A DNA stretch of 64,000 nt from Perkinsela sp. CCAP 1560/9 (lineage: Eukaryota > Protista > Euglenozoa: Kinetoplastea): assembly GCA_965644495.1 (NCBI GenBank), contig CBFFSA010000001.1, forward strand, positions 992,001 to 1,056,000. Direction: 5' to 3'. Positions within the stretch are counted from its first letter, which is position 1. Each line of letters begins with the position of its first letter. Of this stretch, positions 1 through 64,000 are shown one piece after another. The position numbers and the translations under genes were made by a program. The notes beneath the pieces were generated by a model. That model had not been told where the DNA came from and searched no databases. It worked only from the letters and a program-made list of their open reading frames with translations.

Positions 1-2
1 CT

Positions 3-548
3 GTGTCGGCATTGTCTCGTGGAAAGGAACTCAAGGGTTCGATAAATTGGTCTTATCTACCACACTCTGTACGTGTACTACATCTCCAAAATAATGCTCT
101 AACGGGTGGGATAAATCTTGGATCTCTTCCCTCGTCGCTGAGTGAGATTTCTTTGATGCGCAATCAGTTCTCTGGATCTCTTGATTTAGTTTCTCCACCT
201 ATTCCAGGTGCTCTAATTACTATCTCCGTCGTTGAGAATCGTTTATCGGGGAGTGTTAACCTTGCAGAGCTTCCTCCCAAACTTGTTTCCCTCGCGCTGG
301 CATGCAATAGTTTTACTGGTAGTCTCGAGCTAACGCGGTTGCCTCCTACTTTACTAGATATTTTTCTTCACGTAAACCAATTCTCGGGCGAGGTCGACCT
401 TTCTCATTTGCCTGGGAGTCTAAGGTGGATCGATTTAAGCAGGAATAAAGAGCTTTGCGGATTAGTATATCTCGGGGAACTTCCGGGATCTCTTCGGGCA
501 AGTTACTGGTCTGAGACTATGATACAAGACGTATGGGGGAAAGAATAA
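3..548 (+). CDS. Leucine-rich repeat protein (5' end outside window)
   Basis: Repeated LPxxLxxLxLxxNxFSGxLDL units; same family as 28557-29345 and 29948-30616. Confidence 0.85.
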   Translation: MSALSRGKELKGSINWSYLPHSVRVLHLQNNALTGGINLGSLPSSLSEISLMRNQFSGSLDLVSPPIPGALITISVVENRLSGSVNLAELPPKLVSLALACNSFTGSLELTRLPPTLLDIFLHVNQFSGEVDLSHLPGSLRWIDLSRNKELCGLVYLGELPGSLRASYWSETMIQDVWGKE

Positions 549-833
549 TGAACAGAGAGTTCACTTCACAAGTCGAGGGATCTTACTTGTTTTTTAACGT
601 CGTGGTTTCTTTTAATGACCTTGCTCAAGAACATGGAGAGCATTCGGTTCCGAGTCATTGTAGATAGATTTTATACACATTGTATATACTTTTAAGAAAT
701 TTTACCACTCTGGGTGTCAAGGACTCTTATTAATGAAGTAAAGAAATTTATAACATAAATTTTGACCCACAAAGTAAGTCAGTACACCGACAACAATTTG
801 GAACACAAAGTAACGATAACGACAGTAACTTTT

Positions 834-1715
834 ATGACTTTCGGTTACTCCATGGCACAGCACTTTCGGTTACGTCCATATTTGCCTTCGGTCATATCGG
901 GAATTATTCTAATTGGATGTGTCATATACCGTAGAATAAGAGGAGTTGTGTTTCTTCAAAAGAACTTTTATCGACAGTGCAAGTTGGCTTTGAAAGTCCC
1001 GTTGAGTCACGATACGTACGTTTTTCGATTCCTTTTGCCCAAAAATGCAGTTCTTGGATTGGACGCAGGACAACATATATTTTTACGTACCTGCATTGAT
1101 GGGAAAACGGTAGCTCGGCCATATACACCTGTATCTTCCGTAAATGCAAAGGGATACTTTGATCTTCTTGTGAAAGTTTATGAACCATACGGCCAAAAGA
1201 AAGGTGGTATCATGACACAGTATTTGAAATCACTTTCAACAGGATCAACATTGGACGTTATGGGACCAAAGGGGAAATTTGTATATCATGGAATGGGAAA
1301 ATATGGTATATTGAACACGGAAATACGAAGATGCAAACGTATTGGAATGATTGCAGGAGGCACGGGAATAACACCCATGCTGCAAATAATTCACGCCGTG
1401 CTGAAAGATGCGAAAGATAAAACTAAGATGTACCTTCTATTCTCAAATTGCGCGAAATCTGATATATTATGTCGTTCGGAGCTTGATAATTTGATGGAAG
1501 ATTCACGCTTTACCGTAACGTATACATTAACTAAAGACTTCAGTAAGGATAAGGAGATTACGGGGCGAGTAGATGAGCCAATGATTTCCATGTACCTACC
1601 TTGTCCTCACGCAGATACATTATTTCTTATTTGTGGTCCATCTGGGCTAGTACGACTATCTCAACAGCTACTCAATAGAATTGGACACGATAGAAAAAAC
1701 ATATTCTCTTTTTAG
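834..1715 (+). CDS. NADH-cytochrome b5 reductase
   Basis: RPYTPVS FAD motif, GPKG, MIAGGTGITPMLQ NADH motif, ICGP, C-terminal F, N-terminal hydrophobic anchor; start at ATG 834 or 852. Confidence 0.93.
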   Translation: MTFGYSMAQHFRLRPYLPSVISGIILIGCVIYRRIRGVVFLQKNFYRQCKLALKVPLSHDTYVFRFLLPKNAVLGLDAGQHIFLRTCIDGKTVARPYTPVSSVNAKGYFDLLVKVYEPYGQKKGGIMTQYLKSLSTGSTLDVMGPKGKFVYHGMGKYGILNTEIRRCKRIGMIAGGTGITPMLQIIHAVLKDAKDKTKMYLLFSNCAKSDILCRSELDNLMEDSRFTVTYTLTKDFSKDKEITGRVDEPMISMYLPCPHADTLFLICGPSGLVRLSQQLLNRIGHDRKNIFSF

Positions 1716-3645
1716 AAGATTATTTGCGTCGTTTATTATCTTAGATATAACGTATTTATTTGACGGCGTTATTACGATTAAGATTTTGAAGTAAAATGTG
1801 AAATAATCACGTCATAATATGAAGAGTACGCCATAATCTAAATACTGCTTTTGCAGGCAAGCAAGCAACGATACCTCTTTCGAAAAAAACGCAACTTTTC
1901 ACGACAGCGAGAAAGTGCTTCATTTGAATAGAGGAGAAAGGCTTTCGAGATAGTGGTACTTTTCCCCCAAGTTGTTTGCCCCCCCCCTAGTCACTACGTT
2001 TCGGAAAAACGAAAACCACAGTCCGGTTTAACATTCCTGTAGCTTCATAACACTCCGGGGGGAATGTTATGATGTCCCACTCGTTCTTTAGCAATGTTAA
2101 AGTACTATAGTTCACATTTCCTATTTTTCACAATGACACGTATTGTTCGTAAAGACACTTCCACAAATAAAAATGCGATCGGCGAAAACATGGGGGAAAA
2201 AATTGCTGTTCTTGGTTGTTCAGTATGAAACCCCTGCTGTCACTGCTAAGAATTTATAATTCCTTAGAAAAGTCTTTGTTTTTTATGTGCTTTTTCATAT
2301 CATGGCCACCACTTGTTCTACACTCATCGGGCGGACATGGTCCTCCCTCGATTCCCATAGCTCTGTTTTGGATGGCACTGGATTCGTCATCCTCCAAAGC
2401 AACGCTTGGAGGGGGGTTACCGGGGCAACGCTAGGATGGGGGGGGGTAGTAATACGGGATGCATTGGCACACAAACTGTGTTTCTAAAGACACCTAGGCG
2501 CCTTTTCTTCCGTTTTTCGCAAGATTGAGCTGACAAACACCAAGAAAGAAAACATCGTGCACCCCAGACGATTCATAGAGAGAAGAGTGGATTCGAAACA
2601 TCGACAAAAATGGATGAAAAGTCAATAGAATAACCGCTTTTGATGGTGGAATCTCCCTTTTTTCCTCCAAATGTTTTCCAAAAAAAAAACTTCAATGTTT
2701 TTTCGAGTTCAGCGATTTAGCAATCCTTCTAGATTGGTATTGACGAAAGAGAAGACATTGGCTTACTTACACCAAGCCACTCGGGGACATTTATAGAAAA
2801 TACGAGTACTAGATCTCAAATTGTGGCACGACAGATTGACAAAAGGTGTGACACACTTATAGAGTTCGGTAGCGTATCAATACTGTATGGATAACACGTG
2901 AACGAGCGAAATGGGAAATTGAAAGCACGAATGGCCTATATTTCAGCCTCAGAGATGAGCTGATGAAATACAAGTGAATAATTTTAGTATTAGGAGTGCC
3001 CTTCAAAATTTTTAAAAATTTGGGGGAAAAAAGGGAGATTCGACCGAATTTGATCAATAAAAGATCGTTGTTTCTAAAAAATTAAGTAAAAAACGGAGAA
3101 AAACCCAAAAAATTGGGGTACTTTTTCCCCATAGAATACCCAAAAAGTCTTTATTGCAGATCGTAGTATTTCGTACCTCCTTTTTTTCCTACCTCCCCAA
3201 CACTTTTCTATTTTTTTGGTTGCTAAAGTATATGAAAGGAAAGAAAGCGCATGCACAAAGTTTGCTAAGTTTATGTACACGGAATTCCTCTACCGGTTTT
3301 TACTTGTCCAAGGCGACACCAACGTGCTTTTTTTACCAACAGGTTGCGCCGAATATACGGCTTACCCAAGAGAACCTTGGAAAGTTAACATTACTGTAGC
3401 TAATTAATATTCCTCCGGAACGTTAAAACCGGACTGTGGATTGGTTTTAGGTCAGTACTGTAGGTTACCGCAAAAAACAGGAAAATTAACTTGGTTTTAT
3501 TGGAGTCCGAAAAAACGGTCGGGCGAAATTTTCTGTGAAGATTTCACAGGTACCGAATACATTAGACGTTCACCCATTAGTTTGATTGTTCTGTATTCCC
3601 CCTATTTAATTTACATAATTTACATTTGCGCCGACCATTTGTCGC

Positions 3646-4563
3646 ATGAAAACACTATATGACTCCGAAAACTTGTTCCGGGCCGGAATTGAAAGTATCG
3701 CAAGTAATAAAAATTATCAGCAAAACTGTTACACTAGTCAGTGGTCTAATACGGACTGGTGCGCATACATGCGCAAAGAGAAAGAGAAAGATGGAAATTT
3801 TAAATTAGTTGAAAACATTCGACGTCGGATGGGTATTGCACTTGAAGGACTGTATATTAGAAAGCGCTGCAAATATTGTTGGATTTCATTGAAGCATTGT
3901 GTTTGTACACAAATGGTTTATTTAGCACATTTGGTTCCGGATATTAAATTCGTTCTTTGTATGCATAGCCATGAGTTTTCGCGGGTAAGTAATTCAGGAA
4001 AGGTGGTAGGGGCATGTTTTGCAGCTGAAATACTGCTTGAAGGGCTTGAGTCATCAAGGATACGTATTTCGGAAATATTGGAGGCATATCATTTCAGTTG
4101 TGTATTGTATCCCGGAAGCAAATCTACTAGCATGCCCTCATACATAAACTCGGTTCTTTTAGGAAAAAATAGAGATTCGCCGAAGTTTATTGATTCCACT
4201 AATTATTATACTGTAGTACCGAAGGAGACAACTATTAAACCCAAGCCATGGGTTATTTTTCTTATTGATTCTACGTGGAATCAATCGAAGGCCCTTGAAA
4301 AGGTTATACCAGACTATGTACCTCGCGTTGCGCTAGTCCCTGGACTTGTTGCTTCTCACAACAGCATACTTCATCCTGTTCGGCGTAGAACTCGATTTAG
4401 CGGTGTTTCTACCGCAGAAGCTGTCGTTCTCTTTTTGCACACTATTGGAGCATCGAGAGATAAGGTAGTTGACCCCTTCATAAATTCAATTCGTGCAATG
4501 GTCAACGCTGCATGCGTCGAGAAGCATGTCTACCCTCCTTATTTGAACCTGAGCGAAAATTAA
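3646..4563 (+). CDS. DTW-domain protein (tRNA-uridine aminocarboxypropyltransferase, DTWD2/TapT-like)
   Basis: RCKYC...HCVC zinc motif, HSHE...SNSG, LYP, IDSTW (DxTW), STAEAV. Confidence 0.88.
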   Translation: MKTLYDSENLFRAGIESIASNKNYQQNCYTSQWSNTDWCAYMRKEKEKDGNFKLVENIRRRMGIALEGLYIRKRCKYCWISLKHCVCTQMVYLAHLVPDIKFVLCMHSHEFSRVSNSGKVVGACFAAEILLEGLESSRIRISEILEAYHFSCVLYPGSKSTSMPSYINSVLLGKNRDSPKFIDSTNYYTVVPKETTIKPKPWVIFLIDSTWNQSKALEKVIPDYVPRVALVPGLVASHNSILHPVRRRTRFSGVSTAEAVVLFLHTIGASRDKVVDPFINSIRAMVNAACVEKHVYPPYLNLSEN

Positions 4564-4789
4564 AGCTAAATAACATTTAGTAGCATCTGTCGTCAATACG
4601 AAAGAATGTGTTTTCTCGCTGATCAACACCTCGGTCGCAAGCCAGTGCGAATCAATATCGGATCGAGGCAAAGACCCAACTTTGTCGGCACGCTTTCTCT
4701 CGTACTTGTGTAAAGTATCTATTTTTGGTCGAAATCCTGTACGAAAATCCTCATGAGCCATTTTTTTGTCAAAGATCCTCATTAAACAA

Positions 4790-4870
4790 AGACGGGATAC
4801 TGTAAGACGGGATACTGGTCGTAAGACCAGTAAGACGGGATACTGGTAAGACGGGATACTGGTCGTCGTA
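4790..4870. repeat. Short imperfect tandem repeat (AAGACGGGATACTGGT, about 4 copies)
   Basis: Directly visible repeats. Confidence 0.8.
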
Positions 4871-5853
4871 CTGATACAGGGCACTATTTGTTTTATAAAC
4901 TCAATCGATTTGTGACCGCAAGAAAAGATTGTCACCATGCTCGCCAATTCTAATAACTTTATCTTATGAATTCATAAGATTATTAATTTATAAGATAATA
5001 ATAGTTTATAGTAAAGTTAAGTAAGTTTAGAGACCCCTTAAAGGATAACAGTCTCCCTCCTAACTTTTGTGTCGTGAGAGCTTTTGACCTACACCTGTAA
5101 CTCCTTCGGCATTCGATAGATCTCGAAATGCGTCGTATGTTTGCCGAAGGAATCAGCGTAAAAAACCCAAGAGAAATACCTGAGATTATTAATACAGGTT
5201 AACAATTGACATCTTGGCGAAACACCACATTTTCACGTGAGATCATGCGAGTTCACGCGAGACTATGCCCGCAGCCCCTCAATTCTCGCGGCACACGTGC
5301 CATGCGCTTGGTGTGTTTCGTAGGAGTGTTGTAAGCGATTTTTCGTGCTCGTTTTCCTATAATTGTAGTCTTCGGGGCAATACACTTTTTCAGGCCTCGT
5401 CCCTACATCGGCAATGTTTTCATTGGAGAGTATGTAGCCAGTACTTGTAGATCGCTGAAGGTCGCTGGCAGTTTCTGGCGAGAACTGGCTGACTCTGACA
5501 GTTTCTGGCAGTCGTTGTAGGTAATATTTTCGAGTGGGGAGCTAGAGGCTGAGTATTCTCAACAGGGTGGGTATAGGAAAAAGAAAAAAAAAGAAAAAAG
5601 AATTCTTTTAAAGAAATGAAGGTTTCAGTCCACTTTTTCGAATGAATTTAAGTATTTAGAAAGAGTTGCCTGATTGCTATCTGACATATTATTTGACCTA
5701 GGGTATCGCGAACTCATGTTTTTATTCTCCTTAAATTTATTTACTAGTCTTTGTCGCTTTTCTATATCTGCTACAACATACACACATTATACATACACAT
5801 TATTTACCTGCACTTTTGTGTCGTTCATATACATATTTCAATAGTGTGACCGA

Positions 5854-6819
5854 TCAGAGCACACCCAAAGGGGTAAAATAGAAGATCAGGGTTATGTGTC
5901 CAGTTCTTAAAACTAACAATCTGCCTATACAGGTGCGTCCGAACACGTGCTCAACGCGCGCTCGATAGTGCGCTAAACGCTCCTTAAACTCCAATTTTTC
6001 GTGCGACTTATTCTCGTAATCGCTTTCCGATTGAGCTGAAATGCGAACCTGAGGCCATATTTGACGTTTTTCGTATGGTAAGGTGACGTTCGCATTCTCA
6101 TAGAAGCCTCCGTCTGCCTGACATTTGACACCAAACTTTCGTAACATGTTGAGAATACCACTGTCGTCCATGATGACACTATCAAGGGAGCTACCTGTAT
6201 ACAATGCCTGGCCATAAAAGCATACAAATCCGGCAAGCGTGCAGGCTACAATAGCTCTTGCTACAGACTCCGAGTATTTAGGCTGAAAACAATTTTCAAT
6301 GGCGTCAACGTATATGGGTACCGTATCCAGCAAACCACCCGTATCCAGCCGCGACCAAATTTGACAGTCAAATAGTCCGATGTGACTTCATAATTCCCCC
6401 CGACCCTCAGGAAAGCAAAGGCAGCAAAAACGTCCTCTCTATTAAATGAAAGATTCTCAAAGTAGCACAATGTTGCATCGGTAAAATCACAGGCAGAAAG
6501 TTCGGATGGTATGTAGATGTCACCAGCTAATTTAACGCATCCACTCTTCAGCATCGCGACCTTGCAGAATATCCCTTACACTGCGCCATCGAGAAACACA
6601 ATTAAAAGCTGGACAGCCAGTACACAAAGGACGAACAGGTCTCATGCGCCAATTTGAATAGTCAATTTGCGTATTCTGAGGAGGAGGAAGTTCGCGGAGA
6701 CCAGTTGGAGGCCCTTGGTAAGTAGCATTTTCGAGTAGAGCCATAAATCGTGCGAACATGCGTTTTTTGCGGTCAGCGTCCTGCTCCCGACTACCTTGAT
6801 CCATAGAATAAACAGGCAA
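5854..6819 (-). pseudogene. Degenerate PIF/Harbinger-type DDE transposase
   Basis: ORFs 5854-6333 and 6261-6554 align by eye with 58931-60112 (FAFLRVGGNY/FLFLRCGGSY, LDTVPIYVD, QPKY, ADGGFY, RARVEH); internal deletion plus frameshift after GRGW; 6532-6819 may be the N-terminus. Confidence 0.8.
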
Positions 6820-7907
6820 AGAGTTAGGAATGAGAGGATGGATTCTTGGATTCGAAACTAATAATCCTTACAATCCTTTACACAGAAACTAGGTGTCGCA
6901 GTATAGGAAAACAAATACACAATCCTGCGGAAGTGGCAGACACAGGTTCTCAGTGCGCGACCACAATGTTTGTGGTGATTCTTTATAGTTTTACCTTAGT
7001 TTTGCCAAGCTCGCTTAGTTTTACCAAGCTCGCTCTGGATCACTGAGTACGCTTCCGAATTCGACACATTGAAGTGCAATATTGCGCTTGAGGTCTTGCG
7101 CTGATGCACCGAAATTATAGTGGTGGCGCTTAGTCCAGTCTTTTATAATTCGGTGCACAAACTCAGCATGGTTGGCATGATACCCATGGAGTTCAACGAA
7201 CTCAATCGAATGGGTCCTCCATACCCAAGTACCCACGCCAAGAATCAGTCACAACCAAGGACCGCGCAAACCTGCCAATAAGTTTGCATAGTACCGCATG
7301 TAGGACGTGTTTCCCACTGCTTCACGTACCTTAGCTATTAACAGTGGGGTCATCCAGCCTTGATTTAGGCTGCATCTTTAGGTACAGGTTCTAACAGTGG
7401 AGCGCTCGATGGAGACCAAGTATGCTCTTCACTATTTTTGACAAAGTACTTTTTTTCGCCACGCCAATGAGGATTAAGCGGGTTTTGCCTTTCAACCCTC
7501 TAAGAGTATGCCTGTTGTGGGGGAAGGAAAGGATGAACTAAAGAAAACAGAAACCGTGCTTAATGTTAACCCCATACACATCATAATAAACCCTGTTCCG
7601 GGTTAATGTGCCTACGGCTACAGTACTTATTATGCCGGGGGAGCACGATAAGTGGAAACGACCACTATTATTGTGGTCGTTATCGGTTTAAAAAAAATAC
7701 CTTTTTTTGGTTTTTTTTCCAATATTTAGTTATTGTGCCTATATCCAGTTATTTTGCCGGGGGGCACAATAACCCGGTTTACCATAATATTTAATTTTTC
7801 AAAAATAATAATAGGCTTTTCCTTTTGGAGAAACAACTTCATTTACACCGACTTCGAACTTCTTTTTCTTGCCGAATTTTAATGATTCTGAAGATCCATG
7901 AATTTCT

Positions 7908-9425
7908 ATGAAGAGAATGGTTTCACACGCAATTGAAACTTGGGATGATTATGGAGACATCAAATGGCGCACAAGGCAAGTTTTAGGAGGTTTGGCTCGA
8001 TCTAGGTCTGGTAATCTTATTGCCCTTGCGGCGGTTAATGTACTCGATGTCCTACAGTCTCCGACGGAAGCCCATAAACTTGGAGACGAGTCATTGGATT
8101 CTTTGCAGAAACGTTTTGTTAAGCAATTGTTGGATGCATGCGATGTTTACGGTCTAGGATCTTATCGTATTTCGGTAGAGGACGCTTTAAATCATCTCAA
8201 TACTCTGTCCCAAGAAGAATTTATTGATTGGGCCATGCTTCACAAGTCAACAAATGCATTTTCCTCGCTAAATATAGCCGAAGAGACGCTTTCCACATTG
8301 GGAACTCCGATCTCCGAGTATTATCCCATGGATCGCAGCGTATTTGCATCAAACAGCCCTTCATGGGCTTTTAAGAACACGCGAAAAAAGCGGGAAATTT
8401 CAGTTTTAACAAAGCACTTGATTCGATGGTGTAGGGACTATGATTTAACTGAGATTGTCGATGTCGGAGGGGGTCAAGGCGATTTATGCGAATCGGTTCA
8501 ACAAGTATCACCTGCTCTAAGAGCTTTGTGTGTTGATCAAGATAGCAGGAAGCATTATCTGGGTCGTACACGAAGAGCGTACACAGGTACATGTTCTGAT
8601 CCAAATTTATGCCACGTAATTTCTTTAGGAAAATCTTCTGATTTTTTGCAAACACGTTTACCGTGTACCAGAGTAGATGGATTGATATCCAAACCATTTG
8701 TTTTATCCGTGGGATTACATACTTGTGGTTCTTTTGCTATCGAGCACATTCGCTCTGTTCTTCGAGTTGGCGGACCGCTTGCATTAAACATACCGTGCTG
8801 TTACCATATGTTAAAAAACACAGACATTGGAATTTCTTCGCTTCACGCCGAAATGACTAACTTAAGATCATATCTAGGTGCAAGACATCTGGCTAATCTT
8901 CGTCACGAGCCGTGGCCTTGCGTCACTGAGGCCCGGGATCGACTACTTCGCAAACAATACAGATATGCTTTGGCCTATCTATGCGGTCAGAGTAAGCTGT
9001 TCAATTCTCGACTTTATCCCCTTCCATTAGCAAACCTTCGAAATCTAAATGTTTCGTCTTTTGCGGAGTACGTACACAACTTGGAACGCCTGCGCGCTCG
9101 AAATCGATTAGACAGTGCACCCAATAAAGAAACTGTCGAAATTGATCAGTGTGATGTTAACTTTTTAGAAGACTTCTTTAATAAATCAGCAACAAAATCT
9201 ATAGTTCATACTGCATTAACTTTTCGATTTTTCCAGAGTAGACTCTTGGGACGGTCACTGGAACACCTGATACACTTTGATAGGGTTCTTCACATTATGG
9301 AGGAACACGGTAAAAGGTATGATGTCGCCCTCAGGAAATTTTTTCCGGCTTCTCTCTCAGCGCGCAACATGGGGGTCCTTATGCGCCGTAAACCATTTTA
9401 TGGTTGTCATTTACTCGCAGCATAG
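7908..9425 (+). CDS. SAM-dependent methyltransferase, METTL25/RRNAD1-like
   Basis: IVDVGGGQGDL motif I, VGLHTCG, IPCCYH, C-terminal FFPASLSARN. Confidence 0.85.
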   Translation: MKRMVSHAIETWDDYGDIKWRTRQVLGGLARSRSGNLIALAAVNVLDVLQSPTEAHKLGDESLDSLQKRFVKQLLDACDVYGLGSYRISVEDALNHLNTLSQEEFIDWAMLHKSTNAFSSLNIAEETLSTLGTPISEYYPMDRSVFASNSPSWAFKNTRKKREISVLTKHLIRWCRDYDLTEIVDVGGGQGDLCESVQQVSPALRALCVDQDSRKHYLGRTRRAYTGTCSDPNLCHVISLGKSSDFLQTRLPCTRVDGLISKPFVLSVGLHTCGSFAIEHIRSVLRVGGPLALNIPCCYHMLKNTDIGISSLHAEMTNLRSYLGARHLANLRHEPWPCVTEARDRLLRKQYRYALAYLCGQSKLFNSRLYPLPLANLRNLNVSSFAEYVHNLERLRARNRLDSAPNKETVEIDQCDVNFLEDFFNKSATKSIVHTALTFRFFQSRLLGRSLEHLIHFDRVLHIMEEHGKRYDVALRKFFPASLSARNMGVLMRRKPFYGCHLLAA

Positions 9426-11119
9426 TGTTATTTTGTATTTTATACTTCCCTTTGACGAAGCCCTGTGCCCGAGTGTGCTATTGTGCCACATTGTGGCCCA
9501 TCTTTTTTGTACTGTATGAGGGTGAAAGGAAATTTTCTTCCCCCTCTCCTGAGGCGAAATTTGGTTTTTTTTCTCCGTTTTTGCTCAGTTTGGCGGCATT
9601 CGAGAGACCTCTTTCCCCTAGCGAAGTGCTTTTTTTCGGAATATTTTGAATTTGTTTGGAAAGAAATTAGAAAAAAAAATCGATTTTCACCTTTTTTTGA
9701 AATTTCATTGTTCGAAAGCACGACTCAAAGGGTTTGTCAGCCGAGTGATCGCTTTCGCCCCAAGTCACTTCTCCGTTGAGATCTATAGCCGGCTATTTCC
9801 AGAAGTGATAAAGTATAAGACTTTAAAACCCTGGTTTGCGGTGCGCCCATGTGCGGCCGTCAGAAGAGGTTTCCACAAAATAGATTTACCGCGGCGTTTT
9901 CCACGATCGGAGTATAACCAATTCCTTAAGAGCTTATACCCGCGGCTCATGGCCTTTCGAACAAGTAACAAATATGGGTTAGAACTAAACATCGGGAGCT
10001 ATAGGATCCCAATTTACACAAATGTCTCGACGGGAAATGATGCCAATGTCATGCACTTCAAATAAAATGCAACACAGATTATTTATCACGTGAATTGCAC
10101 ACCTTGACCGTATCTCATCCTCAATAGAACTTTTCCACTGTTTGTAAGCCCCCCTTTCGGCAACCGATATGCAGATTTAGGCATTTTTGGGAAAAAGTGA
10201 AGATTTTTATTTTAATTTTTTTTTGAAGTTTTTAAAGTGAGCTGAAAACAGCGGGAACGTGCAGATCTCAAAATTTTGAACGAAAGCGGTGCCGTAACCC
10301 TCTTTACCCCCCCTGTACAAAAAAAAGAGGGGGGTGACTTATTCGCTGTGGGGGGTTTTATACAGTGGTTTCAGTTGATCTTGCCCCCCCTCGGAATTTT
10401 GATTTTTGAAGAAAAGGGCCGGTGCATCTATATGTATTGCCGTCACATTTGATAGATTTGAATCTCTTAAGGAACTCCTTCACCGGGGAGTAATTTGTAG
10501 CCTCATGGGCGACGCTTTCACACTTAAACTACAATAAGCAAGGCTTAATACCGTTGTCCCCCCTTTACATTTCGCGTTTTGATCTCAAAATCAGTGATAT
10601 TGTGATAAGTAACGTGCCTGAAAAACATCTATACATACTACTAACTGCAGAGTCTCCATAGGCTCCTTCATATATGAATATAACCCTTCATGTATGAGTG
10701 CATCTAATAAAACAAGTGTATCTAATAAAACAACAGCTTGCGAATAGATAAAGATAACGTTTCTGTACTGGTTTTTAGGTCAAAAAGAGGCTTTATTTCG
10801 ACGGTACCAAGCTACCCCTAGTTATTCGTCACTTTTCACCAAAAGGGGGTCACAGTATGGGGGATGTAGTATGTAATGAGGTTTTTATGTTATACCCCCT
10901 AACCTCTCGCCCAGCTATCATACAGGTGGTCGTACAGAATTGGTACCGTCGCCTGCACGATACGTGTGTATTCTAAATCAGCTTTTTCGCACGGCATGGT
11001 ACAGTATATTCCTGTTCTTGACTTTTTGAATGTTTCACATAGCATGTTTTCATTAGCACTATTGTTGCTTATTGACAATTTTGTAGTAATTTTCTTATTT
11101 ACTTATTTGATCACTTGTC

Positions 11120-12970
11120 ATGAGTCATTGCGAGCTTTCCGTCCAAGATACTACCAATGCCGGCATCGCCCCATACATTTACGATTGTGCTACTCTACGT
11201 TCTTACCGAAAAATTTATTGCGAAACACCACCCGACATGATCGATGTCGAGCATCTACGAGTATCTACGAACGAGGGGGAAGGCGCGGAGGCGCGATCGA
11301 GTGTGTTATCTCGCGATGCCATGCGTACTGGTACGAACGCGCTTGTGATCGGCCACAACGCTTGGTCTTCTCGGCGGAAGCCAAACACGTCAGCGAACGC
11401 TGAATTCGAACGAAAAATGCGTAGTATGCTAAACAAACTTGCGCCAAACAACTACAATGATATTATTCGTACTCTTGATGTGAAGCAGATCTATAACGAC
11501 GAGAACAAAATGATGATCACCGTACAACAAATCTTTGAGAAAGCGTTGCAAGAGCCTATGTACTCGCAGATTTATGTCAATTTTTGTTTGGAAATTTTTC
11601 TTCAAGCTCCTGAAGGTGCCCGAGGGTCACAGGCTTTGTTATTCAAAAGACAAGTTATTAATCAAACACAACGTGAATTTGAAGACATGATGGACGCCCT
11701 GGCAAAAGAGAATCCTTCCGAAGACGAGTTAACTGTAACTTCTAGTGACAAATGGAAACGACGAAAGTATGCCATCATGAAATTCATAGGTGAACTGTAT
11801 TTAGCAAGTATTTTGTCGCGCGATACCATCAAACTTGTGTCCGACAGACTCTTAAATACGTACGAAGAAGATCTTCCGGAGGTCAAATGGCTTGAAATGG
11901 TCTGCACACTCTTGAAGATTGTCGGACGCCGCTTCGAGGTTGATTTTCCAGACCAAATGAGTGTCTCAATGGAAGTTATTAGCGAACTCATTCAACTGGA
12001 TTTCTATGCTCCACGTATTCATTTTATGCTTCAAGATGTATTAGAGACACGAGATTCGAAATGGGTAGCTCGGGTGCAAAAAGCAGATGAACTGCACGTG
12101 GAGATGCGTCCCGCACATTCGTGCGATTCTCTCTCCGCGTACGGAGACACAGACTCTAGAAAGACATCCACTCCGACGTTAGAAACTCCGACAAGAGGAG
12201 GATCCAATCGCTCAAGCGGATTTCCTCCATCTATGCGAAGAAGTTCTAGCAGGGTTGACATTGCGGCACGAGCTACAACTAGTCCATCTACTTCTCGACC
12301 TCGGAGAATCACTGTTGCTAGAAAAGTATTGCCCCCTCGACTACTCGAAGGTGAGTCACGGACGGACGCACTGAAGCTCAATCCATTGAACGTAACAGAC
12401 GTGCGAAACACGTTACTTACTGTGATGTATGACTTTTGTCTACTTGGAAAACGAGAGGATACGGTGGGTAATTTCCTCTTTAATTCCTCATGGGACATCA
12501 TGGATTTAAACGATGCGTTAAGTACAGCGCTTTCCATTGCTATTAGCGAGGAGGCAATGGTGGACGCTCCCCGATTTGTTTCTCGTTGGCTTCGTCTTGG
12601 TCGTCAGTTAACCCAGTGTAAATTGAGCCTTCTGGTCAATCTTCTCGCAGCTTCGATGAAACATTGTTATCGGTACAACGGATCAGTGGAAGGCGCTGAG
12701 GAAACGTTAAAAGAAGTAGTGGCAGAAATATGGGACGACTTTCTCAGTGTGCAGGAGAAGGATAAAGTTGATGCGACGCAAAGCATCCTTGAAGGTCTAT
12801 CGACATTGAGTTCGGTTGCTAGCTGTTCTTCGGTGCTTGTTGAAAAACTAGCTATGCGAGCATCTCGATCTTCCAGGATTAGTCGCGAATCTACCGCATC
12901 GTGGTTCGGTGAGAAGCAGAATTCGGCTAGCGACATGGTTTCCAAATTGAAACCATACTTTTTGTCGTAG
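11120..12970 (+). CDS. eIF4G-family protein (MIF4G domain)
   Basis: RSMLNKLAPNNY, IFEKALQEPMYSQIY, KFIGELY, RIHFMLQDV; N-terminal YDCATLR resembles the YxxxxL-phi eIF4E-binding motif. Confidence 0.9.
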   Translation: MSHCELSVQDTTNAGIAPYIYDCATLRSYRKIYCETPPDMIDVEHLRVSTNEGEGAEARSSVLSRDAMRTGTNALVIGHNAWSSRRKPNTSANAEFERKMRSMLNKLAPNNYNDIIRTLDVKQIYNDENKMMITVQQIFEKALQEPMYSQIYVNFCLEIFLQAPEGARGSQALLFKRQVINQTQREFEDMMDALAKENPSEDELTVTSSDKWKRRKYAIMKFIGELYLASILSRDTIKLVSDRLLNTYEEDLPEVKWLEMVCTLLKIVGRRFEVDFPDQMSVSMEVISELIQLDFYAPRIHFMLQDVLETRDSKWVARVQKADELHVEMRPAHSCDSLSAYGDTDSRKTSTPTLETPTRGGSNRSSGFPPSMRRSSSRVDIAARATTSPSTSRPRRITVARKVLPPRLLEGESRTDALKLNPLNVTDVRNTLLTVMYDFCLLGKREDTVGNFLFNSSWDIMDLNDALSTALSIAISEEAMVDAPRFVSRWLRLGRQLTQCKLSLLVNLLAASMKHCYRYNGSVEGAEETLKEVVAEIWDDFLSVQEKDKVDATQSILEGLSTLSSVASCSSVLVEKLAMRASRSSRISRESTASWFGEKQNSASDMVSKLKPYFLS

Positions 12971-13599
12971 TTTATCCATTAATAGATTCCTCCAAGTGGA
13001 TGCCTAAAGTATCAATTCTCAAAGAGCAGAAATATATGACTAATCATAGCAGATTTAAAAGTTGTTTTAGGAAATACAGTATTCGCCATGATGTTTTTAT
13101 AGAAGTTTGTATTTGAAGGTACTATTACTGGTCATGATGACACAGCGTAGGTCTACAAATGGAGAGTTCTGCTCTTGAATTGTGTCGTGAAGCGGAGAAT
13201 TCCCTTTAATAATGAGATCCATTTCTTTGATAAATAAAAAACGAAGTGTTTTTACTACAAACTTGCCCTTAATTCCTTATTTACATGCATGTAAATCTCC
13301 CTAGTACGACAGTACCATATCATGCACTGTACTATTCGTACAAAGTACGAAAGTTGGCACTTTTTGATCTTATTTGTGAATTTGGGAGCATTCGAAATTG
13401 AAGTCAGCAGTAGTTTCATCTTGAGAAATGATCTATAGATTTAAGAGAGTTCCTTGTGTGTACATCAGTTTAATCTTTTCATCTCCGACCTAATTTATAT
13501 TTCTCCGCATGCTTAGAAAATTTTACGGTGGAGCGGGCGGCTTCAATGAAAGCGAGACAAGTTAGCGCCCACATCCACTTTACGTACCTCTCTTACTTT

Positions 13600-13880
13600 A
13601 CGTACCTCTCAGCGTGCGACACCTCCTAGCTCTCTCATGCAAGAAGTTCCCGAGACCAAAAATATTCATGAGCTCCAAAACAAATTCATTGCTTTCGACA
13701 CACGTGATGTGTGGGAACTGCAGAATAGACTTCTCGTGCAGTGTGTACCTACTTACTTTACGAGTGTTATTAACTTTGTAGGTGTACCAAAACCTCGTAT
13801 CCATCCAATGTGCCATAGCGCTGTACTGTACACCACTTGTCTTTAAACCCCTTTGCCCCCATGGTGCGGCCATGCGTCTT
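13600..13880 (-). pseudogene. Possible highly decayed pogo-like transposase fragment
   Basis: Minus-strand HWMDTRFWY...KSIL, then frameshifted CSSHTS, resembling DDE_1 WM / LLLDxxxxH motifs. Confidence 0.3.
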
Positions 13881-14172
13881 AAACAAACTTATTACGGAAT
13901 TGTAATAATATTCGTAAGCAAAAAAAAATTGAAGGTCGTGAAATTGTGGCGGAGTTTCAAGATTTCTCTGTTGATCTGTTGTTTCCTTCACGAAATGATT
14001 AAGAATGTCTCCCACCTATTGAGGAACCCCATTTGTTGGGGCGCAAATCTTAATTTGCATGAGAATCATAGACAACACAATGATTTTTTTCGCTTTCAGT
14101 CCTCTGAACGCTTCGTGATGTAAGCGGAATATTACATTGTAAAAGCAAAAAAAAATCTTATACACATACATA

Positions 14173-15730
14173 CAGGGGTGGGCGCCTTCAGAGTGGGGGA
14201 GTCTAAAATTCGTAAAACTTGATCAATTTTGGAAAGTAATAGCGCATTCGAGAGCTCTCAAATAGTCTGGTGTAATGGAAACATCCGTTTCCCGTTTTTA
14301 GACATTCGAGATAAATGACAGAAAAACAAGGAATTTATTTTTCCCCGAAGATGCAATTTTTCAGTTTTTTTGGCTTTTTTTAGTTTTTTTGCGCCGTTAA
14401 TGCCTCAGAAACGTGTACGATCGCGAACATCACGGTTTCCCTTCCAGAGAGATGCTTATTCACCACCTGGGAAGGTAAGGCCGTCGCATCGCATGCTTCT
14501 CGTAGACCATTACTTTCGTTCTGGGTCCTACAATGCTACAGCACGCCACTTTGAAGTAGCGGAGAGCACTGTGAAGCGATGGGTCATTCGTTACAGCGAA
14601 ACTGGTGATGTCGAAAGCATTCCCAGACGTCTGAATTTTACAGTTAGGACATCACTGTTTATCGGAGAAGCACTCCGCATAGTAGATGAGGGTACACGGG
14701 ATCTTCCTTATGGTGTGGAATCATGGTGCGCTCTACATCGCGAACTTCTATCCAGAGGGTTTCAGTGTTCCAGACGCACTTTGGCTCGAGCTTTGAAGCC
14801 CGATATTATCCTCCGCGTAGTTCAGCGTAAACCACGACTAACCCAACAGCATAAAGACGTTAGAGTCCGATTCTGTAAGGACATGTCGGGCTGGAGCGAA
14901 CACCAGCTTGATAATATTATTTGGTGTGATGAGAAAAAGTTTACCTGCAAGAAGTCTACCAAAAACACCTACCTTTGCCGACGGTCCGACCCTGTAAAAG
15001 AGCAGCTAGGTGAGCTGGAAGCGTGGGTAGGGGGCGATGGTATAATGGTGTGGATGGGGGTAAGCATAAAGCATGGATTTCATCTGCACATTTTTGCTAA
15101 TAGAGATGAGCAGGGAAATAGAGTTACTGTGAACGGGGCTGTTTTCGAAGCTGCCATGACCAAGCGTAATGGTCTTTTGAACTACCTACACAGGCACCGT
15201 GCAGTTGTTGCTATGGACAATTGCCCTGCGCACAACTTGGCAAGGTGTACTTTTCAGCAGCAAAACGTGCGAACGCTTCCCTGGCCCGCAAAGTCACCGG
15301 ATCTCAACCCCATCGAAAACTTGTGGAATATCATGGATCAGCACAAGGATCGCATGCGACCACGCAATCGCGCAGATCTCCTCTCTTCTATCGAGAGTGC
15401 ATACGAGGCACTTCAAACCGATCTCAAAAGTACTTGCGTGAAGACCATAAAGAGTGTCTCCAGGCGCTTTCAAATCGTTATTGAGAAAAAAGGGGGAAAT
15501 TGTGGGTACTGAGATTTTTTTTGGAAAAAAAGGACTTTTTCGCTTAAAAAATAAAGTTGCAATTCGTGTTTGGGACCATTCTAGCTTTCTTTGATTCCCG
15601 TAAACTTTCGCAGAGTGCTTTTTACGATTACACCAGACTATTTGAGAGCTCTCGAATGCGCTATTACTTTCCAAAATTGAACAAGTTTTACGAATTTTAG
15701 ACCCCCCCACTCTGAAGGTGCCCACCCATG
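14173..15730 (+). mobile_element. Complete Tc1/mariner (IS630-Tc1) DNA transposon
   Basis: 104-bp TIRs (14173-14276 and 15627-15730, 4 mismatches), TA on both sides, single intact transposase. Confidence 0.96.
14400..15512 (+). CDS. Tc1-like transposase, DD32E
   Basis: N-terminal HTH (TARHFEVAESTVKRWV), WCDEKKF, MDNCPAH, WPAKSPDLNPIENLW. Confidence 0.95.
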   Translation: MPQKRVRSRTSRFPFQRDAYSPPGKVRPSHRMLLVDHYFRSGSYNATARHFEVAESTVKRWVIRYSETGDVESIPRRLNFTVRTSLFIGEALRIVDEGTRDLPYGVESWCALHRELLSRGFQCSRRTLARALKPDIILRVVQRKPRLTQQHKDVRVRFCKDMSGWSEHQLDNIIWCDEKKFTCKKSTKNTYLCRRSDPVKEQLGELEAWVGGDGIMVWMGVSIKHGFHLHIFANRDEQGNRVTVNGAVFEAAMTKRNGLLNYLHRHRAVVAMDNCPAHNLARCTFQQQNVRTLPWPAKSPDLNPIENLWNIMDQHKDRMRPRNRADLLSSIESAYEALQTDLKSTCVKTIKSVSRRFQIVIEKKGGNCGY

Positions 15731-16269
15731 TATATACATATGATTTTATATTTACTTATATTTAGTAATACACGTATATTTATACGCTTTTATATTTACG
15801 GAAGGCTTTAAGGAGTAAACAATATCGTTTCATTCAACAGTATCGTATCAAAAAAATAGTATCTTTTTTTATGTCTTATAAAGTTGAGTAAGTGTCGTTT
15901 CCATTCTTGTTCCATCTGATGCAATTCATAATAATCCTTGAAATCTTATTCACTTCAGTCTAATTGATGATCGAAAATACGTCTGATAGTCTAATTGTGA
16001 AGCTATGAAGATAATATACAAATGTATAAACCGGTTTTTAATTGGTAATGTGACACTTAAACTTCTTTGTGCTTATTTTTTTAAAGTCTTTATTTTTATC
16101 AGTTTTTCTCGCCTTGAAATAATACGCTTTCCTTTGTGAAGCTTCGTTTCATACTGGTTCGTCGTTTAAATTAAGCGAGGAGTAGTTACAGAATCTATCT
16201 TGTGATCTTATAAATTATAAGCTTCGCGAAACTGTCTTATGTATTTTTCTTATTCCACTGTATATTTTG

Positions 16270-17025
16270 ATGCATCTCATAGTGTTCACCTCGGATATGA
16301 TGGGATGTACTCTCGACGTTGATGACAATATTTCTACAAGAGGAATTTTTGAAGCCATAGAAAGAAAACTTGATATACCAACTGGTCAACAGAAGATTAC
16401 TTTTCCCAACCAGCAAACATACACAGAACAGCAGGCAAATAACGCTAATATCAGCGATCTCTCTTTAAGCAATAAAAATACTCTCTACGTTCAAAGAACA
16501 GATTCGACAGTTTCTAGATTGACCAACTCGGTACCTCAAGATGACTTTAATGCCGAATCACAGCGTATAGCCTATGAAAAGATTCAAGCTCAAAATCTAT
16601 CGGATAACATTGCCCTTGGTTACGAACATAATCCCGAGTCTTTAGTTCCTATGCCCTTGCTCTACGTGCAGGGAATGATCAATCAAGTCCCCCTAAAGGC
16701 CTTAATTGATACCGGAGCTCAGATGTCGATAATGAGTCAGGAGTGCGCAGAGAAATGTGGGTTAATTCGGCTTCTTGATAGACGCTTTCAGGGAATAGCT
16801 CGCGGTATAGGATCTGGATGTATCATCGGCAGGGTACATATGGCACTGCTCCAACTGCACGATACATCGCTTCCAATTACGCTAACCATTGTAGAAAAAA
16901 TCAGTACTAGTGACATAAATTTCATTCTAGGCATTGACCAATTGCGGAGACATCAGGCATGTATAGACTTAAAAACCTTAACTTTGCGTATAGAAGATGT
17001 TTCTATTCCCTTTGTTTTGGATTAG
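16270..17025 (+). CDS. DDI1: DNA damage-inducible protein 1 (UBL plus retropepsin-like aspartyl protease)
   Basis: N-terminal ubiquitin-like region, NPE, LYV...KALIDTGAQMSIMS, CGLIRLLDRRFQGIARGIG, ILGIDQLRRHQACIDL; no UBA. Confidence 0.92.
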   Translation: MHLIVFTSDMMGCTLDVDDNISTRGIFEAIERKLDIPTGQQKITFPNQQTYTEQQANNANISDLSLSNKNTLYVQRTDSTVSRLTNSVPQDDFNAESQRIAYEKIQAQNLSDNIALGYEHNPESLVPMPLLYVQGMINQVPLKALIDTGAQMSIMSQECAEKCGLIRLLDRRFQGIARGIGSGCIIGRVHMALLQLHDTSLPITLTIVEKISTSDINFILGIDQLRRHQACIDLKTLTLRIEDVSIPFVLD

Positions 17026-17187
17026 CGCATTATCGACTTCAATGTCGAATTTTGGTACTTTATCACATGCAACTGCAATTTGTTTTTCTAAATTTCGTTG
17101 TCTGCCCAATTCAGTGCAAGGCTCTATTTTTTCATGCGTCGAACTAACGATTATTATTATATTATTTCCTCTACAAAAAAGACGAAA

Positions 17188-20100
17188 ATGAGCGGAACTG
17201 ATGAAGAAAATAATTTAGAGTCAAACGTAAAAAGTGCTTTGGATAACATTCAGGAAGACGATGATTTGTTTGACCCAAACTTTGACCCTGAAACTCAGAG
17301 CGGTATGTACCGCGAACCTGAGAGGAAGAAATCTCGCAGACAGGCACAGAGGGCAGATCGGGCGGCTCGTGTCAAAAAAGAGAAGGAAACACGTGCGAAC
17401 GAAAAAAAGGAGCAAAAGAAAGAAATGAAATCTACTGTGAAACCGGCTCCGAAGGTTAGTATTCTACAAAGTCTTACTTCTGCCCCTGCAAATACCTCCC
17501 AACTCTCCGGTGGCATGCAGGGAATCGCTTTTGAACCTAGTGCAATAGAGGACCTAGATCAACGTATACATACTCTGTTGCACTCGGATAATACACTGTT
17601 CGACGACAACGAAAGCGATGAAGAGCCAGATTTAAATGCGATTTTGTTCGGAACGGGAATACAAAAATATCAGCCTAGAGACAATTTGAGGAAAGAAACT
17701 GATGAAGAGATAAAGACAACTATCACAGAGTCCGCAAAGCACGTCGCCCATGACATGCCACAAGACTTACCCCCAACCGGGCAGTTTCGCAACGACAACA
17801 CAAAAGAATTTCTTCAATGTTCCTCTCCTCCCGCAGGTCCCTCGCGATTTACTGCAGCCAGGAAAATTGTGCCAGACGTCTCGCAAGCTGCTTCGACTTC
17901 CGCAACGCATGAGATTAAAATGGAATTTTTGTCGTCTTCTCATATTTCAACTCCTATGAAGTCGGAGATTAAAGTCGAGCCAGGGCCTGTACTTCCCTCC
18001 GGAGAATCGCTTGAAATGTATTGGATTGATGCGCGGGAATTACCGCGGTCGAAAGATGTTTATTTCTTCGGTAAAATGTGCAGAGGAAACACTGAGTGGC
18101 AGAGTTGTAGTCTTCGCGTCCGCAATCCAGAGCACGTATTGTTTATTTTGCCTCGCATCACTCTGGAGGATGGAACGGAAAACTCGTTTGAACTTGTTGT
18201 GCAAGAACTTACTGAGCTTTGCCAGAAAGTTGGCATACGTCGTCGGTATTTTAAGAAAGTTGAACGGTGGTATGCTTTTGGAAAGCCTAACGTACCAACA
18301 GAGAAAACAACTTGGGTAAAAATGAGGTATTCAGCAATGGATCCTTCATTGCCTCTGGAAAATCGTAAGCATAAAACTTTTACAGAGGTATTCGGACAAC
18401 ATCGTTCATGTCTAGAAAATCTTCTACTGAAGAGGCGCATAATGGGTCCTTGCTGGTTACAGATTGACAATCCCATATCTGTCTTGCCCGGTCGCCGTGT
18501 TACGTATTGTAGTGAAGAGTTCGAAATAGAAGGCATGAAACAAATTCACACATTGTCAAGTGATGTACATCGTCCGTCCCCAAAATTGTGCTTATGTAGC
18601 ATCAATCTTATTACTGAATTGAATGCGAAGCGAAAAACGAACGAAATTCTTGGCATTAGTGTTCTAACGTTGCGTTCCATGGACACTGAGCAAGGAAGTA
18701 AGTTGGAGAACACACAAAAGGTTTTCTGGACCGGGTTACGTAAACCGGAACCAGATTCGCTTTTGCCATTTGGGCTAGAGGAGCTTTTTTTGAGCCGTAA
18801 ACTTCCGAGTCCAGAGATCATGAACAATGAAAAAACACTGCTCGAAAATTTCTTGTCATATTTGCTTATGGAAGATCCCGACATCGTTGTTGGTCACAAT
18901 TTTTATTCCTTTCATCTAGATGTTTTACTGCATCGCTTGAGTGCCCTTAAGGTTGCCAATTGGTCTCGGTTGGGTCGGCTTCGCCTGCATGAAATTCCAA
19001 AGCTTCAAGCAGGGGTTGGGGGTATGGCAGAGTCCTCTGCTGCTGAGCGTGAAGTGCTAGCTGGACGTCTTTGTTGCGATACATATTTGATTGCTAAGGA
19101 ATACGTCAAAGCTACAAGCTACAATTTGGGAGATTTGGCTGCACAGCTAAATTTGTCGGGAACTGGTATCTCGAACTTAGCCGGAGGTGAAGAAAACGCA
19201 CGTTCAGAGGAGGAACAGCCTCCATCTCGCCAAATGAGCACTAAAGATGGTGTTTTTGGCGTCGTATCAAATTGTATGCAGAAAGCTTTTTATGCAACCG
19301 GACTGGCCTTGTTTTTGGATATCATACCGCTCACCAAGAGAATGACTACACTAGCTGGTAACGTATGGTCGCGCACGATGAATGGCGCACGCGCCGAGCG
19401 AATTGAATTTCTTTTGTTACATAAGTTTTACGCTAACAAATTTGTGTTGCCGGACAAGCCATCCTTCAAACTTCTACAAAATGATGCTAAGGACAATGAA
19501 GAGGACACCGAGGCACGTGAAATCGGCGGGAAACGGAAGGCTAAATATATGGGTGGTATGGTATTGGAACCCCGACGTGGTCTGTACACCGACTATGTTC
19601 TTTTGCTCGACTTTAATAGCTTGTATCCTAGCATCATCCAAGAGTTTAACATTTGTTTTACGACAGTACGCCATACTTTGAGCAGTGCAGATAGTGAGAC
19701 GGCAATAGCGAGTTTACCCACCCCTGATCAATTGATTTGTGAAGACTGTGCCCGCAAGAGTTTACAAGGACCTTGTAAACATCGAAATATACTTCCCAAA
19801 GTTCTCAAAGAGTTGGTAGATAGTCGAAGAGAGGTCAAAAAGCTAATACATTCAGTGAAACAGGAAGACAAACGAAGGCAGCTAGAAATTAGACAAAAAG
19901 CTCTAAAACTTACTGCAAATTCCATGTACGGTTGTTTAGGTTTTTGTTACAGTAGATTCTACGCACAATTTTTGGCTGAATTAATTACGCAGCAAGGTAG
20001 AGATGCACTGACACAAGCTGTAGAACTTGTTCCACGAATTAATCCGAATTTGCAAGTGATATATGGTGATACCGACTCCGTCATGATCAGCACAGGTATT

Positions 20101-21696
20101 ACACAAGATTTGGCCGCAGTACGTGCAGTTGCGCAGCAAATAAAAGACGCGGTTAACAAGAGCTACAAAACTTTGGAAATCGATATTGATGGAATATTTC
20201 GCACAATGTTGCTTGTTCGAAAGAAAAAGTATGCTGCCCTGCAAGTGGTGGATTTTATGGAAAAGGGTATCAAAATGCGTCGAGAAATCAAGGGACTAGA
20301 TGTTGTTCGTCGAGAGTGGTGTGCTCTATCGAAAAATGCATGCAATTTTATTCTTGAAGCCATTCTTACTGAAAATCCGCAAGAAAAAGAAACTTCAGAA
20401 ATGATTACAGACTACCTTTTGAAACTCGCAGAAAGGATAAAGAATCATGAGATATCATTAGATGACCTTGTTGTTTACAAGAGTCTCGCGAAAGAACCAA
20501 AGGAGTATCAAAACGTCGCAGATCATCCTCATGTATGTGTGGCCCTTCGTATGAAAGAGCGTAACGAGTCAGTTCAAGTCGGGGATCTGATTCCGTACAT
20601 CGTGTGTGAAGCCGAAACTACGGATTCTGTGCCAAGCAATGGTACAAAGTTATCACAACGTTGTTTTCATCCATTTGAAATGAAGGAAAATTCCAGTATC
20701 CGGCCAGATATTTTGTGGTACGTAAACACGCAGTTATTCCCCCCTGTCACACGACTTCTAGAACACATTGATGGGTGTAATCTTGAAATGGTTGCTGAAG
20801 CTATGGGACTAGATCCTAAAAAAGTGGTGCATACAAGTTCGACCTCTGCGATTCATATCGATCAAGAAAAGGAGAAATTTGTACAGGCTCAGCGATATGC
20901 AAATCCTGAAGAGGTGTTTGTAAAAGCATCACACCTTTCTGTACAATGTCCCCGTATAAAATGTCGCTCTACCATTACCATTCAGCCCCACAAATATTTT
21001 TTAGAAAAAGCATTCGCCCTAGTAGAACGACTTTTGGATCCGAAATCAGACCTCACAAATATGAAATCGTTGATCCAGCCTCATCCTTGGTATTCTTGTC
21101 CAGGTTGCAGCTTCGAAATTCCTTTTAAATACGTGATGAACTGTGTAACGCTAAGCGCTCGAAAAGCGCAGGGTAACTACTACACCAAACACGTAAACTT
21201 CTCTTTACACTTAACTCAGGATGAGATGCTGGAGGATGAGCAAAGTGAACGGATCACTGAAGATGTGCTTCGTCAGCAATTCGATTATTTTGAAGCACTG
21301 TTTAGCACACGGCATATTTTGTCATATGTGGAAGGTCGCATTCAAGATAAAATTATTGAAAACCAAGGTGTATGGGGGACGCTGTACACCGTGCTTGAGC
21401 GCTTACACCCGCCATCTATCTCTCACGACGCGACTGGACTTGCCAAAGCCCTAGTCTGGGTTGTGCACCAGCACACTATCTGTAGGGAATTTGTGGAGGG
21501 TGACTTGGTCGGCCAGCCCCTTTCTGTAGCTCAGTTTGATGCAGCCGTTAGAAGATCCGCTTCGGATACATTGCCCCCGCAAGGCTACGATTACTACTTC
21601 GATTTGCATCACCTAGCGCAGCGTTATCAGCACAGTGCTGTCGGACAATATATTCCGTTATCGGATCTGTTTGGTGAGATGGGCCTTGCGAGGTAA
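17188..21696 (+). CDS. POLA1: DNA polymerase alpha catalytic subunit
   Basis: Family B motifs LLDFNSLYPSIIQEFNICF, QKALKLTANSMYGCLG, VIYGDTDS, KKKYAAL; MYWIDA, WSRLGRL, C-terminal Cys motifs. Confidence 0.96.
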   Translation: MSGTDEENNLESNVKSALDNIQEDDDLFDPNFDPETQSGMYREPERKKSRRQAQRADRAARVKKEKETRANEKKEQKKEMKSTVKPAPKVSILQSLTSAPANTSQLSGGMQGIAFEPSAIEDLDQRIHTLLHSDNTLFDDNESDEEPDLNAILFGTGIQKYQPRDNLRKETDEEIKTTITESAKHVAHDMPQDLPPTGQFRNDNTKEFLQCSSPPAGPSRFTAARKIVPDVSQAASTSATHEIKMEFLSSSHISTPMKSEIKVEPGPVLPSGESLEMYWIDARELPRSKDVYFFGKMCRGNTEWQSCSLRVRNPEHVLFILPRITLEDGTENSFELVVQELTELCQKVGIRRRYFKKVERWYAFGKPNVPTEKTTWVKMRYSAMDPSLPLENRKHKTFTEVFGQHRSCLENLLLKRRIMGPCWLQIDNPISVLPGRRVTYCSEEFEIEGMKQIHTLSSDVHRPSPKLCLCSINLITELNAKRKTNEILGISVLTLRSMDTEQGSKLENTQKVFWTGLRKPEPDSLLPFGLEELFLSRKLPSPEIMNNEKTLLENFLSYLLMEDPDIVVGHNFYSFHLDVLLHRLSALKVANWSRLGRLRLHEIPKLQAGVGGMAESSAAEREVLAGRLCCDTYLIAKEYVKATSYNLGDLAAQLNLSGTGISNLAGGEENARSEEEQPPSRQMSTKDGVFGVVSNCMQKAFYATGLALFLDIIPLTKRMTTLAGNVWSRTMNGARAERIEFLLLHKFYANKFVLPDKPSFKLLQNDAKDNEEDTEAREIGGKRKAKYMGGMVLEPRRGLYTDYVLLLDFNSLYPSIIQEFNICFTTVRHTLSSADSETAIASLPTPDQLICEDCARKSLQGPCKHRNILPKVLKELVDSRREVKKLIHSVKQEDKRRQLEIRQKALKLTANSMYGCLGFCYSRFYAQFLAELITQQGRDALTQAVELVPRINPNLQVIYGDTDSVMISTGITQDLAAVRAVAQQIKDAVNKSYKTLEIDIDGIFRTMLLVRKKKYAALQVVDFMEKGIKMRREIKGLDVVRREWCALSKNACNFILEAILTENPQEKETSEMITDYLLKLAERIKNHEISLDDLVVYKSLAKEPKEYQNVADHPHVCVALRMKERNESVQVGDLIPYIVCEAETTDSVPSNGTKLSQRCFHPFEMKENSSIRPDILWYVNTQLFPPVTRLLEHIDGCNLEMVAEAMGLDPKKVVHTSSTSAIHIDQEKEKFVQAQRYANPEEVFVKASHLSVQCPRIKCRSTITIQPHKYFLEKAFALVERLLDPKSDLTNMKSLIQPHPWYSCPGCSFEIPFKYVMNCVTLSARKAQGNYYTKHVNFSLHLTQDEMLEDEQSERITEDVLRQQFDYFEALFSTRHILSYVEGRIQDKIIENQGVWGTLYTVLERLHPPSISHDATGLAKALVWVVHQHTICREFVEGDLVGQPLSVAQFDAAVRRSASDTLPPQGYDYYFDLHHLAQRYQHSAVGQYIPLSDLFGEMGLAR

Positions 21697-22065
21697 TACT
21701 AATTTTACACGTAAGTAGCATAGTAGTTAGTAGTGTTAGTAGCGTAGCAGTACGTGTTACAAGAGCAAACTGGTAAAACACTGAAGATAAATTATTCTCT
21801 GGTCAAAAAAGCACGAATATGAGAAACCTATTACGACGGAAAATAAAAGAAATGATAGACCTAACATACATGAAATGCATGAACACAATAAGGACATGCT
21901 AAAACGATTGAATGGGTGCACGTTCGGCTGTCTTTTAACCAAATTATAGTTTTTCTGGTTGATTCAAGTCAGCTTATCAGTCAAATTATATGTGATGTAA
22001 GTATTACAAAACTAAAGAAATTCTATGGGCTTATCTTAGTGCTTTTTCTCATCTTCTAAATTAAT

Positions 22066-24051
22066 ATGCTCAGCAGAAGACGCCTCTCTGACATGCTGAT
22101 TTGTGTAGTGATTCTTGTACAGTGGGGCTGTACAGACTCAGAGGCTGACAGCGCAGCAAAGACACACACATTTCAGGAACCTCATACATCTCCTGACATT
22201 CCTATTGGCGATGTATCCATCTCTTCACCGCCTACATTCAAGTCATCGAATGCCGAAACTGATGGGAGCGCGCCTTTTCAACCTATAAAGTTTGATGTTA
22301 AAAGGAGCGTCTCGTGGTGCGTAGAGGAGACCGCCCCCTCCGAGCCCTCTCTCACCCTCGTCGACATGAAGAGGTGGGGATCCACCGATATCCCCACTGA
22401 ACGAGGAACAGGAAAACTCAAGCCTCCTCCGTACGAAAAAGTCATCCGTGCACGCCGTACCCTCCCCCCGAACCGTACCCGAACTCCCACCACCCCCTCC
22501 CCCGACCCCTCCCCCAATCTTCCCCTCGCCGCCGTCTCCAGCCACCCCACCCGCCCCGGTTCCCACTGGCGTAACCTCACCGCCTCCTTTCGTCGACGCA
22601 CGGACCCCATCACCCCTGCCTTTCCTACCCTCACCACCACCACCACCACCCCCGACCGTCTCCCCGCCCCCCACCCCGCCCACTCCCTTAACCTCCCCCC
22701 GCACACCGCCCACGGTCGTCTCTCGGCCTCCACCTCCCCTACTCCCACTACGACTCCTCTCACGGCTACCCCCCCTACGCTCTCCCCCTCCCCCCCCTAC
22801 CTCTCCAGCTCGTTCTCCAGCCCCGACACCTCCCCGTGTGTCGCCACCAGTACCCGACTCCACAACCTGCCCCCGGAGAGGCTGGGAGGGGCCGCCTCGT
22901 TTCCCCCCCTCTCCCCCTCCCCTTCTTCTTCTTCTTTTACTATTACTACTACTACTGCTCCTTCTTCTTCTTCTTCTTCTATGACTTCTATGATGACTTC
23001 TTCTATGGCTTCTTCCTCTTCTTCTCTGATCACTTCCTCGGGTACTTCCCCTTCCTTAGTGGTGAGTACGGGGGAGGAGGAGGAGGAGGAGGAGGGAGAG
23101 ATCGGGGGAGAGTTGTTGAGTCCTCAAGAGAGGACGAAAGGGGGAAGAAGGGGTGAGGAGAGAACAGTGCATAACATAGGAACAACAACAGCAACAACGG
23201 CCCCCTCCGACCCACACGGGGTTCCGGAAATTACGTTGGTACGAACCGTGACGGAACGCCGGTCGGCCCCGGATGACCAACGAAAACGGGGAAGGGCGTC
23301 ACGGGATTTGGTGATTCCGTTACACCCGCGACGGAGTGCGGAGAGTAATGTGGGGAACACGCTTGTGGTGACCAGGAGTCTGTCACAGCCGAAGCCACAA
23401 GGTTGGGAAGGAGGGGGGATGGCGTCCCCGCAAAGGAGGGAGGAAAAAGGAGGAGGAGGGAAACTAAACGTTCGGGGGGATTCGGGGTCTCTCTTGGGGC
23501 CACAACAAAGTGGGGTCGTGGTGGAGGAGATGACCTCGGTGTTGCACGAGTTGATTGCGCGTTCGGAGCGAGGGGCGTTGCATCGCTCCTCTGGGGATAA
23601 GTTGCCGTTGAATTTTACTTCGTTTGGGAGGACCCCAACACGGGGTAAGTCACCTGGTGGAGAGGAGTTTGCGCAGCTCTCTCCGTCGAAGAAGATGCAG
23701 TATACCGGCTCCACGAACTGTGCCGTGCTTCGACATATCACGATTGTGAATGGTACGGAGGTGCACTCAAAGGAGGTGGAACGTCCATGTGATGCCCCGT
23801 TCTGGTCCGAGGTGAGTTGTGGGAGTTATCTGCTGCCTCAAGGGGAGCTACGCACATGCCCTTTCCTAGGGGAACTGGAACTGTGTCGTCCTTGTCGCGA
23901 GTCTAGAAATCACAGATCGCTGTCTCCCGGCGGCGACACGTTAAGCTCGCCCGCGAGAGCTCCGTCGCCCCGGCTTATTGACAGCTACTGGGATGACGCA
24001 GACGAAATATCCTCCAAGACTAAGGTGAGAACGCTTAGAAGGCTTCTCTAG
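22066..24051 (+). CDS. Hypothetical low-complexity protein (Pro/Ser/Thr-rich then Gly/Glu-rich), possible N-terminal signal
   Basis: 661-aa ORF on the coding strand; no recognisable domain. Confidence 0.6.
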   Translation: MLSRRRLSDMLICVVILVQWGCTDSEADSAAKTHTFQEPHTSPDIPIGDVSISSPPTFKSSNAETDGSAPFQPIKFDVKRSVSWCVEETAPSEPSLTLVDMKRWGSTDIPTERGTGKLKPPPYEKVIRARRTLPPNRTRTPTTPSPDPSPNLPLAAVSSHPTRPGSHWRNLTASFRRRTDPITPAFPTLTTTTTTPDRLPAPHPAHSLNLPPHTAHGRLSASTSPTPTTTPLTATPPTLSPSPPYLSSSFSSPDTSPCVATSTRLHNLPPERLGGAASFPPLSPSPSSSSFTITTTTAPSSSSSSMTSMMTSSMASSSSSLITSSGTSPSLVVSTGEEEEEEEGEIGGELLSPQERTKGGRRGEERTVHNIGTTTATTAPSDPHGVPEITLVRTVTERRSAPDDQRKRGRASRDLVIPLHPRRSAESNVGNTLVVTRSLSQPKPQGWEGGGMASPQRREEKGGGGKLNVRGDSGSLLGPQQSGVVVEEMTSVLHELIARSERGALHRSSGDKLPLNFTSFGRTPTRGKSPGGEEFAQLSPSKKMQYTGSTNCAVLRHITIVNGTEVHSKEVERPCDAPFWSEVSCGSYLLPQGELRTCPFLGELELCRPCRESRNHRSLSPGGDTLSSPARAPSPRLIDSYWDDADEISSKTKVRTLRRLL

Positions 24052-24329
24052 ATTTGTGCGATTATCGAATGGAGACATTGTAATATGTATAGTCGAATTC
24101 TCTCACCGGGATTAACGGTGACACATAGTAGATATTCAGTTAAACAGACCTAGGAAGACAAATACTTCTATATTGCTCATATTCTGTCATGTGATTTTCT
24201 ATCATGTTTTTTAGGTTTTAGCCTGTCAAATTTCCATACTTGATACACGTTTGGTATGCGTTGACTCCAAAATACACGAGCCAGTAGGGGCACCAGATAG
24301 AGCAGATCCGAGTACAAATAATTCAACCA

Positions 24330-27300
24330 ATGCAAGCCAAATCTGCGGAACAAAGTGGTGCGAGGAAGCATTTATTTTATCACGTGGATTACACCATGGT
24401 TGTTTTCACTGTATTTTGTTTTCTTCTTGGTTTAGTCTTGCTTGTGCTAAGTCCCTGGTCTCACGTCATTGTGTCTCGCTACTGTGAATGCACAAAATGG
24501 TGTGGTGCGGTGACCATTCCGACCATTTGTCTAAGCGTCCTTACTTGCGTGTGTCTTCCTCTCCTTGCGTACCGTTTCACGCTGTTTTATGACATTGAAC
24601 TCCCTTTCAGAAGAAAAATGAGAGGTCTGTACATTCCCATATTCGTACTACTTATTGTAGCTCTCGTATCAGGCGGTATTCTGACTTTCGTTCTCATATA
24701 CGTTTCTCAAAGTTCCGCAAATTATCAGAGAAGTCATGGGAACGTTGAGGGATTGGATGGGACGATCCGAATTGAGTGGGGAGAGGATGGTACACCGAAG
24801 CTGCAAGCAAAATCACATCGTGACGCCTTTTTTGGACAAGGATTTATCCATGCCCAGGAGCGTTTCTCTCAACTCGTTCTAAGTCGCGCCGCTTCGCAAG
24901 GACGCCTGAGCGAAATATTAGGTAATGCCGGCTTGGAAAATGATATTCGGGTCCGTACGCTGAATTTTGACGCTGTCGCCCGGGCAATGTGTGAAGGGAT
25001 TTCTCCACAGCATCGGTCTTGTATCGAATCCTACGCAGCGGGGGTAAATCTATACCGAAGCCGGCATCCGAAGCCTCCCCCCGACATGTTACTATACTAT
25101 GGACCTTTTAAAAACGTGGCTAAGGTGGAACCGTGGACGGCGCATGATGTGTGTCTGTCTTTGGTACAAATTCAGTCAGAACTATCTAGCAACTGTCAGA
25201 ATGAAATCGATCGCTGGTCTACCTTATTTTCAAATAGCTCTCGTGGAACCGATTACGACAAAGTTGAGCAACTTTACCCGTTTCACCGTTATCTTCGTGA
25301 TTTTGAGGGCAAGCCGTTTACCACAACAGTTACCGAAGAGGATTTAGCGGGTCCCTACTGCACTCCACACGTTTCTAAAAGTCGACACACTAGAGCTATG
25401 GAGGAGGATCATAGCTTTCAACGCGAAAAAGCTGTTTACGACGAAATGTTGGGCGAATGGCGTCAACGCACAGTGCCGTTTCAAATCGAAACGCCACACA
25501 CGGAAGAAATTCCTTCAATATCTCCTGTGCCTCCGCTTGATGCGTCTGCGGCACCTGACGGATTGAATTTATCCCCACACAGCACATCTCATGATTCTGA
25601 GGACAAACACCCTGCTCCAAAACCATCCGACTCAAGCTGGGAATTCTTTGATTTCGTACCCTTCCGTTCTTATATTGAAGACATGACCTTGAGCTGGTTT
25701 CAACTCGGCACCGATCCTTCTTCCCACAATACCTTAAAGCCGGACGCCCCTGCCTCCCCCAACCCTTCCCCTCTCCCTCCCCCCCGCGCATCCTGGTGGT
25801 CCGGCGCCTTCACCCCCCACGGCGGCTCCAACGCCTGGGTCACCCGCTCCCCCACCGCCCCCACCCCCACCCTCGGCAGCGACCCCCACCTCGAGATGTA
25901 CTTCCCCGGGAGCTGGTACTACCTCGCCCTCCACATCACCGACACCAACCAAACCTTCCTCGGGGCCTCCCCCCCGGGACTCCCCGGGATCACCGTCGGG
26001 GCCTCCACCACCCTCGCCTGGGGCATCACCCTGGCCATGACCGACCTCTGCGACCTCTACGTCATCACCCCCGACCCGAGTCGCCCCCAGACCCACTACC
26101 TCCACAACGGAACCTCCCTCCCCTATCGCACCCGACACGAACGGGTTGTGGTCCGCGGGAAGCAACGACCCGTGGCTCTCCAGCTTCGGGACACCCACTA
26201 CGGGCCACTGGTTCATCACCTTCCCGGGGTGGCTGGGGCTAACTCGGGTGTGTTGCTGGCCATGTGGAATGCGGCCCTGCAAGGGGGCAGTGCGGCAAGG
26301 ACCCTGGAGGGGTTCCTGCTGATGGTCACCGGGGAGGTGGCGACGGTCCGGGGGTTTCGGGAGGCCTGCCTGGAACGGATCGCGGCCCCCGCGTTGAGTG
26401 TGGTCCTGGGGGATCACGCCGGGGGGTATGGGTGGGGGATGACGGGGAGGCACCGGATTCGGCGACCCGGGCACACGGGGCGGTACCCGATGCCGGGGAA
26501 TGGGTCGTTTGACCCGGTGGGGGAGATTCCGATGAGGGAGCTGCCGTGGAAGGTTGTGCCGGCGGAGGCGGCGGGGGGTGGGGGGAAAGAGGTTGATTTT
26601 ATCACGGCGGGGAATAATAAAATGTATCCTCTGGCGTACCGTTACGCACTGGGGTATGACTATTTTCCCTATTTCCGTGCGACGCGTATGGCGGAGATGC
26701 TTGCTGGAAGGGGCTGCGACAGTGTTTCTCGAGCAGCGGAGATTCAGCTGGACAACCAGTCAAATTTGTGGACTACGTTGTTTCGTCCCTGGTTACAGAC
26801 TCAGCCCGGGTTACGGCTTCGTCATCCGTTTCTTCAGGAAATGTACACACGGTGGGAGGGAGCGGTGGTTCCCGGGTGTCGGTACCCTGCTGTGCTGTGG
26901 GAGTATCTCTCCATTGTGACACAGATTGCGTTTGAGGGACGAAAACGACGGGACCACGCACCGGTGGATCCTATTTTAGGATACTACTGGAGTGTGGACC
27001 ACGCCGGGAGTGTGGCGTTAGAACGGGCCTGGGAACAGGCCATCTACGCTCCCGTCGGGGGCTGGACGGAGGACTGGGGCTACGTGCAACTCCCTCACCT
27101 TACCCTCGCCCTTACCCCCTTTCGGTGTTTCGGGAACCGCTACCCAAGAAAACTGGGCGGAGACGAGTCTTCGTTGAATATGATGCGCGGGCGACGTCCC
27201 GGAGCCAGTCACGTGAGGAGAATCGGTCCCGCATTACGTCAGATTCTCCGTGTGGGAGAGGAAGTCCACGTCGCGAGTGTTGGAGGGGGATCAGAGAACC

Positions 27301-27431
27301 CTTTCAGTCCGTTCTATGACAACACGCTCCAGCAGTGGAGTGTGGGAGAATACCGGAAAAAGACATTCGCCGAAGTTGGGAATTTGACCCGTACGGACGG
27401 CGCACCAGTGCAGTACTTAAGAGTTAGGTAA
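24330..27431 (+). CDS. Penicillin acylase / AHL acylase family Ntn hydrolase with N-terminal TM helices
   Basis: FFGQGFIHAQERF, GRLSEILG, YAAGVN, GG|SNAWV (catalytic Ser), GSDPHL, PGSWY, AWGIT, THYGP, SENPFSPFY. Confidence 0.9.
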   Translation: MQAKSAEQSGARKHLFYHVDYTMVVFTVFCFLLGLVLLVLSPWSHVIVSRYCECTKWCGAVTIPTICLSVLTCVCLPLLAYRFTLFYDIELPFRRKMRGLYIPIFVLLIVALVSGGILTFVLIYVSQSSANYQRSHGNVEGLDGTIRIEWGEDGTPKLQAKSHRDAFFGQGFIHAQERFSQLVLSRAASQGRLSEILGNAGLENDIRVRTLNFDAVARAMCEGISPQHRSCIESYAAGVNLYRSRHPKPPPDMLLYYGPFKNVAKVEPWTAHDVCLSLVQIQSELSSNCQNEIDRWSTLFSNSSRGTDYDKVEQLYPFHRYLRDFEGKPFTTTVTEEDLAGPYCTPHVSKSRHTRAMEEDHSFQREKAVYDEMLGEWRQRTVPFQIETPHTEEIPSISPVPPLDASAAPDGLNLSPHSTSHDSEDKHPAPKPSDSSWEFFDFVPFRSYIEDMTLSWFQLGTDPSSHNTLKPDAPASPNPSPLPPPRASWWSGAFTPHGGSNAWVTRSPTAPTPTLGSDPHLEMYFPGSWYYLALHITDTNQTFLGASPPGLPGITVGASTTLAWGITLAMTDLCDLYVITPDPSRPQTHYLHNGTSLPYRTRHERVVVRGKQRPVALQLRDTHYGPLVHHLPGVAGANSGVLLAMWNAALQGGSAARTLEGFLLMVTGEVATVRGFREACLERIAAPALSVVLGDHAGGYGWGMTGRHRIRRPGHTGRYPMPGNGSFDPVGEIPMRELPWKVVPAEAAGGGGKEVDFITAGNNKMYPLAYRYALGYDYFPYFRATRMAEMLAGRGCDSVSRAAEIQLDNQSNLWTTLFRPWLQTQPGLRLRHPFLQEMYTRWEGAVVPGCRYPAVLWEYLSIVTQIAFEGRKRRDHAPVDPILGYYWSVDHAGSVALERAWEQAIYAPVGGWTEDWGYVQLPHLTLALTPFRCFGNRYPRKLGGDESSLNMMRGRRPGASHVRRIGPALRQILRVGEEVHVASVGGGSENPFSPFYDNTLQQWSVGEYRKKTFAEVGNLTRTDGAPVQYLRVR

Positions 27432-27593
27432 ATAGCCTGCGTGTAGTGCGGAATAAATAAGCTAATTCTAAATTCTTTTAAAGATAAATTTTTGCTGCGA
27501 AGAAAGCGAAAAAATAAGTATGAAAACATGTGAATGTCTTTTTTCGGATACTAGGATTCGAAGCTCGACTATTTTTCTTTTACTTACGTACCC

Positions 27594-28361
27594 ATGTTAC
27601 TTTCCACTTTGACCCCGATGTACCTCGCACTCCTCTCGCTTACCTCCGTTTCAAACACTGTGCATTGCCGATCTACCGCGCTATCCACACGCGACTACAA
27701 AATTATGGAACTCGAGAACGCCCTGGAGAGACTCCAAGACAAAGAGGTGTTTCCCAGCGTCGATGCGGTACAGAGATCCCGCACACGACTCTCCGCCATT
27801 GAATCCTCCATAGGGTGGTTTCCCTCAGCATCTGAAAAAGACAGACGCGCGGCGGCACGTGAGGAGCTTCGTGTGGCAGAGTACAGCCTTGCACGAGTCG
27901 AGCGTAAGGCACTGGACCTGCGATCCCGTCTGAAACCTCTCTACGGGGTATGGAGTCCGGAATTCTATCACGAGCACAAGGCGTCGCTGAAAAAGACATT
28001 TGAGGTAGTGCATGACGCGAGCTACAACAGCGCATGGTGGAGTAGTGTGTTCTCCCGTCGCGCAGAATCCTTTACAGAGGCTATTATGGGGTTTCTGTTG
28101 GAGTGGCTTATGTCCTATTTAGTGCTTTATCCTTTTGCGGGGGCGTACTTCCTGGCGTGGGTGACGCCTACGACGATTTGGGCGTACAGTTCTTCCTTTT
28201 CAGATATATTTACCGGGGCGGCTGTCTGGTTTATGTCATTGACTGCATTTCTTTTGCCACTTGGGTTGCTTCTTGGAGGACTTTATTTATGGATGAAGGG
28301 GCGGCGAAGAACTAGAAATTTTCCTTCATCGAATTTTTCACAGAATCGGAAAGACGTTTGA
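27594..28361 (+). CDS. Hypothetical membrane protein (coiled coil plus C-terminal TM segments)
   Basis: 255-aa ORF with hydrophobic N-terminus and C-terminal hydrophobic helices. Confidence 0.7.
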   Translation: MLLSTLTPMYLALLSLTSVSNTVHCRSTALSTRDYKIMELENALERLQDKEVFPSVDAVQRSRTRLSAIESSIGWFPSASEKDRRAAAREELRVAEYSLARVERKALDLRSRLKPLYGVWSPEFYHEHKASLKKTFEVVHDASYNSAWWSSVFSRRAESFTEAIMGFLLEWLMSYLVLYPFAGAYFLAWVTPTTIWAYSSSFSDIFTGAAVWFMSLTAFLLPLGLLLGGLYLWMKGRRRTRNFPSSNFSQNRKDV

Positions 28362-28556
28362 ATGCTATCATATTTGGGTGGACTAAGTCAAAGTGATTGA
28401 TCGTTGCTATTTTTCTGATAGGAGGCTTGCTAACTATACTGTATTTTTAATTTTCGAGTCCAAGTACAAGCATTGAAATGCATCTATTTTAATTTTTCAA
28501 CTTGGGTGCGTGTAATTTCCAACGGATCTTTTCTTGTCTTTTACAAGACTGGTGGT

Positions 28557-29345
28557 ATGGATAAATACATGTATGAGACGCGTCGCGGAAAAGCGAATGC
28601 AATGCTACTGCCTCAGGTTGATATGCTAGAACGTTTCATCGAAAACATAACCGTAAAGCACCAGACGTGGCGCAGTACAAAGAAGAGTTGGTCTGGGAGA
28701 AACAAGTCCACATCTGCGTGCGATTGGGAAGGTGTGAAATGTCAGGATGGGGAAGTTGTCGAAATTAGTTGGAGACACATGAACCTCGTGGGATTTCTAC
28801 AGTGGGACAGTTTGCCGCGATCCTTACTCACTTGTAATCTCGATAGTAATATATTTACCGGGACTATACAACTTGATTTATTGCCGCCGCAGCTCACGTA
28901 CCTTTGGTTAACATGCAACTCTTTTTCGGGTGAGTTGCTCTTAAACCATTTGCCGCATACATTAGAGACGCTCAATCTAGGTTATAATCGTTTCGAAGGT
29001 AGTGTCGACTTGTCACATTTGCCATTAAGCTTATTATATTTATGTCTCTGCAGTAACCAGCTTTCTGGTGGTGTTAATCTGTCCGAATTACCGTAGAAGA
29101 TAAGATATGTTTCTTTGTCGAATAACAAATTCACTGGATCAATTTCTTTGCAGGATTTTCCCGCATCATTTATAGAACTGCATTGCAATAAAAATTGTTT
29201 CTCCGGTTTAGTAGTGCTTGAAAATATTCCTGCACAATTCCGCGCCTTGCGCCTAGAGGAGAATACCGAGCTCTATGGTGAAATCGATAAAGCCACCAAG
29301 GTCGTTGACGAATTTCAATGTACATTATACAGGGATTCAAGTTAA
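28557..29345 (+). pseudogene. LRR protein with an in-frame TAG at 29094-29096
   Basis: LRR cap (ACDWEGVKC) and LRRs continue in the same frame after the stop (KIRYVSLSNNKFTGSI). Confidence 0.75.
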
Positions 29346-29947
29346 ATGAAAATTGCGCACTGCTATTACCGCATAGGTCACACTTTTTGAATCCAATTGG
29401 GTTCCAATTTGACTGTTTGGAAAAAGGTGGTAAACCAAATGGCCTTGCCGTGGCGGAGACTAACGCACACCGCTCGGTCTGCACCAGCTACGCATTTCCT
29501 CATTATATGAGCACCTGTATGGCCGGCACGAGATGTTTCTCTTCTCGAAGGTTTCTTTTTAGTTTCACTGTGCGCAACTGGGAGCGCTGTTGACGTCACA
29601 TAACTTTTCCGCGACGTGCTTTGCTGTTTGTCCGTTGTGCTCATCATTTTTGCTCATGTCTTCTATCGCATTTCGCGCCGCTTGGGTTCGTTCATCACCT
29701 CCGACAAGAGATTTTTGCAATTTTGCCGTAAAGTCCACCTGCGCTCCAGGCATCCGAGCCGTGGTTATAAGTTTACAACTACCGCAAGTATCATTATTAA
29801 TGAAAGGTTTTGAATGGTTCATTCTTTTACAAGATTTGCCATGTTTTTAATAATATTTGACCCCCCACATTTTTGTGCGCACCCCTGTATGTTTCAAGAG
29901 AAAATTCCTTTTCACCAAAGAACTATTTAACATTTCCTCATAAGACT

Positions 29948-30616
29948 ATGAACGGAGTACCTCGCTTTTGTTTTTCACCTTTCTGCGCCGACACCACAGA
30001 GTCTCGTGCAGGCAAAGTCAGAGGGAACGTTCTTCCCCCAGAGTACGAGCTCTCTCGCTTTATCGCAAATATCACCGGACGTCATAAGACTTGGACGACA
30101 GAGAAATCCGTGACGGAGTGGGCTGGAGTCCATTGTGCGAATCCCGCGACAATTACAGCGGTTCGTTGGGGTGGTCGCGATTTATATGGGACATTGGACT
30201 GGGCATACCTTCCTTCCACTATTACATACCTTCATCTCGGGATTGCCCTCAAGGGATGTCTACTGGCGAAAAATTACCTAGAGGGTAGAATTGAAACTTC
30301 CCTTCTACCACGAGGGCTACAAGAATTTTCATCTCCAAGAACTCGCTTTTCGGGGGAGTTTGATCTAACACAACTTCCTCCTGCACTGTGCAGCCTAAAT
30401 GTTTCTGGGAACCAGTTATCGGGTTCATTGGACTTCACGCGCTTGCCAGATGGATTAACCCGCCTATGTCTTTCGGAGAACAGGTTTAGTGGCACGGTGA
30501 CTTTTGCACACCTTCCCACGAGCATGAGCGTATTACGTGTTGACGAAGCAGGACTTATTGTTGACGGATCAGTTCCTAAATCGGTTCAATTAACCCGGGG
30601 TGCTGTTTACCGGTGA
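29948..30616 (+). CDS. Leucine-rich repeat protein
   Basis: EWAGVHC cap, LYGTLDWAYLP, LxxNxLSGSLDFTRLP repeats. Confidence 0.85.
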   Translation: MNGVPRFCFSPFCADTTESRAGKVRGNVLPPEYELSRFIANITGRHKTWTTEKSVTEWAGVHCANPATITAVRWGGRDLYGTLDWAYLPSTITYLHLGIALKGCLLAKNYLEGRIETSLLPRGLQEFSSPRTRFSGEFDLTQLPPALCSLNVSGNQLSGSLDFTRLPDGLTRLCLSENRFSGTVTFAHLPTSMSVLRVDEAGLIVDGSVPKSVQLTRGAVYR

Positions 30617-30995
30617 CGCACTTTCGAACGTAATTTAAATAACAATGTTCTTATTAACAAAGCACAAATTAACAAAATAATTATTTTTTACCGGAAATTG
30701 GCCGAAAATAATTAATCAACGAGGGCACGGGTTAAAACATGCCTATATCACGATAACATGCCCCCCCGGCATGTTAACTAACACTAAAACAAAATAATAG
30801 AATAATAAACTAAACCTATAGAAGAATGAAAATACCGCCCTTTATCGAAGGACTTAATTCTTTCCCATACATAAAATGCGTTTCGCTTCATAGTTTTCCC
30901 ATTTCTGACTAGCTTTATGACTACAAACTCGTTTTCACAAACACTTCTCCACATTATCAATGCAACATGTCCCTTTGAAATGCGCAAACTTATAC

Positions 30996-32429
30996 ATGCT
31001 TGTTTTCGTTTTCGCTATCGTTGGAGGTGGCCCACCCTTCGGGTACCATATTTCTCCGCTTCGCTGTGAAAACCCCACACCCGATACACTGTACGAGCAC
31101 TGTGGGTGTACCCTCCCCTGCGAAACCCGCGCGGCACAACTCCTCGAACCCCGCTGCTGGCGCATTCCCGGTACCCCCCTCCGTGGATCCACCTCCAACA
31201 CCGATCTCGGCCACGTCCACGCCTGTCTCCACACCCTTTTCGCCGCCATCGAGGGACAAACCCACGCCCTCCGTGCCCTCCTGGGTCACATCAGCCGCAA
31301 ACTCGCCGACCCCCGTACCGGGTTTCTCGTCCACCTCGTCGGGGACAACGGGGTCGGGAAAACCCTCACCGCCTCCCTCCTCTCCTCCGCGCTCTCGCTC
31401 CACCCCCACCCCCACCTCCCCCGTGCCGGGGAGAACCTCCTGCTGCTCCCCGGGGGGCAGTACTGCCTGCTGGACGGGGCCTGTGAGGGGCGTCTCACCG
31501 CCGCGGCCCACGACATCACCGCGCGGGTACTCGACCACGCCCGTGCCTTCCCCTACGCCTCCGTCGTCCTGCTGGATGAGATCACCCAGATGCACCCCGG
31601 GCTCGTGATGCGACTCAGTCCGCTGTTCGCGGCCGTGAGCCATGGGACCGCTATCGATGGGGTCTCGCTGGCGGGGGTGTGTATGCTGCTCACCAGTGAC
31701 TTTGGCAGTGATGGCCGTACCGTGGGGATGGGCCCCGAGGAGGTGCGGGGGCTGGTGTGGGATGTGGTGAATGCGACCTATGATGGACTGCCGCATATTC
31801 GACAGGCGAATATTGTCCCGTTTCTGTCGTTGGGCCCGAGGAGTTTCCAGGATGCGTTGCGGCACCGGCTACGGACCTTAGGGTGTGCGTACCGTAGAAG
31901 GGAGGGGTGGGGGGAGGCGGTAGCGACGGCAGTGCTCGGGTCATCCCAGCGGATTCCGATTCATGTGTCAAGGGTGGACTACGATGAGGAGGTGGTGGTG
32001 TCGTTTTTGTATCAACAGCTGATGCGTGGGTTACCGCGCCGGAATGGCAGGGAGGTGGATAAAGTTATGGATGTTAATGTCCATGGCCCGTTTATACGCG
32101 CGGTGTCGCAGCTACTGGGGGAACAGAGGCAGCGGGAGGCGGCGGGAGGGCCTGGTTTAGGAGTGGAGGATTCCACCGGGTCGTTTTGGACGACGACTTG
32201 GCGATACGTGAAGCGTCTGTCAAAACCCTCCTCGACTGCCCTTCGTGTGAGCCTGGATGTGATTCCTAGTCCACAGAATAGCACGGAGGATGGTAAGGTA
32301 TATGAATCCAAACCATACTGCATAATTCGATATGTCCCTGGTGGAGAACAAACCCTTCGTGTCACAGTGGCTATGGAGGAGCATGAAGGCCAGAGGAACA
32401 GCGGAGAGAAAGGAAATATGGAGCTGTAA
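30996..32429 (+). CDS. Torsin-like AAA+ ATPase with signal peptide
   Basis: IEGQTHA, Walker A GDNGVGKT, Walker B VLLDE, LTSDFG, IVPFLSL, hydrophobic N-terminus. Confidence 0.75.
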   Translation: MLVFVFAIVGGGPPFGYHISPLRCENPTPDTLYEHCGCTLPCETRAAQLLEPRCWRIPGTPLRGSTSNTDLGHVHACLHTLFAAIEGQTHALRALLGHISRKLADPRTGFLVHLVGDNGVGKTLTASLLSSALSLHPHPHLPRAGENLLLLPGGQYCLLDGACEGRLTAAAHDITARVLDHARAFPYASVVLLDEITQMHPGLVMRLSPLFAAVSHGTAIDGVSLAGVCMLLTSDFGSDGRTVGMGPEEVRGLVWDVVNATYDGLPHIRQANIVPFLSLGPRSFQDALRHRLRTLGCAYRRREGWGEAVATAVLGSSQRIPIHVSRVDYDEEVVVSFLYQQLMRGLPRRNGREVDKVMDVNVHGPFIRAVSQLLGEQRQREAAGGPGLGVEDSTGSFWTTTWRYVKRLSKPSSTALRVSLDVIPSPQNSTEDGKVYESKPYCIIRYVPGGEQTLRVTVAMEEHEGQRNSGEKGNMEL

Positions 32430-33080
32430 AATATGATAATCCTTTTTCGCTGTCATGGGAAATTGTGGTTATGGAAGCCTTTTTCCCTATTCTGATGGCT
32501 CACTTACCAGTATTGCGCTCTTATCTTATCGAAAATTGATTCTCTGGTGAAGTGCGCTTCCGTCACTTTCCCCCGAATTTGATGAGTCTCAACTTTGATG
32601 AGTACATTCAACTTTACTTAAGGGGGCTCTTGAGCTGCGACGACTTCTTGATAATTAGATACCTCTACTACTTTTCAAACAATAGCTTCTCCAGAAAAAA
32701 ATCATTGCTTCTGTCTTAAAGGTTTTGGTTTCAAAAGATAATGTCGCTTTTTCAGTGGAATTCAATAAAAAATCACTTCCATTCTGGGTGATTTCGGATA
32801 CCACAAGAACACAAATTACTGAAGTATTGACGGTGAATCATGAAAATCCCAAGAAGCTGTTTTCACCTGAAGAATGGTTTGGATACACTGGGGGCACTGT
32901 ACTTAGGAATCCTACGAATGTACTTACAAAACTGTAAGTTACAATCGTAACATTAATTGAAGCTAATATTTTACTATATTCTTGTACACTTGACAAGCGA
33001 TTTTCAGAAAGAATGGTATTTCTAAGGATTCCTTTTCGAATAAAACATCTTTTTTCTTCGAGAAAAAAAATCTGTTGTAC

Positions 33081-33410
33081 ATGCCCCCTCCACTAGTACA
33101 ACCTCCTTCTCGTTTACCCTTGTCCATAACGAAAAGATGGAAAAGTCTGAGAATGGTATGGCGCTACGACCGATATCAATACATTCATCGTTGGGGATTT
33201 ACCACTTTAGTCATTGGAGGGTACATGTATGCCATGGAACTCACCTCGTGGCCCTACTACTTGTTCTCTCTGTGGAAAGATGATATTAATGAAATATTGA
33301 AGGAACCCCATTTTGAGGAGATGTATCTAAAAAACCGTAGCGCAAAAGCCAGATTAGGTGACGAGCTTAGCAAACGGGCTGATGACTCGATGGCCCATGA
33401 GGTAGCGTAG
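33081..33410 (+). CDS. Small single-TM hypothetical protein
   Basis: Basic N-terminus and one hydrophobic segment; on the coding strand. Confidence 0.6.
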   Translation: MPPPLVQPPSRLPLSITKRWKSLRMVWRYDRYQYIHRWGFTTLVIGGYMYAMELTSWPYYLFSLWKDDINEILKEPHFEEMYLKNRSAKARLGDELSKRADDSMAHEVA

Positions 33411-33795
33411 TTTTTTTGAGATGTATGAACAAATATGTTTTGCCACTAATTATTGCGACCCCACAACTTGTAGATTTTTTTGTACCCCGTTGACTTATGA
33501 CATCCTGTGCATATTCAGTCTGGTAAAGAGAACTCTAAAATTGGTTCCCATCATTGATTTATGAGTCAGATACTTCAAGGAAAGGTATGTACTTTTACTA
33601 CACTATACTAAGGTGATCTTCTTGAAGTAATCTCTAAATAATTTTCACAGCATAGGACAATGTGTGCTGAATCTTTCACAAAGAAAAACTCTTAAAGAAA
33701 GAGCGTTCAAGGAAAAAACTATTTTTCATAAATTTTAATAGTGGATTTTGTGGTACAGATCGACTTCCCTTATTCATTAAGGGTATCAATCAAGA

Positions 33796-35547
33796 ATGGA
33801 TACCAGAAACGATGAGACTTCGAAAGAAATTGGGGAGAATTCTCAGAGCACAAGTTCCGCGAAAACCGTCACAGGTAAAGATTTGAGTGATGGTTCCTCA
33901 AAGTATACCGTTGAAAATGTTTCTCCGTCTATTAAAAAACCTCTGTACGACGTCGATGAGTTGTATATGATAAAAGTTCACGCGCAGCATTCCTACGATA
34001 TGTGTGTGTCATGCTCTTGGTGTCGATCTGTCAGTAGAGAAAAGTACGCTCGGCAGAACGACTTTACAGCCGTTACCAATATTATGTCAATTTTCTTGCA
34101 TAGAGATACGGAAATGCTAAGTAGATTCTTGGAGTACGTGGTTGACTCACTGTCCTCATTCTACCCCCTGCGGATTCGTAACGAAGTGCGGAGTAAGTTG
34201 GAGGATACGCTCAGTGTTGAAAGTTTGGCTTGGCAATCACACCCCGTGACCTCCATGAGAGAGCTCCTCCATATTTTTGCGTGCCACATGAGAAAGTTAC
34301 AAGCTCCTGCCGATGAAGTTGAGTTCGAACGAGTTTACAAAATAATTGACGAAGCACTGCGAAAATTGGATGAAATGCATTTGAATTTTAAAGAAATCCT
34401 AACAAGCATTCCTACAATTTCTACGGCGCGATCTGATACGAAAGATTGTCCGTCCCTTGAGAATTTGTACTCTATAACTTTACTTTTGCTCGACTTTATA
34501 TGCAAACGTTTGCAACACCTTCGCGAGTCTATTAATAAATTTCGTTCACTTTTGGTTACCCACGTGGATAGGACGCGGGCCATAGAGAAAGTGTCGGAAT
34601 TCTATAAATCGAGATTACTATCTCCTTCGCGCTCTGTTTTAGACTGGATAAAGAACGTGCATACGAGAACAAAGATATTACCGGAAGAACATACGGATTC
34701 GAAGCTGTCGAGTTTTGAGCAAAACCCTCAGGACAATGAGAAATGCAATGGAATTATTAGGCAGGCTTTTCAATCAGAATTACTACATCACATCACTTCG
34801 CCCCCGAAATTAGAAGATATTCCATGGGAGATTTTTGAGTTTGACAGGGCTAACATTTTTTCGTTTGCATACGTCCTTCAATTACTCACCATTCGGACTA
34901 TGCTCTTGGAGTGTGTCTTTCTTACAATTTCTAAGTACGGAGCTCAAATAAAGCCACACGGGAAATGTTCAGCTGCTTTCGATGAAGAACTATGTAGACT
35001 GCTTGGAAACGTCTCTAGAAATGGTACAGACGAGGTGAGTGATGAAAGTGATGTTCCATGGGGAGCTCCTCGATTGGGTGCCGTGAAGACATGCGTCACC
35101 GGCTTTGCGTCAAGTCTCCTTCCACCCGGAGTACACTTGCAGTCGTGCGACTACATTTATCTTGAAGGTTTGTGTGAGAGAATGGTAATACATGGCGAAG
35201 TTGATGCACTTCCTGAAGGTACTTCAGTTGGTATGAAGCGCAAAAGGACAGATCTGAGCCATAAACACGACGAAACAGGTGTTATTGAAAAGGCGCTCCA
35301 GTGCGCCGAATACAGGCTCTACGAAAAGCGAATCCTCCAGTTTTTGATGAAGGTGTCAGCCTTTGAGTCGTCAAACGACTGTTCGCCGCTCACAGAACTT
35401 GAACTCGCTGAAAGCGCTAAATCTCTATCCCTTAGGGGTCCTGTATGCAAGGACTTGTTGGTTTTTTACTCGGAAATACATTGCATGATGGATTTCCACT
35501 GGCTCACTTTTCGCACTTTTTATATCGATCACTTGCATTTCAAGTGA
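33796..35547 (+). CDS. Hypothetical protein, possibly TCP11/SOK1-like
   Basis: 583-aa helical ORF; HMRKLQAPADE and PWEIFEFDRANI resemble the TCP11 CAPxRD and PETLxxD motifs. Confidence 0.6.
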   Translation: MDTRNDETSKEIGENSQSTSSAKTVTGKDLSDGSSKYTVENVSPSIKKPLYDVDELYMIKVHAQHSYDMCVSCSWCRSVSREKYARQNDFTAVTNIMSIFLHRDTEMLSRFLEYVVDSLSSFYPLRIRNEVRSKLEDTLSVESLAWQSHPVTSMRELLHIFACHMRKLQAPADEVEFERVYKIIDEALRKLDEMHLNFKEILTSIPTISTARSDTKDCPSLENLYSITLLLLDFICKRLQHLRESINKFRSLLVTHVDRTRAIEKVSEFYKSRLLSPSRSVLDWIKNVHTRTKILPEEHTDSKLSSFEQNPQDNEKCNGIIRQAFQSELLHHITSPPKLEDIPWEIFEFDRANIFSFAYVLQLLTIRTMLLECVFLTISKYGAQIKPHGKCSAAFDEELCRLLGNVSRNGTDEVSDESDVPWGAPRLGAVKTCVTGFASSLLPPGVHLQSCDYIYLEGLCERMVIHGEVDALPEGTSVGMKRKRTDLSHKHDETGVIEKALQCAEYRLYEKRILQFLMKVSAFESSNDCSPLTELELAESAKSLSLRGPVCKDLLVFYSEIHCMMDFHWLTFRTFYIDHLHFK

Positions 35548-35673
35548 CCTTGTCAGACAAGGTCGTAAAACGTGGCTCTCAGTTTAAACAAGTGCGTCGA
35601 GAGAATCGCTCTTCCTAACATCAAATTTATCCAAAAAATTAACTACTGGTGGTAAATAAATTTACGAAGGCTT

Positions 35674-36429
35674 TTACAAAACAAAGGGGTGATCAGCACT
35701 TTCAGGGGAAATTACGTCCTCTTGATTTTCTTCTGCTGCATCAAGAACCGGTATCACTGTAAACAGTTCGCTCGCGCGGCGAATCGCTTCAAGGATGTTT
35801 TCTGGCTTACTTAGACTTTCCGGCGAAATTCCGACCTTACTCCACGCTTGAACATTGGCATACCTCTGCCGATTATTATTAAGGTGGGCGTACGTTTTCA
35901 TAATACTGTCAAGAAGCTGTGCTTTGCTTACTTTTGCTCCGATCGACCGAGTGTCACCGATTCGCTTTCCCTCAGTGTATTGGGTCTGACAGTATTTCAG
36001 TAAGGCCATGGTTCGGTAGTTTATAATAGTTTTGGCTTCAAACGGTTAAAGAGACCCACATCGCAAGGCTGAAGTCTTCATGTGCACTTTGCTGGAATGT
36101 ACACAATTCGCAACCATGAAAAAGTGTCTTCGCTGCGCGTGACAAGTACAGAGCGCGTGGTATGTACAGAGCAGCAATCCAAGAGAAGAATCAAGGCAGG
36201 TTTTTTTTCTGTTTGTAAAATATGTCCCCCCACAGGGCTTTTCTACAAATGCCCCACAGAGCTCATAAAGATGTATCCCTAACCGAGAGAAAAAATACTA
36301 CGATCATGGTTTTGAAAACAATACGCCGCAAAGCGGCGCGCTTTTTTTTTGAGGGGAGGAGATTTCTTATCCCCCCTATTTAGTGTTGAATTTTTCCGAA
36401 TTTCACTCAACACTAAATAGGGGGGACAG
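35674..36429 (-). mobile_element. Decayed pogo/Tigger-like (DDE_1) transposon
   Basis: Minus-strand LILLLDCCSVH...IVYIPAKCT*RLQPCDVGLF with stops; candidate terminus TA|CTGTCCCCCCTATTTAG at 36429; 20-bp perfect inverted repeat 36370-36389/36407-36426. Confidence 0.75.
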
Positions 36430-36882
36430 TATAATTAAATCACAAAGGTTTAAACCTTCCTAAATCATTAGAATCATACTGCCTCCTATCCTAACGTTTT
36501 CCGAGTCTGGTATAAGCAACTCTAAGAGGGTGGTAAAACAAATTGCGTTACAGCAAGGGTCAGGGTCTCAAAAGCAACGCTAATAAGGAGGGTACCATTG
36601 CAACGCTAGGATAGGGAGGGGAGACCTTCGCAGGTCCCTTGGGTACGGCCTCACCCGGGAATGTACTCACTGACCCTCCCTTTGAAAGTGAAAAATTACA
36701 AAGTGATTAAAAAAGTCTAGAAAGTAGTTCCAAAAAATTCTCCGTACTCGAAGAACACAGCAGTCTAACAGTAGCAAAGAATGTTCCTTATTACTTTTCG
36801 AGAAAAGTAGTGACAGATCTCCTTGTGCCCGAAAAACCCCAAAAAAACATAATATTTTACCCAAGAATATTCGGTCACTAAA

Positions 36883-37903
36883 GTGGCCAATACCCAGGTC
36901 GACAAAGCCGTCCTGGCATGTGCTGAGGCCTTGCTCGGGGGGATGGGCTCCTTGGGGAAAACGCCGTTCTCCAATAACCTTTTCACGGCAGATTTCCTGG
37001 GGACCATCTCCTTCGAGCATAAGGCGGAAGACATGCAGGCCAAGGCGAAGAACGCCCTACAGGGCCGACCCCAAGGCATGTCAGCCAAGGAACAGCGGCG
37101 CAACCTCTGTGAGGCCGCGTTGAGGAAAGCCCCGACGGCCACCCAACTGGTCTGTATGCGACAGACCCAGAACATTCACTCCACTAAGTGGATGAACGCA
37201 TGGCCCAACAGGCCGGAGTATTACATGCAGGACCCGCAGTGGGAGACTGCGGCCCGTCTCCGGTACTTGGTCGCCCCCACCTCGGAACCTGAGCTCCAGT
37301 GCGTGTGCGGTGCAACCCTCCGCAATGAGGAGTTTTGCGTACACGCACTGGATTGCAAGAAGGTTAAGGGGAAAACCCAGGCCTCCCGCCACAAGGAGGT
37401 CAAGGAAACCTTTCGAAACCTTCTTGTGCAATATGGTTTCAAACCGGACCTACACGAACCGAGGTTCGACAATGGACGGGGGCCCGACATATGCTTCCAG
37501 CTGGGACGGAAGACTGCCCTAGTTGATGTCACCGTGGTGAACCCACTGGCCCCGTCCTACGTGGAGAAGGAGGCCGCAGAGCCTTCTCATACTCTGAGGA
37601 TGGCGGAGGCCAACAAGCGACGCTCACACGATGAGATGGCGACCGCCCGAGGGATGGAATTTTACCCCTTGGCCTTCACCACGCACGGGATCCCGGGCCC
37701 AGAGACCTTGAACTTCCTAACCAAGGTGGCCCGGGCCCACACATCCGACAAGAACGGATGCATGTCCCACCTTCTGATGGCCATAGGGGTGGCCATCCAG
37801 AAAGGTAATGCCCAGATTGTACAGGCGGCAGTACAAGACTGGTACCGCTGCGGGGTACGAGGCTAGCTGGGCGATGGGGTTTAGGGAGAAAGGGAAAAAA
37901 AAA
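36883..37903 (+). mobile_element. 5'-truncated CRE-clade non-LTR retrotransposon (zinc knuckle plus restriction-like endonuclease)
   Basis: CVCG...HALDC, RH, PD, VDVTVVNP, EANKRR, FYPLAFTTHG, IQKGNA; GC content jumps at the 5' junction; short 3' UTR ending in an A-tract; no RT domain. Confidence 0.85.
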
Positions 37904-38856
37904 TATATATACATGTATGTTCGAAAGGTATGTTCGAAAAACACGGTTTACAGTATTTTTCCGTTGTTATGCACAGAGGTTCCCCTTTTATGTCAAAGAA
38001 ATTAGTTGAAAAGCTTGCCCGGAGCTCTCACAACGTTTGTTCCATTTTTCTATCATGGGTCTGTACTATGCATGGAGGTTCATTCACCTCTTTTTTATCC
38101 TTTGTTCACCATTATCGGTCACTTTAGTCAATTTCCTCTTATAAACAAATTCAACAGATCTTTTCATTATATTTTATCCTTATGTATTTATTTTTGATCA
38201 TGGCACCTCCCAAAACAGACACGAATTGTGCATGAAATAACTGTACACCCGATTTACTTTCTCTAGCCTGATCGAAATATAGGAAAATAAAAGGAGAAAT
38301 TTTCGTCTTTTTTTGGATTTTCATCTATTTTTGATCATGGGAGAATGTCTTTTAGAATGTTGTCAAGAATCTTTACAAAGAATGTTGTCTATGTATGGAC
38401 GCCACAAATGGAGATAAAGCCAAATTTTACGGTCTAATTACACTTCGTGATGAATATGCAAAGTTATCCCTATCGGAAATAGCTTGACGACACTAGAAAA
38501 TATATCTGAAACAGAAGAACAAGGCATTTGTCCATCGTTCTAAACTCCGCTTTCTGGAGCTCATGTTAGGTACTGAAAAATTGGAATTCATAATCGTAAA
38601 AGTGAGTTTCTGAATTAGAATTTCATTATTTTCGGTAAACTAGCTTTTTTAAAGGTCTATAATTACTAATGAGAGCTAGATACACTTGCTTTCCACTTGG
38701 TGCGTCTGTCAACGTTTTCCTGTTTTTTTTCAATATCTCGTAGACCTTTCATTTAATTCATTCGTTTTCCTTCCTTCTCCTATACCCTCTCTTTCTTCTC
38801 ATCCCTCTACCAAACACCTCACTCCATCACCAAAACCATCCCCACCCTCCGTCACC

Positions 38857-40764
38857 ATGGAGGAACGCATCCGAGTTGTTCTTCGTCCCCGACCTCCCTA
38901 CCCACCCCTTTCCCATGTCGGCACCTCCTCATCCCCCACCCCCACCACCCTATCACCCAGTCCCCCTCTCAAACCCCTTAGCTCTACCCACGTCCAACTC
39001 TCCCGTGTTCTCCCCGATCCCACGGCCTCCCCCTATGACAACACGACCTCCTCGAGCTCCTCTTCCTCCTCGAGCTCCACACACTTCCGCAGAACCTTCA
39101 CCTTCGACCACGTCTTCCCCTCCCGTGTCTCGCAGCACACCGTGGCCGCAGAGGTCGGGCGCCCCCTGGTCCACGCCTGCGTCGCGGAGGGGACCAACGC
39201 TACGGTGTTTGCCTACGGGCAAACCGGCAGTGGGAAGACCCACACCATGGTGGGGGCGCTGCTGCCGCAGTGTACCGGGTGGCTGTTTGAGGAGCTGGAG
39301 AGGGTGAAGCAACGGGGAGGGGGGGGAGAGGAGGGGGAAAGGGAACGGGAAGGAGAGAAAGTGGGGAGGGAGGGAGAGGGGGGGATGCCCCAATCAAGTA
39401 GTGTACCCACCACCCCGGTAGGAGGGTTGAGAAAGGATGGGGATACACCGGTGAGGTCCAGGGTTGTGAATTCGGCTCGAGGGGTATCGAATAGGAGTGG
39501 TGAGGTGTCGACAGGGTATATCACGCCGGAGAAGGGTCGAGGAAGCGTTAGTTCCGTGTTAAGTTCTCCGTTGGTCGGGTATACCGTCTCTGTATGTTGC
39601 TTGGAGATCTACAATGAACGGGTTCGTTATCTCGGGAGTCAAAGGGGTTCCAAGCAAAGGGTGAAACCTCCCGTGGCTTCCCCGAGTAAAATTGGTACGT
39701 CATCCCAAGTGTATGCCGCAGGGCACAGCGATGGAAACGCTCAATACGTGTCTGTGTCCTCCGCCGCCGAACTGCAAGACGTCATTACAAAATCCCACGA
39801 GCGGCGTATTACCGATGCTACCCGCGTCAATGAGTCCAGCAGCCGCAGTCACTTTCTTGCGTTCGTGGCAATTACGAGCTTCCACTGCTCCGCAACGACC
39901 TGTGGAACCAGCCTTGATGGTTCCCTTGCAGACCCGGAAGTTGTACATAGAGTTCTTACCTTTGTCGATCTCGCGGGTTCCGAAAAGGTATCTCGTTCAC
40001 TTGCCGAGGGCACACAGCTCGATGAAGCAAAATACATCAACCTCAGTTTGTTGACCTTAGGACGCGTGATTGCTGCGCTTTCTGCCTCGAATACAACTCC
40101 CCGAAAGCGAACGCACCATTGCCCCTTTCGTGAGTCCAAACTTACGAGACTACTGCAACCATCTTTGGGAGGTAACGCGCACACCACTCTTGTGCTTTGT
40201 GTGTCCTCGAATGAGTCTGATATTTCCGAGACACTTTCCACTCTTCGATTCGGGTCAACGGCTCGAAATGTCAAAAACCGTATTTCTGTCGCCTCAGTTC
40301 CTACAATACAAAGTCTTTTGACCCAACTCTCGTGTGCTCGTAAAGAGATACATCGCCTGGAATTGGAAAACAAGGTTCTTCGTATGCACGCAAAGGACAT
40401 GTTTCGTGTAGATGTAGACGAAGCTGAAGCTACACTCGGGCAAGCCGATTTCAAATCTGAAGCTTCTTCCCCTGCAAATTCTGAAGTTACACGCGACAGC
40501 GATGTTCCACTCACTGAGCCGGAAGCCGAGCCATCAACAACCCAGGAATTTCCTGAAAACAAGGAAAGTGATCTCTTGCTAGAGCATAATCAAGAGATTT
40601 GCAACTTGCGCGTCCAACTGCGTAAAGCTGAACAAAGGAACGCACTCTTATCTGATCGTACGCACATGCTTCAGTTTAAGTTACAAGTATGTGATGCGAT
40701 GATCCGTGTGCGCAACAAATGGATTCAGCGGCACGGAAATGGACAGCAGGCCACACTCAAGTGA
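38857..40764 (+). CDS. Kinesin motor protein
   Basis: FTFDHVF, FAYGQTGSGKT, LEIYNE, NESSSRSH, VDLAGSE, PFRESKLTRLLQ, C-terminal coiled coil. Confidence 0.95.
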   Translation: MEERIRVVLRPRPPYPPLSHVGTSSSPTPTTLSPSPPLKPLSSTHVQLSRVLPDPTASPYDNTTSSSSSSSSSSTHFRRTFTFDHVFPSRVSQHTVAAEVGRPLVHACVAEGTNATVFAYGQTGSGKTHTMVGALLPQCTGWLFEELERVKQRGGGGEEGEREREGEKVGREGEGGMPQSSSVPTTPVGGLRKDGDTPVRSRVVNSARGVSNRSGEVSTGYITPEKGRGSVSSVLSSPLVGYTVSVCCLEIYNERVRYLGSQRGSKQRVKPPVASPSKIGTSSQVYAAGHSDGNAQYVSVSSAAELQDVITKSHERRITDATRVNESSSRSHFLAFVAITSFHCSATTCGTSLDGSLADPEVVHRVLTFVDLAGSEKVSRSLAEGTQLDEAKYINLSLLTLGRVIAALSASNTTPRKRTHHCPFRESKLTRLLQPSLGGNAHTTLVLCVSSNESDISETLSTLRFGSTARNVKNRISVASVPTIQSLLTQLSCARKEIHRLELENKVLRMHAKDMFRVDVDEAEATLGQADFKSEASSPANSEVTRDSDVPLTEPEAEPSTTQEFPENKESDLLLEHNQEICNLRVQLRKAEQRNALLSDRTHMLQFKLQVCDAMIRVRNKWIQRHGNGQQATLK

Positions 40765-41083
40765 TTTGCAGGACTATAATAGGTGAAAGTGGTGTGGTGC
40801 TCGTTAAACACAACTTACACCTTATTCATAACATCCTAACTTTACTACGGTTCTCTGACCTCTGGGTAGGTAATTCAACATTTTTACTTGCATTGTACAC
40901 ACCCTAGTTTTTCTTCTTTAGTAGGTTAGCAGCATAGTGAGGACTCACTGCACTTCTGCATACTTTTTTATTATCATCTTAAATAGAAATTCATTGAATT
41001 GTTTCGACCATTTGGCCTACTCTCCATAATTACTTCTTGCAAAACAAATACTAATAGCTTTTCGTATTGGTGGCGATTACTTT

Positions 41084-41563
41084 ATGGTGACTGTTCTTGA
41101 ATTTAACTTGCCGCACAAGGAGGGTCAACAACTGCTTCCTGAGAGCATCATGAGGGCAAGAAATGACCTGCTTCTTGACAAGCTGCGCAAAGAATTTCCT
41201 TTATATCAGTCTCAGCTAGAATCTATGGACTCCTTTGAAGGAAAAATGTTTCTCTCGGTCTCTGATTCTCATACCGCATCACGCATGGTAGAAGCACTTC
41301 AGGCAGATAATCATCGTCTAGTTTATTCTCTTGGACTCGAAACTGGTGTCAGATTAGCAGATTCTACACTTTTATCAAGACACCGGAGTGATGGTGCTCT
41401 GAATCGAAGCTCTGCTGACAATTTGCAACTAAATGCATCACCTTCAAGAAAGAAACCGGGGGTCATTAGTGAGAAAGAGGTATCAAACTGTATTTCCTTC
41501 TTACAAGATGTAATATCCGGACTCACATCTACAGAGAATGGCGAAATAAAATCTGTGACTTAG
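41084..41563 (+). CDS. Hypothetical protein
   Basis: 159-aa ATG-initiated ORF on the coding strand. Confidence 0.55.
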   Translation: MVTVLEFNLPHKEGQQLLPESIMRARNDLLLDKLRKEFPLYQSQLESMDSFEGKMFLSVSDSHTASRMVEALQADNHRLVYSLGLETGVRLADSTLLSRHRSDGALNRSSADNLQLNASPSRKKPGVISEKEVSNCISFLQDVISGLTSTENGEIKSVT

Positions 41564-41956
41564 ATTCTATCGAGCTAGGCTTTACTGTATGCACTTGTAT
41601 GTGCTACAATGTTTACAAAATTCTATGGAACTCACTAATTTCGTGCTGTTTGTTTAAAGCTAGTTGTTTTGAAGGAAGACACTCTGTAGTCTACTGTAAA
41701 CTACTTGCCGATTACTGGATTAGTATCTGTTGAGATACTAATGTCAAGAGATGTGGAAGGAAGCATTAAAATAGTTGTACGATTTTCTGAAGACCCCGTG
41801 TTTAAACAACCTCAATTTTTTGATCCATTAAATCGCACTGACGAATACGTGTTTCGGGTATTTTGACAGAAGCTGTTACATTTCATGTTTCTTCTTGTTG
41901 CTCGAACTCGTTCCAATTTCTGACCTTTAATTCTTCGCAAGCATTCGAGACATAGA

Positions 41957-42769
41957 ATGATTGCATTGCATAGCATGAAAGTTTCATGCGATTTACACAC
42001 TGCGCTAGAACTTCGGCAACTTGCGAATGATATGTGGAATGTCATTTATTACATTCAGGATAGCACCGAACACCTTATCCTCCGGGACCCTCGCTTTTCA
42101 CCAGTCCAAATTTACCCTCGAGGTGTGCTCTCCGTTCTGGGGGCCCCTTCTCTGGAATCGGCAAGTACCGCCATATGTTGGGCTACAAAGATCATAGCCA
42201 GCACTCCATATGCTAAGAATCTTGATATTTCGTGGAATGAACTAAAGTTGTGTATTGACTTCGTAAGTGGGTCAATTTACCTGAACAACGAGCCAACCGC
42301 TACAAACCACGTGATATTTTGTTTACCCAGGGATTTGACTCCGGAGTTTAGGTTAAAACAACAACAATCTGTTAATCTCAGCCTTGCAGAGATGACTCTT
42401 TCTAAGCATCGCAGCTGGCGAGTAAAGCACAACGTGCAATGTGTTGTGACAGACTTCACACCGAGAGGGCAAGCCATGGAACTCCGAGTTGAGGTCTTAC
42501 TAAGTGAGCAATCCGGGGGAGCGAAAGCGCAGTTCCGCATATCCGAAAAAGCGGGTATTCGTTTTTCCATTGTACCTTTTCGTAAAGCTGTCGATCTTTC
42601 GATTGATACTGCTTCTACCACTGAAGAGGTTAGGGATCGATATGAAGAACTGTTCCGCGATTCGGTCGCTTTTGCAACGGCCTTAAGAGAAGAAATACTC
42701 GAACCATGCTACCGCAAAACAGGTCCTACTTTGAAAATAAATCGAAAACATAGGACTACTGGGCTCTGA
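41957..42769 (+). CDS. Divergent TBP-fold protein (putative)
   Basis: LHSMKVSCDLHTALELRQLA..NVIY...LILR...VQIYPRGVLSVLGAPSLESAS aligns by eye with TBP repeat 1 ([20 protein letters not shown]..NAEY...[20 protein letters not shown]). Confidence 0.55.
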   Translation: MIALHSMKVSCDLHTALELRQLANDMWNVIYYIQDSTEHLILRDPRFSPVQIYPRGVLSVLGAPSLESASTAICWATKIIASTPYAKNLDISWNELKLCIDFVSGSIYLNNEPTATNHVIFCLPRDLTPEFRLKQQQSVNLSLAEMTLSKHRSWRVKHNVQCVVTDFTPRGQAMELRVEVLLSEQSGGAKAQFRISEKAGIRFSIVPFRKAVDLSIDTASTTEEVRDRYEELFRDSVAFATALREEILEPCYRKTGPTLKINRKHRTTGL

Positions 42770-43401
42770 TATATTCTAACTAGTTCGAATTTTTGTTGCA
42801 TGTGTACTGCCTTACAAACCGAGATTGATATTGAATTATAGAATTATTAGGCGTACATCACTAGAGAATATTTAAATTCTCTACAGTGTAGTGATGTACG
42901 CCTAATCACAACGCCCTTTGCCTTCCTCTGTCCATGTTCTTAATGGTCTTTTCATGATGGGTTTAGCCGAGTTGAAAATGTCTAAAAGCTTCCTTATAAT
43001 CGAGGTATCAGCTATAGACAAAGCGGGCATGCATAATTGAGTCAAAGGGAGCGTTCGCTAGGCACACTGATAAGAAGGCTCAAGTGTCCTCTACGCTGTG
43101 TAAAGGGGTAGAGTCTAGATCTCTGAGTCGTAGGAGCAACTGCGAATTTGTGCATGAGAAAAAACTGTTTTTCAAGTATAAAAGAAATAATCTGTAAAAA
43201 CAATAGTGTGTTTATTTTAGGTAGTGTATGACATGTACAATGTTTAAGCATAGTTTTACCTTTCCATGTATCCTAATGGAGTATTCTAGTTCTATACAAT
43301 AGATGTTTCTGTGCTCTACTCTTTCCATTCGTGTCTTCTACTGTCCATTGGTGCGTAAAACCGCATGTGATCCAAACGTTTTTCAGTACAAGTCGTAAAA
43401 G

Positions 43402-45138
43402 GTGAAAGACCTCGACGCATCGTTCTGCGCTAATGAAATGTGGCTTCCGAAAAAGCATCGCGATTGTGCCAATATGGGTATCATTAAACCCGTATTAAAA
43501 TGGTTTTACGGGCCTTTTGATGTTCTTCCGCTTGAGGTTTCGCCATCGAACGGAAAGGAAGGCAAAAGGAAAATTGATGCACCCTTCATAAAATCCTGCA
43601 CTTCCGAATCTGCAGTCCCTGTGACAACGGGTAAGACTACCACCCTTTCGCATGTGGAGTCATCCGGAATTACAAGTATTTCATCCACATGTGGATCAAA
43701 ACCTGTGGAACGGATAAATACATTGGAAAGAGCTATTCCAGTTTCGATACCGTTTTCAAAGGAAATAAGTAAGGCATCGAACTTCATACAAAGTGTAGCT
43801 CACAATGTCAATAAATCTCCTGTGCAACGAAATGGACGGTGCCAAAATTACAATCATACGGCACCCCAAAGAATAGCTTTAGATTTCGAGTTTGTGCGCT
43901 TTGACCGGAAAACTATGATTCGAACGGCAGCATTTACCGCAATTCCTGAGACCGGAGCAAATTCATATTCGTTGTGTGGTGAAAAAATTGTGGAACAAAA
44001 AAGCGCTAACGATAATTCAATATTATATCCTCCGTATCCTACGATTATCTATACGCTTCGGCCTTCGACAACCTTACAACTGGCACACATCCTTCCAGCT
44101 GGTCATGCGTTACGCAGCGGAAAAGATGCCGTGCTCAGATGTCAAAACTTCGCTACAGAAATGGAGTCTGGTTTTCCATCCGAAGAAAAGAACTATAACT
44201 TGGCGAATACTGCAGAGCCAGTTATGGGATGCGACATCCTGTCAAGTTTACATACTGAGTTGAATACGAAGGCTGCCTACTTTCTTCCAAATATTCGCAC
44301 TCTTAATAAGAGCGTATCGTTGGAGGATGTAAATGCTGAATTATGCACTTCTCTATTGAATCGAGTTGACGAGCTAGGGTCCATGAAATTGTATCGACTT
44401 TTCGAAAGAGCCGCGCAACCTTATACGAACGAAGCAAAAGCTCTCATTTGGGGTCTATATCAATGCTATCATCTAAGTCAGAAGGAACTTAGACGAATGC
44501 ATAAAATCTTTCAACGCTACGACTCATATTCGTCTTCGACCCTATCATCCTCCACAAAAATGGTTAATATGGGTACCTCTTCCTTTGAAAACTTTGATCA
44601 GTCACTGCTCGGAAGTTCGGCACAAAATCTAGGTGATTACGAGTGCTTAAAAGCTGAATCGGAATCTGATTCCTCCTTGTGCTTGCCAAGAGTGCGTTGC
44701 TGTAATTCTCTTGAACATCTGGGAAAAGAGTTGTATCGATACTTACACACGCAAGCAGTACTGTGTCCTAATACGAAGATGTATTGTTATGGTAACTCTG
44801 ATCATAGTGCGCTGATAGAAACTCTTGAGGCCTCAGTACCAAAGTCCGTTGAAGTTGAACCTCATGTCGTAAGACTTCTACGCAATATGATTGACTTCAC
44901 TCACGACACAGCATTCTACCCTATTTACCAGCACTTTGGAAACCGAATACCGAAGCTTCATGAGGCGCTGCAACTCATGGCAAACGACGATTGGAACAGT
45001 GGCCCTCTTTTTTCGTCCTATGCACCTCTATCATTACTGAAGAAGCGCATTAAAACACTTGTATCGGATAGTGATGCGCATAACCCTGTTTGGGACGCAT
45101 ACGCCTTGGCTTTGTTGATTCAAGGATGTGACCTTTAA
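43402..45138 (+). CDS. Hypothetical protein
   Basis: 578-aa ORF on the coding strand; start uncertain. Confidence 0.65.
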   Translation: MKDLDASFCANEMWLPKKHRDCANMGIIKPVLKWFYGPFDVLPLEVSPSNGKEGKRKIDAPFIKSCTSESAVPVTTGKTTTLSHVESSGITSISSTCGSKPVERINTLERAIPVSIPFSKEISKASNFIQSVAHNVNKSPVQRNGRCQNYNHTAPQRIALDFEFVRFDRKTMIRTAAFTAIPETGANSYSLCGEKIVEQKSANDNSILYPPYPTIIYTLRPSTTLQLAHILPAGHALRSGKDAVLRCQNFATEMESGFPSEEKNYNLANTAEPVMGCDILSSLHTELNTKAAYFLPNIRTLNKSVSLEDVNAELCTSLLNRVDELGSMKLYRLFERAAQPYTNEAKALIWGLYQCYHLSQKELRRMHKIFQRYDSYSSSTLSSSTKMVNMGTSSFENFDQSLLGSSAQNLGDYECLKAESESDSSLCLPRVRCCNSLEHLGKELYRYLHTQAVLCPNTKMYCYGNSDHSALIETLEASVPKSVEVEPHVVRLLRNMIDFTHDTAFYPIYQHFGNRIPKLHEALQLMANDDWNSGPLFSSYAPLSLLKKRIKTLVSDSDAHNPVWDAYALALLIQGCDL

Positions 45139-45420
45139 AGCATGTCCAGAAATTTTGACTACGTTGCACCTGGTCGTTCTACATAGAGCAGATACACACT
45201 GTACATAGACAGCATGTAGGTACGTACAGTGTACTAAGTACACTTACTTACTTAGTAGCAGATACACTGCTTTACACTTTTTTGAATCTGCATCTGTTTT
45301 AAGCTACTTTTAGTTCTTGTTTCTGAAACTAAATTTATTTATTTATTTTTTCCTTTGTTTTGCAAACCTAAAAAACTGACGTGGTACAATACAATATTAA
45401 AAATAGAGTTTTACAGCACC

Positions 45421-46074
45421 ATGGCCATTCTTTCTGCAGAAGACATTTTAGACAAGTCAAAGGCAGGGTCGCTCTTGAAGGTTAGAAATTTTAGCTTGTG
45501 GGGTCAGGAACTTGATAATATTGAAATTGTACAGGAATTACAAAACTTGGAAGTGTTGTCTTTAAGCGTAAACAAAGTGCACTCGCTCAGACCCCTTCGA
45601 AAGTGCAATCAGTTGAAGGAATTGTATCTTAGGAAGAATAACGTCTCCGATCTCGCCCAAGTGGCATATCTAAGCTCTCTTCCTCTACGTGTGTTGTGGC
45701 TGTGCGACAATCCATGCACGAAAAATGAAAATTACCGTTCGTTTACTATACGATGTTGTCCTTCTCTTCAGAAATTGGATAACATTGACGTTACCCCTGA
45801 GGAGAGGGAACATGCGAAAAATCTTACCTCCAGTGATATCATCAATATTCTTTCTTCATCATCAGATGTTCAAGTACCAGGTATTGATGGAACGAGTCCA
45901 CACGTTGACGTCGAGGCATTAAATACCACAGAGCAAAAGGCTCTTACCCCTACGGGTGAGCCGAAGCATGAACAACAGGCAATGTTTAATGCGATTATGA
46001 CATTATTCGATGAGCTCAATGTGGAAAATCGGGAACGTATGTTATCAAAGCTAAATGAGTCACACACAAAGTAG
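45421..46074 (+). CDS. CFAP410: CFAP410/C21orf2-like LRR protein
   Basis: VRNFSLWG, LEVLSLSVN, LKELYLRKN, LRVLWLCDNPC, LQKLDNIDVTPEER, short C-terminal helical domain. Confidence 0.85.
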   Translation: MAILSAEDILDKSKAGSLLKVRNFSLWGQELDNIEIVQELQNLEVLSLSVNKVHSLRPLRKCNQLKELYLRKNNVSDLAQVAYLSSLPLRVLWLCDNPCTKNENYRSFTIRCCPSLQKLDNIDVTPEEREHAKNLTSSDIINILSSSSDVQVPGIDGTSPHVDVEALNTTEQKALTPTGEPKHEQQAMFNAIMTLFDELNVENRERMLSKLNESHTK

Positions 46075-46504
46075 AAAACCTAAAATATGAGCACACTTTA
46101 CTTTTTTTATGTTGCGATGAGGCAAAAGAAGTTTTACAATTTATTAAGTTATAAACTTTCTTATATGCATGAGCGCATAGAGTCATGTGTAAAAGCATGA
46201 AAATAGCTAGATACGTAAATTTATGGGAGACTATGGGTACATGGAGTATAGATAATATGGGCGCTTTTAATACAAACTTCTCCTATTTGTGTAGTTCAAT
46301 CTTTAAAGTAGAGTTCCTGTGTTCTCTAACTTGATGGCTATGAATGCTATGCTTTATAAGTATGCAGCCTAAATTGTATTTTAAGTGGTGCAAACTGTTA
46401 AAGATCGTGAACTCTTTTCTACTGTTTTTCTATTTATGTTCAACTATTTAGCAGAGAAATACAGTATCTTCACCTGGCAAGTACAAAATTTGTAGTAGCG
46501 CAAA

Positions 46505-49500
46505 ATGGAAGAACTATTTCTTGAAAACGATTTTTCCGAGACTGCAACATCTTGCTTCGTAGGATTAGCACTTCGCAAACTTGCAAAGAGGGACAGTGTG
46601 ACAAAGTTAAGATCACTCAACGAAATCAGTGTATGTATTGCCCAGAGAAATGGGTCTCTACTTGAAAATGTTCAAAGTTTTTGTCTGGCCTACGAAGAGC
46701 ATTGGATGCATCCTCATCGTTTAGTAAGAAAACGTATACAACAAATTTTACACCAAATTTTAGAGTTCTCAGTTGAAGCAAAGCTGAAAGTAGCATCACA
46801 TATAAAACATATTATACTCGGGTGGATTGCCGCTCAATTCGATAAGGAAACTGAGGTTTGCGAAATCGCACGGTTGTCCTGGTCCATAGCGTTTAAGAGT
46901 GTTGAAAAGGCACATGTAGCTTTGACACATTTCGGCGTCCATATTCTTGCAACTGCTACTAGACTCTTTGAGGAACATACACCTCAGTATCTCAAGGAAA
47001 GAAACTCTATTAGCATTGATGAAATTGAAGCCTATTTGGATAATTTACGCAGCAGCATTATACGTGGGCTAAAAGTCGTAAACCAAGAAACTTCTTTGGG
47101 GTCCTCTCTAATGGAATTCTACTTGAACGTCAAGCAAAAGTGCGACATCGGCTTTGAGAGTAGGAGCTCTCTTTTGGAATTGCTCAGCACAATGATGATA
47201 CCTACGTCAAGTTCCGCCGTTGCGGACGCCACGCATCTTCTGAAAAATGCAGTACATAGTTACGAACTCGGGACTGAACTCCTGGTCTCAGCATCGAGTA
47301 TTACCATTCTCTCGCTCGCAATGGTATCACATCAAGATCTTTTTGAGAGTCTGCGTAACGCCATACCCTCACTTATTAGAATCACGGGTTTCGTAACGGA
47401 GGATCATTGTGCTCTGCTTGATTTTGTAGAAGATAAGCACACAGCCTTTCAAGTTACATGCGAAGAAATTTTAAGTTGGATAACTGCGATGGAACAGTAT
47501 GCGAGTCAGTGCACATCGAATAACAAGGACATCTGTCTGAAAGCGTGTGAAAACATTGTTTCGTACAGTTCATCACTTCATAATCGAGAACTATGGATTC
47601 TGCTGGTGTCCTCTTATGCCTCTAAAATCATACATGATTTCGCATTTCTAGGCGGAAACATCTCATCAAGTACTTCAAGGCACGTTTTTGGACTTTGTGA
47701 GATCATATTGAGATCTCAGAGAAATCTATTCAGTGATGAAGTGGGAAACTCTGTTGAAGATGTTATCTTAAAATGTTGCGCTCCTTTTGATCTCTCTTCC
47801 TCTGAAATTTGTTCTAAAAATAGCGATCTCGATGGTATGGTACTATCTAGGTGCGTCAAAGTGATTTCTTCGCTGTTAAGTGAATGTTCGCACAAAGCTG
47901 TACCCAACAGTAAAATCCGTGATATTGGTATTTCGATTTTGGGGGACGAGGTTTTGTACCAAAATACTGCTGACTTGATAAGTGTTCTTTTTGCCAAGCC
48001 TACTTTCCTAGACTCAAGTTCGTTTCAAGATCTCTCTGTAGAATCAGTTCGGTTATTCTCCGAACTAAGTGCGAAAGAATTACCTTCAGTCACAGAAAAA
48101 CAAAGATCACATGTGCTACTCGACTTAGCATTCGCCTCTGTGAAAAGCAAGACGGATCTTCTCGCTAAAATAAAATCTTTTTCCGTCTTTCATTGCTTAA
48201 TGATTTTTCAAAAAGACAATACAATTGATATGGCGAAGGAAGTAATATTGGAAGCATTGGATGAAGGAGATATCGAACGGAACGTTTTGCTTGGAGTACA
48301 TCCATATCTCAAGCAAAATCCTTCTGGTGAAGCCTCATGGGCTTCCATCCAAGCTAGTTTTTTTCGCGCAGCCTTAACTTCAAAAAACGTTTCCGCCGCA
48401 AGTACACTAGTTGATGATATTATGACCCAAATCAAACCTGAGCACAAGAATATTTTGTTGGAGGTGCTTGAAACAAAATACTGCTGTCTTTCTTCAGAGC
48501 AAATAGAACGGCTTGTCGAGCGATGTTTCTGCACCCATGAGCTTGGAGAGATTGTCACGACATCCGTCGATAGTCTATCGATCGTGCGAATCCAGGATGA
48601 AGCCTTAATGTTCTGGCCGCTGACGACGAGTACAGTATCGGAGATGCCTGTTCATACGGAACCGGTCAGAAGAAAGCTGGGGCGCATATGTGGTGTTCTA
48701 GAGAAAAACGTAACCAAGGAGAATGCGTCAATTCTATTGTCTCTTGTTCCCTATCGAAGTCACCTTTTTCCTTCAAAAGGTATGGGTCCACTACTAGCTT
48801 ACCTTGACAAGCTTTGCTCTGTTGATATTAAAACCTTCTTGCATGCTAATTTATTCATTAATGAAGATCCTCTGATACTTGTGTGGATGTTTAGAAATCT
48901 TTCTCTCCATGACTGGCACAACTCAATCGCACGTCACTTTTGGGAGATGCGTAAACACAAGGAGTATGGTGCAATCCTTGACTTGATCAGCAGATTTTCT
49001 ACTATGAGCTCCTATATCTCGGATCAAACTTTGTTAACTCAGATTGCAACTGAAAATGAGCAATGGCTCGGAAATGGAGCCAAAATACGACAATTTACAC
49101 GCGCGATTAATACTTACAAAACGCGCATAGAGTCTTTGGACGGTCTCGGAGTGCGATTGCTGCGTCATAGTCGAAATTTTAATGTGCAAGACTGGAATTC
49201 TTGTAGCAAACAAGCGCTTCACTATATCTCTTGTCTAGAAGCATTCGTCGGACTTCAAAATGCTGTAGGAGTTTGCGCCAGACATCACGATGCCCATCTT
49301 TTAGATCTTTTATTCAGAATGCACAACGCATTTCTGAGTGTGAATCGTGCACATTCCTTTGATGGATTCGTTTCTGAATGTGATGAAACGTACTCTTGCT
49401 TGGTGTACATATCTTGTGAATGCATCATCACATTGAGCACGAAGGAAGATTTATTCACAAAATCAATATCGAATCGACGTACTGCTGCTTTCATAATGGT

Positions 49501-50818
49501 TTGCACGCTTTACTTTCTAGCAGTGTATTCTTTGGGATTAGCAACGACACTAGAATGGTATACTCGGCGAAGAATAGCTGGTGCCATTAGCATGTGTTCC
49601 AGCGTACTTGTCTCTGATTCGCTTTTGGGGTGTATGAGTTCTGTGTGGCACGAAATGCCTTGGATGGTGTCGAACTACCTTCAAGGCTTGAAACATCGAA
49701 TGTTAAAATGGGAGTTAGAGGACGAGCGTTCAGTCGAAGATATCGAGGTGCATTTTCTAATGATTTTTTCTTTGTTTCAAACAAAGCCTATCATGCTAAA
49801 TTCGGACGGATCGTTGTCAGAATGTTCGGACATGTTGCAACGGCTACTCGAAACTGTTCCTTTCGCTGAAGAAATTCGATTCTCTTCGCCTCAAGAAGTT
49901 AAAAGCGCTTTTCAGTCAATTCTGAACACTGATATTTTGCATGTATATCTGGTGATTTGGCTGCTTTTCTTAAAATGGATAGAAGACGAACATAGAACAT
50001 CGTGTCGCGAGGCAATGGTTTCTTACTTGGAGAGATTTGACTTTACTTTGCTAGTTAAACTCTTACTCATACTCACGTCACATAGGGATTCTACCCAAGC
50101 GGTCGAATTTTTCTCTCACACGACAGGAATGCGAAAATATTTTACTCCCGATATTTCTCTGGGTGAACTAAGTTCTTTTGTGTTGTACCGTTTCGCCAAA
50201 GTGCTTCCGTTGTCATTACGTTCATGGTATACAGATCTTCCCTCACACATACAAAGTTATTTGCGCTCTACCATTCGTTCGGTCTGTTCTCCGATACTTA
50301 TCACGCAGGAGCTTTCCCACGTACGGTCTCAACTTCTTGATACTTCTCATGCTTTGGAAAACACAACCATTCGCGTGTTTACGGAAGCGGTTGTCGTGAT
50401 CTTTGAAGCGGACGGCCAGAAGGTTGAGATACGGTTTGAATATCCAGAAATCTATCCACTTCAGCCTCTGAAGGCGACAGTGATGAATATGGATACTCAC
50501 CGCGTTCTCGTCGGGGTTCGCAGAGAGGTGCTAAGAAAGTGGTTGCTTCGGATTAGCGTAGCTCTTGTCTCGAAGAGTATGTCTCTGTGGGACATTATTG
50601 AGCTGTGGACATCGAATCTTCGGAAACACTTTGACGGTGTGGAACCATGTCCTATATGTTACGCAGTTGTACACTCTGAGTCCCGCACTCTTCCGGAGCT
50701 TTCCTGTAAGGTTTGCACCCATTCAATGTTCCATCGCCGGTGTCTGATAGATTGGTTTCAGAAAAGTACTTTACGCACTTGTCCAACATGCCGTAGTCCA
50801 TGGGGCTCAAAGGTCTAA
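46505..50818 (+). CDS. LTN1: E3 ubiquitin ligase listerin
   Basis: N-terminal LRKLAKRDSVTKLRSL, RWD-like YPEIYPL, C-terminal RING FDGVEPCPICYAVVH...FHRRCLIDWF...CPTCR. Confidence 0.92.
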   Translation: MEELFLENDFSETATSCFVGLALRKLAKRDSVTKLRSLNEISVCIAQRNGSLLENVQSFCLAYEEHWMHPHRLVRKRIQQILHQILEFSVEAKLKVASHIKHIILGWIAAQFDKETEVCEIARLSWSIAFKSVEKAHVALTHFGVHILATATRLFEEHTPQYLKERNSISIDEIEAYLDNLRSSIIRGLKVVNQETSLGSSLMEFYLNVKQKCDIGFESRSSLLELLSTMMIPTSSSAVADATHLLKNAVHSYELGTELLVSASSITILSLAMVSHQDLFESLRNAIPSLIRITGFVTEDHCALLDFVEDKHTAFQVTCEEILSWITAMEQYASQCTSNNKDICLKACENIVSYSSSLHNRELWILLVSSYASKIIHDFAFLGGNISSSTSRHVFGLCEIILRSQRNLFSDEVGNSVEDVILKCCAPFDLSSSEICSKNSDLDGMVLSRCVKVISSLLSECSHKAVPNSKIRDIGISILGDEVLYQNTADLISVLFAKPTFLDSSSFQDLSVESVRLFSELSAKELPSVTEKQRSHVLLDLAFASVKSKTDLLAKIKSFSVFHCLMIFQKDNTIDMAKEVILEALDEGDIERNVLLGVHPYLKQNPSGEASWASIQASFFRAALTSKNVSAASTLVDDIMTQIKPEHKNILLEVLETKYCCLSSEQIERLVERCFCTHELGEIVTTSVDSLSIVRIQDEALMFWPLTTSTVSEMPVHTEPVRRKLGRICGVLEKNVTKENASILLSLVPYRSHLFPSKGMGPLLAYLDKLCSVDIKTFLHANLFINEDPLILVWMFRNLSLHDWHNSIARHFWEMRKHKEYGAILDLISRFSTMSSYISDQTLLTQIATENEQWLGNGAKIRQFTRAINTYKTRIESLDGLGVRLLRHSRNFNVQDWNSCSKQALHYISCLEAFVGLQNAVGVCARHHDAHLLDLLFRMHNAFLSVNRAHSFDGFVSECDETYSCLVYISCECIITLSTKEDLFTKSISNRRTAAFIMVCTLYFLAVYSLGLATTLEWYTRRRIAGAISMCSSVLVSDSLLGCMSSVWHEMPWMVSNYLQGLKHRMLKWELEDERSVEDIEVHFLMIFSLFQTKPIMLNSDGSLSECSDMLQRLLETVPFAEEIRFSSPQEVKSAFQSILNTDILHVYLVIWLLFLKWIEDEHRTSCREAMVSYLERFDFTLLVKLLLILTSHRDSTQAVEFFSHTTGMRKYFTPDISLGELSSFVLYRFAKVLPLSLRSWYTDLPSHIQSYLRSTIRSVCSPILITQELSHVRSQLLDTSHALENTTIRVFTEAVVVIFEADGQKVEIRFEYPEIYPLQPLKATVMNMDTHRVLVGVRREVLRKWLLRISVALVSKSMSLWDIIELWTSNLRKHFDGVEPCPICYAVVHSESRTLPELSCKVCTHSMFHRRCLIDWFQKSTLRTCPTCRSPWGSKV

Positions 50819-51008
50819 TCACTTATTGTTGGTTAAGGAATAAGGGACTCGGTTGTCTTCCCACACACAAGAAATAGGAATAGAGGCCCATGCCTCGTAG
50901 ACGAAACAAGTAACAAAGGGAATTAGGTACTTCAAACTAAAACTGAAAACCATCATGTTTTTATTTTTAAAATGCTTTCGACATCTTTACGTTTTCTATC
51001 CTTTTAAT

Positions 51009-52328
51009 ATGTCGCATGTGAGCTTATTCGAACGTTTTGCTGCACATCGGGATCTCCAAAGCGATCCCGCGCTTGAGGGAGATGACACTCTGCCGACTCC
51101 CCCCATTACAGAAAAAGTCAAAGCGCAACTGGCTACGCTATCTGACAAACTTTTTCAATCAAAAACTAATGTACAGGACACTTCTTTTCACGATGAAGAT
51201 GAGTGCAATAAGCTCACAACGAATCTTACTAGAGATGAGCGCCGCAAAGCTCCATGGATCACGTCAAGTTACTCAAAAGACAAGTGGGTAGCTCTGCATC
51301 AAGAACTCATTGATTTCGTACGATACATTCGTCCTACGGAGGCCGAAACAGGTGTCCGAAAGCACATAGTTGATACGGTCTCAAAAATCTGCAAAAAGCT
51401 GTGGCCCGAAAGTGTCACGCAAGCGTTTGGTAGTCTGAAAACAAAACTTCTCCTTCCAATGAGTGACGTTGATTTGTGTATCAGCAATGTAACTGCACCT
51501 GTCAACGAGGCTCTGGCGGACCTTGCTGACGAGATTAAGGCAGCAAAACTTTGTGAGCATGTGGCTCCCGAACTAATCTTGAATACTCGTGTGCCAATCG
51601 TTCGCTACCGAGACGCACTTACTAGTTTCAGTATTGATATTAGCATAAATTCAGAAGAAGGACTAGCGAACACAGAGATCATTCGTGAAATGCTTCGGGC
51701 ATATCCAGCGTCCTACCCGCTCATTATTTTTCTCAAATATTTTCTTCAACGACGACGAATGAACGAAACTTATTATGGTGGTCTTGGTAGTTATGCCACG
51801 GCACTATTAGTCGTTAGTTTTCTGCAGCACCATCCATACAACTTACTTCCTCCCTCTCAACGCCGAAGAGTAACGCTTGGTATGTTGCTCGTTGATTTGC
51901 TACGCTACTACGGAAGTTATTGCAATTTCATAAATGTAGGTATTCGTATTGCAAAAGGCGGTTCGCTGATAAAGAAGACAGACGACTCAAATCGCGGACC
52001 ACTCATTCGAGATCCGTGCAATGAAGATAATAATGCCGCGTCCGCGACTCGTTACTTTTCATCCATTTGTCGTAGTTTTGAATCAGGTTTCGTTTTTCTT
52101 ATGTCTGAAGAAGCTCCACCAGAGCTGCCCGACGTAGAGTTAAACGAAAACAAGATTCCAATGAAAACATCGAAAGGAGTTACAAGAAAACGGTCTTCAA
52201 AAATATCTCCTTTATACAGTCGACTCGGTCGACTAGTGTGGATTACAGATGTAGAAATGGAGCATCGACGCCGTATAGAGATGATATACAAAACAATAAA
52301 GTCGAAAAAAGTATCAAAAGCAGAATAA
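51009..52328 (+). CDS. Non-canonical poly(A) polymerase, TRF4/PAPD5 family
   Basis: LHQELIDF, FGSLKTKLLLPMSDVD, RVPIV, DIS, GGLGSYA, IRDP. Confidence 0.92.
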   Translation: MSHVSLFERFAAHRDLQSDPALEGDDTLPTPPITEKVKAQLATLSDKLFQSKTNVQDTSFHDEDECNKLTTNLTRDERRKAPWITSSYSKDKWVALHQELIDFVRYIRPTEAETGVRKHIVDTVSKICKKLWPESVTQAFGSLKTKLLLPMSDVDLCISNVTAPVNEALADLADEIKAAKLCEHVAPELILNTRVPIVRYRDALTSFSIDISINSEEGLANTEIIREMLRAYPASYPLIIFLKYFLQRRRMNETYYGGLGSYATALLVVSFLQHHPYNLLPPSQRRRVTLGMLLVDLLRYYGSYCNFINVGIRIAKGGSLIKKTDDSNRGPLIRDPCNEDNNAASATRYFSSICRSFESGFVFLMSEEAPPELPDVELNENKIPMKTSKGVTRKRSSKISPLYSRLGRLVWITDVEMEHRRRIEMIYKTIKSKKVSKAE

Positions 52329-53141
52329 GAGAATCTGCCTGCAAAAGATATCCGAAAAAGGCATTATTCTCTCATCTTTATCACGATTGCAATTGGGTCA
52401 TCGATATCGAAAGTGAAATCTAAATGAGCGGTTAGTTTACTGTGAATATACTGCATTCACAACGCGGTATCCAAAATACAAGGCTCTAAAATAGTTATAG
52501 AGCATAAACAAATGTGCAGTAGTCTGTAACTACTGATCCACTCTCGATTACTATGAATTAGACAGCATGCAAGAAAATACAGGAAACATGGCGAAGAAAA
52601 ATGACGAATGCATACAGATGCATGTGTGCATACAGAATACATACACATGTGTGAGATAAATGCATATCATACATACAGGTAGGTATGTGTAAAAAGGTTA
52701 AAAATACTAATACTAGGATGGGAAAAGTGATACCTCTACACTCCCTTTGGTCTAAATCAGATATCCACTGCGAAAAATAGAACAATGGTACTTCAAAAAC
52801 TCGGAACACTTGAAAGCCACGGATTGGGCGGAACCGTCGAGAGGAATGTTTTTCTCGTCCGAAGAGTCTTTTGCTGTTCCAGCGATCGTCCGGAGCAATT
52901 TTTACGTTCCTCCACAATTTAACAAGTGTCCCATTGGTAGTTGCAAATTTTGAAATTATTTTACCTCCATTTTTCGACCCAATTCATTGTCTTATATGAT
53001 ATTGTATCCGACGACATGTAAGGAAGTTGATTTTCTGCTAAGTCAACCCCGCAGTTCAGCCGTCCTCACCCGCCCATCTCTTACTCACCCTCACCCACAC
53101 AACCTCCCAGGTCAGCCAGCCCCCGAGCTAAATCTCTAATA

Positions 53142-53285
53142 CTTGGGGTCAGCACAAAAGGGGCCAAATCTCTTTATTTCCCTATATACGATATCCTGGA
53201 CATACCCCAGTACGATTAGGTGGTACCGGTATTACCGTCGACCCCCCAGTAAAAGAGATTTGTTCCTCTTTGGGCTGACCCCCAG
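53142..53285. mobile_element. TA-flanked MITE-like element with imperfect TIRs of about 32 bp; related half copy at 55139-55181
   Basis: TA|CTTGGGGTCAGC...GCTGACCCCCAG|TA. Confidence 0.6.
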
Positions 53286-53606
53286 TAAGAAAGATTTGAT
53301 TCGGGAGACCCACAGGAGGTTTATAGGGAGTAGGTGGTGGGTGTCCGCATGTTGGGGGCCTCAGGGGTAACCCAAATAAGCGTTTTAACACGTTTTCGGG
53401 AGAAAAAACGTGGAAAAGAAAAAGAAACTTTGTCAGAAAAGTTGAGAGAAAGGAGAAATTTGGCCCAAAAAGCATACCCCCCAGAAAGAGAATTTTGACC
53501 CAAAGCACATTTTCTTACTAGGGGTCTACGGTTTGGTTTTTAATATCCCATTTTTCTTATATTCAGTCCTGACTTTGATTCTTACGTTGCAGAAGAAGAA
53601 ATATAC

Positions 53607-55031
53607 ATGCGTTTTACCTCCGTAGATGAAAGCGTCCTGTCCTTAGAAGAGTCCTCCTTCTACGTACACACTTCTTATGCAGGTTGCTGGGTTGCTCTTA
53701 ATGAGGTATCACGTGCCATTTTGCAGTTAGAGCGAGAGACCGGAGAACGATACGAATCGATTTGGGCAGTAGGTTCTCAGGCTGTATATGTGGCGGAGTA
53801 TTTGGAGCAGCTTCATCAAGTCGATGCATTCGACAAAGTTCGGAAAGGGAAGAAGGAAGACAGCAACAATGTAGAGACTCGGGACACCGGACATCGAGGA
53901 GAAACTTGCCGATCGTCAACGCTCCTCGTAGTGGATCGCTGTTTGGATATGTATACGTTCCTAAGAGATCCTAATACTTACCTTGCTTCCTTACATGAGA
54001 GCATGGTTACCGAGGATTTTCCCAAACATTTGACATCCAAAGTCCATGGGCTGACGAGTAGTACGTTACTTCCAAAGGTAGCCAAAATAAAGACATCTCA
54101 ATGCAGAACACTTTTTGCCGATCTCCGTGATCTTAATATTACCGCAGTTCCTCAAGTTTTGGAAAACGCATGTGTGGACATCAAATCTTCCTTTCGGCCA
54201 GAGAAATTTCAATCAGAAATTGCCGCATTGCGTGATTTTGTACAGGTCGTTCCTGCGTGGCAACAGTATAAAGAAGAATTAGAAGTGCATACAAAATTAT
54301 TTCAAAGCATTCTAGATAAGAGAGAACGAAATAATTCATTTCAGTTCGCTTCACAAGATTTCATTGATTGGCGTAGGCTAGAGGATGTACTACTAGCGAC
54401 AAAATCCCTAGGTGAGTCACTTCGGTTACTTTCGCTGGTTTACTTGAACTCCTCAAATTGGACAACCGAATTATACGACAAAAGTATTCACCTTCTTACA
54501 CGCCGCTTCTGCACGCCACATGTAATCAGCAGTGTACAAAGGATGGAAAAACTCCTTCTGCTACGGCGCAACAGAGAGGGAATACCGCATTGGATGGCAG
54601 AAAGGAACAGTAAAACACTACTTTCTTCACAAACCCGGTTTGCGCAATGGGTACAAGGACAAAAGAATCAATCTCAAGATGCGAAGTGCTCATTCACACA
54701 ACATGAAGACGATACCACGTTTAGTCTACTTCTTAGTATGCTGCGCGCATCTCTTGCTGGGTTATCCGAATTGAATAAATTCCTTGATTGCATCATTCCT
54801 ACCATTTCTAGAAATTTTAATACCAATCTTGAAGAAACAAATAACGAAAGCGCCATGAATGTAACAATACTTTTTTTAGGGGGGCTCTCTTGGGAAGAGC
54901 TCGCTTTAATTCGTACCTTATCAGAGGATGGGCAAAAGCTTTTTCCTAGGATTCGAATTCTCACAACTTCGATGTTTACAGCTCCTGGATTTATCAAAAC
55001 AATAACGGATTATTCGCCACCAACACTATAA
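53607..55031 (+). CDS. Sec1/Munc18 family protein, Vps33-like (appears short at the N-terminus)
   Basis: DESVLSLE, LLVVDRCLD...TY...LHE, LFADLRDLN, ILFLGGLSWEELALIR, ILTT. Confidence 0.8.
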   Translation: MRFTSVDESVLSLEESSFYVHTSYAGCWVALNEVSRAILQLERETGERYESIWAVGSQAVYVAEYLEQLHQVDAFDKVRKGKKEDSNNVETRDTGHRGETCRSSTLLVVDRCLDMYTFLRDPNTYLASLHESMVTEDFPKHLTSKVHGLTSSTLLPKVAKIKTSQCRTLFADLRDLNITAVPQVLENACVDIKSSFRPEKFQSEIAALRDFVQVVPAWQQYKEELEVHTKLFQSILDKRERNNSFQFASQDFIDWRRLEDVLLATKSLGESLRLLSLVYLNSSNWTTELYDKSIHLLTRRFCTPHVISSVQRMEKLLLLRRNREGIPHWMAERNSKTLLSSQTRFAQWVQGQKNQSQDAKCSFTQHEDDTTFSLLLSMLRASLAGLSELNKFLDCIIPTISRNFNTNLEETNNESAMNVTILFLGGLSWEELALIRTLSEDGQKLFPRIRILTTSMFTAPGFIKTITDYSPPTL

Positions 55032-55290
55032 TGTTTGCCTTACGTGCAATGTACCATACGAGTCTGTGGTAATCTTAGTTTTCAGAAATTTTCACTTGCC
55101 TTTTTATCTACCGTATGCCCCTCAGTAATAGACCCGCCCCCCCAGTAACAGAGATTCGGCCCTTTTGGGGCTGACCCCCAGTAACAAGTTTTAAATACTT
55201 GTCTGAGCCAAATACTATTTGGTTCGGGAGGGTGGTTGGAGGGGGCAGGGGGTGTTTGGGTGGATGGGGGTGCTTGAGCGGGGTGAGGGT

Positions 55291-55385
55291 GATTACGATG
55301 GCGTAGTTATGATGGAGTTATGGTGATTACGATGGCGTAGGGTGATTACGATGGCGTAGTTATGATGGCGAATGGCGTAGTTGCG
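55291..55385. repeat. Imperfect tandem repeat (GATTACGATGGCGTAG / TTATGATGG)
   Basis: Directly visible repeats. Confidence 0.7.
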
Positions 55386-55905
55386 GGGATGGCAGGACAG
55401 AAAATCAACGCACCCATGAACAAAACGGGATAGACTATCCAATGCTGAAACAATGAACAAAAACGGATAAAAAAGCAAAATAAAAAAAGGTAATTGAGCG
55501 GAAAAATGTAAACAATTGTCTCTTTTCCAGAAAATGATCTAAAAAAGCATATTTTTTCATGGGGGATATCAGGGGGTCCCTACAAAAAAAGCGACAAACC
55601 ACCAATGCTGCAAAAATAAACAAAAAAACAAACAAAACTGAAACTAAATAAACAAAACTGGTACCGTAGGGGCGTGCGCTAATGGGCTCGGGGGCGGACA
55701 ACAAAAAAAAATGTGAGATAGGTATGGATTCGGAACATTCATCCGAATCCGGCGATCAAAACCCAACTTCGTGACCGTGCCGCTGTCGGCACATGCCCGC
55801 GCCTGCGCCCTCCCGTATAACAAGGGAAGGGTTCCCAAGCCAGGCCGTGGAGAGGTCGAGAGACCCGGTCCGAAGCGCGCATTGCTGGAAGAAGGGGTGG
55901 AGCAC

Positions 55906-56075
55906 GCGCGGATGGATTCTTGGGGGGCAGTGAGGGAAAGAAGAGGGCAAAGTTTGAAAGGCGCGGATGGATGCTCGGGGAGGGGGAAGTGAGGGAAAGA
56001 AGCGGGTGAAGTCGGGAAGTCGCGGATGGTTGCTTGGGGGGGGGGATAAGGAAGAGAAGCGGGCGAAGTAAAGTA
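55906..56075. repeat. Three purine-rich copies of a 55-59-bp unit (CGCGGATGG...GGGG...AGAAG)
   Basis: Units start near 55906, 55961 and 56020. Confidence 0.7.
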
Positions 56076-56204
56076 AGTAGGAAAGTAAGTAAGAAAGTGA
56101 TACCGTACATTCATAGAAAGTTAGAACTCATACTCTTCCCCCCCTATTATCTGCAAAAAAAAATGATAAAGATAACGATAACGATAAAGATACATTATCA
56201 CAGA

Positions 56205-56277
56205 CTTCATAAACACGCTTGTCACCGGTCTCAAGCCCGGCGTCGTCTTCTTAACAAGACGAAGTGTGAGGGTGAAG
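56205..56277 (+). ncRNA. Twister self-cleaving ribozyme (type P1 with a P5 hairpin)
   Basis: P1 CTTCA/TGAAG; U^AA; P2 ACAC/GTGT; GC (T2); P4 CCGG/CCGG with loop TCTCAAGC; P5 TCGTCTT/AAGACGA; GA-GGG (catalytic G, T1 with CUC). Confidence 0.9.
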
Positions 56278-56572
56278 AATGTCATTGTACGATAAAGTAC
56301 GATTTTTTAATATCTATTCATCTCTTCGTTTGTTGAACATACAGGTTTGTTGAACAAACACACTATATAATCATTGGTTCTGATCCAAAGATAGGATATA
56401 CATATTTTATTTACATGTTGACATTCCATGTGGGACCGAGCCTGGCACCACATTCGTGATTTTATTCCGGTTCGTTTTAGCCCTGATCGGGGAAAACATA
56501 CCGTTCGCGCCAAATTGCACTACCCCGAGGACCTTTGTGACTCACGGTGGACGATTATTATTATTATTATTA

Positions 56573-57346
56573 TTTGCCTCGAGGTCCTTCGGGCCTGACG
56601 GTTGGCACTTCACCTCGAGGTTCTTCGGAACTGACGGTTGGTGGTTACACTTTGTCTCGAGGTCCTTCGGGACTGACGGTTGGCACTTCACCTCGAGGTT
56701 CTTCGGAACTGACGGTTGGTGGTTACACTTTGCCTCGAGGTCCTTCGGGACTGACGGTTGGCACTTCACCTCGAGGTTCTTCGGAACTGACGGTTGGTGG
56801 TTACACTATGCCTCGAGGTCCTTCGGGACTGACGGTTGGCACTTCACCTCGAGGTTCTTCGGAACTGACGGTTGGTGGTTACACTATGCCTCGAGGTCCT
56901 TCGGGACTGACGGTTGGCACTTCACCTCGAGGTTCTTCGGAACTGACGGTTGGTGGTTTTACTTTGCCTCGAGGTCCTTCGGGACTGACGGTTGGCACTT
57001 CACCTCGAGGTTCTTCGGAACTGACGGTTGGTGGTTTTACTTTGCCTCGAGGTCCTTCGGGACTGACGGTTGGCACTTCACCTCGAGGTTCTTCGGAACT
57101 GACGGTTGGTGGTTACACTTTGCCTCGAGGTCCTTCGGAACTGACGGTTGGCACTTCACCTCGAGGTTCTTCGGAACTGACGGTTGGTGGTTACACTTTG
57201 CCTCGAGGTCCTTCGGGACTGACGGTTGGCACTTCACCTCGAGGTTCTTCGGAACTGACGGTTGGTGGTTTTACTTTGCCTCGAGGTCCTTCGGGACTGA
57301 CGGTTGGCACTTCACCTCGAGGTTCTTCGGAACTGACGGTTGGCAC
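56573..57346 (+). repeat. Ten copies of a 78-bp unit, giving 20 cUUCGg hairpins (36+42-bp dimer)
   Basis: CCTCGAG-GTCC-TTCG-GGAC-TGACGG alternates with CCTCGAG-GTTC-TTCG-GAAC-TGACGG. Confidence 0.95.
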
Positions 57347-57795
57347 ATCACTTCGAATGATCATTAAGGGTAGATTTCTTGTAGTCGTAAATTTAATGAT
57401 TATTGTAAGCAAAGATTGCTGATCATCACACAGTACCACTGCCGTTTGTGTTGTTTTCCAGTGTACTGGAAGTAAAGAAAAAGAAGCGGATAGAAAAAAT
57501 GAAATTGTCTGTGTGACGCACCTTATACGACTCGCGTAGGCGGGTCAGTTTTGCACTGCTTTTTTTTCGCGGATTTCTAATGCAATGCCTTTACGGCTAC
57601 GCATCTGTGTGCGTATCTAATAAAAGATGCTCAACGTATTTGACACCCCTTAGAGTTTTGTTTTACGCTTCAAAACCTAGAATGATGACAAGAAGGGGGG
57701 GAGGGAGTTGACCTGCGGTGCCAATGGGCATGCCTGTCACTGGGTTTGGTCCTGGTATAAAGGCCGTTCCTCGGTGAACCGTTCCGTCGTGTGGT

Positions 57796-58060
57796 GAGGT
57801 CCTTGGGACTTGCTTCGCGTTCCGGATTTTGTGATCCGAGGCCCCTTATGGCTCTGTTTCCACTACACTTGTTGTAGTGAGAGGTCCTTTGGACTTGTTT
57901 AGTGTTCCGGATTTTATGATCCGAGGCCTTTTATGGCTCCATTTCCACTACAATTGGTGTAGCGGGGTCCTTTGGGCTTGTTTCGCGTTCCGGATTTTAT
58001 GATCCGAGGCCTTTTATGGCTTCATTTCCACTACAATTGGTGTAGTGAGGTTTGGACTTG
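57796..58060 (+). repeat. About 3.2 copies of an 83-85-bp hairpin-rich unit
   Basis: Units start at 57796, 57881, 57964 and 58047; each full unit has four short inverted repeats. Confidence 0.88.
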
Positions 58061-58570
58061 GTTTGCGCGATGAGGAGATTTCGACCGGAGTATCGGAGAT
58101 TCACATCCAATTTGATGTTGTTTTTTAATGTATTGTTTCAAGTCCTTTTTGAGGTGATTGGTGGCACCATCCATAGCTTGACTGATGTTTGTAGGATGAA
58201 GGTGCTCTGGAAATGTGTGAACATTTCCTACGATTGTCAGAGAGAAAAAAAGAAGCTTTTGTTTCGAATTGTTACTTTTGAAAACGTGAAGAAAAGAGGG
58301 CATAGAAATAGGGAAGTCTACTTTTCAAAATGTGATCGCCTCGCTGTTTGATTCAGCGCGCCGTCAAACGTACCGCAGTTTAGAGCTTTTAGTAGCGGTG
58401 GTCTTTGTGAAACATTTGCTACGATTGTTTAGTGGGGTGTTAGTGTGCTTTACGAACGGTAGGTGACTCGGGATATGACGTCCGAAACTGATCTTCGAAC
58501 GATGTGAGCAAGCATATGGTCCCACTTTTGATGGATAAGAAGAAGAAAGAAGGAGAAAAAGAGCTATTCG

Positions 58571-58735
58571 GTGCCATGGCTTGCCAGGCGTACTGGGCTT
58601 GGTCCCGGTTCCAAGGTGCTTATGAAGTCTGTGATAATGAGGGTGTTGCTAATCCCTGGACAGTATGCTGCCCAGGGACACAGCAACTCCCCATTATCTC
58701 GGCGTAGTAAACACGCCTTGGCTTGCCTGGCACTG
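58571..58735 (-). ncRNA. Putative structured RNA (long hairpin plus decayed twister 5' half); 98-bp inverted copy at 62513-62610
   Basis: Nested complementary segments; on the minus strand CATTATCACAGACTTCATAA...ACCGG...CAAGCCC is shared with 56193-56238. Confidence 0.55.
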
Positions 58736-58930
58736 GACCCAATGCAGTCCCCGGGTGGCCCGTAGTGGACTAAGTGGCACAAGACGACCCACAGTGGCCC
58801 ATAGTGGCCCCAAAAATCGAGCGTCGCCGGAGAATCGTGACGACATAGAGGCAAGTGATTCTCTGATAAGTAGCGTACCTAGCTAAGTATAGTGAGGAGG
58901 GGCAACTGTATATGAGCGTAGAGTGTATGA

Positions 58931-60112
58931 TCATAGGGGGTTATTGGTTGAGTGCTGGTGGGGGGATTGTTGTTCACGAAAAAAAACATACGCATCAAGA
59001 TTTTTAGGATACGTGTATTTGTCCATCGGACCTGTGATAGTAGAACTGTCAGATACTCCATATCTGGAAGATTGTCCTTTGTGCTCTATTATCTTCTTTT
59101 TAACTGCTTCCACTTTCTCAGGGGTAAGAGGTGGATATCTTCCTTGAGGTCCATGTTTATGAAACACTTCCATGTTATGAACCATGAGAGCGCACGAAAA
59201 CGCATAGTAAAGAAAATCTGGACTACGAGTCCACTGCTTAAAAGCCAGCCATTTGCCACAGCACGAACGAGAAAAAATGTGTTCGACCCGCGATCTAAAG
59301 TGAGCCAACTTTCCATTGAAGCACATTTTACCATCTGCTTCTGAATCATGATGTTTCTGCATAGACTTAGATTTTGGGCGCTTCGAACACCAAATTTTGG
59401 CTTTAGAATGGGGTACTATTAATCTATCAGTAAGACCATCGTAAAATCCCCCGTCAGCAAGAGCGCGAACACGATTGTGTGCCAGAAAATCCAGAATACC
59501 ACTACAGTCCTGAATAACGGCGTCGGATGAGGCTCCACAGTACAATGTGTCTGCTGTGAAGCAAACATACCCAGACATTGTAGATGCTACGAGCGCTTTC
59601 ACGACGTGTGTAGCATATTTGGGTTGATAGCAGTGAGGCAAGCTATCAACGTACAGTGGCACTGTGTCCATCACCACCTTTATGTCCTTATCCCAAAAAG
59701 GAAGAACTGCGTTTGATTCATGGTGCAAAATATCAGAATCCAAACAAAGCCATGTATCCTTCATATCGGAATGCAGTTTTTTAAAAAACGCGGGTATCTT
59801 GTCAGAACAAGAACGTTCAGACCAACCGGTTCCGAATTTCAAGGATATGAGTTCTGATACAATGTCGTAGCTACCCCCACACCGCAAAAAAAGAAAGCTC
59901 GCAAAAATTTCTTCAAAGGGATAAAATTGTTTTAGAAAGGTGAGAGCGCGATGCGTTAAACCGCATAAAGACAACTCTGAATATTTATTTTCGTAGGGAG
60001 CATCAGGTTCAGGTGCATCGCCGGATGTATCAGGTGGTGCGTCACGGGTTTCAGATATATTAACGGGTGTGTCATATTCCGGGGTGTCAATACGGCCAAG
60101 CATCAGTATCAA
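58931..60112 (-). CDS. PIF/Harbinger-type DDE transposase (DDE_Tnp_4-like), intact
   Basis: FLFLRCGGSY HTH-like region, VMDTVP (D), GASSD, LADGGFY (D), LIVPH, FNGKLAHFRSRVEHIF (E). Confidence 0.85.
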   Translation of the reverse strand: MILMLGRIDTPEYDTPVNISETRDAPPDTSGDAPEPDAPYENKYSELSLCGLTHRALTFLKQFYPFEEIFASFLFLRCGGSYDIVSELISLKFGTGWSERSCSDKIPAFFKKLHSDMKDTWLCLDSDILHHESNAVLPFWDKDIKVVMDTVPLYVDSLPHCYQPKYATHVVKALVASTMSGYVCFTADTLYCGASSDAVIQDCSGILDFLAHNRVRALADGGFYDGLTDRLIVPHSKAKIWCSKRPKSKSMQKHHDSEADGKMCFNGKLAHFRSRVEHIFSRSCCGKWLAFKQWTRSPDFLYYAFSCALMVHNMEVFHKHGPQGRYPPLTPEKVEAVKKKIIEHKGQSSRYGVSDSSTITGPMDKYTYPKNLDAYVFFREQQSPHQHSTNNPL

Positions 60113-60284
60113 GTAGAGGAAAGATTATTATGATTTTATTAGAGGAAAGAAAGATTCTATATTAAATAAAATTCTTTGATTTACGATTTTTTTTTGAATT
60201 CCTTACTTCCAAATTCCTTACTTGCAACTTTTTCACTTACAACATAACCGCTTAAAACTTACTTGCGATTTACAGGCCTACAAC

Positions 60285-61181
60285 TTACTTACGACTTTTA
60301 AAATGCAAAGTGTTCGAACTTGAAGTTGAAGCAATGCGGGAAACGCGTTGCCGCTTCGGATTGCTGACCAGGTTTTCATCGTTCCGAACTTCAACTATCT
60401 CAACTTCCTGATCTGCGGCAGTCAAAGTTTGACGAGGAGGTCGGGCAACGTGAATAAGATGAGCATTCGAAGTCTTTCCCTTCTTGAGAATCCGCAGTTG
60501 AACAAGGTCGTCCCGGATAGAAAGAAGTTCAGTAGGAACATTCTCCTCCATTGAATTGCCAAGTTTGTCCATAATCTCACCCTGAACTTGGTGAACAAAC
60601 TTTCGATCAATTTCAAATGTTGAGTCACCTAGAACCGACAAAAAACTTGCTACCAACGCAGTCTTTGTGTCTCTCAGAACCTTCTTTTCATTGGCGCGCT
60701 TGCCCTCATACAAGTTCCAGAGGTTTCGCAAAAACTCCTGCAGAGAGCCCCGCTCCTCTGGATGCAACGCATGGTTAAAATACGAGCAAACTGCTTCGGC
60801 CGAACGCGGGATATATCTTTTTATAGAAACATCTTTTGCCCTTTTGATAAGAATAAGGATGTGGGCCACATGTCCGAACGCAAGCTTCGTACCGCAGAGC
60901 ATGCGACCCACGTACTCAGCACATGCGTTAAGAACATTTTCTTCCTTCAGACCACGAGCATAAATGTGGTCTAAGGTGTTGGCGGGAAGTCGTTCTCCAT
61001 CTTGAGGGGAATTGCACAACGGACAGTAGTTTGAACCTATGAGAACTGAAACCCTGTGACACTGAATACAGGGGTCCTTTACATCGCATTCGATGGGACA
61101 GGCACACATTACACACCTTCGGGGTTCTCCAAGACTTACGTTACGGTCTGCTTTGCAGCGTGGACAAAACATTTTTTCCAT
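60285..61181 (-). CDS. Zinc-ribbon protein (4 CxxC pairs), probable second ORF of the Harbinger-like element
   Basis: CPRC, CVMC, CIQC, CPLC at the N-terminus; NLS-like PKRQR; co-oriented 172 bp upstream of the transposase, opposite to host genes. Confidence 0.65.
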   Translation of the reverse strand: MEKMFCPRCKADRNVSLGEPRRCVMCACPIECDVKDPCIQCHRVSVLIGSNYCPLCNSPQDGERLPANTLDHIYARGLKEENVLNACAEYVGRMLCGTKLAFGHVAHILILIKRAKDVSIKRYIPRSAEAVCSYFNHALHPEERGSLQEFLRNLWNLYEGKRANEKKVLRDTKTALVASFLSVLGDSTFEIDRKFVHQVQGEIMDKLGNSMEENVPTELLSIRDDLVQLRILKKGKTSNAHLIHVARPPRQTLTAADQEVEIVEVRNDENLVSNPKRQRVSRIASTSSSNTLHFKSRK

Positions 61182-61827
61182 TTTAGTAGCTTCATTACTG
61201 TGAAACAGACGTTTAATTCTAGATGTACATAGTTACTTCATTTCGTTCTATTTTACAACTGCTGTACGTGGTCGACCAAAAATACATGAGAACGAAATCC
61301 TTACGAACTCAATATACACAACATAAAAGCAATCAAAAGGCACAACTTAAACTTTGAAGTGTCCAATCGTGGCACCGATTGTCCCATAGTGGCCCACAGT
61401 GTCCCATAGTGGCCCCAGAAATGTACCGAAGTTGCTGGGGGTCCACTGTAATCGCCGAGAGAGAAAAAAAACTCGCGCCTCTCGTGGTACGAGAAGGAGC
61501 AGGCTGAACAGAAGTCGGAAGATCCGGTGCGAAGTACGCACGAATGATTTGGATCTGCTTGAAAGAATTTGTGTGGGGGGCCTCCCCGAGAAGATGTGAA
61601 GTCCCGTGAGGGGAAGCAAGATCTCGCCCTGGTCGCTTCTGCAAAAAAAGGAAAAAAAAAGGGTTGGTAAATTACATCCCGCTATGGGAGACGAGTAAGC
61701 GAGTAAGTTGTAGGTTGTAAATATATTGCCAACGCCGCATTATTGAGTGCATTACGCGGGGCGCGTTGATAGAAAAAAAAAAAAAAGAAGGGAAATATTA
61801 GAAGTTTGCTTTAAGATGCAGGATTTT

Positions 61828-62298
61828 AGATCTTTATGGTGTTCGCAGCCTTATGACAGATTGTTTGTGACGTTTGTGATCCGTTATTCGAAATCTTTGT
61901 GCTTTAATCGGTTATTTGGGGATCTTTGTGACCCGTTGTTTGGGATCTTTGATATACGTTATTTGGGGTTTTTGTGACCCATTGTTCAGGAGTTTTTTGA
62001 TCGGTTGTTGAGGATTGGTTGTATGGGGATCTTTGTGATCTGTTTTTTTTGTGATCCTTTCGACCTCTTACTTAGGATATTTCTGATCGTTTGTTTGGTA
62101 TCTATGAAGTCCTTATGATTCATTGCATGGGATCTTTGTAATCGGATGTGTATATTACCTGATTGGTTTGTTTGTTTGTTTGTTTGTTTGTTATCTTTGT
62201 GATCGGTTCACTTGAAATCTTAATGACCCATTATTTGTTATCTCGTGTTTGGGATCTTTGTGACCCACCGTTTGTGGCCTTCGTGATCTTTGTGATCA
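61828..62298. repeat. Degenerate array of GGATCTTTGTGA(T/C)C motifs
   Basis: About 15 variably spaced copies in a GT-rich background. Confidence 0.7.
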
Positions 62299-62608
62299 GT
62301 GCTAAAAAAGAATCCGTAAAAAAAGAGCTTATCAAACGTGCGGGTACAGCACGTACTTGCACACCCTGGTTCCGTATCCCAGCCTTCTTGACGCACGTCG
62401 AAAGACGTGTTGCCGGGGAGATCACTCGGATACGGAAACGGGCCCCTTAAGTGGGAAGCATGCTGGGCTGTGAAATGACTGGGGAGAAATATTTTTTCTC
62501 TCTCGGCGATTACAGTGCCAGGCAAGCCAAGGCGTGTTTACTACGCCGAGACAATGGGGAGTTGCTGTGTCCCTGGGCAGCATACTGTCCAGGGATTAGC
62601 AACACCCT

Positions 62609-64000
62609 CAGTTTCTGTACCTTGTTGACTTATTTTTCTTTCCCTATTTCTTTTATCCGGACAATGAGGGAGGCTGATTCCTGCGGCTCGACGACGATAC
62701 GAGAAGATGACCTTTTTGCCCAAGAGGAGAAAACGCACACGCCAGCTCCTGGGACCAGTTTGAGGGTAATTAGCATCTTATCGCTGCAACTAGTACATAC
62801 GATGAATCCCTCTACACGACGCCCATACCAGAAAATATTACACCGGCCTGGCAAGACAAAATGGAAACGGCACTACAATCTTTGCACCGAGAGAAGCAGA
62901 CACCCGACACGGGGATGATTTTATCGGCAGACGAAGAGAGAAATCATTCCAGCGTATCAAGAGACTGTGCCCCCAATACGTCTGGCAAAGGTCAAGAAGT
63001 AACAAGCCAAACCCCAGAGCGGTACGAACCACATTCCATGGCCACAGCGAGGCTTCTCCCACGAAAAAGCCCTCTTTCTAGCCAAAAGTCGACGCCCAAA
63101 ATTTTCGAGAGAGGGGTTAGTAAAGATTCCAAGACTCGCCAACCAGCTAGACGAGACACAATGAGACGTCGCACCTGTCCAGTAGAAGTGTGCAACTGGA
63201 GCACCGCATCACACGGAGGGAAGTGGCAGGCCTACTACCATCATGTCGCAAGCCAACATAGCGATACTGTGCCTTCGGAATGGTGGGAAAAAGAAGGACG
63301 TTTCTTATGCCCCTCATGCGGCAAGCACTATGATCACAATAAAAAAGCTTCCCATGAGGAAAAATGTCAAGACTCCTTGGGCTCTTACACCTCGTCACTA
63401 ACCTGTGAGCCAGAAACCGAAGAGGCTTTCATTTCCCAAATTTACAGGGATTCGCTCCCGTCTCTTGATTGTGTCTGCTCTTACGCCATCAACACATGCA
63501 AAGATGTACCATTCCGATGCAAACAACAGTGGGCCTCTGTTTTGACTCAAACAATGGCTGCAGTGGTTAGAGAGAACTCGGTTGAGGCCTGGACACGCTT
63601 AGCGATGCTCCCAAAATGTGTCCTGCCCGCGCCCAAAAGAGGGGGACGAAAAGGAAATTCGTCCTATACCACGAAAACGGGCCAACGCATGGATCGCTCG
63701 GAATCCAGGGAATACGCGGCACTGTGGAACGAATCTGTTGCGCAAATGGTAAAGAAGCGGGAGAGGAACGACGATGAGGAAGTGGACGAGTCCGGCAAGG
63801 CGGCGAAACGAGCCGAGTTGCTGGCCAGACAAGGGGAGTTTTCCCGTGCGATGCAAGCTCTTACAGCAGCACCGATGGCACCTGAATCCGAAGAAACTTA
63901 CGAAAAACTCCAATCGAAGCACCCAGGTAGATTGCCTTTATCATCTTCCGTCACATTCCGACCCATAGAGGGAGAGCCTTTACATCTATCCGAAGGCGAA
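62609..64000 (+). mobile_element. 5' part of a CRE-clade non-LTR retrotransposon (continues beyond the window)
   Basis: Frame open from 62774 to the window end (absent from the ORF track): zinc fingers CPVEVC...HVASQH and CPSC...HEEKC, then AWTRLAMLPKCVL...RGG and GEFSRAMQAL...EKLQSKHP, typical of the region before the CRE RT; spliced-leader-like 19-mer at the 5' junction. Confidence 0.85.

Follow-up and report, generated by a model that had tools for sequence, protein, structure and literature searches.

In R2, the 5′ end of the retroelement RNA is set by an HDV-like ribozyme, and the CRE, SLACS and CZAR elements are LINEs which insert into the spliced leader (SL) of kinetoplastids by means of a restriction-like endonuclease, generating target duplications. 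The element described here lies within a 64,000-nucleotide stretch of the genome of Perkinsela sp. CCAP 1560/9, hereafter the window. It belongs to a family which shares SL insertion with CRE, SLACS and CZAR, but which uses a tyrosine recombinase (YR) instead.

The Dictyostelium element DIRS-1 (PMC7192593) has Gag, RT/RH and YR, an internal complementary region (ICR) which is complementary to both element ends, and integration over a short overlap without target duplication, all of which are also found in the present family. The ICR of DIRS-1 is essential, restoring sequence that is missing from the transcript, but reverse transcription can begin without it (PMC7192593). The present family differs from DIRS-1 in having no inverted terminal repeats, in the position of its ICR (5′ of gag, and not near the right end), in its gag-YR-RT order, in a twister ribozyme as 5′ end with the ICR match dropping at the cut, and in the hairpin arrays of its leader. 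A methyltransferase domain, which is a feature of DIRS-1, was not detected in a Pfam scan of the three ORFs of the family.

VIPER and TATE (PMC6681497, PMC12278014) resemble the present family in their kinetoplastid hosts, gag-YR-RT/RH order, lack of target duplication and non-autonomous derivatives (SIRE). However, in the described elements the direct repeats are split (A1...B1 A2 B2) and the YR and RT genes overlap, whereas an inverted 5′ junction copy and a ~340-bp YR-RT gap are seen here. TATE also targets telomere repeats instead of SL relics, and no ribozyme has been reported for either element. As neither the inverted terminal repeats of DIRS-1 nor the split direct repeats of VIPER/TATE were found, the element is filed under neither group, kinship to VIPER/TATE having been judged only from the pairwise resemblance to a locus of Bodo saltans described below.

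A self-cleaving ribozyme sets the RNA 5′ end, as is proposed here, in the twister variants of Perere-3 (PMC8501958) and in the Pr77 of ingi/L1Tc (PMC12278014). These are non-LTR elements which insert by target-primed reverse transcription, and the upstream P1 strand of Perere-3 derives from the target duplication (PMC8501958), whereas here that strand is encoded by the element and kept in its ICR. Retrozymes (PMC4918200) are likewise non-autonomous, ribozyme-bearing and mobilised in trans. They differ in their circular RNA and in their direct LTRs, each of which contains a hammerhead, whereas the present element has a single twister and a YR-type junction and lacks LTRs. An earlier note on this DNA had suggested a retrozyme-like non-autonomous element; its description as non-autonomous and mobile is retained, but direct LTRs, a hammerhead and a second ribozyme are all absent. 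A search of the literature (mainly open-access) on ribozymes together with DIRS, VIPER or YR elements gave no ribozyme-headed YR element.

The element and its copies

The twister and the array had at first been read as a stand-alone ncRNA system or scaffold. This reading was abandoned, since the array occurs only in the leader of a YR retrotransposon and the element continues to position 62610. The features of the window copy and its flanks are as follows.

56181-56192, + strand: left flank, 5′ half of an SL exon relic, split by the insertion
56193-62610, + strand: whole non-autonomous YR retrotransposon copy, with boundaries common to the copies
56193-56238, + strand: element head A, the 18 nt before the predicted cut plus the twister 5′ half, with an inverted copy in the ICR
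56206-56276, + strand: twister ribozyme, P1 type with a P5 stem (Rfam RF03160, 34.4 bits, E 6.8e-5)
56573-57346, + strand: leader array of 10 x 78 bp, giving 20 cUUCGg-capped hairpin subunits (a and b) (TRF)
57796-58049, + strand: second leader array of 3 x 83 bp, multi-hairpin, with a GAGG-stem-CU motif (TRF)
58595-58735, − strand: ICR, right end B (58735-58638) joined to head A (58639-58595), representing the circle junction
58736-61443, − strand: DDE_Tnp_4 (PIF/Harbinger-like) DNA transposon, a later insertion, with a second ORF (Pfam PF13359)
61444-62512, + strand: non-coding body of the non-autonomous subfamily, 93-96% identical in L062, L066 and L067
62513-62610, + strand: right end B with a terminal long hairpin, 97/98 identical to its own ICR copy
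62611-62627, + strand: right flank, 3′ half of that SL exon relic, at the head of a LINE-like sequence

A genome search identified nine copies with the array, which share a sharp left end (56193 in the window) and extend far past the array. The twister was present in eight of these, the ninth (L009) being 5′-truncated and without the head, so that the association of twister and array expected by the earlier note does recur at other loci. Array subunits numbered 115 genome-wide, and every one lay inside these nine copies. The sister copies L063, L065 and L069 contain three ORFs on the twister strand, of 347, 293 and 585 aa. In L063 and L065 the 293-aa ORF matched Phage_int_SAM and Phage_integrase, with R...H-x-x-R visible, and the 585-aa ORF matched RVT_1 and RVT_3 (RT-RNase H), both matches being weak and below curated cut-offs; the 347-aa ORF was called gag-like from its position only. 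The layout is twister - hairpin array - ICR - gag - YR - RT/RNase H - right end. No match to gag, YR or RT was obtained inside the window copy by tblastn, which identifies it as a non-autonomous YR retrotransposon, and the body at 61444-62512 occupies the place which these genes have in autonomous copies. The array was kept in every ORF-less copy of the family.

Across the genome, a same-strand twister was found 2.6-4.8 kb upstream in 12 of 21 YR loci (0.9% expected by chance), and none of the 21 had a twister on the opposite strand or downstream. The twister and array are almost certainly the 5′ leader of a YR retrotransposon. A TIR DNA transposon or MITE, drawn from the two inverted twister halves, was rejected, since the element does not stop at the inverted half, which adjoins a right-end copy, but extends as far as 62610.

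The DDE_Tnp_4 insertion is absent from the sister copy L061. It abuts the edge of the ICR, its second ORF is cysteine-rich, and it is flanked by an apparent 5-bp duplication (CACTG), which is longer than usual for the PIF/Harbinger superfamily.

Predicted ribozyme cut, probable end restoration and insertion site

The twister was the sole credible Rfam match in the window at E ≤ 10, and the whole window gave no match at the gathering threshold. The gathering score of RF03160 (67.2) is reached neither by the window twister nor by the best in the genome (39.1 bits); the absence of P3 and the extra P5 stem lower the score. P1, the UAA cleavage loop, P2, P4, both pseudoknots (T1 and T2) and all core nucleotides are present, with one T1 pair being U-G. 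Among 19 genomic relatives, 90.4% of the cells of the structure were paired, compared with only 32-50% in slid-register controls, and 45 double changes were counted against 16.9 in shuffles. The cut is predicted between 56210 and 56211, and self-cleavage at this site would set the 5′ end of the element RNA. A further multi-copy twister-like family (L060 and six other matches, 24.4 bits) has an altered P1 and cleavage loop, and no ICR was seen within 1.5 kb of L060.

The left and right ends of the element do not match each other, each matching the ICR only, and inverted terminal repeats are therefore absent. The prediction made beforehand, that the head and its ICR copy would agree fully up to the cut and less closely beyond it, was borne out. 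In 12 lineages, which are mutually related, so that formal p-values overstate their independence, but which gave a uniform pattern, identity was 272/279 (97.5%) before the cut and 267/351 (76%) after it. The fall was seen in 12/12 lineages, and the catalytic loop was altered in every ICR copy. Bases before the cut which are specific to a subfamily are common to head and ICR, and in some families near-identity continues for ~9 nt beyond the cut. As the match drops at the predicted cut site, it is probable from these comparisons that the ICR restores the bases which the twister removes. A second, antisense twister at 58595-58639 was considered and rejected, its core being altered and its 3′ half absent.

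When the flanks of the window copy were joined via their common CA, an SL motif with 540 genomic matches was restored. In the five copies having both ends, the element ends overlap the target by CA and there is no target duplication. On joining, the SL exon motif was intact in the window copy, L065, L066 and L067, while the C8 copy lies in a related CAGTTT site. The SL 3′ half follows seven of nine right ends, with a version with three mismatches following an eighth (chance ~1e-5 per site). The restored motifs and the SL 3′ half at the right ends indicate that the family's targets are SL relics, here found at the head of other retroelements. The SL 3′ half was rejected as a part of the element itself, since the SL 5′ half is in the left flank, the downstream sequences differ and the C8 flank is non-SL.

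The host of the insertion is an SL-headed LINE-like sequence with zinc-finger motifs (62611-64000), which as judged by eye probably belongs to the CRE clade (named in PMC12278014). It should also be noted that the SL 5′ part is briefly stuttered within the left flank (56170-56192), and that at G000:C2:770821-770911 the left and right junction patterns are only ~70 bp apart, possibly representing a minimal remnant of a related element.

It is proposed that a read-through transcript would enter the element and that the twister cut would give it a defined 5′ end without a promoter, stripping the first 18 nt and with them the 5′ strand of P1. Reverse transcription would be primed at the RNA 3′ end, by the terminal hairpin or by ICR pairing, although the ICR is dispensable for this step in DIRS-1 (PMC7192593). 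By analogy with the DIRS model, the cDNA 3′ end would then anneal to the ICR and copy back the lost bases and the right end, giving the circle junction, and the YR would integrate the circle at the CA overlap, mostly inside SL-exon relics. Trans-splicing would remove the array-bearing leader from the gag, YR and RT mRNAs, while unspliced genomic RNA would keep the array, and the window copy would have been moved in trans by proteins of autonomous copies. As a whole, this model of a YR retrotransposon leader with ribozyme cut, ICR restoration, SL integration and an RNA handle is regarded as quite likely.

With clearly less than even confidence, it is suggested that the family represents an undescribed structural class of kinetoplastid YR retrotransposon, in which the twister replaces a promoter-defined start, the 5′ ICR rebuilds the ribozyme in each cycle, the array tags unspliced RNA to be packaged and the recombinase is directed to the SL. 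If true, this would be the first ribozyme-dependent cycle in the DIRS order, and would offer a candidate packaging signal for that order, for which none was found described. Starting and end restoration in the DIRS order are largely a model, tested only in DIRS-1, and the base-precise predicted cut, with a shift of ICR fidelity there in 12 lineages, makes end restoration directly testable. The twister would gain a second biological role besides that in Perere-3, the array would be a concrete candidate cis signal for the travel of ORF-less copies, and SL-directed integration would be a new type of target for tyrosine recombinases.

The hairpin array and its possible role

An array of 10 x 78 bp with 20 cUUCGg hairpins, ~300 nt past the twister and on the same + strand, had been described in the earlier note and was confirmed with TRF (56573-57343, 9.9 copies, 98% identity). 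Subunits a and b, with lengths of 36 and 42 nt, differ at 7/36 positions, six of which form three double-compensated pairs (3-35, 4-34 and 14-21; P ~1.6e-4 under random placement). The inner change, GTCC/GGAC to GTTC/GAAC, had already been noticed and is real, while two further pairs in the outer stem (UGCC/GGCA to CACC/GGUG) had been missed. The outer pairs fix the CC/GG closure of the stem, which had also been proposed, at unit positions 5-6 with 32-33. In the supported fold, a subunit has an outer stem of 4 bp, then a UU bulge and 3 bp, followed by an A/GA internal loop and 5 bp capped by UUCG.

Between the autonomous and non-autonomous subfamilies the 78-bp unit shows 0/72 differences, compared with 31/265 (11.7%) in the adjacent leader, and the folding energy of the array is −296.6 kcal/mol for the + strand against −206.1 kcal/mol for the − strand. 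Covariation, invariance between subfamilies and this strand bias support the earlier suggestion that the array is selected as RNA, and selection for a + strand RNA structure is considered likely. Under unlimited span, ViennaRNA preferred inter-unit pairing via the CCUCGAGG palindrome (−296.6 kcal/mol, against −250.8 kcal/mol for 20 hairpins); the 20-hairpin fold was best only under local folding, the local hairpins reaching a probability of ~0.9 only at a span of 40. The statement that copies vary mostly in the linkers holds when bases are counted (8/11) but not when events are counted (2/5 in linkers, 3/5 in stems). Within the family, single mutations kept pairs in 9/23 events against 30% expected, which is not significant (p 0.23), although the most recurrent ones do keep pairs.

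Copies of the element contain from 2 to 12 units, and a/b chimeras occur. Together with the breaking of pairs by single mutations at the expected rate, this would suit an array arising neutrally by RT slippage, with compensation through hairpin-templated repair and sameness through gene conversion. However, the internal loops have been retained, although templated repair should have erased them, and neutral expansion does not suit the lack of any difference between the subfamilies in the unit beside an 11.7% divergent leader, the presence of the array in all ORF-less copies or the recurrence of arrays across many families. A neutral origin is accordingly judged improbable.

Slightly less probable again is that the array acts as dsDNA or single-stranded cDNA, presenting repeated palindromic CCTCGAGG sites to the recombinase or a host factor. 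Each subunit does contain a palindrome of 8-10 bp, palindromes are also present in the arrays of other families, including the interrupted palindromes of the Bodo units, and DIRS cDNA is single-stranded (PMC7192593). Binding of dsDNA would need no double compensation between subunits, though, and only the + strand can make use of the G-U pairs and UUCG loops, the − strand folding much worse. The array also lies at least 380 bp from the crossover.

The subunit lengths are both divisible by three and two frames are open through the array (56456-57367 and 56547-57422), as would be expected of a repeat encoding protein. Both frames lack an ATG ahead of the array, and the units of 83, 119, 124, 46, 22 and 25 bp in other arrays are not multiples of three, which leaves a coding repeat as the least credible of the readings. 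The earlier statement that copy-to-copy changes are non-synonymous in both frames needs correction, as each frame also has one synonymous change (translations read by eye).

Opposed GA/GA can be drawn in the subunits, and the earlier note had compared these with a K-turn or SECIS core; both registers fail. A K-turn was taken to require a 3-nt bulge 5′ of tandem G-A/A-G plus a paired C-helix, and with such a bulge the first two pairs of the C-helix do not form in either subunit, whichever direction is read. A SECIS has a RUGA/GA core, a helix II of 11-13 bp, an AAR loop and a place in the 3′ UTR of a selenoprotein. The subunit has a UCGA core, a 5-bp helix and a UUCG loop, with no gene upstream and no Rfam match. 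An independent ribozyme-processed ncRNA scaffold with such cores, or a retrozyme, is therefore very improbable: although twister and structured array share a strand, the array is never found outside the YR element, a 3-nt bulge with paired C-helix is absent, and so are the LTR pair and second ribozyme of a retrozyme.

Most of the other twister families were viewed to 1.5 kb past the twister, together with loci L069-L074 from a public assembly. Arrays behind the twister were found in other families with units of 119-123, 124, 46, 63, 22, 25 and 26 bp, and L072 has the full layout with a 124-bp unit. The array is not universal, being absent between twister and ICR in L048, L052, L053 and L059. 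The 83-bp array of the window is confined to the non-autonomous subfamily and carries the same GAGG-stem-CU motif as the 78-bp array. This motif, which was defined after inspection of the arrays, occurs about twice per unit in the 78, 83, 119 and 124-bp units and 0.16 times per kb elsewhere in the window.

At just under even confidence, the array is taken as a multivalent site letting Gag or RT pick full-length genomic RNA. In the same element, it could instead protect or route the RNA, by blocking 5′-3′ decay from the uncapped 5′-OH, suppressing trans-splicing in the leader or binding a host export factor. The position of the array directly behind the ribozyme cut, the stability of cUUCGg hairpins and the differences among the arrays of different families would agree with such a function, as would the translation-related roles of ribozyme-made 5′ ends in viruses and Perere-3 (PMC8501958). 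Against this, the internal loops and the GAGG-stem-CU motif are exactly kept, which suggests specific recognition over mere stability. Protection or routing is thus rated unlikely, and recognition by Gag or RT is preferred.

Contigs from three public runs of a single study also contain the array stretch; since one of these runs may be the source sample, this argues only modestly against an assembly artefact. None of the listed runs containing the array was recorded as RNA, and the one putative RNA run gave no match.

The Bodo saltans locus and other features of the window

The best named relative of the RT was Bodo saltans CUF79501.1 (27% identical), with the YR of the same gag-YR-RT locus being 24% identical. 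This locus contains 16 covarying hairpin units with a G-C/C-G swap, which are interrupted palindromes, and an inverted copy of the far end, both before gag. Neither the Bodo locus nor two metagenome loci yielded a twister, the head lying off those contigs. The Bodo saltans gag-YR-RT locus L075 (CYKH01000408.1; 47-765, 955-1398 and 7721-7866), with its covarying hairpin array and inverted end copy ahead of gag, carries the annotation 'transmembrane protein'. A search for relatives gave 847 at E ≤ 1e-30.

The genes of the window are intron-free and nearly all on one strand. In two runs, the contig depth over a hairpin-rich region at 55710-55950 summed to 12,000-15,000, compared with ~60-200 nearby, and the region is therefore considered a very high-copy repeat adjoining the element. 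An ORF at 36883-37866 resembles the C-terminal zinc-knuckle and restriction-like endonuclease of a LINE and has no Pfam match. A Tc1/mariner-type transposase (DDE_3) was found at 14370-15512, and a gene of the penicillin-amidase family, in this protist genome, at 24330-27431.

Follow-up and report, generated by a model that had tools for sequence, protein, structure and literature searches.

The twister ribozyme motif on the + strand at 56206-56276 of the window, the 64,000-nucleotide stretch of DNA analysed here, belongs to a mobile element rather than to the host. We put at roughly 0.7 the probability that it heads a non-autonomous copy, spanning 56194-62608, of a DIRS-like retrotransposon family that inserts into the spliced leader (SL), and that the end lost from the released RNA is restored by way of an internal copy. 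Neither the class of ribozyme nor 5' processing as such is novel. What appears to be new is the lineage of the host, the kind of element, the targeting of the leader and the combination with an internal junction copy. Full-text literature searches gave no paper in which twisters are connected with kinetoplastids, Euglenozoa or recombinase retrotransposons, and none of the three is mentioned in a large survey of natural twisters (PMC11662667).

All twister elements are present at the site in the correct order (Table 1). Each element listed in the original prediction was found where it had been placed, and the pairings and predicted scissile bond hold. The order of P1, U/A cut, P2, T2, P4 with its ..AAGC loop, GAGGG and T1 is that of Oryza sativa Osa-1-4 and of the type P1 twisters in Rfam family RF03160 (twister-P1). 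The RF03160 model, proposed earlier as a check, aligns with the whole of the site and gives it 34.4 bits (E = 5e-6 on 301 nt and 1.4e-4 on 8 kb), and this score is below the model's gathering score of 67.2 bits; the best copy genome-wide reaches only 39.1 bits. At the gathering threshold Rfam returns no match in the whole window, and the twister is seen only when E-value thresholds are used. The alignment shows that the deletion of P3 and the insertion of a P5 hairpin keep the score under the cut-off. P3 is found in 78% of annotated twisters, whereas here it is absent and P5 is present. Stems P1, P2 and P4 are essential in twisters, and P3 and P5 are optional (PMC5408937).

A covariance model built from this genome's own copies describes the site far better. 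This model, R1, was made from 26 of the 54 sites that RF03160 finds in the 21-Mb assembly. It gives the window site 80.1 bits (E of about 1e-21 on the window) and finds no second twister in the window. The invariant core columns of the family are A6, A7, G12, C13, A28, A29, G30, C31, G63, A64 and G66 in window-copy numbering, and the window copy keeps every one of these bases within 56211-56272, including the A 3' of the scissile bond, the GC, the AAGC and the G-A-G of GAGGG. The word 'canonical', applied earlier to the site, suits this core; it does not cover the missing P3, the added P5 or the U that stands at 56231 in place of C. Read in this way, the sequence at 56206-56276 is confirmed as a genuine type-P1 twister, for which cleavage at U56210/A56211 is predicted.

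Table 1. Features of the twister, the surrounding element and its flanks, with positions in the window
Feature	Position	Strand	Basis or remark
5' part of SL, AACGATAAAGATAC; left flank	56180-56193	+	22-mer spanning these 14 nt and the start of the SL 3' part has 331 exact genomic copies
First 17 nt of element up to the scissile bond, including P1 5' strand	56194-56210	+	Homology starts here; identical to inverted copy 58624-58640
Type-P1 twister, P1-P2-P4-P5, without P3	56206-56276	+	Rfam RF03160, 34.4 bits; own model R1, 80.1 bits; covariation
P1	56205/6-56209 with 56273-56277	+	Sequence
Predicted scissile bond	U56210/A56211, then A56212	+	Sequence
P2	56213-56216 with 56264-56267	+	Sequence
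T2 pseudoknot	G56217-C56218 with G56235-C56236	+	Sequence
P4, enclosing loop UCUCAAGC	56225-56228 with 56237-56240	+	Sequence
P5	56244-56249 with 56256-56261	+	Sequence
GAGGG	56268-56272	+	Sequence
T1 pseudoknot	G56270-56272 with C56230-U56231-C56232	+	Sequence
Tandem array, 78-bp unit, 9.9 copies; non-coding leader	56573-57343	+	TRF; BLAST against other copies
Second tandem array, 83-bp unit, 3 copies; leader	57796-58049	+	TRF; common to L042, L043, L045, L046, L047
Inverted copy of the element's first ~46 nt (5'-end half); not a ribozyme	58595-58640	-	No difference from 5' end up to nt 19; further on, changes at fixed core positions
Inverted copy of the element's last ~110 nt (3'-end half)	58641-58735, continuing 61444-61458	-	Inverted repeat with 62494-62608; split by Harbinger
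Nested Harbinger-like DNA transposon, separate from the twister element	58736-61443	-	Pfam DDE_Tnp_4, E = 1.3e-9
Harbinger ORF with DDE_Tnp_4	58931-60112	-	
Second Harbinger ORF	60285-61181	-	
Non-coding 3' body, in place of gag, YR and RT/RH of full-length relatives	61459-62493	+	Collinear with L042, L043, L045, L046
Element 3' terminal segment, ending ...GCAACACCCT	62494-62608	+	Copy alignment; right junction with SL 3' part
3' part of split SL, CAGTTTCTGTACCTTGTTG; right flank	62609-62627	+	567 genomic 19-mer copies, 530 preceded by intact SL 5' part

The genome-wide count that had been suggested as a further check yields at least 103 twister copies with R1, in several subfamilies; the number is a lower bound, 150 of 4576 candidates having been scored. 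Subfamilies differ in stem sequence and keep the pairing. P2 occurs as ACAC/GUGU, CUCC/GGAG or CCCU/AGGG and P4 as CCGG/CCGG, CCAG/CUGG or CCUG/CAGG, depending on the subfamily, and the sequence of P5 is distinct in every one of them. In a MAFFT alignment, 11 of 18 pairs have changed on both sides and 90.4% of cells are paired, compared with 32-52% when partners are slid. A model-based alignment of 40 copies that includes P5 has both-sided changes in 15 of 18 pairs and 88.5% of cells paired (33-50% with slid partners). Such changes, seen in all four pairs of P1, all four of P2 and two of the five in P4, keep P1, P2, P4, P5 and T1 paired across copies. Both pseudoknots are present. T1 is 97% paired, its CCC:GGG being replaced by CCA:UGG in five copies and by CAC:GUG in the L030 type, and T2 is invariant in 25 distinct copies. 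A chance match is excluded because a whole family of copies scores high and covaries. The compensatory stem changes across subfamilies show selection on the fold over the history of the family.

The window copy itself carries one deviation. Its nearest ribozyme relatives, L007 and L008, differ from it only at 56231, where they have C, as do all other copies and nearly all of the read depth in three DNA runs. U56231 is thus private to the window copy. The change from C to U turns a C-G pair of T1 into a U-G wobble, so that T1 in the window consists of C-G, U-G and C-G. In a test of more than 1000 natural twisters, cleavage was nearly unchanged by G-U wobbles in T1 (PMC11662667).

With the wobble in T1, no element genes and a Harbinger transposon inside its internal copy, the window copy may be dead. 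A broader form of this idea is that the motif is a true twister by descent, and that this copy or even the whole family is now non-cleaving, purposeless transposon sequence; the broken T1 or P1 of several other copies, such as L009, L025 and L053, would fit. We consider such a relic improbable. Every invariant core base is intact in the window copy, and its sole change keeps a wobble pair that natural twisters tolerate (PMC11662667). The stems have been kept by compensatory changes across divergent subfamilies. Other element copies are 94-98% identical to the window copy, which argues for recent spread.

The repeated element occupies 56194-62608, and the twister begins 13 nt inside it. BLAST against other copies places a sharp 5' boundary about 12 nt ahead of P1 in eight copies whose outer flanks are unrelated, and homology among copies extends for kilobases downstream of this boundary. 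On either side of the element lies one part of a split SL. The left junction, AAGATAC followed by ATTATCAC, has 13 genomic occurrences, 12 of them beside a scored twister. The right junction, where ...GCAACACCCT ends at 62608 and meets the SL 3' 19-mer, has nine. This 19-mer, CAGTTTCTGTACCTTGTTG, resembles the 3' half of kinetoplastid leaders. In L043, L045 and L048 the SL 3' part is followed by GT, the start of the intron.

The intact leader reads GATACAGTTT, and the element is flanked by GATAC on the left and CAGTTT on the right. One C at these flanks is ambiguous in its assignment, and the same C is present at the internal junction. Comparison of the flanks with the intact leader reveals no target duplication. 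The insertion site is GATAC/AGTTTC in the SL, and the junctions fit a simple reciprocal crossover, ...CCCTC/ATTATC... x ...GATAC/AGTTTC.... Neither an A-run nor a target duplication was found at the element's 3' end. From 62655 onward, past the right-hand leader part, only a short ORF is present. A DNA transposon with terminal inverted repeats (56194-58640, with 58641-62608 as a Harbinger carrying 100-bp inverted repeats) was also considered for this region. It is ruled out by the empty sites in Harbinger-free copies and by outer flanks that are the halves of one SL.

The interior of the window element is largely non-coding. The copy number of the 78-bp array varies between element copies, and a stable fold of this array is not supported, as it is no better than that of shuffled sequence (z = -0.49). 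The nested Harbinger-like transposon has an empty site in L043, L046 and L042, and CACTG stands on either side of the insertion. The 3' body of the window copy consists of about 1 kb of non-coding DNA. No gag-like, tyrosine recombinase or RT/RNase H gene is present anywhere in 56194-62608. To judge from its sequence, the window element is a non-autonomous, gene-less derivative that has the family's ends and internal copy.

Genes are found in full-length relatives with the same twister head and termini. In L040, L041, L044 and L050, three ORFs lie on the twister strand between the internal copy and the 3' end, and they make up a set of gag-like, tyrosine recombinase and RT/RNase H genes. The first ORF encodes 347 aa without a Pfam match. 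The second, of about 295 aa, has the SAM-like and catalytic domains of phage-type integrases (Pfam E of 3e-4 to 8e-3, found in two 60%-identical proteins), and the third is a reverse transcriptase (RT) of about 585 aa with an RNase H-like domain; the Pfam matches of both recombinase and RT are weak and fall under the curated cut-offs. The R..HxxR..HY motifs of tyrosine recombinases are kept (in A3). When an AlphaFold model of the recombinase, of low confidence in its catalytic half, is searched with Foldseek, the top 30 or so matches are all Cre, Xer or Tn1549 integrases (best E = 6e-3), and a sequence search of the PDB with the recombinase gave no match. The nearest Atlas clusters of the RT are those of Euglenozoa, including RT_RNaseH.

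Related coding sequences accompany other twisters in the genome. Gag-like or RT matches occur downstream of those in L034, L019/L048, L036 and L025/L049, and an ENA record has a twister 3 kb upstream of a split recombinase gene. In subfamilies B-E, Pfam searches of ORFs within 1.5 kb downstream gave no relevant match. L052, a related gag-YR-RT element, has no twister within 1.6 kb upstream. We assign the family, by the predicted products of its full-length members, to DIRS-like tyrosine-recombinase retrotransposons.

The kinetoplastid-like character of the genome, which had been proposed from the window alone, is borne out by the orientation of all ORFs of at least 200 aa from 762 to 55031 on one strand, by the kinetoplastid-type SL and by the Euglenozoan affinity of the element RT. 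The twister lies in sense orientation 1.2 kb past the last ORF of this one-strand cluster, and downstream of it comes a long non-coding region of tandem hairpin-like units. Such a setting would suit a host RNA-processing signal, that is, a twister placed or domesticated at the end of the + cluster that cuts polycistronic read-through and frees a host non-coding RNA, made of the hairpin arrays, with a 5'-OH. We give this reading very little credence, and the structure of the copies largely refutes it. The identical ribozyme with its flanks recurs at many unrelated places, a split SL stands on both sides, and the relatives carry retrotransposon genes. The array gains nothing in fold stability over shuffled sequence, and the number of its units varies freely among copies.

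The original prediction of a host device that marks the end of a gene cluster fails on the same grounds, since the window twister is one of the many copies and sits inside an SL-splitting mobile element whose relatives encode gag, tyrosine recombinase and RT/RNase H. Its location after the gene cluster is a site of transposon pile-up. Another part of that prediction, the cutting of a read-through transcript without trans-splicing, is plausible. Because the twister lies inside a mobile element with such relatives, the RNA released by the predicted cut would be retrotransposon RNA, here that of a gene-less derivative.

A second copy of the element's ends is found in its interior. On the minus strand at this internal copy, the last ~110 nt of the element are fused directly to its first ~46 nt, so that 58595-58735 together with 61444-61458 forms an internal complementary region of joined, inverted termini. 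No family-A copy lacks this fused inverted copy, and from one subfamily to another its sequence changes along with that of both termini. Its 5'-end half was found in 23 elements from at least six subfamilies (A, B, C, D, E and F), which are all but one of the subfamilies with downstream sequence, and it sits 120-6100 nt downstream of the cut. Among the loci compared, second copies of the 5' terminus are inverted only, and no direct one was found. Long inverted terminal repeats of the DIRS1 type are likewise absent, as the 5' and 3' termini each match the internal copy and do not match each other.

The resemblance between the internal copy and the 5' end is uneven. Over the 23 elements, mismatches amount to 20 of 550 upstream of the cut, 42 of 278 in the first 14 nt past it and 35 of 236 beyond, gaps apart, and the internal copy is about 85% identical to the 5' end downstream of the cut. 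A rule that identity ends exactly at the cut is too strict, since it runs about 10-15 nt further in subfamilies B-E. The possibility that the internal copy is a second, antisense twister is ruled out by its changed core bases and by the lack of a second R1 match in the window. At some linker positions past the cut, the internal copy and the 5' end continue to change in step, a co-variation that templated restoration alone does not explain.

Co-variation in the linker would fit selection for pairing, and the inverted 5'-end copy could act as an antisense regulator. By pairing with the 5' half of the twister in the same transcript, it would block or time cleavage and would have no template role. 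Its complementarity of about 85% over some 46 nt spans P1, the cut site, P2 and part of P4. We judge this explanation unlikely for three reasons. The copy lies 120-6100 nt downstream, and a fast ribozyme would cut before it is transcribed. The fusion to an inverted 3' end in family A is needed by a template for a circle junction and not by regulation of a ribozyme. Furthermore, identity peaks exactly in the part that the cut removes.

The sequence of events that we infer for the retrotransposon begins with transcription from the host. The element has no known promoter of its own, and its RNA would come from a host transcript, either of the interrupted SL or by read-through of the + cluster 1.2 kb upstream. 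Cleavage by the twister at U56210/A56211 would then produce an element RNA with a 5'-OH, discarding the host part together with the first 17 nt of the element, including the P1 5' strand. After reverse transcription, the cDNA end would anneal to the internal junction copy and be extended on it. This extension would restore the lost 17 nt and create the junction of 3' end and 5' end. Finally, the recombinase would cross this junction with the SL at the shared C/A, leaving no target duplication. The window copy could be mobile only with proteins supplied by full-length relatives.

A stronger formulation of this scheme is that the twister and the internal template constitute one system. Such a system would cut genomic RNA from host transcripts and write back the lost 17-30 nt, including half of P1, thereby regenerating both the ribozyme and the SL-targeting recombination site. 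We advance it tentatively, at odds slightly short of even.

A different use of the same parts would be a retrozyme-like circular RNA, in which two twisters of the same orientation excise an RNA of unit length, with the internal copy as the splint on which its ends are ligated. Some of the twister matches on contig C9 are indeed same-strand pairs about 926 nt apart, and a linear strand would have its two ends brought next to each other by the internal copy. The window element has a single twister and no known cutter of its 3' end, no other Rfam ribozyme occurs in 55000-63000, and the recombinase and RT of the relatives indicate a DNA route. Circular RNA of this kind is accordingly a far-fetched explanation for the window element.

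A close functional parallel to the proposed DIRS-like retrotransposon is Perere-3 of Schistosoma, in which twister variants process the 5' end of the element (PMC8501958). In both cases the twister is at the very 5' end of a retrotransposon and is co-transcribed with upstream DNA, and the cut, which is predicted here, sets the 5' end of the RNA and removes the P1 5' strand. They differ in how this strand is recovered. Perere-3 uses target-primed reverse transcription, and the target-site duplication of each insertion supplies the lost P1 strand. In the family described here, all members of a subfamily have the same sequence in the 17-30 nt that the cut would remove, an internal inverted copy mirrors this sequence, and the element has a tyrosine recombinase and no target duplication.

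DIRS-1 of Dictyostelium and DIRS1-like elements have the same set of gag-like, tyrosine recombinase and RT/RNase H genes, an inverted copy of joined termini and no target duplication (PMC7192593; PMC6681497). DIRS-1 cannot retrotranspose without its internal complementary region, whose presumed task is to rebuild the ends that an incomplete transcript lacks (PMC7192593). The termini of DIRS-1 are long inverted repeats, and transcription starts inside the left one, which makes the transcript short. In the present elements, by contrast, neither terminus is an inverted repeat of the other, and the 5' end of the RNA would be defined by a ribozyme. The internal copy is located before gag, after a leader of 0.1-6 kb, and not beside the right end. 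The present elements also integrate at one specific sequence of the host, the SL.

Two groups of kinetoplastid elements each share part of this arrangement. VIPER and TATE have a kinetoplastid host group, the gene set and its order (gag-like, YR, RT/RH) and the lack of target duplication in common with the present family (PMC6681497; PMC12278014). They carry split direct repeats, A1 ... B1 A2 B2, whereas only the inverted 5'-end copy was found here. Surveys of VIPER and TATE mention no ribozyme (PMC6681497, PMC12278014). CRE, SLACS and CZAR, non-LTR retrotransposons of trypanosomatids, occupy one fixed position in the SL in the same orientation as the leader, as the present elements do (PMC12278014). 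They belong to the LINE type, use a restriction-like endonuclease and have poly(A) and target duplications (PMC12278014). Here the 3' end has neither an A-run nor a duplication, the leader is split behind its 14-nt 5' part, AACGATAAAGATAC, and the relatives encode a recombinase beside RT/RNase H. No ribozyme has been reported for CRE, SLACS or CZAR.

In R2, an HDV-like ribozyme at the 5' end frees the RNA of a promoter-less retrotransposon from a host co-transcript. The HDV-like ribozymes of R2 and of L1Tc/ingi (Pr77) resemble the present proposal in this respect, as a 5' ribozyme releases a promoter-less retrotransposon RNA from a co-transcript in each. Ribozyme activity of Pr77 is cited in PMC12278014. 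HDV-like ribozymes cut at their own 5' edge and lose nothing, whereas a twister of type P1 is separated by its cut from one strand of P1. The loss of this strand creates a repair problem, which the internal copy would solve.

To our knowledge, twisters have one documented natural role, the 5' processing of Perere-3 in Schistosoma, and HDV-like ribozymes are the only ones known to us in the kinetoplastid lineage. The present family extends the range of twisters to a kinetoplastid-like lineage and adds a second kind of SL-targeting element beside the CRE/SLACS LINEs. For annotation of this genome, it means that over 100 intergenic 'structured RNAs' are transposon heads and not host genes. A second natural role of twisters, mechanistically different from the first, can now be tested in a recombinase retrotransposon whose internal copy mirrors what the cut removes, and the family also offers a natural experiment on the use of the DIRS internal complementary region. 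If the proposal is true, it would provide a new answer to how a type-P1 ribozyme is inherited through an RNA copy, and it would be the first ribozyme tied to the DIRS order, in the setting of an organism without gene-specific promoters.

Immediately 5' of the twister element lies a very high-copy repeat (55720-55890), over which summed contig depth in two runs of DNA reads (X1 and X3) reaches 10,000-29,500, compared to about 55 over the adjoining single-copy gene. An Rfam search with this repeat returned no match. On the other side of the element, at 62609-62918, the 3' part of the split spliced leader joins, in place of an intron, a T-rich stretch and a short open reading frame (start at 62655), and no large open reading frame follows this leader part up to the end of the window. 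The arrangement looks like a retro-copied trans-spliced RNA.

Sequences matching the spliced leader are found across all large contigs of the ~21-Mb assembly (G000), with 331 exact copies of a leader 22-mer and 567 of its 3' 19-mer. One example is at C1:2477636-2492935, where the spacing is 5.09 kb. An intron-like GT comes directly after some leader copies, whereas in others the next sequence is an mRNA-like 5' UTR with an ATG. The scattered copies may be leader genes dispersed through the genome or retro-copies headed by a leader, and both kinds may be present.

Twister ribozymes also occur in other arrangements. Unlike the insertions that split a leader, a match of 58.2 bits at C2:554623-554773 is followed on its own strand, after 13 nt, by a spliced leader that is intact. 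At least 16 matches are present in a 123-kb stretch of another contig (C9:211794-334905). The 15 interior matches of this run are on the minus strand, the far-end match (334839) is on the plus strand, and the run includes three matches spaced 6.53 kb apart and two pairs separated by about 926 nt. This cluster may consist of tandem or nested elements, or possibly of unit-length RNAs bounded by two ribozymes. A distinct twister type is found at locus L030 (1501-2739; C2:40912), in which the T1 pseudoknot between the P4 loop and the GAGGG segment is CAC:GUG, and six further copies score equally. In this type, the base preceding the cut site is G rather than U, and an open reading frame with an RRM_1 domain begins about 500 nt downstream.

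DNA transposon sequences lie in and beside twister elements.

Transposon features located in or beside twister elements
Feature	Location	Strand	Coding content
Harbinger-like transposon	window 58736-61443	- (both ORFs)	DDE_Tnp_4 ORF; 298-aa ORF
Tc1/mariner-type transposase ORF	L047:337-1503	-	DDE_3 / HTH_Tnp_Tc3_2
Tc1/mariner-type transposase ORF	L018:3-653	-	DDE_3 / HTH_Tnp_Tc3_2
Tc1/mariner-type transposase ORF	L053:8871-9881	-	DDE_3 / HTH_Tnp_Tc3_2

The Harbinger-like transposon is inserted where the twister element carries a copy of its own 3' end in inverted orientation, and is flanked on each side by CACTG; its empty site is found in two other loci (L043 and L046). Its 298-aa open reading frame has no Pfam match. 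The three Tc1/mariner-type reading frames, for which the domains DDE_3 and HTH_Tnp_Tc3_2 are given jointly, adjoin or lie within twister elements, and the one in L053 interrupts a recombinase gene. DNA transposons are therefore common in this kinetoplastid-like genome, in contrast to trypanosomatids, where they are not (PMC12278014).
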